From the sequence record SRR31156797_9613: 44,772 nucleotides of DNA. One strand, written 5' to 3'. Below are positions 1 through 44,772 of the stretch, in pieces (within the stretch, counting starts at the first letter, position 1; each line of letters begins with the position of its first letter). The notes under the pieces were generated by a model. That model searched no databases. It had not been told where the DNA came from and saw only the letters and a list, made by a program, of their open reading frames with translations. A program made the position numbers and the translations under genes.

Positions 1-48
1 CAATAGCAATACATAGTTCAATTAGTATTTAGTGTGCGATGGAGATCA

Positions 49-74
49 CTCCCCTTTAAAGGGGAGCCGGAGGG
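49..74. repeat. REP-like palindrome CTCCCCTTTAAAGGGGAG followed by CCGGAGGG
   Basis: Perfect 18-bp palindrome at 49-66 in intergenic DNA; no U-tract follows. Confidence 0.5.
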
Positions 75-147
75 TTGCGATGAGGGGTAATTTTTTAACT
101 TCAGGCCGGTGAATTTTCATTATTGGTCTCAAACAATATAACTCAAG

Positions 148-179
148 TTTGATCATTAATAATGAGAGTAATAAATTTG
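148..179 (+). promoter_or_regulatory. Bacteroidota primary-sigma promoter (-33 TTTG / -7 TAAATTTG)
   Basis: TTTG 148-151, 20-nt spacer, TAAATTTG 172-179, 19 nt upstream of ATG 199. Confidence 0.75.
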
Positions 180-198
180 CATCCCGAAACTGACGAAT

Positions 199-1461
199 AT
201 GAAGAAACTGACAATACTTTTCCTTTTGGTGGCTTTTGTTTTACAAAGCCACGCTGCGTATCTCCTTATACAGATGGACAATACCCAGAAAAATCACCTG
301 AAAGCATATGGCATTGCATACTGGGTGCTGGAACGTGATGTGGAGGTGAGCTGGTTGCTGAACTATCGCGGGGGGAGTTTTATGTGCCAGTACCACGACC
401 AGATTGAAAGTGAACTGGTGATACGCGGTGTATCCTACGAAATCATTGCCGATGTGCAGGCTTCGCAGATCATTGCAGAGATCAGCAGTCCGGAGGTAAA
501 TATGGATGAGGTGAAACTGCACAAAGCGCCCAATATTGCTGTTTATTCGCCCAAGAACCGCCAACCCTGGGATGATGCAGTAACCCTTGCTCTTACATAC
601 GCCGAAATCCCCTACGATGTGATTTATGACAACGAAATCATGGAAGGTGGTTTGCCCATGTACGACTGGCTGCACCTGCACCACGAGGATTTTACCGGGC
701 AGTATGGCAAGTTTTGGCGGTCGTTTAAAAATGCCGCATGGTACCAGGAGGATGTGCGTATTAATGAGGAAAATGCACGTATGCTTGGTTTCGACAAAGT
801 TTCGCAACTGAAGCTGGCCGTGGCCAAAAAGATCAGGGATTTTGTTTCGGGTGGTGGATACTTGTTTTCGATGTGCTCGGCGCCTGATAGTTTTGATGTG
901 GCTTTGGCAGCCGAAGGTGTGGACATGGTGGATGTGATGTTTGATGGTGACCCGCCTGATCCCAATGCCCAGCAAAAGCTCAATTACGAAAACTGTTTTG
1001 CTTTTCAGGACTTTCAGATCGTGACAAACCCTTATGAATACGAAATCTCCAGCATTGATGTGACGGCTTCACGGCCAAGGACGATCAATGAAAAGAATGA
1101 CTTTTTTACGTTGTTCGACTTTTCGGCGAAATGGGACCCGGTGCCTACAATGCTTTGCCAAAACCACCTGCAGGTGATCAAAGGGTTTATGGGACAAACA
1201 ACTGCTTTCGATAAAAACCAGGTGAAGCCCAATGTATTGATCATGGGTGAATACAAAACTGCTGATGAAGCCCGCTATATCCATGGCGATTACGGTTTTG
1301 GCACCTTTACTTTCCTCGGTGGGCACGACCCGGAGGATTACCGTCACCTTGTGGGCGATCCACCGACAGACCTGAACCTGTTCCCCAACTCACCGGGATA
1401 CAGGCTGATCCTGAACAATGTACTGTTCCCGGCTGCTAAGAAGAAAAAGCGGAAAACGTGA
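199..1461 (+). CDS. Conserved Bacteroidota exported protein (family commonly labelled 'asparagine synthetase B'); function uncertain
   Basis: 420-aa ORF with signal peptide (MKKLTILFLLVAFVLQSHA) and recognisable motifs QKNHLKAYG, DWLHLHHEDFTGQYGKF, GGHDPEDY. Confidence 0.7.
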   Translation: MKKLTILFLLVAFVLQSHAAYLLIQMDNTQKNHLKAYGIAYWVLERDVEVSWLLNYRGGSFMCQYHDQIESELVIRGVSYEIIADVQASQIIAEISSPEVNMDEVKLHKAPNIAVYSPKNRQPWDDAVTLALTYAEIPYDVIYDNEIMEGGLPMYDWLHLHHEDFTGQYGKFWRSFKNAAWYQEDVRINEENARMLGFDKVSQLKLAVAKKIRDFVSGGGYLFSMCSAPDSFDVALAAEGVDMVDVMFDGDPPDPNAQQKLNYENCFAFQDFQIVTNPYEYEISSIDVTASRPRTINEKNDFFTLFDFSAKWDPVPTMLCQNHLQVIKGFMGQTTAFDKNQVKPNVLIMGEYKTADEARYIHGDYGFGTFTFLGGHDPEDYRHLVGDPPTDLNLFPNSPGYRLILNNVLFPAAKKKKRKT

Positions 1462-1474
1462 TTTTGAGAGGTAC

Positions 1475-1554
1475 TGGGGGAATGGATGGGTGGAGTGATG
1501 GAGTTTTGGAAGAATGGAAGGTTGGAATTTTGGGAGGTTGGGGGATTGGATTTT
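1475..1554 (+). repeat. Degenerate octamer tandem tract (TGGRRNNN)x10
   Basis: TGG recurs exactly every 8 nt at 1475, 1483 ... 1547. Confidence 0.85.
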
Positions 1555-1589
1555 AAGACTGTTTTACAATTAGAAAAATTTGCAATAAA

Positions 1590-1615
1590 TTTTGGCTCAT
1601 CCAAGTTGTAAAAAA
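1590..1615 (+). repeat. 26-nt dispersed repeat, copy 1 (TTTTGGCTCATCCAAGTTGTAAAAAA)
   Basis: Matches the reverse complement of 44737-44762 at 25/26 positions. Confidence 0.75.
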
Positions 1616-1806
1616 TAATACTCCGGAATATTTTTAACCGCTGACCTCCAATCGCCCATTTAGACATTGGAACGTCAAAAAAAACAACCACATTACACTA
1701 ACAACAAGGTATTGTAATTTAACAAGTGATGGTTTGTGTTTAAGGTAGGTAGGTTAGATCTCCTCCCAAGAAAAATCTGACCGAAGTCCAAATTCAGACA
1801 AATAGC

Positions 1807-2196
1807 TCATAAATCAATGCTCTGCGGGCCGCTCACTTTGTAAATATGACATTGATCAGCACCGATCATATAGGTTTCCTGGATTATTTTCTCCCCATCA
1901 ATTTCCCCTACAAAAAGGAACTGTTCCTCTTTGCCTTCCAGGGCAGGCTGGTATGAATCATCAAGAATAGGATACCAGTTTACGAGTGGGTATGTGTCAC
2001 CTTCTGTAAACCGGATGGTATCGCCCGTTTCAACACGAATGGTATAAAAATCATCCGGTTCTGCTCCGGTAATTTTAACACCGATCATTCTGAACTCTTC
2101 GCTGCAAATCACTTCAACCGGGTCATCGCCTGAGGAGGAGCATGCCAGCAATAAAGCCAGAATTGAAATCGTAAGTATGATTCGTAATTTATTCAT
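1807..2196 (-). CDS. Hypothetical lipoprotein
   Basis: 129 aa; basic N-terminus, hydrophobic stretch and lipobox LLA-C followed by SSSGDD. Confidence 0.75.
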   Translation of the reverse strand: MNKLRIILTISILALLLACSSSGDDPVEVICSEEFRMIGVKITGAEPDDFYTIRVETGDTIRFTEGDTYPLVNWYPILDDSYQPALEGKEEQFLFVGEIDGEKIIQETYMIGADQCHIYKVSGPQSIDL

Positions 2197-2360
2197 TGAT
2201 TCATTTTTTTATTACCCCTGCAAATATCGGTTTTTCGGCTGATAACCGGAGGGTTTTTGATTTTCCCATTTTAGCACATCAGAAATCTATCGTTGTGCAT
2301 CTTTTGGAGCTATTTTGCGATTGCTAAAAAACAAAACCACACAATCTGTTCTGATATTTC

Positions 2361-2447
2361 GGTGCGCCTGCCTCGTCCGGCAAGGCGGGCTGCACCTTTA
2401 TATGACATTTGTCCTATTAGCTACCAATATTAACGGTGCTCTGCACC
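2361..2447. repeat. Two REP-like palindromes GGTGC(G/T)CTGCACC, the first interrupted by a 23-nt hairpin insert
   Basis: GGTGCG 2361-2366 + CCTGCCTCGTCCGGCAAGGCGGG 2367-2389 + CTGCACC 2390-2396; intact GGTGCTCTGCACC at 2435-2447. Confidence 0.65.
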
Positions 2448-2695
2448 TGACAAGATTAATTTGATATCATGATGCTTGCGTAATATTTCACTACTACCAA
2501 AATTATTGAGCTGCGAAAAATTTAAAGAATTTAAATTAGTGATGGCGCAATGGAAAATTGAAATTCCAAACCATGATGTTGTTTGACTAAAATCCTCGTT
2601 TAGAAAAGACTTTTTGTGCGATGCTTGCTCATTTCCTGATTATCCGGGATGCACATTTTTTCGTACTTTCGCCGCCAATTTGCATCGAAAATCAA

Positions 2696-3550
2696 ATGAA
2701 GATTTCCATTATCGTACCGGCTTATAACGAGGAAGATGCCATCAGGCATGGCCTTGAAAAATTTATTGAACTGGGCTATCACGAAAAGCACGAGCTGATC
2801 TACATCAACGACGGCTCAACGGATAAAACCGAAGAAATCATTCGGGAGTACCCGGTAAAACTTTATAACCATCATGTGAACAAGGGCTATGGTGCCGCAC
2901 TGAAAACCGGCATCCGTAAATCTTCGGGTGATAAGGTGATCATCCTCGACAGTGATGGCCAGCACGACCCAAAATACATTGAGCAACTCATTGGGATGCT
3001 GGATGACTATGACATGGTGATCGGTGAGCGCGATGATCAGTCGTTCCAGGTGAAACGCAGGCAGGCCGGAAAAAATATGATCCGCCGCGTGGGCGAATAT
3101 CTCGTTGAACAGAAACTTCCGGATTACAATTCCGGTTTCCGCGGTTTTGACCGTGAGCTGATCAGAGAAATGTTGCACCTGATGCCCAATGGTTTTTCAT
3201 TGTCCACCACCTCAACACTAGCCTTCCTGAAAGAGGGTTACACCATCGGTACCTTCCCCATCCACGTGCAGGAAAGGATCGGGCGAAAAAGCAACGTGAA
3301 AATGGTAAAGGACGGCTCGAAAACCATGCTCCTGTTATTCAGGATCATCATGCTGTTCAACCCACTGAAAATATTCTTCCCCTCAAGTTTGATTTTTGGC
3401 TTTCTTGGCCTGGCCTGGGGTGTAGCCGGTTATTTTATAGCGGGCAGGTTCCCCAACAGCGCCATCATTATTTTGGTATTTGGTATGATCATGTTTTTCA
3501 TTGGGTTGCTGGCCGACCAGATTGCCATGCTCAACCGCATCAAACGATAG
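2696..3550 (+). CDS. Glycosyltransferase family 2, DPM/GtrB-like (polyprenyl-phosphate sugar synthase type)
   Basis: ISIIVPAYNEE, INDGSTD, NKGYGAAL, LDSDGQHDP and DYNSGFR motifs plus two C-terminal TM helices; start moved to ATG 2696 (MKISII). Confidence 0.9.
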   Translation: MKISIIVPAYNEEDAIRHGLEKFIELGYHEKHELIYINDGSTDKTEEIIREYPVKLYNHHVNKGYGAALKTGIRKSSGDKVIILDSDGQHDPKYIEQLIGMLDDYDMVIGERDDQSFQVKRRQAGKNMIRRVGEYLVEQKLPDYNSGFRGFDRELIREMLHLMPNGFSLSTTSTLAFLKEGYTIGTFPIHVQERIGRKSNVKMVKDGSKTMLLLFRIIMLFNPLKIFFPSSLIFGFLGLAWGVAGYFIAGRFPNSAIIILVFGMIMFFIGLLADQIAMLNRIKR

Positions 3551-3554
3551 GGAA

Positions 3555-4292
3555 ATGAAACGCTGGGAGAAGAACAATCACCGGCAAAGCTGGTCTGACA
3601 AAGATGTGGAGGCCCACTGGGATGCCGTAGCGGATATCTACATCAAGGAAAACAACAAAGTAAAAGATGCCCACGACCAGCGGTTCCGTGAAACTGTGAA
3701 ACACCTCAAAGCCGCTCCTCGCCTCAAAATTCTGAATGTCACCAGCCGGGATTGCGAAGCTGATGATTACATCAAAATGGAGATGCCGGATGCTGATGTT
3801 GTAAATGCAGAAATTTCTGGCGGCCTGATGGCTGAAGCACAAAAGGTGAGGCCAATGGTGAAGCAGGTAAAGATCAACGCCTACTCGAAACTCCCTTTTG
3901 ACGATAACGCCTTCGACAGGGTGGTTTCACTGGAAACCCTGGAACACGTTGCTGACCCCATTGCCTTTTTAACGGAACTGCATCGCGTTTCAACACGGGA
4001 CACAAGGCTGGTTTTAAGTTGTCCGCCTGCTACCAGCGAACTCCCCTACCGGATTTTTACGATGCTATTTGGCGGCCATGGCGAAGGCCCACATCGATTT
4101 CTATCTTCGAAAGAGGTAAAAGTGATGTTCGAAAAAACCGGATGGAAATTACTGCTGCACAAGGGTACAGTTTTGTTCCCGGTTGGCCCGAAAGGATTCC
4201 AGGACTTTGGGGAAAAGATCATCAGCAAAATGCAAAATACGTTTATTTCAGAACTCGGAATACGCCAGTTTTATGTCTGTGAAAAGTATTGA
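3555..4292 (+). CDS. Class I SAM-dependent methyltransferase-like protein
   Basis: LPFDDNAFDRVVSLETLEHV and ELHRV motifs; start at ATG 3555, 4 nt after the GT2 stop. Motif I is degenerate. Confidence 0.75.
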   Translation: MKRWEKNNHRQSWSDKDVEAHWDAVADIYIKENNKVKDAHDQRFRETVKHLKAAPRLKILNVTSRDCEADDYIKMEMPDADVVNAEISGGLMAEAQKVRPMVKQVKINAYSKLPFDDNAFDRVVSLETLEHVADPIAFLTELHRVSTRDTRLVLSCPPATSELPYRIFTMLFGGHGEGPHRFLSSKEVKVMFEKTGWKLLLHKGTVLFPVGPKGFQDFGEKIISKMQNTFISELGIRQFYVCEKY

Positions 4293-5598
4293 TAAACTCA
4301 GGAAAGTGATGCGCTCAGAGCTCTGCAACCGCTGTGGCTCATGCGTGGGATTGTCGGGAGGCCGGATTGTTTTCGGGAACCGGGAGGGCAGATACTTACC
4401 CAAACAGGTTGGCAAAGTAGATGATCAACTGGCCGACAAGCTATGGAGGGCATGCACCGGAAAGGAGTTTAACTTCCCGGAAGCCAACAAGCACTTTTAT
4501 TCGGACACACCCCATTTTCATGAATATACCGGCTCCTATCACAATATTTATATCGGTTATGCAAAAGATCCGGATGTCAGGCGAAATGCTGCCAGCGGTG
4601 GGATCATCTCCGCGGTTCTGATTTATCTGCTTGAGCAAAAGAAAATTGACGGCGTGGTAACCTTAAGGATGTCGCATGATAAACCATGGCTGAGTGAGCC
4701 TTTTATTGCAACAACCAGGGAAGAGATCATGGAGGCCGCCCAGAGCAAATACACCATCAGTTCGGTGAACGAGATCCTCCCTGAAGCAGAAAAATTTGAA
4801 GGCCACCTCGCATTTGTGGGCATTCCACCGCAGGTACAGTCCATCCGCAAATTACAGCAGATGAACGACCCATCGGTAAAAAACATCAAATACCTGTTTG
4901 GTCCTTTTTATGGGAATACGCTGTATTTTTCATCGGTAAAGAGTTTCCTGAAAACGTATGGTGAAAAGGATTACCGCAAAATTCGGAAACTGTATTTCCG
5001 CTATGGCGAATGGCCCGGCAACATGCGCATCGAAATGGAATCGGGGCGGGTGATCGAGCTCAAAAAATTTCATGCCAACTACCTCATCCCATTTCATGTG
5101 TTGAAAAACAGCCTGTACTGTACCGACTTCACCAACGAATTTACCGACATCAGCGGCGGCGATGCCTGGGCACCGGTGTATGAGGAGCGCGGCAAAGGCT
5201 TCTCGATGATCATCACACGCAGCAAAGCCGGGCAGGAAATCCTGGATGATATGATCAAGGCGGGAATAATTTCTGCAGATCCCATCTCGGAAGACGAAGC
5301 CATAAAAATGCACAGCCACGGATATGATTTTAAAAAGCGTGGCAGTTTTATCCGCATCAAATTCCGCAAGCTCACCGGAAAAAGTATTCCGGATTACGGC
5401 TATAAAATCAGTGGTTTTGGATTGAGCCGTTACCTGATGGAATCGGTGATCAGCACCATGTTTATAATAATGGGAACGGGCCTGGCGCGCTGGACGGTTG
5501 AGCAATTCCCCCCGGGATTTATTGGTAGGCTATTCGAGAAAGCACGCACTTCCTGGAAAAATTCAACCAAAAAAATCAAACGGCAACAACTGGGATAA
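4273..5598 (+). CDS. Coenzyme F420 hydrogenase/dehydrogenase beta-subunit (FrhB)-like Fe-S protein
   Basis: N-terminal CNRCGSC cluster motif, ASGGIISA, AAQSKY, YGEWPG and DISGGDAW; start at ATG 4273 or GTG 4279, overlapping the upstream stop. Confidence 0.85.
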   Translation: MSVKSIDKLRKVMRSELCNRCGSCVGLSGGRIVFGNREGRYLPKQVGKVDDQLADKLWRACTGKEFNFPEANKHFYSDTPHFHEYTGSYHNIYIGYAKDPDVRRNAASGGIISAVLIYLLEQKKIDGVVTLRMSHDKPWLSEPFIATTREEIMEAAQSKYTISSVNEILPEAEKFEGHLAFVGIPPQVQSIRKLQQMNDPSVKNIKYLFGPFYGNTLYFSSVKSFLKTYGEKDYRKIRKLYFRYGEWPGNMRIEMESGRVIELKKFHANYLIPFHVLKNSLYCTDFTNEFTDISGGDAWAPVYEERGKGFSMIITRSKAGQEILDDMIKAGIISADPISEDEAIKMHSHGYDFKKRGSFIRIKFRKLTGKSIPDYGYKISGFGLSRYLMESVISTMFIIMGTGLARWTVEQFPPGFIGRLFEKARTSWKNSTKKIKRQQLG

Positions 5599-6590
5599 TG
5601 CAAAAGAAACACTGGTCAACGGTATTTAAGGTTTTGTCGTCGTTGCTGATCCTGTATCTGCTCTACCTGAACGTCGACTTCAACAGCGAGGAGTTCATCC
5701 GGACCTGGGAACAGATCGATGTCTTTTGGATTATAATGGCATTTCCGGTAGTAGCGGTGGTATTGGGCCTAAAAAGTTTCAGGTGGCGGTCAATCATCAA
5801 TGCTTCAGGCCATCATTATAATGGGATGGCATCGCTCAAGGCTTACCTGGCAGCATTCAGCATCGGCGTGGTGACACCAGGGAGATTGGGCGAACTGCTC
5901 AAAGTTTACAACCTGAAGAAGGATGTCCCGGAAATTGGCAGCATTAAGGCATTCCAAACCGTTGTGCTCGACAGGTTATTCGATATGTTTTTTCTGGGAT
6001 GGTTCGGCATTGCTGGCCTGATATTTTACATAAAGCCCTTTGGTGAAATTGTGTCAGCAACCGCACTGCTTCTTGCCTTTTTAGTGGTAGCAATTTTACT
6101 CTTTGCAGGGAAAGGAATATTGGGGTGGATTTCACGGAAAAAGTTGAAAGGGAACAAAATCTTTGGATTTTTGATGGAATGTGTTGAAGGTATGACTTCA
6201 AAAAGCAGTCTTGTTCCATGGCTGTATTCAGCCATTGCTTATGCCGTGTACTTTTCAGGAATTCAATTTCTGTTTTTTGCTTTAGACATCTCCATCAACT
6301 TCATCGAAACGGGATTTATCATCAGCCTGATCGGGTTGATTTTATTACTGCCTATTTCGGTTGCAGGCTTTGGCACACGCGAAGCCGGACTGATCTATTT
6401 ACTCTCGGTGTATGGCTTCGGCGCCGAAACAGCGTTGAGTTTTTCGCTTTTGCAGTTCCTGGCATTTTTTGTCTGGGGAGGGTTGATCGGGTTGTTTTTC
6501 TGGATGGCTTCACCTGTTTCTCTTCAAATGATCAGAGAAGATACCGGAAAGCTATGGTCCAAAATCAGGGGCAATGGCAGAAAAGATTAG
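5598..6590 (+). CDS. Lysylphosphatidylglycerol-synthase TM domain / flippase-like membrane protein
   Basis: Polytopic; KSFRW, TPGRLGELLK, DRLFD and PISVAGFGTREA motifs; TAATG coupling with the upstream gene. Confidence 0.85.
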   Translation: MQKKHWSTVFKVLSSLLILYLLYLNVDFNSEEFIRTWEQIDVFWIIMAFPVVAVVLGLKSFRWRSIINASGHHYNGMASLKAYLAAFSIGVVTPGRLGELLKVYNLKKDVPEIGSIKAFQTVVLDRLFDMFFLGWFGIAGLIFYIKPFGEIVSATALLLAFLVVAILLFAGKGILGWISRKKLKGNKIFGFLMECVEGMTSKSSLVPWLYSAIAYAVYFSGIQFLFFALDISINFIETGFIISLIGLILLLPISVAGFGTREAGLIYLLSVYGFGAETALSFSLLQFLAFFVWGGLIGLFFWMASPVSLQMIREDTGKLWSKIRGNGRKD

Positions 6591-6681
6591 TTTTGATGCG
6601 CATGCGTTTTAACCGGGGCCGAATCTCTGGAAAAACAGGCAACTATTAATATAGCACACATTCATTCGTTGGCCTTTAACA

Positions 6682-8532
6682 ATGAAAAACCTTACAAAAA
6701 ACCGCAGCATACTTTCCATTTCAGCAGTGATCTTGCTTTCGCTGTTGTTTAGTTACATGCGATTTACGCATCCGCATGGCAACTACCTTTCTTACGATAA
6801 TACGGGCTATTACATGTACCTGCCGGCATTGTTTATTTATGATGACATCCGGATTGACGATTTCTCGTGGGTGGAAGAAATAAATGAGCAGTACAATTTA
6901 ACCCCAACGTATTACCAATTTGATGCCGGAGATAAAGATAACCGTGTGATCCGCTTTTTTATGGGCATGGCCATCATGTATTCACCGGGTTTTGCCATTG
7001 GGCATCAGATAGCACTGCATTCGGATTATCCGGCTGACGGTTTTTCGAAACCATACACAACAGCGTTGATGTATTGGGGCCTGCTGTTACAAATCATCGG
7101 TATCATCTTTACACAAAAGATATTGCGGCGGTTTTTCAATGACAGGATAACTGCTATAACCCTGGTGGTAATGTTCACAGGAACAATCCTCTATTTTTTC
7201 AGCGCACTGGGCAACGATGCACCGCATGTTTACCTTTTTACCGTAACTGCAATTATTGGTTGGCTGGTGATCAAATGGCATGAAAAGCCAAAACTGAAAT
7301 ATGCAATCCTGCTTGGGTTTTTCACCGGATTGCTCGTGATAAGCCGGCCCAGCGAAGTCACCATCTTCTTTTTCATCCTACTCTGGGGCATTTCCGGCAG
7401 GAAGAGTTTAGTTGAAAAAATGAAAATGCTTTGGCAACACCGCACACAACTTGTGTTTTTTGCTTTGGCAGGTTTGATGTTTCTTGTGCTTCAAATGGCT
7501 TACTGGAAGGTAGCTACCGGTAACTACTTTTTCTTCCCTTATACTGATGCCGGCTCGGCACTCGACCTTTCTAATCCCCGTTTTGGCTGGGTGCTTTTCA
7601 GCTTCAGGAAAGGGCTGTTGATTTATTCGCCGCTTATCATCCTCTCACTGGTTGGATTTATCTTTATTTTCCGTAAAAACAGGCCCGTTTTCTGGCCGCT
7701 TTTTATGGTATTCCTCCTGAACCTTTACCTCATCGCCAGTTTCTCCAGCCTGATCAGCTATGGCTATCGTGCGTTCGTACAAGGATTCCCACTACTGGCC
7801 ATTCCCATGGGTTACACTCTGCAACAGCTTTTCTCCGGAAGATTATGGAAGCAGATTATCACATCCTTGATTTTAGTTCTGTTCATCGGACTAACCATGT
7901 TTCAATCCTGGCAGATCATGATGGGAATTATCCATGGCAGCCGAATGACCGGGGAATATTACAAGGCAATCTTCCTGAAGGACCATTTTACGGAAGATGA
8001 CCGGAAATTGCTGCTCATCGAAAGAAGTCCCTCAGGTATTGATGTGCTGAAAAATGAAGACGAATACGATCAAAAACTATTGGAATTTCTGGATTTTGAA
8101 GATCCTGAGCATGATCCGAAAAACAGATTTGACTCTACAAATGCCTTCAGCGGCAAATATTCAGTTTATGTGGATACGAACCAGCTTTATTCCCCGCTGA
8201 TCAGCAAAAAATACCACGAAATAACCGATGACTATTACGCCTGGATCAGGGCTTCGGTAAAGGTTTTCCCGACTTCGGAAGAAAGCGCCAACAACGTTTT
8301 CCTGGCTATTTCATTCCACTACCAGGGGCAGGGGCATAAATGGCGCACAGCCCGATCAGACAGGCTGGAAGAACCACTCAGGGTGAACGAATGGAATACC
8401 ATGACCATCGATTACCTCACACCGGAGATGCGCTCGGAAGATGAAGAATTGCGTGTGTTCCTCTGGAATCCCAATAAGGTGCAGTTTTATATGGACGATT
8501 TTAAGGTGGAAGCGTTTTTGAGAAGGAGATAG
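6682..8532 (+). CDS. Polytopic membrane protein, probable GT-C (PMT/ArnT-like) glycosyltransferase with C-terminal soluble domain
   Basis: About 11-13 TM segments, first-loop YD..GYY.YLPA motif, SRP and FSFRKGLLIYSP motifs, C-terminal beta-rich CBM-like domain. Confidence 0.65.
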   Translation: MKNLTKNRSILSISAVILLSLLFSYMRFTHPHGNYLSYDNTGYYMYLPALFIYDDIRIDDFSWVEEINEQYNLTPTYYQFDAGDKDNRVIRFFMGMAIMYSPGFAIGHQIALHSDYPADGFSKPYTTALMYWGLLLQIIGIIFTQKILRRFFNDRITAITLVVMFTGTILYFFSALGNDAPHVYLFTVTAIIGWLVIKWHEKPKLKYAILLGFFTGLLVISRPSEVTIFFFILLWGISGRKSLVEKMKMLWQHRTQLVFFALAGLMFLVLQMAYWKVATGNYFFFPYTDAGSALDLSNPRFGWVLFSFRKGLLIYSPLIILSLVGFIFIFRKNRPVFWPLFMVFLLNLYLIASFSSLISYGYRAFVQGFPLLAIPMGYTLQQLFSGRLWKQIITSLILVLFIGLTMFQSWQIMMGIIHGSRMTGEYYKAIFLKDHFTEDDRKLLLIERSPSGIDVLKNEDEYDQKLLEFLDFEDPEHDPKNRFDSTNAFSGKYSVYVDTNQLYSPLISKKYHEITDDYYAWIRASVKVFPTSEESANNVFLAISFHYQGQGHKWRTARSDRLEEPLRVNEWNTMTIDYLTPEMRSEDEELRVFLWNPNKVQFYMDDFKVEAFLRRR

Positions 8533-8562
8533 GTAGTAAGAAGTAGGTAGTAGGAAGTTGAA
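8528..8562 (+). repeat. Heptamer tract AGTAGGA-like x5 (5' arm flanking four-helix-bundle gene)
   Basis: GATAGGT AGTAAGA AGTAGGT AGTAGGA AGTTGAA. Confidence 0.8.
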
Positions 8563-8602
8563 AGAAGCAAAGAACACATTCAACAGGATTAAATATGAAG
8601 AG

Positions 8603-8977
8603 TTGTCAGGGATTTTTAAGGATTTAATTGTCTATCAGAAATCATTTATCCTTCTTATGGAAGTTTTTGAAATTACAAAGCATTTTCCTAAGGAAGAGAA
8701 ATATGCCCTGACAGATCAGGTCAGAAGATCATCCAGGTCGATTGGTTCAAATTTAGCTGAGGCCTGGCCTAAAAGATACTACATCAAGTCATTTGTAGCA
8801 AAACTAATTGATGCTCAATCAGAAGGATGTGAAACTATACATTGGTTGGATGTGGCGTTTAAGTCTAATTATATGGAAAAAACAAAGCATCAGGAATTGA
8901 TCGAACTGAGCCTCGAAATCCAGCGCATGCTCAACAGTATGATCAATAATCCCGAAAAGTTTTGCGCTAAATCCTGA
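8603..8977 (+). CDS. Four helix bundle protein (23S rRNA IVP / Avd-like family)
   Basis: FKDLIVYQKS, FPKEEKYALTDQVRRSSRSIGSNLAE and ETIHWLDVA motifs; likely start TTG 8603 (the ORF extends to TTG 8558). Confidence 0.9.
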   Translation: MSGIFKDLIVYQKSFILLMEVFEITKHFPKEEKYALTDQVRRSSRSIGSNLAEAWPKRYYIKSFVAKLIDAQSEGCETIHWLDVAFKSNYMEKTKHQELIELSLEIQRMLNSMINNPEKFCAKS

Positions 8978-8983
8978 CAGACA

Positions 8984-9039
8984 GTCTACTTTTTACTTCT
9001 TACTTCCTTCTTCTAACTTTTTACTTCCTACTTCTTACT
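8984..9039 (+). repeat. Heptamer tract TYYTACT x8 (3' arm, complementary to 8528-8562)
   Basis: GTCTACT TTTTACT TCTTACT TCCTTCT TCTAACT TTTTACT TCCTACT TCTTACT. Confidence 0.85.
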
Positions 9040-9045
9040 CTGAAC

Positions 9046-9690
9046 CTAGTCTTTCTGTGTCATTCTCTTAAAAATATAGCCCCCCTTCACGGCTCCCCAT
9101 ACCTGCTTGCCGTTTTCATCATAACCCTGATCCCAGCTGTAGATTTGCCCCGGAGAAATGGAAACGATTGAGGTAGCATAGCTGGCGCCGCGCAAGGAAC
9201 TCTGGCATTCACCTTTTATGGTTGAACCTTCGTAGTGACCTTCGTGAGTTCTTTCAAGAAAAACACCGCAGCCTTCACGTTCCTTCAGAAAAGATTCTTC
9301 ATACTGGTCGAACCACTTCGGGGTTTTCCATTTGCCAATGGCAGCATCCGGATCCTCGAGTGCATAAACAGTGGTTTTAAATTTCTTTTTCCCGGTTTGT
9401 TCCACATGGTAAACCCGCTGGCGATACGGGCTTTCCTGCTTCTCAAACAGCGCCTGCTCAACGTACAGCCAGTTTCCTTCGCGGCCTTCCCAGATGGGGT
9501 ACATGTGCAGCGAAATATTGTAATAACTGCTGTCGGCAGCTTCCTGCTTGGCACTGTTGAAGGAACCTGTCATCATTTCCAGCAACTCATCGATAGAGGC
9601 TTCTGAAGCAGATTGTTTGGTTGTTTTGCAGGATGAGGCCAGGAAAATGACTACGGCAAAAAGGAAGATTGTTATGCTGAATGTTTTCAT
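9046..9690 (-). CDS. CpcT/CpeT chromophore-lyase family lipoprotein
   Basis: GSFNS, WLYVEQA, PYRQRVY, C.SSLRGASYATS and SWDQGYD.NG.QVWG motifs; lipobox LASSC. Confidence 0.85.
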   Translation of the reverse strand: MKTFSITIFLFAVVIFLASSCKTTKQSASEASIDELLEMMTGSFNSAKQEAADSSYYNISLHMYPIWEGREGNWLYVEQALFEKQESPYRQRVYHVEQTGKKKFKTTVYALEDPDAAIGKWKTPKWFDQYEESFLKEREGCGVFLERTHEGHYEGSTIKGECQSSLRGASYATSIVSISPGQIYSWDQGYDENGKQVWGAVKGGYIFKRMTQKD

Positions 9691-9701
9691 AATTTTCTGA
9701 A

Positions 9702-9733
9702 TTGGTTATTGGGTTACTGGGTTACTGGGTTAT
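9702..9733. repeat. Octamer tandem repeat TGGGTTAY x4
   Basis: TTGGTTAT TGGGTTAC TGGGTTAC TGGGTTAT. Confidence 0.8.
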
Positions 9734-9792
9734 TGAATAAATTCGATTTGAAAATGGTTTTCTTGATATGGTATTCCACAAAAAAATTCAAA

Positions 9793-10890
9793 TCAGGAAT
9801 TTATTGTAGAAATCTTTTCATCTTCCAATGTGTACATCCAACGCATGGCAGATACGGTGAGACAGGAGTGCACGGGCAAAATTCCTATGAAATCACCGAC
9901 AGCAGTTTCATTCATGAACTCTGGAGAAGCCTGTATGATGCCGTGTTCCTGTGACAGTGAAATCACCGAAGTTCCGGGAACAGGATTTCCCCATCCTAGT
10001 TTATTCAGTTTAACCAAATACCCAAAACATTTTTCACCGGCCGGATCCTGGATATAGTCCTTCGAAAAATGAACAGCACCTCCATATATCACAACCTGGT
10101 TTCTTATAGGATGTTTGGCCACCACCGGGCAGGCCATGGCCACGGCAATATCTCCGAACCGGCATGCACCCAATCTTTGTTGCATGACATCATAAAACAC
10201 AAAATTCCCCGGCCTGATCTCGTCGATATTTTCAAAATCATCAACCTGGCTCAATGCTGGTGTATCACCCATGGAGTAGGTTGCTTCGATACCCTCAGAT
10301 TTCATGTTGTCTTTCAATCCTGCAACCTTTTCCAGGGCATACTGATGGATTTCCTGAATTTCGTTTTCTCCGGAAGCGTGATAGGTATGTCCGTTATGGA
10401 TGATAAAACCTTTAAAAGTGAGTAAAGGTTTCCTTTGAATTTCTTTGATCAGCGAAACGATTTTTTGATAATCTTCAACATCCACTCCCGTGCGGTGGTA
10501 TCCGGCATCAAGTTTTATAAAAACCCCGACTTCGTTATTTAACCCTTCATCCAAAAAATGTATACCCTCAAAATTTTCGATCAGCACATTTATCGTCGCT
10601 TTTGATGCCAGTGAATTAATATCATCAACTTCGTGAGGATTCAGCGGAAAGGCAATGGTGATATCCTCCCATCCATCCTTTGCAAAATACCCGGCCATAC
10701 TTACAGAAGAAACTGTAATTTTTTTCAAACCCAGATCACGAAACCAGCGGCCAACAGCAATGGATTGATGGGTTTTAAAATGTGGTCGGAAAATCAGGTT
10801 TTGGTTATCTGCCCTTGCCATCATCCTTTTGAAATTAGCAAGGCATTTTTGTTTATCGAGGAGCAGGGTTGGGGTTTTGAGGTTCATCAT
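9793..10890 (-). CDS. PLP-dependent alanine-racemase-fold enzyme, D-threonine aldolase / D-serine dehydratase (DSD1) family
   Basis: TPTLLLD, RPHFKTH (PLP Lys), GYHRTGV, EIRPGNFVFYD, SQEHG and PVHSC motifs. Confidence 0.88.
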   Translation of the reverse strand: MMNLKTPTLLLDKQKCLANFKRMMARADNQNLIFRPHFKTHQSIAVGRWFRDLGLKKITVSSVSMAGYFAKDGWEDITIAFPLNPHEVDDINSLASKATINVLIENFEGIHFLDEGLNNEVGVFIKLDAGYHRTGVDVEDYQKIVSLIKEIQRKPLLTFKGFIIHNGHTYHASGENEIQEIHQYALEKVAGLKDNMKSEGIEATYSMGDTPALSQVDDFENIDEIRPGNFVFYDVMQQRLGACRFGDIAVAMACPVVAKHPIRNQVVIYGGAVHFSKDYIQDPAGEKCFGYLVKLNKLGWGNPVPGTSVISLSQEHGIIQASPEFMNETAVGDFIGILPVHSCLTVSAMRWMYTLEDEKISTINS

Positions 10891-11373
10891 ACTAAAAGTT
10901 CAATTTTTAGTTGTCAACTTTACCTGTGTCTATTTCGCGTTTTTATTAGATTGCCTCTTCCATTAACCATATATGAAAACGTCAAAATTAGAAGGGTGAT
11001 TGTAATACCTTGCATCCAAAACATACTGTTAATCTTTTTATTCAATAAATCAAATTTTGCTTCTACCCCATCAATCAATTTTCTCATCCATAGTTTTCTC
11101 AATAAGGTGATAATCAAATAAGGTGAATGAGATTTCTGCAGGATTCTGACAAAAAATTATCAACGAAAAATGAAAGATGTTTATAAGTATCACTGATCTT
11201 TTCATGCTGATATGAGTTTCAACAAAAGTAGGCTTTTACGCTAACTTTTACTTTGATAGTCAAAACTTTCCATCAAAAAAATTTAGTTGTGGGGCAGGCT
11301 ATGGCCATTTTTATACAGATGAAAATTTAGATTGATAACACTGCTATACCTGCTTTTTCTATTTTTGCCGGCT

Positions 11374-12540
11374 ATGTTGGCAAACATTGTACTGATCCTG
11401 TTTTATGTTGCTTCACCTGCGTTGATTCTCCATCTCAACCACCGCTATAAATTTGTCAACAAGCTGGGGGCAGTCGTAGTAGCATACCTTGTCGGGATCA
11501 TTGCCGGAAACCTGGGCATCATCCCCGAAGAAAGCAAACCGGTTCAGGATATCATCACCATGGTTACCATTCCACTGGCCATTCCCTTGCTGTTGTTTTC
11601 TTCGGATATCCGAAAATGGTTTTCGCTGGCAGGAACCACAGCACTGTCGATGCTTTTCGGTCTGGTGAGCGTGCTGATCATGGTATTTGTGGGATTTTTC
11701 ATTTTTCAGGATGATGGCTTTGCGGTTTTATGGAAAATTGGCGGAATGATGATCGGTGTTTATACCGGTGGAACACCCAATCTGGCTTCGCTCAAGATCA
11801 TGCTCAATATTGATGAGGAAATCTTCCTGCTCACACACACCTACGACATGATCCTTTCGGGGATCTATTTCCTATTCCTGATCAGTTTCGGGCAGCGGTT
11901 TTTCCTGCTGTTTCTGCGCCCCTTCAGGTTTAAACCAGATAATGAAAAATTATTAAAAAAGGATCTGGACGGACAAAACCCTTATGCCGGAATCTTTAGA
12001 AAACAGACCTTTTTACCACTGATCAAAACATTCGGCATTTCGATTTTAATATTTGCTGTTGCTGGCGGATTGTCGCTGATCGTGCCGGAGAACAGCCAGA
12101 TGGTTGTGGTAATCCTTGCGATAACTACTTTGGGAATTGGGGCATCCCTGGTACCATCCATCAATAAAACCGAGAAAACTTTTGAACTGGGCATGTACCT
12201 TATTCTGATATTTTCGGTGGATGTAGCCTCTATGGTCGATATCACAGAAATGGCCGGCAAAACGCCTACCCTCTTTTCGTATCTTGCACTGGTGGTTTTT
12301 GGATCACTGACTTTACATGTAATTTTCTCCAAAATTTTCAGGATCGACACCGACACCCTAATCGTTACCTCCACAGCCCTGATCTGCAGCCCGCCATTTG
12401 TGCCTGTTGTAGCCGGTGCACTCAAAAATCGTGAGATCGTCGTGTCTGGCCTTACTGTTGGGATTGTGGGTTATGCCATCGGAAATTACCTGGGATTTTT
12501 AGTGGCTGAGATGTTGAAATACCTCAGCCAGGTTTTCTAA
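11374..12540 (+). CDS. DUF819 family polytopic membrane protein
   Basis: About 10-12 TM helices, GVYTGGTPNL and GIVGYAIGNYLG motifs; ATG 11374 lies just after TATTTTTG (-7 box) at 11360-11367. Confidence 0.8.
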   Translation: MLANIVLILFYVASPALILHLNHRYKFVNKLGAVVVAYLVGIIAGNLGIIPEESKPVQDIITMVTIPLAIPLLLFSSDIRKWFSLAGTTALSMLFGLVSVLIMVFVGFFIFQDDGFAVLWKIGGMMIGVYTGGTPNLASLKIMLNIDEEIFLLTHTYDMILSGIYFLFLISFGQRFFLLFLRPFRFKPDNEKLLKKDLDGQNPYAGIFRKQTFLPLIKTFGISILIFAVAGGLSLIVPENSQMVVVILAITTLGIGASLVPSINKTEKTFELGMYLILIFSVDVASMVDITEMAGKTPTLFSYLALVVFGSLTLHVIFSKIFRIDTDTLIVTSTALICSPPFVPVVAGALKNREIVVSGLTVGIVGYAIGNYLGFLVAEMLKYLSQVF

Positions 12541-12829
12541 ATATTTAAACCTTCACTGCTTTTTTTGCGGAATTCTAAAAGCGCTTCATAATTTCTGAAT
12601 TTATTCATTTGTAACCTTTCGGCAGAATTTCTATTCCCTTGATCCACTCAGGGTAAAATCATTACCAACGGACTTTAAAATATTGTGATCACTGGGGAGA
12701 AGCAGCATCGAAAACAGGGCTCACAGATATCCCTTGAAAAACGCTTTTGATTCAACCTAAATTTCTAACTTTATCGAATTATTTCCTGCAGACAGATTAC
12801 CAAATTTGTAAATTCAATTCAACTAAACC

Positions 12830-14776
12830 ATGAAAAATATTTTTACCACTACAGTTCTTGTATTGATCATTTCTACCATCACCAACGCCCAATCCTGGGT
12901 TCAGGATGATGCCATATTCAATCCGAGCGGCATCCCGAGTCTGCCGTTCTCACAACCCCGTCTGGTTGATCTTGACGGTGACAATGACTTCGACTTGATA
13001 ATCGGCAGCATTAATGATGCGCCGGTATATTTTGTAAACACAGGTACACCGAACAATCCGTCATTTGAACCTGGCGATGATATCTTTAATATGGTGGATC
13101 CGCTGGATGCCGAATTGGCCGTTTTCACGGATATGGATGCTGACGACGACCTTGATATGGTTACCGGAGGCTATACCGGCTTACACCTTTTCCTGAATAC
13201 GGGTAGTCCGCAAAATCCTGTATTTGAGGAATCAGTAGGCTTTTTTACGGGTGTACAGGCCGGGCAAAATCCTGTTCCCGATTTTGCTGACCTTGACAAC
13301 GATGGCGACGCTGATATGGTGGTCGGATTCAGTGAAAGTGGAATAATTAAAATTTACTCCAATACCGGAACACCAACCGCCGGAGTATTTGATGAAACTT
13401 CGGTTTATGAGGTGGGTGATGTTGGATTGTATGCTTACCCGGTTTTTTGTGATCCGGACCACGATGATGATTTTGACCTGGTGGCAGGCCGGGATGGACA
13501 TGGATTTGTGACATACGAAAATACCGGATCCACTACCTCGGCAAGTTGGGACATCAATGAAATATTTCTGGAAGGTCTGGGAGGGGAAACGTACTGGAAC
13601 TCACCCACCCTGGCCGACCTGAATGGAAATGGTGAATCCGACATAATTTTTGGAACTGCTTCCGGTCCGCTGCAATATTTTGAACAGGATGGCTCGATGG
13701 CCTCACCGGACTGGTCAGAAAACACTTCGCTTTTTGGCGGTGTAATGGATGCGGGTGGTGCAAGTAATCCCTGTTTTTATGATTTTGATGGAGATGGAGA
13801 CCTTGACATGATCAGTGGCTCGCAACTTGGCGATATGAAATATTACCGGAATACCGGCACAATATCCGGCCCTGCATGGGAAGAATACAACAGCTATTTT
13901 ACTTCCATCGACCTTTCGATCTACAGCGATGTTTCTATCGGTGATCTTGATGGCGATAGTCTGCCTGATGCCATTTGCGGAGACCTCAGTGGTAACCTTT
14001 TTTACTATCGAAATACCGGAGAAGGCTTTGAACAGGAAACCGGTTTCCTGCAAGGCGTTTCGCTGGGTGGATGGTCCTCGCCATGCCTTTTTGATATGGA
14101 TGACGACGACGACCTGGACATTGTAGCAGGAGCCGAAAACGGTACCTTACACTATTTTGAAAACCAGGGTACACAGCAGGTAGCAGACTGGATTGAAATC
14201 CCGGATTATTTTGGTGGAATTGATGTTGGATCAAATTGCGTACCTGCTGCAGGCGATGTTGATTTCGACGGTGACCCTGACGTGGTTTGCGGAACACTGT
14301 TCGGTGGCCTGAAATGCTATCTCAACAACAATGGTTCATGGTTTGAAGATACCGAACTATTTTATGGCATTGAAGTAGATCAAAATGCTGCACCAGGTTT
14401 GGGGGATCTGGACAACGATGGGGATCCCGATCTGGCCCTGGGACAATATGACGGTACATTCAGCTACTTCAGGAATCAGCATTTTGTAACAAACATTCAT
14501 CATCAACAGTCGAGGAAATCTATTCACAAGCCTGTTGTTCAGCCCAATCCGGTGGAGGATGAATTTTCGATTCGCATCCAGCTTCAGGATCATTCACAAT
14601 TAAGTTGCCGAATATTAGGAATTGACGGGAAAGTATACGATGAACAACAAACCGAGCTCCCCCAATCCGGAAATTATACCCTCATGTTCACGGCTGAAAA
14701 CTGGCCTGCGGGAATCTATTTTGTTTACCTAATCACCGACATGGGTGCGACATACACTAAGTTTGTAAAAAAATAG
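12830..14776 (+). CDS. FG-GAP/VCBS repeat protein with T9SS type A C-terminal sorting domain
   Basis: Signal peptide (TNA-Q), many DxDxDGDxD Ca-binding repeats with Y.NTG, and C-terminal PNPV...GIYFV...KFVKK. Confidence 0.88.
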   Translation: MKNIFTTTVLVLIISTITNAQSWVQDDAIFNPSGIPSLPFSQPRLVDLDGDNDFDLIIGSINDAPVYFVNTGTPNNPSFEPGDDIFNMVDPLDAELAVFTDMDADDDLDMVTGGYTGLHLFLNTGSPQNPVFEESVGFFTGVQAGQNPVPDFADLDNDGDADMVVGFSESGIIKIYSNTGTPTAGVFDETSVYEVGDVGLYAYPVFCDPDHDDDFDLVAGRDGHGFVTYENTGSTTSASWDINEIFLEGLGGETYWNSPTLADLNGNGESDIIFGTASGPLQYFEQDGSMASPDWSENTSLFGGVMDAGGASNPCFYDFDGDGDLDMISGSQLGDMKYYRNTGTISGPAWEEYNSYFTSIDLSIYSDVSIGDLDGDSLPDAICGDLSGNLFYYRNTGEGFEQETGFLQGVSLGGWSSPCLFDMDDDDDLDIVAGAENGTLHYFENQGTQQVADWIEIPDYFGGIDVGSNCVPAAGDVDFDGDPDVVCGTLFGGLKCYLNNNGSWFEDTELFYGIEVDQNAAPGLGDLDNDGDPDLALGQYDGTFSYFRNQHFVTNIHHQQSRKSIHKPVVQPNPVEDEFSIRIQLQDHSQLSCRILGIDGKVYDEQQTELPQSGNYTLMFTAENWPAGIYFVYLITDMGATYTKFVKK

Positions 14777-15034
14777 TAATAACCTGATTTCGAAATAAGA
14801 GAATAGAAATACATTGCTCTCCAGTTGGTTATATATTCCATTAATTTGAGATAGTGGATAGGTGGAACAATGGAATTGTATAAAAAACCGATCCTTTCCA
14901 TTTCAACTTGAAGCAGTCAGTATGATAAGCCTGCTCAACGCTATCTACTTTGCTGCCTAAAATAAGGTACATATCCGATTTTCTCAATTGCCCGGTTCCA
15001 AAAGCGCGTTTCAAAAAACCACGCTGCAAGACAC

Positions 15035-15079
15035 AAAAAAAAAGCCATATGCTTCACAAAAGGAAACAAATGGCTTTTT
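15035..15079. terminator. Intrinsic terminator, probably bidirectional
   Basis: A9-GCCAT...ATGGC-T5 hairpin between the convergent FG-GAP and Omp28-like genes. Confidence 0.75.
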
Positions 15080-15100
15080 AAAAAATGGAGAATTACAAAT

Positions 15101-17230
15101 CTATTTCACAATAGTCATTTTCTGTGTAAATGATTCTTCACCGGCAGTAACTTTCACGAAATAAACACCATTGTCAAAGTCAGCAGTGTTTATAGTAAAC
15201 TGGTTCAGGCCGGCTCCCTGAGTATTATCTTGAATTTCGCTAACAAGCATTCCAATACTGTTGAAAATGCTTACAGTTACTTCTGAAGAATTATCAATGT
15301 AGTACTCAATGGTTGACTGGCTTGTAACCGGGTTGGGATAAATCCTTATCGGGTTGCTGGCATTCAACTCACCAATACCGGTACATGCATCTACCAAAAT
15401 ATCCTGCCCGGCAAAATTTTCGCAGCCATTACCATCCATGTATGTATAGGTAATGGTATGTGTTCCGGCACCGGCATCTTCGGGATAGAACCATCCGTCT
15501 ACTACACCAGGACCGGAATATACCCCGCCAGCAGGTGTACCTTCAGTCAGTTCAAAACCCGGCCAGTTCAAACACTGATCGCCAATTGCTGCAATTTGAA
15601 CATCAGGAAGATCCCAAACAGTGATGAAATCAGTTGATTCCATGGTGTTGCTATTTGTACCATCGGATACGGTTAAGGTAACATCATACGTGCCTGGTTG
15701 GGCATAATATACAGTTGGGTTTTGTTCATTTGATGTAGCCGGGTCGCCACCTTCAAATGTCCATTCCCATGAATTTACATCGCCATTTGACATATCTGTA
15801 AATTCAACGGTAAGTTCTTCACAACCTTCCGAAACATCACTTGAAAAAGCAGCCTGTACACCGTCAACCAGTGCGGTAAACTGCGATATTTCCCTGTAGG
15901 TAAATTCACCACCAGCGTAGATTGTAACCATGGATCCATTAACAAATGACCGTATAGAATAAAATGTTGTGATCCCGTCGCCGGATGAGTCATAAAGTAT
16001 AAACTGGTGGCATCCCATGATACTATAATATACAGTATCCTTTATAAAGGTGTTTGGTTCGGTAAACGGGCCACCTTCAGCAAGGACTTCGCCATTTGGT
16101 CCCAGAAATTCGTAGGTAGTTTCCTCAGGATTATTGTCTGTTTTCAGGATAAGTACCACATAATCGGTACACTCAAATGTAGCTTCAGTCCCGGTTGTAA
16201 TTTCATTATTGTCCGGATTTTGGTCATCTCCGCCATTTGGATTAGACACGGTAACCACGATTTCATTTTCATCAAGTGATTCGAAAGTAAATGCAGGTAT
16301 CTGGACTTCTTCAACAAAGGGGAAGAGCAATTCACCATTCCAGGTGTGTGTATAAGCAAGTTCGCCATTTATTTCAAAACTGATATCGCATGAGGTCAAT
16401 ACTTCGGCACCTTTATTTTTAATCTCAACAACCGGAGCAATTTCACCATAGCAAAGCCTAAGCGGAATTTCTGATACAGATGCAATCTCAACATCAAGAT
16501 TGTAAGCCGGAATTGCCATCGTTCTGAGTGTTCCCTGGAGGATTTCCTTGGTAGAGTTGTCCTGTACAAAAGCAATTAATTCACAGTTTTCTTCAACCCA
16601 ATACTGTTCGAGTTCAAAATCAAGTTCTATTGTCTGAATATCTCCACCGGAAAAATCAAGCGCAGTTCCATTTTGATTTGGTACCATCAGCCTGTTTGTC
16701 GAATTCACATCCTCTCCCAATCCCCAGTTGATATCCATTTGTGATTCGGTAACAACCAATTGCAATACCAGGTTTGTTCCGCTGTAATTTCCAACTTTTT
16801 CGATAACTGCTGTTGCAGAATAATTTTCACCTGATCCTTGTTCGAAGGAGAGATCAATGGTAAAGTCAGAAGGTACGGCGTTACGTTGGTTAACCTTGGT
16901 AAGGAACAAGGAATAAAGGCTTGAGGAACCTCCACCAACATGGGTTACAATCCCATCAAATTTTGTGGTAGGATAACCGGTAATTCCATAATAGTTATTT
17001 CTGGCATTTGAATACACATTGGCAAGAGAGTCGCCGTTGTGATTCGCAATTACAGCCACATTATGGCCGTTGTCGCGCAGGTCTTCAGCTCCTAGTGCTG
17101 CACCCGGGCAGTAGGGTCACCAGAAACCAGTTGCTTCTTCAACAACAACATGGTCGCGGGCAACCTGCTGTGCCGAAGCAAACTGTACCATGATAAACAT
17201 GGCCAGAACAGTAAGTAGTACGTTTCTCAT
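15101..17230 (-). CDS. Omp28/thioredoxin-fold T9SS cargo protein with in-frame TGA (putative selenocysteine, UPYC), Ig/CARDB-like, PKD and CTD domains; 709 aa
   Basis: ATG 17230 is in frame with the 652-aa ORF and gives MRNVLLTVLAMFIMVQFASA-QQVARDHVVVEEATGFW*PYCPGAA. TGA 17117-17119 is codon 38. PKD motif (WEWTFEGG...PTVYY...YDVTLTV) and IYPNP...GVYFVKV CTD follow. Confidence 0.8.
17074..17110 (-). promoter_or_regulatory. Candidate bacterial SECIS-like hairpin 3' of the in-frame UGA
   Basis: mRNA UGC-C-CGGGU-G-CAGC-ACUAGGA-GCUG-AAG-ACCUG-C-GCG folds by hand into a bulged stem-loop; the loop starts about 20 nt after UGA. Confidence 0.45.
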
Positions 17231-17286
17231 TGTAATAACTTTTAATTGGTGAATAGTTAATCAGTTTAATTGTTTTAATAAGTTTA

Positions 17287-17294
17287 CAAACTTA
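17287..17294 (-). promoter_or_regulatory. -7 promoter box TAAGTTTG for the TGA-containing gene
   Basis: Matches TAnnTTTG, 56 nt upstream of ATG 17230. Confidence 0.6.
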
Positions 17295-17387
17295 AATAAT
17301 TTTTTTAAAAAGTGTTAAATAAAAATGAATTTAGAACGATTCGAAATATTGTCAGGACATATATTCATATTTGAATATCTAAAACCA

Positions 17388-17428
17388 AAAGTCCTGAAAA
17401 ACAACTATATATTTTTTTTCAGGACTTT
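17388..17428 (-). terminator. Hairpin / likely terminator after the CxxC Omp28-like gene
   Basis: AAAGTCCTGAAAAA (17388-17401) and TTTTTCAGGACTTT (17415-17428) form a perfect inverted repeat. Confidence 0.65.
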
Positions 17429-17447
17429 CACTAAATATTAATCGGTC

Positions 17448-19118
17448 TTATTTTACAATTGAAATTTTTCGAACCTGACGTTCATTACCCGTAATAACTT
17501 CGAGGTAGTAAATACCCTCCGGTAACGATGAAGTTTCGAAAGCGAGGCTGTGGGTGCCTGCCGGCATAATCCCATCCTGAACAGATTTTACTTGTTGTCC
17601 GAGTTGATTCAGGAGTTTAATTTCTACATCCGTTTTCCCGATAAGTAAAAATGATACAACTGCAGCATCTTTTGCAGGATTTGGATATATATTCAACCGG
17701 TTATCCCATGTAAGTTCTTCAGTACCAACCGAAACATCGCCTAAAAACATCTGGCTGGCCTCGGCACCAAAATCGCTACCCGTAAGAATTTGGGTGGAAC
17801 CTTTAAACAAACTGAAAAATCCTGGGAGTGAGATCCCATTTCCACCGGCATCATAAATGGTGAAAAGCATGCAGTCGGTCATATCAAATTCCAGTGTTTC
17901 ACTGATAAAACCGCCTGGTGTGGAATAAGGACCACCGGAAAACACAACGTCGCCGGCAGGGTTCACAACTTCCCATGTGGTTTCTTCGGGGTTATCGTCA
18001 AGTTTTATGATCAGGTTCACTTCATCCTGAACAACTATTGAGCGGTCGAAACTGAAAAAGAGCGTATCATTAAGCGGATATTCATCACCACTTCCGTTAA
18101 CATTTGAAAGATAAACTTTCAACTGGTTTTCTTCCATAAGGTCAAACTCAATTTCAGGAAGCAATACGCGCTTCAACTTCAGGTAGTCAACATTTCCTGA
18201 CCAACTCATCATTTGTTCATCTCCACCATTAACGCTGTAATAAATATCTGCCGATGTCAGGTTTTCAGCACCAAAATTGGCAAGCGCAACTTCAGGCTCA
18301 AATGCACTTAAGCATGTTGTTGAAGTCAGGTTGGTGATACCGGCAGGCGAACCATCCACATCAAATAAGGGTTCGAAGGGTTCATCAGAACTAATCCCCG
18401 ACTGGTGCACATCCTTTGTGTTTGAATTCTGTACAAATCCAACTATCGAAAGCTGATCATTATCATATACATTTTCGAGTTCCCAGGTTTGGGCAATGAT
18501 CTTGTATTCACCATCAACCCAGTTCGATTTGAGGGCTGTTCCTGAGGCTGTTGGAAGCATTTTCTTCATGACATCATAAAAATCTGTTTCACCGTTGCCA
18601 CCAGGAGGGCTGCTAAAATCGATCAGTTTTTCTACCACTGCACAATGTCCGCGAAGGAAATTTTCAGTAATGTCCTGAGCAGCCTGAATCCGCATGAAAA
18701 CATAAATGGAATCCTCATCAGCCGAGAGGTAATGATAAATGTCGATTTCATGGAATGGAGACGGATTACTTGCGTAGCTATTCAGCAGGGACTGTGATAC
18801 CTGTCCGGGTTGTGCGTTAAACCCGCCGTCCAATTCAGCACGTGGTACTGAATTGATACCATAATAATCAATCCTGGCTGCATTATCTTCCACATTCTGA
18901 TCGTACATGGGGTCAGTACCTGGCCACCACGAGTGGTACTTAATCACTGATACGATATCTGAATTTGCCTGTAAGAGTGCATCAAAAGCCGGGTTTTGTG
19001 AAGCGCATGGCCCGCATGATGCATTGGTTGCTTCTTCAACCAGTACCCGGCGGTCGGCCTGGGAATAAACAATAGCCACTGAGAATAGGAGCAAAGTAAG
19101 TAATGTAAATTTTCGCAT
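17448..19118 (-). CDS. Omp28/thioredoxin-fold T9SS cargo protein (CGPC motif)
   Basis: Signal peptide (VYS-Q), RRVLVEEATNASCGPC, IKYH..WPG.DPMY, YYGINSVP and IYPNP...GIYYLEV CTD; TATATTTG -7 box at 19167-19174. Confidence 0.88.
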   Translation of the reverse strand: MRKFTLLTLLLFSVAIVYSQADRRVLVEEATNASCGPCASQNPAFDALLQANSDIVSVIKYHSWWPGTDPMYDQNVEDNAARIDYYGINSVPRAELDGGFNAQPGQVSQSLLNSYASNPSPFHEIDIYHYLSADEDSIYVFMRIQAAQDITENFLRGHCAVVEKLIDFSSPPGGNGETDFYDVMKKMLPTASGTALKSNWVDGEYKIIAQTWELENVYDNDQLSIVGFVQNSNTKDVHQSGISSDEPFEPLFDVDGSPAGITNLTSTTCLSAFEPEVALANFGAENLTSADIYYSVNGGDEQMMSWSGNVDYLKLKRVLLPEIEFDLMEENQLKVYLSNVNGSGDEYPLNDTLFFSFDRSIVVQDEVNLIIKLDDNPEETTWEVVNPAGDVVFSGGPYSTPGGFISETLEFDMTDCMLFTIYDAGGNGISLPGFFSLFKGSTQILTGSDFGAEASQMFLGDVSVGTEELTWDNRLNIYPNPAKDAAVVSFLLIGKTDVEIKLLNQLGQQVKSVQDGIMPAGTHSLAFETSSLPEGIYYLEVITGNERQVRKISIVK

Positions 19119-19517
19119 GGTTAAAATAGTTTTAATGTTAATAAATGTTGCAAGATTTTAAGTATGCAAATATATAGTAATAACCTTTTCAATTTCTTAT
19201 TAAGATTCAGTAAAAATAGTTATTTTTGTTCAGATTGCATGTATGATCCTAAAGTAATTCATTCATAATCAAATAAGTAAAAATTATTCGATTTTTGTAA
19301 ATTGTTGATAGGCCAATCAGGCCAGTGTTTTGATACATGGTTTTTAAAATAATTTACTTTTGCAAAGCTTTTTTGAAGGGAAATTTAACGTACCTTACTG
19401 ATACACAACAAGAAATACAATATTTATCCGTATTACAGTGATGAAAATAGACGATTAAAATTGATAATCAAACGGATGATGTGTGTAATAAAGAACGACA
19501 CTACAAAATAAAAAATC

Positions 19518-21065
19518 ATGGCAGAAAAATCTAAATCACTCGACCTCAGGCAGCGCATGCGCAGTGCATTGCAGGGAGGAGGCCAAAAAGCCATCGAGAA
19601 GCAAAAAGCCACAGGTAAACTTACCGCCCGCGAAAGGATCATCGCTTTGCTTGATCCAAAATCCTTTCATGAGTATGATCTTTTCGTGCAACATGCCGGT
19701 AAAGATTTCAACATGGATAAGAAATACCTGCCCGGTGATGGTGTGATAACAGGAACCGGTACCATTCTCGGCCACCCGATTTGCATTTATGCCCAGGACT
19801 TTACCGTTGCCGGTGGTTCACTTGGCTGGATGCATGCCAAAAAGATCACCAAAATCATGGACCACGCCATGAAGCTTAAAGTGCCTTTGATTGGTATCAA
19901 CGATTCAGGTGGTGCCAGAATTCAGGAGGGTGTAAACTCACTCGCCGGTTACGGCGAAATTTTCTTCAGGAATACGCAGGCCTCAGGGGTGATCCCCCAG
20001 ATTTCTGTGATCCTTGGCCCTTGTGCAGGTGGTGCCGTTTATTCACCGGCACTTACCGATTTTGTGTTCGTGGTTGATAAAATTTCCAAGATGTTTATCA
20101 CCGGGCCTGAAGTGATTAAAACGGTGTTGGGTGAGGAAATATCGATGGAAGAACTCGGTGGTGCACGCACACACGCCGAAATTACAGGGAATGCCCATTT
20201 CTATGCTGAAAGTGAACTGGAATGTTTCAGCCAGATCAAGCAACTGGTGGGTTATATCCCCTGGAATAACTTTAAAAAAGCAGACGCATTCCCACCTAAG
20301 AAGCCCAATACCCGAAAATTTAAAATTGAAAATATCATCCCGGAGGATGCCAAAGAACCCTACGATGTTCGTGACCTGATCAGGTCAGTTGCCGATGATT
20401 CTGAATTTTTCGAAATCCAGGAATTATTCGCCGCCAACATTGTAATTGGCTTTGCCCGTCTCGAAGGACAGACTGTAGGTTTCGTGGCCAACCAGCCACT
20501 GGTACTTGCCGGTGTACTTGACGTGGACTCTTCGGATAAGGCTGCCCGTTTTATCCGTTATTGCGACGCATTTAATATTCCACTGGTAACCTTTGTTGAC
20601 CTTCCGGGTTATCTGCCTGGCGTTGAGCAGGAACATGCAGGTGTTATCCGTCACGGGGCCAAAATCCTCTACGCCTATTCAGAGGCTACAGTGCCAAAAA
20701 TTACTTTGATCATCAGAAAAGCCTACGGTGGTGGATACATCGCTATGTGCTCGGCCCATCTGCGTGCAGATTTTGTTTTTGCATGGCCAACGGCTGAAAT
20801 CGCTGTTATGGGGCCAGAAGGAGCGGCCAATATTATTTTCCGCAAGGAGATCAAGGAAGCGGAGGATCCAAATGAGCTCAGGCAGGCCAAGATCACCGAG
20901 TACAAGGAAAAGTTTGCCAATCCTTATGTTGCTGCTGCTTACGGCTACATTGATGCGGTAATCGAACCCAATGAAACAAGACATTTTATAACCCACGCTC
21001 TCACGATTTCGAATAACAAATCTGTGGAACGGCCGGATAAAAAACATGGTATTCCACCATTTTAA
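19518..21065 (+). CDS. pccB: Acyl-CoA carboxylase carboxyltransferase beta subunit (PccB/MmdA family)
   Basis: GKLTARERI, GDGVITG, QDFTVAGGSLG, DSGGARIQEG, CAGGAVYSPALTD, RKAYGG and KKHG motifs; TACTTTTG -7 box at 19355-19362. Confidence 0.92.
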   Translation: MAEKSKSLDLRQRMRSALQGGGQKAIEKQKATGKLTARERIIALLDPKSFHEYDLFVQHAGKDFNMDKKYLPGDGVITGTGTILGHPICIYAQDFTVAGGSLGWMHAKKITKIMDHAMKLKVPLIGINDSGGARIQEGVNSLAGYGEIFFRNTQASGVIPQISVILGPCAGGAVYSPALTDFVFVVDKISKMFITGPEVIKTVLGEEISMEELGGARTHAEITGNAHFYAESELECFSQIKQLVGYIPWNNFKKADAFPPKKPNTRKFKIENIIPEDAKEPYDVRDLIRSVADDSEFFEIQELFAANIVIGFARLEGQTVGFVANQPLVLAGVLDVDSSDKAARFIRYCDAFNIPLVTFVDLPGYLPGVEQEHAGVIRHGAKILYAYSEATVPKITLIIRKAYGGGYIAMCSAHLRADFVFAWPTAEIAVMGPEGAANIIFRKEIKEAEDPNELRQAKITEYKEKFANPYVAAAYGYIDAVIEPNETRHFITHALTISNNKSVERPDKKHGIPPF

Positions 21066-21092
21066 TGTTGAACCCATAAAAGGCATCTAACA

Positions 21093-21434
21093 ATGGAAAA
21101 TAACGAAAACGAAGAAAAATTTGCCGAACTGGATTTTCGGTCGCTATGGGTTGATGAGGTTTATTATAAAACCACACTTACCAGGAAGTATACCAATAAA
21201 AAACCCTATGAACCCCCGAGCTTAAAAAAGATCAAAGCATTTATCCCCGGAACGGTTAGGGAGGTTTTTGTGAAACGCAAGGCCAAAGTCAATATGAATG
21301 ACGACTTGTTGATTTTGGAAGCCATGAAAATGAGAAACGTCATTAAAGCACCGATTGACGGCGTGATAAAAGCCATTCACGTAAAAGAAGGCCAGGCTGT
21401 TCCAAAGGATTTTGTGTTGATCGAATTTAAATAG
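21093..21434 (+). CDS. Biotin carboxyl carrier protein (biotinyl domain)
   Basis: IKAFIPGTV and LEAMKM biotinylation motifs. Confidence 0.9.
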   Translation: MENNENEEKFAELDFRSLWVDEVYYKTTLTRKYTNKKPYEPPSLKKIKAFIPGTVREVFVKRKAKVNMNDDLLILEAMKMRNVIKAPIDGVIKAIHVKEGQAVPKDFVLIEFK

Positions 21435-21507
21435 GACAACTGATTTGCATCATTGATGGATGCATCAAAACAATTTTAACATTTCAAAAATGCTTTAATC
21501 TTTAAGG

Positions 21508-22134
21508 TTAAGGCATTTTTTGTTTGATCAGTTCAGGATCAAAAACCTTCATTGATTCACTGATGAATTTCAGGATTTCTTCCCTGCCCCACCCTTTTTC
21601 TGAGGAAGTGGTAAAATGTGGTGGGAGTTCTTCCCAACTTTCCAACAGAAACTTTTTATAATTTTCGAGATTATCTTGAGCTTCAGCAGGCTTCAGTTTA
21701 TCCGCTTTGGTAAAAACCAGGGCAAAGGGCAAGCCGTTTTCGGCAAAACCTTCCATAATTCGCAAGTCGATTTCCTGGGGAGGAATGCGTAAGTCGATCA
21801 GTAAAAAAGTACACATCAGATTGATACGGTTGAGCAGGTAACCATCTATCATCTCCTGCCATTTGGCGCGTTCGGTTTTAGGGACTTTTGCATAACCATA
21901 TCCCGGCAGATCCACGAGAAACCATTTATCATCTATCAGAAAATGATTGATAAGTTGTGTTTTCCCGGGTTTTACAGATATCCGCGCCAGATTTTTACGC
22001 TGGCAAAGCATATTGATGAGGGAGGATTTACCCACATTGGATCGCCCGATAAAAGCAAATTCAGGCTTAAAAGGAGCCGGGCATTTCCGGTAGTCGGTGT
22101 TGCTGATCACAAATTGGGCTTCCCGGATTTCCAT
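21508..22134 (-). CDS. yihA: Ribosome biogenesis GTP-binding protein YihA/YsxC (EngB)
   Basis: GRSNVGKSSLIN, PGKTQLIN, VDLPGYGYA and TKADK motifs. Confidence 0.95.
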   Translation of the reverse strand: MEIREAQFVISNTDYRKCPAPFKPEFAFIGRSNVGKSSLINMLCQRKNLARISVKPGKTQLINHFLIDDKWFLVDLPGYGYAKVPKTERAKWQEMIDGYLLNRINLMCTFLLIDLRIPPQEIDLRIMEGFAENGLPFALVFTKADKLKPAEAQDNLENYKKFLLESWEELPPHFTTSSEKGWGREEILKFISESMKVFDPELIKQKMP

Positions 22135-22280
22135 GATTTTTAGTTTAGTGATAGTTATTAGGCGTATTGCTTATTCAGTGGGTTTCGCGAAAAATGCCAG
22201 TTAAAATAGTACTCCTTCAAATTTTAAATTAAATGATATTTGAAGATTTGTAAAATGCCGGGATTTCGCTTCGCTCAGCA

Positions 22281-22359
22281 TCACTCCATTTTTCCAACAC
22301 TCCATCATTCCATTTTCCCAACTCTTCATTTTCCAACACTCCAACAACTCAACACACCA
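22281..22359 (-). repeat. Degenerate octamer tract (TGGAGTGT-like) x10
   Basis: + strand TCACTCCA TTTTTCCA ACACTCCA TCATTCCA TTTTCCCA ... ACACACCA; same class as 1475-1554. Confidence 0.8.
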
Positions 22360-22369
22360 CATCCTCTAT

Positions 22370-23296
22370 CTATCGCTTTATATTTTCGAGATGGCGATCT
22401 TTTTTAGAGCTGTAAATATCGTCGATCGTAATTATGATACCGGATTCCTCCACATCACCAAAATTTCTGTTCAATGCGGTTCCAAAAAAACGCATGGTTG
22501 AAGAAAGGTTCATATATGCATTCACCAGGGGAGGAATATTTTCTTTTCGGCTGCGCACAAACTGCTGCAACAACTTGAAATTTTCTTCGTAATTTGATCC
22601 GGTGAAAATCTTTTCAAAAACCGATTCCTCCGTTTCCAACAATACGGGTTTGTGTGGCACAACCAATCTGTCAGGATCAGGGAAAAATTTCGTGAGGAAA
22701 TAAACGATAGCTTCACGGGCAAGCAGGTCGGTGTGCCGGTACATGGTGATCTTTCCAAACAGGTATTTCACATCAGGATTTTCCAGTACCAGGGCGCCGA
22801 GTCCATCCCACAAATTATCCAACGAATAAATGCCTTTACGCATGTTGCGCATAGGTTGGTATTCGGGCTGAACAAACGACCGGCCCAACTCAATGGTTAC
22901 AGGAATAAAATCATTTACAAATTGCTTTGAATACCCAAAAAGCTTGGAGGTGGGGGTCTTCACCTGCCCATTTTCGTCAATATCAAGGTCCTTACAATGT
23001 TTGAAGCGATATCCGCCAACAATCTCTTCATCTTTAGGGTTCCATACAATCAACTGCCCAAAAGGATTATCTCCGCCATCGTAAGCATCAATATCAGCAT
23101 CTTTTCCGGTTCCGCCACCTGCTGCTCTGAAGGTAACCTCACGCAACCGGCCAATTTCCTTTAAAGTTTCAGGCGAATTGTTGGCATCCACAATATAAAT
23201 TTCGTTTTTACCAAAATTGGTGTACCTGACAAACCTGTCCTTATTGAGCTCTTTTTTTATTATGTCCCTTTCGATTGCGGGAATGATCTCTTTCAT
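22370..23296 (-). CDS. GNAT-family N-acyltransferase (OlsB/GlsB-like amino-lipid synthase; often labelled 'hemolysin')
   Basis: EIGRLREVTFRAAGGGTG, IVGGYR, IELGRSFVQPEYQ, LDNLWDGLG and IPPLVNAYMNLS motifs. Confidence 0.85.
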   Translation of the reverse strand: MKEIIPAIERDIIKKELNKDRFVRYTNFGKNEIYIVDANNSPETLKEIGRLREVTFRAAGGGTGKDADIDAYDGGDNPFGQLIVWNPKDEEIVGGYRFKHCKDLDIDENGQVKTPTSKLFGYSKQFVNDFIPVTIELGRSFVQPEYQPMRNMRKGIYSLDNLWDGLGALVLENPDVKYLFGKITMYRHTDLLAREAIVYFLTKFFPDPDRLVVPHKPVLLETEESVFEKIFTGSNYEENFKLLQQFVRSRKENIPPLVNAYMNLSSTMRFFGTALNRNFGDVEESGIIITIDDIYSSKKDRHLENIKR

Positions 23297-23334
23297 CTAT
23301 ATATAGTATAAAAACCCCTAATAATTGTCACTTT

Positions 23335-24201
23335 TTACCTGAATTCATGCTGCTCGCCCCGGCCGATTGCATAAACATGATCTTTCAGTTTTTGAGCCCA
23401 TTCGGCGTGTGTGTGCCGCTTGTCAAATGTTTCTATTGGGATCAAATCTCCAAAAGTAATATTTATCGTTTTATCTTTTTGCTTGTACATCTCATCCACG
23501 AGGTACAACATCTCAATGTTTGCTTTTATGCCCAGCCTTTTGCGCCAATTGGCCAGGTTGTAAAAGAAATTGGTGTTTCGGCCTGAAACATGCACCGGCA
23601 TGATGTCGCGTTTGTATTTGATAGAACGTGTTAAAAAGGTTTTTTTCCAGTCAAGATCCACGATTTTACCGTTGATTTTTCTGGATACCAGGCCAGCCGG
23701 AAAATACAACAACATGATGTCTGACGCAAAAGTATCGTTGAAAATCCGGATGTTTTCAGCGTTGCTGCCATGCTTGTTAATGGGAATAAAAAGTTGTTTC
23801 AGGTTCGGGAGGTTCATGAGCAGGTCGTTTACCGGAAAAAGAAAATCCGTCCTGACTTTTCCAATCTCGCTCATCAGCGCCAAACCGTCAAGACCGCCCA
23901 GGGGGTGATTGGCAGCCAGAAGCTGATTTCCTGATGTGGGGACCTTTTCAATGCCCCGGGTTTTGATGATTGCACCGAACTCATCAAGAATTTTCCTGGC
24001 AAATTCAACACCAAATTCATCTCTGTTTCTCCAGATTGCCTTATTCACCCCAGTTTGGTGAATCACCTTTTTCAGGTATGAAAACACAAAACGGGGCATC
24101 ATTTTCACAAGACCGGGGTTCTTGTCTGAAAATACCTTTTCGAGGTCAATGAAATTTTCGGTAATCACTACCGGTTTATTATTTTCCTGCTTATCCGGCA
24201 T
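23335..24201 (-). CDS. PlsC-family acyltransferase (GlsA-like O-acyltransferase)
   Basis: NHPLGGLD (HX4D) and FPAGLVSR motifs; ATG 24201 lies just after TACATTTG (-7) at 24207-24214. Confidence 0.85.
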   Translation of the reverse strand: MPDKQENNKPVVITENFIDLEKVFSDKNPGLVKMMPRFVFSYLKKVIHQTGVNKAIWRNRDEFGVEFARKILDEFGAIIKTRGIEKVPTSGNQLLAANHPLGGLDGLALMSEIGKVRTDFLFPVNDLLMNLPNLKQLFIPINKHGSNAENIRIFNDTFASDIMLLYFPAGLVSRKINGKIVDLDWKKTFLTRSIKYKRDIMPVHVSGRNTNFFYNLANWRKRLGIKANIEMLYLVDEMYKQKDKTINITFGDLIPIETFDKRHTHAEWAQKLKDHVYAIGRGEQHEFR

Positions 24202-24449
24202 AGCCACAAATGTATTTATCCACAAAAATAGAGAATATCGATTATGTTTTGAATAATTCAAAATTATTGGGTAATATTGCCCTACCCTATCAAATCATTT
24301 TCAAACCCTTAAATCCAAAACAAACCATGAAACTTTTAAAAATTCTAAAAAACACCCGGTTCAAAATCCGTTTTCAGCAGCAAAAACTTCTACCAATCCT
24401 TTGCTAAGGCTTACCTGTCGTGATGTTTGCCAGCCATCGCTGTAAATAA

Positions 24450-24517
24450 GTGGTGGTAAAAAGTGGAAAAAGTTATCAACATTGTGTTATTTTGTGGTGA
24501 TTTTCGCTATATATTTG
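24450..24517 (+). promoter_or_regulatory. dcw promoter with MraZ-type GTGG repeats and -7 box TATATTTG
   Basis: GTGG at 24453, 24463 and 24494; TATATTTG at 24510-24517. Confidence 0.6.
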
Positions 24518-24535
24518 GCCTTCAAAACACAAAAC

Positions 24536-25009
24536 GTGGTAAACCTGAATTCGACATACGAATGTAAAGTGGATAACAAAGGCCGTGTTATGCTTCCCGG
24601 AAAGTTGAAGGAGGAACTTGCCGAAGCATTGCCCAACGGGTTTATCCTGAAAAGAAGTGTTTTTAGCCGTTGCATCGAATTGTGGCCAAAGGATGAGTGG
24701 GACCAGGAACTTGCCAAGATTAATAAGCTAAACCGGTATGAAAAGAAAAACGCCCGGTTCATCCGCAAGTTTTTGGCCGGCGTAAAAGCAGTGGAGGTTG
24801 ACGGCACCGGAAGGATCAACATACCGAATGAACTGATTGCTTTCGCAGATATATCAAAATCCATCGTATTCACTCCGCAAATTAGTATCCTTGAAATATG
24901 GGATAAAGAGAAGTACGAGCAGGAAGTTATGTTCGAGGATGATGATGATGATGATTTTGGCGCACTGGCCGAGGAAGTAATGGGCGATAAAAAACCAGAA
25001 ACTGATTAA
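24536..25009 (+). CDS. mraZ: Division/cell wall cluster transcriptional repressor MraZ
   Basis: VDNKGRVMLP and VDGTGRINIP repeats, LEIWDK; likely GTG start at 24536. Confidence 0.93.
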   Translation: MVNLNSTYECKVDNKGRVMLPGKLKEELAEALPNGFILKRSVFSRCIELWPKDEWDQELAKINKLNRYEKKNARFIRKFLAGVKAVEVDGTGRINIPNELIAFADISKSIVFTPQISILEIWDKEKYEQEVMFEDDDDDDFGALAEEVMGDKKPETD

Positions 25010-25011
25010 GC

Positions 25012-25920
25012 ATGTACCACCTGCCCGTTTTATTGAACGAAAGCATCGAAGGGCTCAACATCAGTCCGGACGGCACTTACGTGGATGTGACTTTTGGCGG
25101 AGGCGGACATTCGAAAGCAATCCTTGACAAACTGGAACATGGCAGGCTCATCGCCTTCGATCAGGACAAAGATGCATTGGACAACAAAATCAACGACAGC
25201 AAATTCACATTGGTCAACCATAATTTCAGGTATTTGAAGAATTTTTTGAAATATCACGAAGCTGTTCCGGTAGATGGAATCCTTGCAGATCTGGGTGTGA
25301 GCTCACACCAGTTTGATGAGGGAAGCCGTGGTTTTTCCATGCGTTACGATGGTGATCTGGATATGCGGATGAACACCAGCCAGCAAAAATCAGCAGTTAC
25401 CGTTTTGCAGGAGTATCCGGAAGAGCATCTTCAAAGCATTTTGAAAAATTATGGCGAACTGCCTAATGCCCGGGCAATTAGTAAGGCCATCTGCAACCAA
25501 AGGAAATCGCAGGCCATCAAAACTTTTAAAGACCTGGAAACCACCATTGGCAAATTTGCACAACGCGGAAAAGAGAATAAATTTTTCGCCAAAGTGCTGC
25601 AGGCCCTGCGCATTGAGATCAATGATGAATTGGAAGCCCTGAAAGAGATGTTGCAGCAATCAGCAGAAGTTTTGAAAGAAGGCGGCAGGCTTGTGGTGAT
25701 CAGCTATCATTCGCTGGAAGACAGGCTGGTGAAAAACTTCATCAAAGCCGGAAATTTTGAAGGCAAACAGGAAAAAGACTTTTTCGGGAATCCGCAGCTG
25801 ATCTTCGAACAGGTAAACAGAAAACCAATAACTCCAACTGAGGAGGAGTTAAAAATAAACAACCGCTCCAGAAGTGCGCGGTTAAGAGTTGCAACCAAAT
25901 TAAAACCCCTACAATCATGA
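25012..25920 (+). CDS. rsmH: 16S rRNA m4C1402 methyltransferase RsmH
   Basis: HLPVLL, DVTFGGGGHS, DLGVSSHQFD, QALRIEIN, SYHSLEDR and RSRSARLR motifs. Confidence 0.96.
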   Translation: MYHLPVLLNESIEGLNISPDGTYVDVTFGGGGHSKAILDKLEHGRLIAFDQDKDALDNKINDSKFTLVNHNFRYLKNFLKYHEAVPVDGILADLGVSSHQFDEGSRGFSMRYDGDLDMRMNTSQQKSAVTVLQEYPEEHLQSILKNYGELPNARAISKAICNQRKSQAIKTFKDLETTIGKFAQRGKENKFFAKVLQALRIEINDELEALKEMLQQSAEVLKEGGRLVVISYHSLEDRLVKNFIKAGNFEGKQEKDFFGNPQLIFEQVNRKPITPTEEELKINNRSRSARLRVATKLKPLQS

Positions 25921-26315
25921 CGAAACACACCAACAAAATCAAGTCCAAACCAAAGCCCAAAAGCGAGTCTGAAAAAGCAAGGGCAGGCAAAAAACACAAT
26001 CGTATCCTGCGCAATGCCCACGATGCACTTGATGGCGGCTACCTGCGCAAAGGAAATGTAGCTGCAAAAGTCCGGTTCATCCTGTTCCTGGCAGCTTTAG
26101 GCCTGATCTACATCGCCAACAACCACTTTGCCGAAAAAAAGATTCGCGAGATCGACAGGTTGAGAACAGTAAACAAAGAGCTTAGCTTTGATTACCTGCG
26201 TATGAAAACGCAGCTCAACGAAAAGAAACGCGCCTCTTACCTGGCAGATAAACTCAAACCATATGGCATAAAACCATCCGTTGAACCTCCGCAAAAATTG
26301 CTTGTAAACCCCTAA
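25917..26315 (+). CDS. ftsL: FtsL-like cell division protein (Bacteroidota type)
   Basis: Single TM followed by YIANNH.AEK and a coiled coil; lies between rsmH and ftsI. Confidence 0.8.
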   Translation: MTKHTNKIKSKPKPKSESEKARAGKKHNRILRNAHDALDGGYLRKGNVAAKVRFILFLAALGLIYIANNHFAEKKIREIDRLRTVNKELSFDYLRMKTQLNEKKRASYLADKLKPYGIKPSVEPPQKLLVNP

Positions 26316-26327
26316 ATCAAAAATGCC

Positions 26328-28388
26328 ATGAGCAAGACCAGGAAAAAATCCAAAACCACGGGGCCCGGCAAAGAAAGCATGGTAAGAACCTATCTGGTTT
26401 TTATTATCCTGTTTTTGTTCGGAGTCGGAATTGTAATCAAAGCAGCCCATATCCAGATTTTCGAAGGCCCGGTTTTAAACGAGCGTGCCGAAAAAATGGA
26501 ATACAAATACAGCGATACAGAAGCGATGCGTGGCAACATTTATGCTGCCGATGGGAATATTCTGGCCACCTCCATCCCCATTTTCGAAATTCGTTTCGAT
26601 GCGGCCTCTCCACACATTCCCAATAAATTGTTCAACGACAGTGTTTCGCATTTGGCATATTATTTATCAAAGATGTTTGGCGACCGCACAAACTGGGGCT
26701 ACAAACAATACCTCATCAATGCCCGGAAAAAGGGGAACCGCTATCTCGCCATCCAAAAAAATGTAACCTACGATCAACTTTCAGAACTGAAAGATTTCCC
26801 CATTTTTAACAAGGGGAAAATCAAGGGCGGGCTGATCGCAGAACGCCAGATATCACGCGAATATCCTTTTGGCATTTTGGCAAAACGAACAATCGGGTAT
26901 TCCAGAGTCAATGAAAAAGATACGATTTTGGTGGGCCTTGAAGGCTATTTTGATGACTATCTCCGCGGCACGCCCGGCAGACAGCTCAGGCAACGCATGG
27001 CCAACAGAGCCTGGCGACCGGTTTACAGCGAAAATGATATCGAGCCCGAAAACGGGCAGGATGTGATCACCACCATCGATACCTACTTGCAGGATGTTGC
27101 TGAAAATGCGCTGATGAAACAGCTGAAAAGTCACAATGCCGAAAAAGGCACGGTGGTTTTGATGGAAGTTAAAACCGGCGAGATCAAGGCCATTGCTAAT
27201 CTTGTCCACAATGAAAAAGACGATACTTACACTGAAACCTACAACCTGGCTGTAGGTGAGGCCTTCGAGCCGGGCTCGACTTTTAAGATTGCATCGCTGA
27301 TGATTGCCATGGAAGATGGCACGTTGGGCAAAATCGATTCGGTGGAAATTGGTGATGGCTGGACCATGTACCATGGTAAAACCATGAAGGATTCCCACCT
27401 GATTGATGCTGATGGCTGGCTGACACCTGAGGAATGCCTGGTATACAGCTCCAATGTAGGTGTTTCACGAATCATTTATGACCATTACACAGGCCGTGAG
27501 TGGGATTTTTACAACGGCGTCAAAGCGATGTTCCCGCTTGAACCAACAGGCATCGAAATCCATGGCGAGGCGACACCAGGACTAAAAAATCCCGACAACA
27601 GGCACTGGTCAAAAGTAACGCTGCCCTGGATGTCGATTGGTTACGAAATGACAATTACGCCGCTGCAAATGCTTACGTTTTACAATGCCATTGCCAACAA
27701 TGGGACCATGGTGAAGCCGCACCTGGTAAAGTACATAGGCGAGGCAGGCAGGATGACAAAGGAATTTGAACCCGAAATCATCAAAAAATCCATTTGCTCC
27801 GAATCGACGCTTGCGCTGGCCAGACATTACCTTGAGGGTGTTGTGGATTACGGAACCGCAACCAATATCAAAAATGAAATCTACAAAATTGCCGGAAAAA
27901 CAGGTACTGCCAAGGTAAACGAAAATGGTAAGTACATTCCAAAGTACAATGCTTCGTTTGCCGGATATTTTCCGGCCTCCGATCCAAAATATTCATGCAT
28001 CGTGGTAATTTACCGGCCCAACGACGGACATTATTATGCTACTCAGGTTGCAGCGCCGGTTTTTAAGGAAATTGCAGATATCGTGTATGCCACCGAAATT
28101 GACATTCACCCGGAAAACCCACCGGAAATTCATGAAATCATCGCAGAAAATGCAAACACCCCAAAGATAGATTTTGACGCTGACAGCACTCTATCATTCG
28201 ATCAGTTTATGACCAAAAAAACCATCCCCAACGTAAACGGTATGGGTGCCAAAGACGCCATTTATCTCTTAGAGAATATGGGTCTGGTTGTTCGTGTAAA
28301 TGGACGTGGACTGGTGAAAAAACAATCGCTTGAGCCGGGCTATACATTCCGCAAAGGCGATCATATTTATTTGAACCTGGAAATATAA
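26328..28388 (+). CDS. ftsI: Class B penicillin-binding protein FtsI with PASTA domain
   Basis: RGNIYAADG, EPGSTFK (SxxK), SSN, KTGTA and a C-terminal PASTA domain. Confidence 0.93.
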   Translation: MSKTRKKSKTTGPGKESMVRTYLVFIILFLFGVGIVIKAAHIQIFEGPVLNERAEKMEYKYSDTEAMRGNIYAADGNILATSIPIFEIRFDAASPHIPNKLFNDSVSHLAYYLSKMFGDRTNWGYKQYLINARKKGNRYLAIQKNVTYDQLSELKDFPIFNKGKIKGGLIAERQISREYPFGILAKRTIGYSRVNEKDTILVGLEGYFDDYLRGTPGRQLRQRMANRAWRPVYSENDIEPENGQDVITTIDTYLQDVAENALMKQLKSHNAEKGTVVLMEVKTGEIKAIANLVHNEKDDTYTETYNLAVGEAFEPGSTFKIASLMIAMEDGTLGKIDSVEIGDGWTMYHGKTMKDSHLIDADGWLTPEECLVYSSNVGVSRIIYDHYTGREWDFYNGVKAMFPLEPTGIEIHGEATPGLKNPDNRHWSKVTLPWMSIGYEMTITPLQMLTFYNAIANNGTMVKPHLVKYIGEAGRMTKEFEPEIIKKSICSESTLALARHYLEGVVDYGTATNIKNEIYKIAGKTGTAKVNENGKYIPKYNASFAGYFPASDPKYSCIVVIYRPNDGHYYATQVAAPVFKEIADIVYATEIDIHPENPPEIHEIIAENANTPKIDFDADSTLSFDQFMTKKTIPNVNGMGAKDAIYLLENMGLVVRVNGRGLVKKQSLEPGYTFRKGDHIYLNLEI

Positions 28389-28392
28389 ACAG

Positions 28393-29850
28393 TTGAAAAA
28401 CCTTACTGACATATTAGCGCATGTGAATGTCCTGAAATCCTCAGGTGATACAGCTGTTGAGATCAATAAAATCACCTTCGATTCCAGGGATGTTGAGCCG
28501 GGCGACCTTTTTGTAGCTGTAAAAGGCACCAGGGTAGACGGCCATAAATTCATCAGCACGGCACTGAAAAATGGCGCCACAGCTGTGGTTTGCGAAACAT
28601 TACCATCGGAATTGCCAGAAGAGGCCATTTTCATCCAGGTGGAGAATTCTGCTAAAACACTGGGGCTGATGGCATCGGCCTATTACGACCATCCTTCTCA
28701 TGACATGAAGGTGATCGGAATTACAGGAACAAACGGAAAAACCACAACCGTCTTCCTGCTATACCAGCTTTACAAATTGCTGGGATACAAAGCCGGATTA
28801 CTTTCGACCATCGAAAATCGCATTGGCGATACTGTCATCAAATCTACACATACAACCGCTGATGCAGTTCAGATTAACAAAAACCTCGCTGCAATGGCTG
28901 ATGCGGGTTGCGACTACTGCTTCATGGAAATCAGCTCGCATGCCATTGAGCAGGAACGTACCGCCGGACTGAAAATTCATGGTGCTATTTTTTCAAATAT
29001 TACCCATGACCACCTGGATTATCACGGCACTTTCGACAATTACATCAAAGCCAAAAAGAAGCTTTTTGATGAGCTGCCGAATGATGCTTTCGCGCTGGTG
29101 AATACTGATGATAAACATGCAGGCGTCATGCTTCAAAATACCACGGCCAAAAAAGCGACTTACAGCCTGAAAAATGTTTCGGACTTTAAAGGAAGGATTT
29201 TGGAAAATCTTTTTGTAGGATTGCATTTACACATTAATCGTACCGATGTGTGGACGCGCCTTGTAGGAAGTTTTAATGCTTACAACATCATGGCCGTTTA
29301 TGCTGCCGCCTGCCTCGAAGGACAAAAACCGGAAGAGGTACTCCTCAACATCAGCAGGCTGGAACCCGTAGAAGGCCGGTTTGAGGTGGTACAATCCACA
29401 GCCGAGATTGTGGCCATCGTGGATTATGCACACACGCCCGATGCACTCAAAAATGTGCTGGTAACGATTAATAATGTGCGCTCCGGGAGCGAACACCTGT
29501 TGACGATCATTGGTGCAGGTGGAAATCGTGACAGGGAAAAACGTCCAAAGTTGGCTGAAATAGCCTGCAACTTTAGCGAGCGTGTAATTCTTACAGCCGA
29601 CAACCCCAGGGATGAAGACCCGGAGGAGATCATCAAAGAGATGGACTCAGGACTGAACAACGATTGCCGCAGAAAAACAGTAAAAATTACAGATCGCCGG
29701 GAAGCCATAAAAACAGCGTGCATAATCTCCGTAAAAGGAGACATCATTTTGGTGGCCGGAAAAGGCCACGAAACTTACCAGGAGGTAAAAGGCGTGCGGC
29801 ACCATTTTGACGACCGGGAAATATTAAAAGCGTGTTTAAATAATTTATAA
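28393..29850 (+). CDS. murE: UDP-N-acetylmuramoyl-L-alanyl-D-glutamate--DAP ligase
   Basis: GITGTNGKTT, MEISSH, DYAHTPDAL, DNPR and AGKGHE motifs; TTG start. Confidence 0.95.
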   Translation: MKNLTDILAHVNVLKSSGDTAVEINKITFDSRDVEPGDLFVAVKGTRVDGHKFISTALKNGATAVVCETLPSELPEEAIFIQVENSAKTLGLMASAYYDHPSHDMKVIGITGTNGKTTTVFLLYQLYKLLGYKAGLLSTIENRIGDTVIKSTHTTADAVQINKNLAAMADAGCDYCFMEISSHAIEQERTAGLKIHGAIFSNITHDHLDYHGTFDNYIKAKKKLFDELPNDAFALVNTDDKHAGVMLQNTTAKKATYSLKNVSDFKGRILENLFVGLHLHINRTDVWTRLVGSFNAYNIMAVYAAACLEGQKPEEVLLNISRLEPVEGRFEVVQSTAEIVAIVDYAHTPDALKNVLVTINNVRSGSEHLLTIIGAGGNRDREKRPKLAEIACNFSERVILTADNPRDEDPEEIIKEMDSGLNNDCRRKTVKITDRREAIKTACIISVKGDIILVAGKGHETYQEVKGVRHHFDDREILKACLNNL

Positions 29851-29870
29851 ACTGTTAATCAACAGGACAG

Positions 29871-31124
29871 ATGCTATATTACCTGTTTGCATATCTGGAA
29901 CAAAACTTTGACCTGCCGGGCGCAGGGATGTTCGAATATATTTCATTCCGTGCCGGGATGGCTGTGATCACTTCGCTGATCATTTCCTTGCTTTTTGGAA
30001 AACGGCTTATCAACTACCTCAAGAAAAAACAGGTTGGCGAAAGCATCCGCGATCTGGGGCTGGATGGCCAGATGGAAAAGCAGGGTACGCCTACCATGGG
30101 CGGACTGATCATTCTCGGCGCGATCCTCATCCCTACGCTACTTTTTGCCAAACTGGAAAACATCTACGTAATCATTATCCTGATCACTACGATCTGGTTA
30201 GGATTTATCGGGTTCATCGACGACTATATTAAAGTGTTCAGAAAAGACAAGAAAGGCCTTGCCGGAAAATTTAAAATGCTGGGCCAGATTGTGCTGGGAA
30301 TCTTCGTGGGGTTGATGATGTATTTAAGTCCGGATATCGTGATCCGTGAAAAGCTTACCAATCAATCCGTGATTGATCAGGGCGAGAATTTTGATGCTAC
30401 CGAAAGAGATAATGCCCTTTTGCTCTTTAATCCTGAACCGGTTAAATCCACCAAATCAACCATTCCATTTGTCAAGAACAACGAATTTAACTATTCCATT
30501 TTCCTGGCCTGGCTGGGTGGCAACTACGAAAAATGGACTTTTCTGGTGTTCATTCCGGCAGTTATTCTGATCATCACCGCGGTATCCAACGGCGCAAATT
30601 TAACGGATGGGATGGACGGGCTGGCAACAGGAACATCGGCCATCATTGGGACAACACTGGCCATATTTGCTTACGTTTCAGGCAACATCTTTTTTGCCAA
30701 CTATCTCAACATCATGTACATTCCCAATACGGGCGAGCTGGTGATTTTTATCAGTGCCTTTGTGGGGGCCTGCATCGGATTCCTTTGGTACAACTCATTT
30801 CCGGCACAGGTTTTTATGGGCGATACCGGATCACTTGCCATTGGAGGTATTATTGCCGTATTCGCAATCATGCTCCGCAAGGAACTTCTTATTCCAATCC
30901 TATGCGGCATTTTTCTGGTGGAAAACCTTTCGGTGGTGATGCAGGTAAGCTATTTCAAATACACACGCAAAAAATATGGCGAAGGACGGCGCATTTTCAA
31001 AATGTCGCCACTCCATCACCACTATCAGATAAAGGGCTATCCCGAACCAAAAATTGTACTGCGGTTTTTCATTGTCGGTATCATGCTGGCAGTATTTACG
31101 GTGATCACACTAAAGATCAGGTAA
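29871..31124 (+). CDS. mraY: Phospho-N-acetylmuramoyl-pentapeptide transferase
   Basis: [30 protein letters not shown] and PLHHHY motifs. Confidence 0.96.
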
Positions 31125-31137
31125 GGAGGGATGCGGA

Positions 31138-32499
31138 TTGGCCAAAAGAATTGCCATACTTGGAGGAGGTGAAAGCGGAACCGGGGCGGCGCTGCTGGCA
31201 AAAAAGAAAGGTTTTGAGGTTTTTATTTCGGATAGCGGAAAAATAAAACAACAGTATAAAAAAGTTCTTTCACAGTTTGATATCGACTTCGAAGAAGGCC
31301 CCCACACAAAGAGCAGGATTCTGAAAGCAAATGAGGTTATCAAAAGCCCCGGGATTCCGGGAACGGCAACTTTGGTTCAGCAAATAAAATCAAGAGGCAT
31401 TCCGGTGATTTCGGAGATTGAATTTGCAGGAAGGCATACGAATGCCAAAAAGATATGTATCACGGGGTCGAACGGAAAAACCACAACCACCCTGCTTACC
31501 TATCATATCCTTAAAAATGCCGGGCTGGATGTGGGCCTTGGAGGCAATGTGGGCAAGAGCATGGCATGGCTGCTTAGCGAGCGGGATTATGAATATCTGG
31601 TTCTTGAGCTCAGCAGTTTCCAGTTGGACGATATGTTTGAACTCAAGGCAGAGATTGCGATGCTGCTGAACATTACGCCCGACCATCTGGACAGGTATGA
31701 CAATGATTTTGAAAAATATGCAGATGCCAAATTCAGGATTACCCAAAATCAGGGGCCGGAAGATTTCCTGGTTTTTGATTGGGACGATGAAACCATCCGC
31801 AGGAAATTAAAGGCATCAGGAGGTTTGGCAAAACAAATACCCTTTTCGCTTGAAGACTCAGGATTTAGTGAGGGGGCATTCTTTGAAGAAGATAAAAAGG
31901 ACTACGAACAAAGCAAATTGATCATCAACATAAACCGTGAAAAAATGGTAATGACTTTAAAGGAAATGGCACTTAGCGGCAGGCACAATGCTTACAATTC
32001 GATGGCAGCAGCCATTGGCGCAAGGCTGATCGACATCCGGAAGGACCGCATCAAGGAAAGCCTGGCGGATTTCCAGGGTGTGGAGCACAGGCTGGAGTAT
32101 GTGGCATCGATCCGTGGCATCGAATTCATCAACGATTCCAAGGCCACCAACATCAACTCAACCTGGTATGCACTTGAAAATGCCGGGCGTCCGGTAATCT
32201 GGATTTGTGGCGGCCAGGACAAAGGAAATGATTACGAGGCGCTGTTGGAGATGGTTGATGAAAAAGTAAAAGCCATCATCTGCCTTGGGGTGGATAATTC
32301 CCGGATTATTGAGGCCTTTTCCAATTCATGCCCTGCCATTTATGAGACTCAAAGCATGCAGGCAGCAGTAAAGATGTCGTACAAGCTGGGCGAGAAAGGC
32401 GACACCGTTTTACTTTCACCGGCATGTGCCAGCTTCGACCTGTTTAAAAATTATGAGGATCGTGGTAATCAGTTTAAATATAATGTTGTAAACCTCTAA
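31138..32499 (+). CDS. murD: UDP-N-acetylmuramoyl-L-alanine--D-glutamate ligase
   Basis: ITGSNGKTTT, ELSSFQL, DHLDRY, NDSKATN and LLSPACASFD motifs; TTG start. Confidence 0.96.
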   Translation: MAKRIAILGGGESGTGAALLAKKKGFEVFISDSGKIKQQYKKVLSQFDIDFEEGPHTKSRILKANEVIKSPGIPGTATLVQQIKSRGIPVISEIEFAGRHTNAKKICITGSNGKTTTTLLTYHILKNAGLDVGLGGNVGKSMAWLLSERDYEYLVLELSSFQLDDMFELKAEIAMLLNITPDHLDRYDNDFEKYADAKFRITQNQGPEDFLVFDWDDETIRRKLKASGGLAKQIPFSLEDSGFSEGAFFEEDKKDYEQSKLIININREKMVMTLKEMALSGRHNAYNSMAAAIGARLIDIRKDRIKESLADFQGVEHRLEYVASIRGIEFINDSKATNINSTWYALENAGRPVIWICGGQDKGNDYEALLEMVDEKVKAIICLGVDNSRIIEAFSNSCPAIYETQSMQAAVKMSYKLGEKGDTVLLSPACASFDLFKNYEDRGNQFKYNVVNL

Positions 32500-32596
32500 A
32501 AACGACTGCAATTATAAAGATGATTAAACAACCAAAACATATGGAATTTATTTTTGATTCATTCATCTTTTCATTAACCCTTAAAACATCAACAAA

Positions 32597-33766
32597 ATGA
32601 TTTCCAATTACATCAAAGGCGACAAAGTGATCTGGTTGCTGGTGGTTATCCTGTCGGCAATTTCCCTGCTGGCCATCTACAGCTCCACCAGTTCGCTTGC
32701 ATGGCGCGAACAGGGCGGAAACACAGAGTATTACCTTATCCGCCAGTTTGTGATCGTGATGCTGGGATTGATCATCATGTTTTCAATCCACCGCATCAAT
32801 TACATCTATTTTTCAAGAGCGGCGCAGTTCCTTTTTTACGTTTCAATTGCGCTGTTGATCTTTACCCTGTTCTTCGGCCCGGTTATCAACGGTGCCCGAC
32901 GCTTTCTCATCATCAACATTCCCGGGTTGGGGATGCTTACATTCCAAACATCAGATATGGCCAAGCTGGCTTTGATGATGTACCTTGCCCGTTTCCTGGC
33001 CAAAAACCAGGATGAGATTCGCGACTTCAAAAAAGGATTCGTAAAGATAATTATACCCATTTTGGTTATCTGCGGATTCATCCTGCCTGCCAACTTCTCA
33101 ACGGCAGCAATGCTTTTTGTAGGCAGCCTGGGAATTTTATACATCGGCAGGGCAAACATCAAACACATTGGCGCACTTATCGGCATCGGGATTCTTGGAT
33201 TCGGGATGTTGCTGGGCATTGCCAAATACAAACCTGAATTGCTGCCGCGTGCCACCACTTGGTATAACCGTGCCGTATCGCATTTTAACGAAGACTCCGA
33301 GCCGGCATACCAGGTGAATATTTCAAAGATGGCCATCGCCGGAGGAGGTATCATCGGCAAAATGCCTGGCAACAGCACCCAACGGAATTTCCTGCCCCAC
33401 TCCTATTCTGATTTTGTATATGCGATTATCATCGAAGAATATGGACTAATTGGCGGAGGCGCAGTGGTTTTCATCTTCATCATGCTATTGTTCCGGTCGA
33501 TTAAAATAGCGCGATTGTGCGAAAAGAAATTCGGCAGCTTTCTGGTCATTGGCATCAGCTTCCTGATGGTATTCCAGGCCATGATCAACATGGGTGTTGC
33601 CGTAAACCTGTTGCCTGTGACCGGACAAACATTACCGTTTATTTCCATGGGTGGAACCTCTTTCTGGTTTTCCTGCGCCGGCCTGGGTATCATCCTGAGT
33701 GTAAGCCGGTCGGTTGAAATGAAACAACCTGCTAAAAATGAAAATTTAAATTATGCCACAGCATAA
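32597..33766 (+). CDS. ftsW: SEDS peptidoglycan polymerase FtsW
   Basis: Polytopic; NGARR, LPHSYSDF..AII.EEYG and PVTGQTLPFISMGG motifs. Confidence 0.94.
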   Translation: MISNYIKGDKVIWLLVVILSAISLLAIYSSTSSLAWREQGGNTEYYLIRQFVIVMLGLIIMFSIHRINYIYFSRAAQFLFYVSIALLIFTLFFGPVINGARRFLIINIPGLGMLTFQTSDMAKLALMMYLARFLAKNQDEIRDFKKGFVKIIIPILVICGFILPANFSTAAMLFVGSLGILYIGRANIKHIGALIGIGILGFGMLLGIAKYKPELLPRATTWYNRAVSHFNEDSEPAYQVNISKMAIAGGGIIGKMPGNSTQRNFLPHSYSDFVYAIIIEEYGLIGGGAVVFIFIMLLFRSIKIARLCEKKFGSFLVIGISFLMVFQAMINMGVAVNLLPVTGQTLPFISMGGTSFWFSCAGLGIILSVSRSVEMKQPAKNENLNYATA

Positions 33767-34889
33767 ACTGAAAATACTGATCTCCGGTGGCGGAACGGGC
33801 GGCCATGTGTTCCCGGCCATAGCCATCGCCGAAGCCCTCAAACGCATCGACGAAACCATCGACATTTTGTTTGTTGGCGCCAAGGGGCGTATGGAGATGG
33901 AGAAGGTGCCCATGGCCGGCTTCCCCATCACCGGGTTATGGATCAGTGGTTTTCAGCGGAGCTTAAGCATGAAAAACCTGTTATTTCCCTTTAAATTGGC
34001 TTACAGCCTGATGAAGGCCGGCAGCATTGTTCGCAGGTTCAAACCTGCTGCTGTGGTTGGCGTTGGCGGCTATGCCAGCGGGCCAACTGTTAAGATGGCC
34101 GTAAGAAGAAAAGTTCCGGCATTGTTGCAGGAGCAAAACTCATTTCCGGGTATCACCAATAAGTTGCTGGCAAAAGATGCACGTAAAATTTGTGTGGCCT
34201 ATCCCGGAATGGAAAAGTATTTCCCGAAAGAAAAACTCATTGTCACCGGAAATCCTATCAGGCAGCAGGTGGTGGAAATTGAAGGCAAGCGCGAATATGC
34301 TTTCGAATATTTTGAGTTGGACAAAAACAAGCAGGTGATCCTTGTCGTGGGCGGAAGCCAGGGAGCACGCTCCATAAACGAGGCGATTGATGAAAGCCTG
34401 ATGCTTTTTGCCATGAACAACATTCAGGTAATCTGGCAAACAGGCAAATTGTACGTTGAACAGGCACAAAAATCAATTTTGGCTAACCTCAGCGGCAACA
34501 ACAAAAAACTGGTCAGGGTGAAAGCGTTTATCACACGTATGGATCTGGCTTATGCCGCTGCTGACATGGTGATTTCACGCGCCGGTGCCATTGCCATCTC
34601 AGAGTTGAGTGTAGTTGGCAAGCCCTGCATTTTTGTCCCGCTGCCAACGGCGGCAGAAGATCACCAGACCCATAACGCCGAAGCCCTGGTAAAAGAAAAT
34701 GCAGCCATTCACCTGAAAAACAGTGACGCCAAAGAGAAGCTGGGAAAAATGGCCGTTGGACTGGCGAAAAATGAAGATTTACGAGAGACCTTCTCAAAAA
34801 ACATACAGAAGATGGCTGTGAAAAATTCAGCCGACCGGATTGCAGAAGAAATCCTGGAAATGATAAAACCTGTAGAAGTGGATGAATAA
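33753..34889 (+). CDS. murG: Lipid II GlcNAc transferase MurG
   Basis: GGGTGGHVFP, EQNS.PG, GGSQGA, SRAGA and HQ..NA motifs. Confidence 0.96.
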   Translation: MPQHKLKILISGGGTGGHVFPAIAIAEALKRIDETIDILFVGAKGRMEMEKVPMAGFPITGLWISGFQRSLSMKNLLFPFKLAYSLMKAGSIVRRFKPAAVVGVGGYASGPTVKMAVRRKVPALLQEQNSFPGITNKLLAKDARKICVAYPGMEKYFPKEKLIVTGNPIRQQVVEIEGKREYAFEYFELDKNKQVILVVGGSQGARSINEAIDESLMLFAMNNIQVIWQTGKLYVEQAQKSILANLSGNNKKLVRVKAFITRMDLAYAAADMVISRAGAIAISELSVVGKPCIFVPLPTAAEDHQTHNAEALVKENAAIHLKNSDAKEKLGKMAVGLAKNEDLRETFSKNIQKMAVKNSADRIAEEILEMIKPVEVDE

Positions 34890-36276
34890 GTATACACACA
34901 TATTCATGATTGGGATTGGCGGCATTGGCATGTCGGCACTGGCCAGGTATTTTGCCCTGAATGGCAAAACCGTCGCCGGTTACGACCGCACACCATCGAT
35001 GATCACTTCACAACTCCAGAATGAGGGCATCCGTATCACCTTTGAAGATCAACCGGTTTTTGAAGATGAAAAATTCGGGGATCCACAAAAAACACTGGTG
35101 ATCTTCACCCCTGCCGTAAAACAGGACAATGGTTTCATGACCTGGTTCACTCGAAATCGTTTTACAATGATGAAACGTGCTGAGGTGCTTGGTGAAATAT
35201 CCAAAACATTCAAAACCATTGCTGTGGCCGGAACCCATGGCAAAACCAGTGTTTCGTGTATGATCGCACACATCCTGAAAGGCTCAAATATTGGCTGCAA
35301 TGCCATCCTCGGTGGTATTCCCAAAAATTACCTGACCAACTTCATTTTTGATGCGGAGTCAGCATTTTTGGTGACAGAAGCCGATGAGTTTGACAAATCA
35401 TTTTTGAAGTTGCAACCGGATTTTGTAACCATTACCTCTGCTGATGCCGACCACCTGGACATATATGGAAACCGGGAATCGCTTGTTGAATCCTTTGAGG
35501 CTTTTACAAATGGGATGAAACCGGATGGTGTTTTATTGCTAAAACAAAATATCGGTCTCAAAACTGACAACCTCAAAGTTCAAAATATATTCAGCTATAC
35601 GCTGGATGATGGGCATGCCGATGTTTATGCTGACAACATGGTCACTTCAGGAGAAAAAATGCAATTCGACCTCGTAACCCCGAATGGCAGGATGGAGCAA
35701 TTGGAGATGAAGGCACTCGGACTGGTAAATATCGAAAATGCTGTTGCAGCAACGTTCATGGCCTTGCAGGCTGGAACTACTGAAATTGAGATCCGGGAAG
35801 GCTTAAAAACTTTTGAAGGCGTTCATCGTCGCCTCGACCGGCAGTTTATTTCGGAGGATACAATTTATATCGATGATTATGCACATCATCCGGAAGAGAT
35901 CAATGCCCTGGTGAGGTCAGTTCGGGCACTTTATCCGGATAAGTCATTAACCGGTATTTTCCAGCCGCACCTCTACTCCCGCACCAGGGATTTTGCAGAT
36001 GGATTTGCGGAAAGTTTATCAGAATTGGATGAGGTGATACTGCTGGACATTTATCCTGCCCGCGAAAAACCTATCGCAGGGGTAACATCAAAAATGATTT
36101 TTGACAGGATCAGCAACAGCAACAAAACACTTTTATCAAAGGATAACCTGATGGATTTCTTAAGCGCAAAGAATCCTGAAATCCTTTTGACAATTGGTGC
36201 CGGAGACATCGACAGGCTGGTAGCTCCGATCCGGGAAATGTTGCAAAACAGGTTTAAAAAGGAGAATGTAACATGA
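34882..36276 (+). CDS. murC: UDP-N-acetylmuramate--L-alanine ligase
   Basis: GIGGIGMSALA, AGTHGKT, EADE, DDYAHHP and FQPHLYSRT motifs. Confidence 0.96.
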   Translation: MNKYTHIFMIGIGGIGMSALARYFALNGKTVAGYDRTPSMITSQLQNEGIRITFEDQPVFEDEKFGDPQKTLVIFTPAVKQDNGFMTWFTRNRFTMMKRAEVLGEISKTFKTIAVAGTHGKTSVSCMIAHILKGSNIGCNAILGGIPKNYLTNFIFDAESAFLVTEADEFDKSFLKLQPDFVTITSADADHLDIYGNRESLVESFEAFTNGMKPDGVLLLKQNIGLKTDNLKVQNIFSYTLDDGHADVYADNMVTSGEKMQFDLVTPNGRMEQLEMKALGLVNIENAVAATFMALQAGTTEIEIREGLKTFEGVHRRLDRQFISEDTIYIDDYAHHPEEINALVRSVRALYPDKSLTGIFQPHLYSRTRDFADGFAESLSELDEVILLDIYPAREKPIAGVTSKMIFDRISNSNKTLLSKDNLMDFLSAKNPEILLTIGAGDIDRLVAPIREMLQNRFKKENVT

Positions 36277-37055
36277 AAAAAATATTTCAAATAACCATCT
36301 GGCTGGTCATCTTTACAGGGATCATTTTCCTGTTGAGCTTTGCGGTGACTGAACACAAGCAAGCGACCTGTACATCGGTAAACATCAGTTTTACCGATCA
36401 GTTGCAAAAAAGTTTTATCGATGAAAAAGCCATTGAGGAACTGATTACAAAAGATTTCGACACACTGGCCGGCAGTCTGCTCGACAGCATCAACACCAGT
36501 GCGATTGCCACCATGCTCAAGACCAATCCATATATCCGGGAAGCAGCGGTTTTTGAATCCGTTTCCGGTAATATCGAAATTGAAGTCGAACGGGAAACTC
36601 CGCTGGTGCGAATCATTAACAAAGACTATGAAAATTTTTATCTCGCTGTCAGTGGTGCGGTTTTACCACTCAGTAGTAATTACACTCCACATGTACTGGT
36701 TGCCTCCGGCGATCTGCGTGTAACTTACAAATCCATAAAAGACAGCACTTTTTCGTACACCACTGAAGTCGAAACAGCTCAAAATCCGTTAGCATCAGCA
36801 CATTATTTGGCCGCTGCCATCTCAAACCATTCGCATTTAAACAAAAGTATCGAACAGATTTATTTCAATAAAAACGGAAACGCAGAGCTCGTTCCGGCAG
36901 ATGGCGATCATATTATCGTGCTGGGTGATGTGATTGACCTTTCGAAAAAATTCAGCAACCTGATGGCATTTTACCAGGCCGGTAAGCCTTCCGTTCGTGA
37001 TGGTTATCAGGTTGTAAATCTCAAATACACCAACCAGGTAGTTTGTAAAAAATAA
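36273..37055 (+). CDS. ftsQ: Cell division protein FtsQ/DivIB
   Basis: N-terminal TM, POTRA-like region, Bacteroidota-type C-terminus Y..VNLKY.NQVVC; lies between murC and ftsA. Confidence 0.85.
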   Translation: MKKIFQITIWLVIFTGIIFLLSFAVTEHKQATCTSVNISFTDQLQKSFIDEKAIEELITKDFDTLAGSLLDSINTSAIATMLKTNPYIREAAVFESVSGNIEIEVERETPLVRIINKDYENFYLAVSGAVLPLSSNYTPHVLVASGDLRVTYKSIKDSTFSYTTEVETAQNPLASAHYLAAAISNHSHLNKSIEQIYFNKNGNAELVPADGDHIIVLGDVIDLSKKFSNLMAFYQAGKPSVRDGYQVVNLKYTNQVVCKK

Positions 37056-37060
37056 AGCAT

Positions 37061-38350
37061 ATGGAATCTTCAAATATAATTGTAGGACTCGACATTGGAA
37101 CCACGAAAATCGCAGCTATCGTTGGCCGCAGGGCCGATCACGGCAAGATCGAAATCCTGGGATACGGTAAAACCGAATCCATTGGTGTGAAGCGCGGGGT
37201 GGTTTCAAACATCGAAAACACCGTGCAATCCATCCGCAAGGCCGTGGATGAAGCCGAACAAAAATCCGACGCCGAAATCAAATATGTGAATGTGGGTATT
37301 GCGGGCCAGCACATCAAAAGCCTGCAACACCGGGGCAGCCTGATCCGCGAAAACAACGAGGACGAGATCAGCCAGAAGGATATCGACAGCCTGCTCAACA
37401 GCATGTACAACCTTAACATGAGCCCGGGTGATGAGATCATCGACGTGATACCTCAGGATTATATCATCGACAATGAGCAGGGCATCCGTTATCCCATTGG
37501 CATGCTGGGCAACTCCCTCGAAGCAAACTTTCATATCATCGTTGGACAAACTACAGCGGCCAAAAACATTTACAAATGTGTGAAAAAAGCCGGCCTTGAA
37601 GTGGTTGACCTGATCCTGGAACCCATTGCCTCCTCAAATGCAGTGTTGAGCGAAGAAGAAAAAGAAGCCGGAGTTGTGCTTGTCGACATTGGTGGTGGCA
37701 CCACCGACCTGGCCATTTTCCAGGACGGCATCATCAGACATACGGCAGTGATTCCCTTGGGCGGCGATATCCTTACCGAAGATGTGAAAGAAGGTTGCAG
37801 TATTATCCGCAAGCATGCCGAAGAATTGAAAGTAAAATTCGGCTCGGCTCTGGCCAACGAAAACAAGGATGAAGAGATCGTTGCAATCCCCGGATTACGC
37901 GGCAGGCCACCAAAGGAGATCAGCCTGAAAAACCTGGCCAGCATCATCCAGGCCCGCATGGAAGAGATCATCGAACATATTTATTATGAAATTAAAAACT
38001 CGGGATTTGAGAAAAAACTCATTGCCGGAATCGTACTTACAGGGGGTGGCGCACTGCTCAATCATATCGCGCAGCTCACCGAGTTCATGACCGGAATGGA
38101 CACCCGAATCGGACACCCCAATGAACACCTCGATAAAAACACCCCTGAAGAAATGGCAAGCCCCATGTTTGCAACAGGTATCGGTCTGGTAATTGAAGGG
38201 TTGGACAGGTTTGAAAAGAACCAGCATCGCGAAACCGATGACGAGAATGAAAAAGAAGATAAAAAGAAAAAGAAGCAATCACCGAAAACAAAACGCCAGG
38301 GCAGCTTCCTGAAAAAAATACAGGAATTCTTTGAAGATGACCCGGAGTAG
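37061..38350 (+). CDS. ftsA: Cell division protein FtsA
   Basis: VGLDIGTTKI, VDIGGGTTD and VLTGGG motifs. Confidence 0.96.
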   Translation: MESSNIIVGLDIGTTKIAAIVGRRADHGKIEILGYGKTESIGVKRGVVSNIENTVQSIRKAVDEAEQKSDAEIKYVNVGIAGQHIKSLQHRGSLIRENNEDEISQKDIDSLLNSMYNLNMSPGDEIIDVIPQDYIIDNEQGIRYPIGMLGNSLEANFHIIVGQTTAAKNIYKCVKKAGLEVVDLILEPIASSNAVLSEEEKEAGVVLVDIGGGTTDLAIFQDGIIRHTAVIPLGGDILTEDVKEGCSIIRKHAEELKVKFGSALANENKDEEIVAIPGLRGRPPKEISLKNLASIIQARMEEIIEHIYYEIKNSGFEKKLIAGIVLTGGGALLNHIAQLTEFMTGMDTRIGHPNEHLDKNTPEEMASPMFATGIGLVIEGLDRFEKNQHRETDDENEKEDKKKKKQSPKTKRQGSFLKKIQEFFEDDPE

Positions 38351-38407
38351 AAATCAGAACAATTGAAGCAAATAATTGAAAAATAATTAAATATAAGGAG
38401 TAAAACT

Positions 38408-40009
38408 ATGACTGACATGTTAGCATTTGATGCCCCCAAGCAACGCGCATCAATCATCAAAGTTTTAGGAGTTGGAGGCGGCGGCAGCAACGCAGTCAAC
38501 CACATGTACAAGCAGGGAATCAAAGGTGTGGATTTCATCATTTGCAACACCGATGCCCAGGCCATGGACCAGAGTGATGTACCCAACAAAATCCAGCTCG
38601 GCAGTAAGGGACTTGGTGCCGGAGCTGTGCCGGAGGTTGGCCGGAAATCCGCCGAGGAAAACATAGAGGACATCAAGGGCTACCTCGAAAGCAACACCAA
38701 AATGTTGTTTATCACTGCCGGAATGGGTGGTGGAACCGGTACAGGTGCCACACCGATTATCGCGCAAATGGCCCGTGAAATGGATATTCTGACCGTGGCC
38801 ATCGTCACGCTGCCGTTTTCTTTCGAAGGCAGGAAAAGGCGCCTGCAGGCCGAAAAGGGTATCGAAGAACTAAAGAAACAAGTGGACACCCTGCTGATCA
38901 TCAGCAATGAGAAGCTTCGCGAAATCCATGGCAACCTTAAATTGTCGGAGGCATTTGGCAAAGCCGATGATATCCTCACCATAGCATCCAAGGGTATTGC
39001 CGAGATCATCACTGTTACCGGCTATATCAACGTTGACTTTGAGGATGTGAAAACCGTGATGAAAAACAGCGGTACTGCCATCATGGGATCGGCAGTGGCC
39101 GAAGGTGAAGACCGCGCCAAAGTTGCAGTACGCGAAGCGCTGGCCTCACCGCTGCTCAACGACAACAAGATAACCGGTGCCAGCGACATACTCCTCTATA
39201 TCTCATCTGGTAAGGAGGAGATCACCTTTGACGAGGTTACCGAAATTACCGATTACATCCAGGAGGAGGCAGGCACTACTGCAGAGGTGATCTGGGGAAA
39301 TGGTTTTGATGAGGCTTTGGGCGATAAGATCAGCATTACGCTCATCGCCACCGGGTTTGCTACTCCCGAAGAGATCGAGGAAACCACGATGAATCGTGCA
39401 AAGCAAAAGATCGTTCATACTTTGGATGAATCACCGCTTGCCAACAAGCCAAAGGAACCTAAAGTTGAAGACAAACCCGAGGAACTACAATCTGAGGAAG
39501 AGGTGTTAAACGAAATCAAGTTGATCAAGAAAGACAATCGTGAAGATCAAAATGAAGACAGTGAAACAACTCAGGATGACAAATTATCCTCACCTTCACT
39601 TTTCGATCAGCCAAAAAAATCACCAACAAAGACCACTGACGATGACCTCACCAGGGCAGATCGCGAGATTGTTGCCATAAATAACAAAAAGAATAACAGC
39701 CTGCGAATCCGTCATACGGTTGGAGGCTTTGACAACAAAGCTACCGACGAACAGTCCAGCCTGATGGAAAAGAAAACCGAGGACCGGGTGAAACGCCTCA
39801 AGGAGATGAGCTTCATGGGCAGCAAATCAAACGAGAACATTGAAGATTTGGAGAAGGTTCCTGCTTACGTCAGGAAAAAAATTGAGTTGAAACCGGTAAA
39901 AGCTTCTTCAGAATCCAATGTTGCCAGGTACACCCTGGGTGAAGATGAAAACCACAACCCTGAGATTGAGTCTAAGGATATCCCGTTCATCCACAACAAA
40001 CCCGACTGA
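38408..40009 (+). CDS. ftsZ: Cell division protein FtsZ (long linker)
   Basis: GVGGGGSNAVN, GMGGGTGTG, INVDFEDV and the Bacteroidota-type C-terminal PAYVRK...FIHNKPD. Confidence 0.97.
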   Translation: MTDMLAFDAPKQRASIIKVLGVGGGGSNAVNHMYKQGIKGVDFIICNTDAQAMDQSDVPNKIQLGSKGLGAGAVPEVGRKSAEENIEDIKGYLESNTKMLFITAGMGGGTGTGATPIIAQMAREMDILTVAIVTLPFSFEGRKRRLQAEKGIEELKKQVDTLLIISNEKLREIHGNLKLSEAFGKADDILTIASKGIAEIITVTGYINVDFEDVKTVMKNSGTAIMGSAVAEGEDRAKVAVREALASPLLNDNKITGASDILLYISSGKEEITFDEVTEITDYIQEEAGTTAEVIWGNGFDEALGDKISITLIATGFATPEEIEETTMNRAKQKIVHTLDESPLANKPKEPKVEDKPEELQSEEEVLNEIKLIKKDNREDQNEDSETTQDDKLSSPSLFDQPKKSPTKTTDDDLTRADREIVAINNKKNNSLRIRHTVGGFDNKATDEQSSLMEKKTEDRVKRLKEMSFMGSKSNENIEDLEKVPAYVRKKIELKPVKASSESNVARYTLGEDENHNPEIESKDIPFIHNKPD

Positions 40010-40013
40010 ACTT

Positions 40014-40038
40014 AGCCCCGGGGACCCTCGGGCTTTTT
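40014..40038 (+). terminator. Intrinsic terminator after ftsZ
   Basis: AGCCC...GGGCT hairpin followed by a T-run. Confidence 0.6.
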
Positions 40039-40069
40039 GGCATGGGGAAGATCGTTTGCGGTTGAAGGA

Positions 40070-40111
40070 TTAGATATCAGGTTCAAGATGTTTGATTTTA
40101 GATATTAGATG
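40070..40111 (+). repeat. Degenerate heptamer tract TTAGATN x6
   Basis: TTAGATA TCAGGTT CAAGATG TTTGATT TTAGATA TTAGATG. Confidence 0.55.
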
Positions 40112-40222
40112 TTTTGAGGAATGTGGATTTGAGTTCTTTGATTAATCTTGAGATCGCAGAGCGATTGGCGCAAAGCGCAAAGCGAAGAAAAATAACGAAT
40201 TAACAAATAACTGCTATAAATC

Positions 40223-40675
40223 ATGAGTTTAGCTGAAAAAATAAACAACGAGATTAAGCAGGCCATGCTGGCCAAAGACAAACGTAAGCTGGAAGCCCTC
40301 AGGGCTATCAAAGCCGGATTGCTGCTGATCAAGACCGGAAAAGATACCAGTGCCGGCGAGATACCCGAAAGCGTTGAAATGCAGCTGCTACAAAAACTGG
40401 TGAAACAACGCAAGGAATCAGCGGAAATTTATATGCAGCAAAACCGAAAAGATCTGGCTGATGAGGAATTGTACCAGGCCGGTATCATCGAAGAATTTTT
40501 GCCCAAACAAATGAGCGAGGAAGCGTTGAAAGCAGAAGTCGCGAAAATTGTGGCAGAAGTTGGCGCTTCCAGCATGAAAGATATGGGTAAGGTTATGGGC
40601 ATGGCTTCGAAAAAACTGGCAGGCAAAGCCGATAACAAGAAAATATCGAGCATCGTAAAAGAACTCCTTCAATAA
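40223..40675 (+). CDS. yqeY: GatB/YqeY domain protein
   Basis: IKQAMLAKD, KLVKQRKESA, FLPKQMS and MKDMGKVMG motifs. Confidence 0.92.
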   Translation: MSLAEKINNEIKQAMLAKDKRKLEALRAIKAGLLLIKTGKDTSAGEIPESVEMQLLQKLVKQRKESAEIYMQQNRKDLADEELYQAGIIEEFLPKQMSEEALKAEVAKIVAEVGASSMKDMGKVMGMASKKLAGKADNKKISSIVKELLQ

Positions 40676-40738
40676 ACATAAAGTTAGGTTTTAGTTAGTG
40701 AACAATGATTTTAGAGGGGGGATTTAATGTGCTGTGAT

Positions 40739-40769
40739 AAGGCGGGCCCGGGGGGGACCCGCCTTTTTT
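40739..40769 (+). terminator. Intrinsic terminator
   Basis: AAGGCGGG...CCCGCCTTTTTT. Confidence 0.8.
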
Positions 40770-40936
40770 ATTCCTCCAAACGGACTTTCTTATGATGAAA
40801 TTACTACATTAATATTTTAAAATTCCCTGTTCATGATCATTATTTTCCCATCCGGATTATTTGATTCCAGTATTTCATTATCTCATGAGTTTCTTTGTTT
40901 AAATATTTCTATTGTAATAATTTAAATAAAGTTCAT

Positions 40937-42124
40937 ATGAAGCCGCTTAACTCTACACTATTAATCTTTCTATTCGTATTCGTTTCAACGGATATCATGG
41001 CCCAGTGGGGAATAATTAACGGAGTAACATCCGAAAGGCTTTTTGCCACATTTACCATTAATAACCAGGAAGCCCTGATAGGCGGTAAAGATGGTGTGCT
41101 GTTCAAAACCAGCAATGGCGGTGATAACTGGACATCAGTTGCTGCTACCGATGATGATGTTGCTGATATTGAGTTCATCGATGAAAATACTGGTTTTTTG
41201 GTAGCCGGAAGTGCGGTTTTTAAAACAAATGACAGGGGAAATTCCTGGCTTTCTTCATCCGTTTCAGCCAATGATGATCTGGTGAGTATTAGCTTCCCAA
41301 CAGCCCAAACCGGATTTGCCTGCTCTGAAGGTGGAGAGGTGATCAAAACCACGGATGGTGGAAACAGTTGGCAGATATTAAACACCGTTAACGGGCCGGA
41401 ATTTTCTGCAATCGGTTTCGGCGATGAAAACACAGGTGTTATCGTGGGAACATCTGGAAGCGTTTTACATACCACTGATGGAGGATCTACCTGGCAGGAT
41501 ATTAATGTTGGTGTGCCTGAAGATTTGAATGATGTGTGTTTTTCAAGCCCTACAAAGGCATATCTTGTGGGTGGACAAGGCATATTGATGCATTCCACCA
41601 ATGGAGGTGCCGACTGGTCAAACCAGGTGTCTCTCACAGTTAGCGACCTCAACGCCATTTGCTTTATTGATGAGAACAACGGTTTTGCTGCCGGAAGAGA
41701 CGGCGTAATTGTTTACACCAACAATGGCGGTGACCTGTGGAACAGTGAAACTCCCATTACAACAGGACGACTGCTCGACATCCATTTCAGCGATGCAAGC
41801 CACGGCTATGCCGTAGGCCGCGAAGGGGTTATTCTGCATTATAGTGTGGCTACAGGAATTTCCGTCGCACAAGCTGATTATGTTCAGGCAACAGTATGCC
41901 CCAATCCTGTATTGGATGCGGGCAGCATTAAAATCGAAAATTATAAAGGCCTGCCATGGCAGGTTGAGATCATTGACCTTAGCGGTAGTCGTGTGATGGA
42001 ATTTAGCGATATCACCAGTCCGGAAATTCGATTTTTAGCTGATGATTTGAAGAGTGGTATTTACCTGTATACCATACAATCAACGGATCGAAATAGCGCT
42101 TCGGGAAAGTTTGTGGTCCAATAA
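40937..42124 (+). CDS. YCF48/BNR-repeat beta-propeller protein with T9SS type A CTD
   Basis: Signal peptide (IMA-Q), repeated T.DGG.SW Asp-box motifs, C-terminal PNPV...GIYLY...KFVVQ; start ATG 40937. Confidence 0.88.
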   Translation: MKPLNSTLLIFLFVFVSTDIMAQWGIINGVTSERLFATFTINNQEALIGGKDGVLFKTSNGGDNWTSVAATDDDVADIEFIDENTGFLVAGSAVFKTNDRGNSWLSSSVSANDDLVSISFPTAQTGFACSEGGEVIKTTDGGNSWQILNTVNGPEFSAIGFGDENTGVIVGTSGSVLHTTDGGSTWQDINVGVPEDLNDVCFSSPTKAYLVGGQGILMHSTNGGADWSNQVSLTVSDLNAICFIDENNGFAAGRDGVIVYTNNGGDLWNSETPITTGRLLDIHFSDASHGYAVGREGVILHYSVATGISVAQADYVQATVCPNPVLDAGSIKIENYKGLPWQVEIIDLSGSRVMEFSDITSPEIRFLADDLKSGIYLYTIQSTDRNSASGKFVVQ

Positions 42125-42217
42125 GACAGGCTAATGAATTATTGATCACAGAAAGCTATTACACGACTTGCAAGGGTAATGTGGTTTCAATTGATTTCCT
42201 GACTAAATTTGCCGGTC

Positions 42218-42907
42218 TTGAAATCACTCGAAATCATATACCAGGATGATCATTTTGTGGCGGTCAACAAACCGCATGGCCTGTTGGTACACAAAAGTGC
42301 TATGGCCTATGATGTCAAGGAATTTGCCCTGCAAATACTCCGAAATCAGCTTAACAGGCATGTCTACCCTGCCCACCGGCTGGACAGAAAAACATCCGGG
42401 GTTCTGCTGTTTTCACTGGACAAAAACACGGATTCACTTATACAACAAATGTTTGCCCGGGGTGAAATCAGAAAAACCTATCTGGCCATTGTCAGAGGTT
42501 TCACTGAAGGTACCGGCACAATCGACTATCCATTAAAACGCGATGATGGAACCGCACAGGAAGCAGTTACCCATTATAAAACCTTAGCACACGGAGAACT
42601 GGATTTCCCTTCGCATACTCACCCCACCTCACGATACTCACTGGTTGAGCCAAAACCGAAAACCGGCAGGATGCACCAGATCAGGCGGCATTTTGCACAT
42701 ATTCTCCATCCGATCATTGGCGACAGGCCTCATGGGTGCAACAAGCAAAACCGGTTATTTAAAAATCATTTTCAAATGGCCAAGATGCTGCTGCACGCTT
42801 CAATGCTTGAATTCGACCATCCTGTTACAGGAGTACAGGTTCAGATTAATGCTTCCATGAGCAATGATTTTAAAAGGATGCAGGAAACTATCTTTAATGG
42901 AATTTAA
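42218..42907 (+). CDS. truC: RluA-family pseudouridine synthase, TruC-like
   Basis: NKPHGLLVH, HRLDRKTSG, TGRMHQIRRH and HPIIGDRPHG motifs; TAAATTTG -7 box at 42204-42211 favours start TTG 42218. Confidence 0.85.
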   Translation: MKSLEIIYQDDHFVAVNKPHGLLVHKSAMAYDVKEFALQILRNQLNRHVYPAHRLDRKTSGVLLFSLDKNTDSLIQQMFARGEIRKTYLAIVRGFTEGTGTIDYPLKRDDGTAQEAVTHYKTLAHGELDFPSHTHPTSRYSLVEPKPKTGRMHQIRRHFAHILHPIIGDRPHGCNKQNRLFKNHFQMAKMLLHASMLEFDHPVTGVQVQINASMSNDFKRMQETIFNGI

Positions 42908-43099
42908 GGTTGGATATAATCGCGGAGGTATCCTGATATTTCATATCTCGCCCCTGGGGTAAATTGCACGTTACGTATGGGTTTGCCTGTAAATCTCAGT
43001 CTGGATACAAACAGGATAATATGCGGAAATCCGCTGTTGGCAAACCACTGAACCCCTTATGGAATATACAAAACGCTGTGGTGTCGAATTTTATTTGTG

Positions 43100-43232
43100 A
43101 CAAAACGGTTTGCTATGATTTCGGCATGGGTTAAGTGCGACAAAATGAAATATATGAAGAAATTATTGGGTAGTACTCAATTCTTTGTCTTGGTAACTTT
43201 AAACCCAGTCTGAATTATAGCCTTTGTTGCCG
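43100..43232. repeat. attC-like long imperfect palindrome
   Basis: AAC-GGTTT-GCTATGATTTCGG-CATGGGTTAAG ... CTTTAAACCCAG-TCTGAATTATAGC-CTTT-GTT, immediately 3' of the PIN gene stop. Confidence 0.5.
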
Positions 43233-43243
43233 GTTAGTGCATT

Positions 43244-43717
43244 CTATTTTAAGTCCAATAAACCAAAAGTCTCGTGATAAGGTATTTTTAAATCTATGAA
43301 TTGAAATCTTGGGTTGATTTCCTGATTTAAAAAGGAGTAGATTTTAAAACTCTCAGAATCTGAAGATAAATAATAGTCAATCATTTTTTCTGAGTCTGCT
43401 TGCGCAAAAAGTTTCGAGTCATTCGGAATTATGTTTCTTTCTCTAAGTTTCAATCTAGACTTCTCCTGAAATACAATTCGAGCAAATTCTCCTGTTCTCT
43501 TCGAATGATCTAAATTAAATGGTAATATTATGAAGGTTTATTCATGAACGTCTCCTCCAACGCAGTACTCAGCAATACTTATTGTAGAAATTACCATTGT
43601 AATTTCCTTTTGTATGAAATATTTAAAATAGTCATCTGCATTACTATAAAGAGGATCTTCATCATTTAAGAATCTTATGAAAAAACTTGTATCTAATAAT
43701 ACCGCGTTATGCTTCAT
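43244..43717 (-). pseudogene. PIN-domain protein interrupted by an in-frame TAA
   Basis: ATG 43717 gives MKHNAVLLDTSFFIRFL...SIAEYCVGGDVHE*TFIILPFNLDH...IPNDSKLFAQA...YYLSSD; TAA at 43538-43540; the frame continues into ORF 43244-43453. Confidence 0.75.
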
Positions 43718-44489
43718 AACGTCCTCTTATTTCATTTAGCCATATATCTGGATTTATTTTACTAAGCCAAGATCGTTTTGCTTTATCCCTAAGTGTCTTT
43801 AGGTAATTTTCATCATACTTAGGTTGATAGTCAACTAGCTCAATGAATTTTAATGTAGATGTATCAATTTCTCCAGTTTCGGAATGTTGTTTTCCCATGG
43901 CTCTTATTCCCATAGTTTTGTAAAGCATATTTTCATCATATTGTTCGAGAAAACTTATTGGTGTCTGAACCCTTACTGTTCCTATTTCCTCCGAGAATAT
44001 GTGAATGTTTGCTTTATCTTTTCCACCAGCATTTGTTACTTTACCGTAAAAATAAAATTCAGCATCAGCCCAAATTGATTCTGTACGATAAAATTGAGTT
44101 GTTCTGTCTAAGTGCAGTAAATTAGAGTCTTCTAATGATGTTTTAATAATGAACACATAATTGCGTTTTTTTGCGATGTCTTGAATGTTTTCAATTGCTT
44201 TTGCTGTTCCAATGTCAAGAAAGTCAATGTTTTGAACAGTGTTTACTTGTCCGACAATCGCATTAAAACCAATAATATATTGAATGGATGTCTTTAATAA
44301 ATGTTTAACGGAGCCTTGTTCAATATTATAACTGATAATAGGTCTGCTACGTTTATCTCCAGGGAATAAAAGATTTTCAGCATTCTCTAAAACTGTGATT
44401 ATTTCCTTAATATCATAATTATCTGGAGAAAGGTCTATATTCCCTTTTGACCCAGTAATATTTATTTCTATAGCTCCAATTTTCTCCAC
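43707..44489 (-). CDS. Hypothetical protein translationally coupled to the PIN gene
   Basis: 260-aa AT-rich ORF with GTG start directly after TAATTTTG (44494-44501); 11-nt overlap with the PIN start. Confidence 0.8.
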   Translation of the reverse strand: MEKIGAIEINITGSKGNIDLSPDNYDIKEIITVLENAENLLFPGDKRSRPIISYNIEQGSVKHLLKTSIQYIIGFNAIVGQVNTVQNIDFLDIGTAKAIENIQDIAKKRNYVFIIKTSLEDSNLLHLDRTTQFYRTESIWADAEFYFYGKVTNAGGKDKANIHIFSEEIGTVRVQTPISFLEQYDENMLYKTMGIRAMGKQHSETGEIDTSTLKFIELVDYQPKYDENYLKTLRDKAKRSWLSKINPDIWLNEIRGRYEA

Positions 44490-44736
44490 CTCACAAAATT
44501 AATAATAATTAAAGTTTTATTTAATTCAAATGTTTAATGCCTATTATTGTTAGCATGACCAGTAACTTTTTATGTAAACGTAATTACTTATATTTCTCTT
44601 TTATCATTGAAAATGGATAACTTCCTCAAGACCAGCTAAAAATCCGTGTTTATACGTTTGTCATCATTTAAAAACATTTACAAACGCCTTCTTTTTGTGA
44701 TACTTATGGTGAAGACTGCGCTTCATATGCTTCCTG

Positions 44737-44762
44737 TTTTTTACAACTTGGATAAGCCAAAA
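44737..44762 (-). repeat. 26-nt dispersed repeat, copy 2
   Basis: Reverse complement TTTTGGCTTATCCAAGTTGTAAAAAA matches 1590-1615 with one mismatch. Confidence 0.75.
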
Positions 44763-44772
44763 CATGTTACAT

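Follow-up and report, generated by a model that had tools for sequence, protein, structure and literature searches.

Selenocysteine (Sec) in the UxxC motif of a thioredoxin-like fold is a feature of GOS_C, a bacterial selenoprotein predicted by Zhang and Gladyshev in 2008, which is accompanied by a SECIS-like hairpin and for which 74 Sec and 312 Cys sequences were reported from the GOS ocean metagenomes (PMC2398784). GOS_C is also listed in Table 1 of a 2026 review (PMC13188914), along with several exported thioredoxin-fold selenoproteins, i.e. DsbA-like, DsbG-like, thiol:disulfide interchange protein and UGC-type TlpA, as well as an FCYXU-type TonB-dependent receptor selenoprotein. In these extracytoplasmic proteins of the table, Sec forms part of a redox motif of the UxxC type, which sets a precedent for selenoproteins located beyond the cytoplasm. 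Among Cys-type proteins, HBP35 of Porphyromonas gingivalis possesses a signal peptide and a C-terminal type IX secretion system (T9SS) domain and is attached to the cell surface. Its thioredoxin activity needs C48 and C51, as insulin reduction is lost in a C48S/C51S double mutant, and its hemin binding has been mapped to M135-P344 (PMC2907840). A further point of reference is the Omp28 family of outer-membrane lipoproteins (PF11551, NF033782; structure 2r2c).

The window analyzed here, a stretch of DNA of 44,772 nt from sequence record SRR31156797_9613, harbors on its minus strand a complete gene for a predicted selenoprotein (15101..17230). Translated with TGA as U, it comprises 709 sense codons and runs from an ATG at 17228-17230 to a TAG stop at 15101-15103; the sole in-frame stop in between is the TGA of codon 38 (17117-17119). 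With translation table 11, only a 652-aa piece with a GTG start (15101-17059) is obtained, so read-through gains 57 codons. The part thus added consists of MRNVLLTVLAMFIMVQFASA, followed by QQ and, further on, VVVEEATGFW-U-PYC, and the sequence across U38 reads ATGFW-U-PYCPGAALGAEDLR. It had been claimed in an earlier note on this DNA that the 652-aa ORF lacks a signal peptide despite its T9SS C-terminal sorting domain (CTD) and that the missing part lies beyond the TGA; a check of the ORFs and their translations bore this out, as extension across 17117-17119 restores the 709-codon frame. Its orthologues share this layout.

All features of the gene lie on the minus strand. The protein starts with a putative signal peptide (residues 1-20, 17171..17230), read from the sequence, which ends in ASA with Gln at +1. 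The full-length AF2 model shows a helix at residues 2-17 of this hydrophobic N-terminus, and QQV or NQV is kept after the hydrophobic stretch in all 14 clade members. A thioredoxin-fold domain (residues 22-118, 16877..17167) is delimited by AF2 topology, Foldseek and the A4 profile, and is followed by an Omp28-like beta-sandwich (residues 121-237, 16520..16870) that is recognized by Foldseek (2r2c, E 2.4e-5) and by Pfam PF11551 at residues 77-233, with 35.8 bits barely above the cut-off of 34.9. Two all-beta middle domains (residues 245-453, 15872..16498), for which a Pfam search returned no match, are seen in the full-length AF2 model with a block pLDDT of mostly 81-95. Toward the C-terminus, a PKD domain (residues 460-538, 15617..15853; PF18911 52.7 bits and PF00801 39.4 bits, both above cut-off) precedes the T9SS type A sorting domain (residues 630-707, 15110..15343), which scores 56.4 bits with PF18962 (Por_Secre_tail; cut-off 27) and 49.4 bits with TIGR04183 (cut-off 23).

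The UxxC redox motif U-P-Y-C (residues 38-41, 17108..17119) lies where helix 1 of the thioredoxin fold begins in an AF2 model (pLDDT 96.1) with the topology beta-alpha-beta-alpha-beta-beta-alpha (strand 7-14, motif 18-21 and helix 21-33 in model numbering), where U38 is the leading residue of the CxxC turn. The best Foldseek match in the PDB is HBP35 (5y1a, E 1.5e-13, TM 0.81), and the A4 profile matches thioredoxin 1fo5 with an E value of 7.7e-5. A profile alignment that spans HBP35 residues 35-56 pairs U38 with C48 and C41 with C51, i.e. the active site W-C-G-Y-C-P-G of HBP35 corresponds to W-U-P-Y-C-P-G in the new protein. Both share the same two-domain module of thioredoxin fold and beta-sandwich. 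However, HBP35 employs Cys rather than Sec, is much shorter (344 aa) and has neither the PKD nor the middle domains; the redox function of the new protein is predicted from homology at 19% identity. With the Omp28 family, the likeness is limited to the beta-sandwich. NF033782 reaches 37.5 bits here against a cut-off of 150, and in place of that family's lipoprotein anchor, the protein has a CTD and a putative signal peptide of type I.

The resemblance to GOS_C, represented in NCBIfam by NF045500 ('Omp28-related selenoprotein'), includes the motif: both have a UxxC in a thioredoxin-like fold, Cys homologues and a SECIS-like hairpin. NF045500 is the best NCBIfam match of the N-terminal domain (residues 24-235 versus profile positions 37-265). 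Yet, compared by profile and by published description, the score of 69.8 bits lies well below the cut-off, which is set at 200. The cut-off was reached in none of the 23 genomes of the related family (best 107 bits) and at none of nine diverse loci. True members of NF045500 were found neither among 401 genomes of the phylum (E <= 1e-30) nor among 401 genomes from G424's order (E <= 1e-35), nor in G424 or G425 themselves. The exported thioredoxin-fold and TonB-receptor selenoproteins share the Sec-containing redox motif of extracytoplasmic proteins; they represent separate families, and as far as Table 1 of PMC13188914 goes, none is described with a T9SS sorting domain.

Next to the gene, a Cys-type paralogue with a CGPC motif and a T9SS CTD is encoded (17448..19118, minus strand), which shares 28-30% identity over the N-terminal domain. 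As the earlier note had proposed, VVVEEATGFW-U-PYC pairs position by position with VLVEEATNAS-C-GPC of this neighbor. The synteny of selenoprotein gene and paralogue is kept in two further loci (L001 and L038). Directly past the stop codon, a terminator-like hairpin with a trailing U run (15035..15079, minus strand) folds with an MFE of -20.1 kcal/mol (z -5.67), a value equaled by none of 200 shuffles; it had been overlooked by a sigma-70 promoter and terminator scan, which is not applicable to this phylum. At 17287..17294 (minus strand), 57 nt upstream of the ATG, TAAGTTTG can be read as a possible promoter box, which we take to be a candidate Bacteroidota -7 box. A gene for a redox partner was not seen near the selenoprotein gene.

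The codon homologous to UGA 38 is TGA in 25 loci, namely in the window and L001, in eight loci from metagenomes and in 15 more from genomes, and TGC or TGT in about 45 homologues. This conservation, with 24 further loci sharing the codon, is far beyond chance. In each of the 16 family-genome matches flagged with one TGA, it falls on the UxxC codon, and TGA is retained among sequences down to ~30% identity. In a quick IQ-TREE phylogeny of 69 rows, from which six identical rows had been taken out beforehand, 45 rows have Cys (TGC/TGT) at the UGA column, consistent with the earlier assignment of the UGA to the leading Cys in a thioredoxin CxxC motif. Close Cys-type homologues are 65% (P0004) and 63% (P0005) identical, and C18 and C21 (model numbering) are invariant in the A4 alignment. 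In the locus set, L110 was omitted as a duplicate of L001 and L162 was lost to the length and motif filter; L134 (plus strand, 757), an off-frame regex match, does not belong to the family and was set aside. Within a clade of 14 members that all have Sec at this position by their TGA, the codon is invariant at a pS of 0.63, and pN/pS amounts to 0.265 over the 17 upstream codons compared with 0.271 over the 60 downstream. Hence, homologues that keep the TGA under purifying selection on both sides, for which the earlier note had called, do exist.

In addition, an RNA-level constraint is evident past the UGA. A SECIS-like hairpin (17075..17108, minus strand) starts 8 nt past the codon, with an upper stem at 17086-17100 and a 7-nt apical loop ACUAGGA at 17090-17096. 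Bacterial SECIS elements are characterized by a stem-loop just downstream of the UGA with a small apical loop that contains G (PMC1088965); here, this distance is combined with a small loop with an invariant GG, in an energetically weak structure. Pairing is found in 83.3% of cells compared to 21.6-45.6% in slid registers and was reached by none of 500 shuffles, controls that overstate the significance because the sequences are related. Pair 33:45, formed by the third positions of two Ala codons, is AU in 11 loci, UA in six and unpaired in none. It is the only one of 12 pairs with a compensatory change, at synonymous sites, and pair 25:56 holds in only four of 17. Pair 33:45 is not kept in L135 and L137, two Cys forms whose peptide is likewise AALGA. 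The Gly codon GGA of the loop is invariant in all 17 Sec loci and variable in Cys forms, and all four pairs of the upper stem are formed in 7/9 and 9/9 Sec loci versus 3/29 and 1/20 Cys loci. Sec loci have a mean MFE of -14.3, Cys loci one of -11.5. With a z of -0.62, the window sequence itself is matched in folding by 49 of 200 shuffles. Rfam gave no match at gathering thresholds for the whole window, and none even at E up to 10 for 16950-17250.

The machinery for Sec insertion was surveyed in relatives, i.e. in 23 species genomes of the closest family, among which the nearest relative of the window belongs to the Lentimicrobiaceae, so that the following counts refer to relatives of the source of the window. 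In this family, selA and selB lie above cut-off in 21/23 genomes each and tRNA-Sec in 19/23, and ARAGORN predicts tRNA-SeC(tca) in all four family genomes checked. The genome with the closest orthologue (79% identical) contains selA, selB and two selD genes and gave no tRNA-Sec match. Searches for tRNA-Sec were without match in G001 and G017, both drafts of unstated completeness. In G001, the best candidates were tRNA-Ser, tRNA-Leu and similar, and the selA/selB and selD loci carry no tRNA; since selA begins 270 nt from a contig end in this genome, the tRNA-Sec gene may be cut off. The view that Sec is rare in the phylum stands for the phylum at large, where selA was found in two genomes out of a sample of 401, the centre genome among them, but it does not extend to the family, in which selA is nearly universal. 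As for export, SprA and PorU are above cut-off in all five related carrier genomes examined.

Three other readings of the TGA have to be weighed against Sec. Conceivably, the UGA is read through by a near-cognate or suppressor tRNA that inserts Trp, Cys or Gly, which would yield a selenium-free protein of full length. A W is indeed recorded at the UGA column in the JGI homologue P0009, and G018, a draft assembly of unstated completeness, has two TGA forms while selA, selB and tRNA-Sec were not found in it. This reading is nevertheless improbable in view of the Sec machinery in 19-21 of the 23 family genomes, the conserved hairpin with its compensatory pair and the location of the UGA in a CxxC motif, at the classic site for Sec or Cys. 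Moreover, TGA terminates five of the 25 window ORFs of at least 250 aa, including 199-1461, rsmH (25012-25920) and ftsZ (38408-40009), and a tRNA search across the window found none. TGA is an ordinary stop elsewhere in the window, as had been noticed from the outset, and genome-wide recoding is excluded or unlikely.

Alternatively, the TGA could be a true stop, with the gene being a pseudogene or expressed only as the GTG-started piece, which is the form that gene callers yield. Among the best 120 homologues, 28 extend over no more than 75-81% of the N-terminal query (residues 1-245), in keeping with a truncated N-terminus, and NCBI records are titled 'T9SS type A sorting domain-containing protein'. 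However, the 652-aa form would retain a CTD that requires prior export and be devoid of the signal peptide for it, the 37 upstream codons remain in frame under selection that matches that downstream, and the persistence of TGA over 25 loci contradicts a decaying gene; a true stop is thus very improbable. Finally, the TGA of the window might be a sequencing or assembly error for TGC or TGT, and the stretch was in fact found in one DNA run only, possibly the window's own source, and in no listed RNA run. With TGA present in 24 other loci, assembled independently from genomic and metagenomic data, the chance of such an error is negligible. A recent nonsense mutation and a sequencing error, both entertained in the earlier note, are hence excluded or made unlikely by the 25 loci, the Cys homologues and the equal pN/pS.

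Taken together, the conserved TGA, the equal selection on both sides, the hairpin and the Sec machinery of relatives support the initial proposal of a UGA-encoded Sec in a protein with a Sec-type signal peptide and a T9SS CTD. Codon 38 is very probably read as selenocysteine, and the gene would encode a secreted thioredoxin-like oxidoreductase as T9SS cargo. In this process, the ribosome would decode the UGA under the direction of the downstream hairpin, a likely bacterial-type SECIS within the coding sequence, together with SelB and tRNA-Sec. The resulting 709-residue precursor may then cross the inner membrane by means of its signal peptide, before the C-terminal sorting domain could direct it to the T9SS for display on the cell surface or release. 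The thioredoxin fold and the Omp28-like beta-sandwich form a two-domain module of the HBP35 type, in which Sec is presumably the attacking first residue of the U-P-Y-C motif. The mature protein could hence act as an extracytoplasmic selenol/thiol-disulfide oxidoreductase.

With respect to novelty, the earlier note had gone too far, as the related UxxC family NF045500 alias GOS_C has been predicted since 2008. The gene is a genuine case of an unannotated selenoprotein within this wider group earlier predicted from ocean metagenomes. A Cys-type structural relative, HBP35, was already a characterized T9SS cargo. The searched literature holds no link between Sec and T9SS. The main text of three selenoprotein papers (PMC13188914, PMC12013277, PMC13326102) contains none of the terms 'Omp28', 'T9SS' and 'Bacteroid'. 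Literature searches that combined selenoprotein with Omp28 or used 'Omp28-related selenoprotein', and a search for the Bacteroidetes selenoproteome with SECIS and thioredoxin-like, found nothing. Those for selenoproteins with type IX secretion, Lentimicrobium with selenocysteine (judged by abstract) and Bacteroidota surface selenoproteins (judged by title and abstract) gave nothing relevant.

The finding exposes a gap in annotation. Dozens of public records are truncated at the UGA, so that signal peptide and active site are missing from them; the shortened homologues counted above include NCBI entries, and the NCBI selenoprotein model NF045500 misses this clade. It also joins selenocysteine and T9SS cargo, two fields unconnected in the searched literature, through a protein whose Cys-type relative HBP35 is a characterized surface thioredoxin. 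With it, the idea that anaerobic Bacteroidota use selenium for redox chemistry outside the cell can be put to the test, and the related family stands out as a Sec-using exception in its phylum. More tentatively, and with somewhat more doubt than confidence, these might be the first selenoproteins that reach display on a bacterial surface by way of the T9SS, and might constitute a lineage-specific expansion of HBP35-like selenol oxidoreductases, with up to three per genome and two subfamilies with differing SECIS hairpins. Such an expansion may help to explain why this family has retained Sec where selA is found in only one of 400 other sampled genomes.

The minus-strand gene at 15101–17230 comprises 709 sense codons in a single frame, running from an ATG (17228–17230) to a TAG (15101–15103), in which the sole stop is a TGA at codon 38 (17117–17119; U38). 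Translation table 11 lists only a GTG-started piece of 652 aa (15101–17059). Readthrough adds 57 further codons that supply a hydrophobic N-terminus ending in ASA-QQ as well as VVVEEATGFW-U-PYCPGAA, and in an alignment VVVEEATGFW-U-PYC matches VLVEEATNAS-C-GPC of the neighbouring Cys-type paralogue (17448–19118, minus strand) column for column. Translation and alignment thus reproduce the extension through a single TGA proposed in the earlier note. Its statement that TGA is an ordinary stop elsewhere in the window was also borne out: 5 of the 25 ORFs of at least 250 aa end in TGA, rsmH and ftsZ among them, which rules out a genome-wide recoding of this codon. Pfam assigns an Omp28 domain (residues 77–233, barely above cut-off), a PKD domain (460–538) and a T9SS sorting domain (630–707); a strong hairpin and a U run lie 3′ of the stop codon.

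Three genes with a T9SS C-terminal domain (CTD) adjoin at 12830–19118, i.e. an FG-GAP repeat protein (12830–14776, plus strand), the selenoprotein and the Cys paralogue, and the pairing of the latter two is also kept in the homologous loci L001 and L038. None of the genes around the selenoprotein gives a functional clue; apart from these two CTD neighbours they are apparently unrelated housekeeping genes. A cell-division (dcw-type) region spans 25012–40009, with rsmH (25012–25920) and ftsZ (38408–40009) both terminated by TGA.

A protein search with residues 1–245 returned 491 matches, whose best 120 were examined. Among these, 28 span only 75–81% of the query, and each of the 25 that were aligned starts at residues 49–60, directly past the TGA; such partial records are what a gene caller would be expected to produce at an in-frame stop. 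The NCBI names in this set (best 120 of 491) show that the clade is annotated as truncated. Full-length matches, for example P0004 (65% identity) and P0005 (63%), carry Cys at the U38 column. A JGI protein, P0009, has W there (GFWWGYC), possibly from gene calling with a code in which TGA means Trp. At the DNA level, TGA occupies the same codon in L001, a MAG contig titled uncultured Lentimicrobiaceae bacterium (79% identity, same neighbour gene), and in seven metagenome loci (L030, L033, L036, L037, L038, L039 and L094), with L064 as an eighth metagenome locus with TGA. Across the 23 species genomes of the closest family, 21 contain the domain (52 matches in total), and 16 of these matches, from 10 genomes, have exactly one TGA, in all 16 at the UxxC codon. 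In total, 25 loci hold TGA at the homologous codon, as the earlier note had asked of homologues.

Non-identical N-terminal domains (69 in all, 24 with Sec and 45 with Cys) were placed in a quick maximum-likelihood tree. Fourteen Sec forms, the window protein included, make up one clade free of Cys forms (support 99). Another such clade comprises 7 rows (support 100), and the remaining three Sec forms are scattered singly among Cys forms. Parsimony gives 5 Sec/Cys changes, of which well-supported branches force only 1. Synonymous divergence within the 14-member clade is high (pS = 0.63), and purifying selection, which the earlier note had proposed to look for on either side of the TGA, is evident from pN/pS values of 0.265 over the 17 codons before and 0.271 over the 60 after it. 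Judging from these sequences, both sides are evidently translated as one protein.

A SECIS-like hairpin begins 8 nt 3′ of the UGA in 17 loci of the window type and is capped by an apical loop of 7 nt, A[C/U/A]NNGGA. In its 12-pair structure 83.3% of cells pair, versus 21.6–45.6% with the 3′ side slid by 1–3 columns; 0 of 500 shuffles matched the observed pairing or covariation score, controls that are inflated by the kinship of the sequences. Pair 33:45 (alignment columns) is A-U in 11, U-A in 6 and broken in none, both bases being third positions of Ala codons. In the loop, Gly is encoded by GGA in 17/17 and the Ala before it always by GCA, and both codons vary among Cys forms. All four upper-stem pairs are present in 7/9 and 9/9 Sec loci versus 3/29 and 1/20 Cys loci, and the pair is not retained in L135 and L137, two Cys forms with an identical AALGA peptide. 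The window-type hairpin has one covarying pair only, one proposed basal pair forms in just 4/17 sequences, the energy of the window hairpin is unremarkable (z = −0.62), and an Rfam search gave no match for it.

The same bacterial family also has a second Sec subfamily (L156–L162 and L064; e.g. L158:363, or L160 on the minus strand), with an internal Trx domain bearing EIATGTW-U-GYCPYA. Its stem differs, with a conserved AUGCAG...CUGCAU and its own compensatory pair. Both subfamilies co-occur in some genomes, with at most three TGA forms per genome.

The Sec genes that the earlier note wished to see were sought in relatives, namely the 23 family genomes rather than the window's own, and matches over cut-off were found for selA in 21/23, selB in 21/23 and tRNA-Sec in 19/23, frequently in the order tRNA-Sec, selA, selB. 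ARAGORN called a tRNA-SeC with anticodon TCA in 4/4 loci checked. In G001, the source of the closest orthologue, selA, selB and two selD score over cut-offs; a search there gave no tRNA-Sec match, the best candidates being ordinary tRNAs. Both selD copies share one contig (C88:2659–3585 and 6871–7788), and one is part of an open frame of 737 aa, suggestive of a fusion protein. For G018, with two TGA-form genes, no selA, selB or tRNA-Sec was found in the assembly; either the MAG is incomplete or the genome is a true exception. In the phylum sample selA occurs in 2/401 genomes, one being G001; the trait is rare there, as the earlier note held, and near-universal in the family. SprA (T9SS translocon) and PorU (sortase) exceeded cut-offs in 5/5 carrier genomes tested. 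A SprA-like fragment in G016 (C93:20491–21693, 346.6 bits) contains one in-frame TGA within the match and may be either a further case of recoding or a broken gene.

For residues 21–240, AlphaFold2 predicts from 32 aligned sequences (mean pLDDT 96.1) a thioredoxin fold with UxxC where helix 1 begins, followed by a beta-sandwich; in the full-length model (pLDDT 84.6) a row of beta domains joins this module to the CTD. The top Foldseek match in the PDB was P. gingivalis HBP35 (5y1a, E 1.5e-13, TM 0.81), followed by 2axo and the Omp28 domain 2r2c. In a profile search HBP35 residues 35–56 (EWCGYCPGG) align to the motif, so that U38 and C41 occupy the sites of its C48 and C51. Passages of a study on HBP35 (PMC2907840) report that its C-terminal domain is required for transport to the outer membrane, that it is modified on the cell surface, that it reduces insulin more quickly than E. 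coli thioredoxin, an activity abolished in C48S/C51S, and that it binds hemin via residues 135–344. We infer that the product is an exported, T9SS-delivered selenol/thiol oxidoreductase.

Taken together, 15101–17230 is very probably a genuine selenocysteine-encoding gene, whose UGA would be decoded in the ordinary way by a SECIS hairpin and SelB. Hence, the Sec reading of the predicted T9SS-secreted UxxC protein in the earlier note stands, with a related family, GOS_C, having been predicted since 2008. The best NCBIfam match of the N-terminal domain is this family's model, NF045500 (‘Omp28-related selenoprotein’), at 69.8 bits versus a cut-off of 200, which was reached in 0/23 family genomes (best 107 bits) and 0/9 diverse loci. 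Table 1 of a 2026 review (PMC13188914) lists it as “Hypothetical protein GOS_C”, UxxC, among 119 families, and the 2008 paper (PMC2398784) gives, in the relevant passage, a Trx-like fold with UxxC and 74 Sec and 312 Cys sequences. The window clade shares motif and fold, yet falls outside the model; no true NF045500 member was found in two samples of 401 Bacteroidota genomes each for comparison of the CTD, and a literature search found no paper joining selenoproteins with T9SS or Omp28. The gene thus adds a new and unannotated protein to the Omp28/HBP35-like Trx superfamily, from which a Sec form had been known before. What may be new is its predicted T9SS route to the cell surface, together with the expansion inside a single bacterial family.
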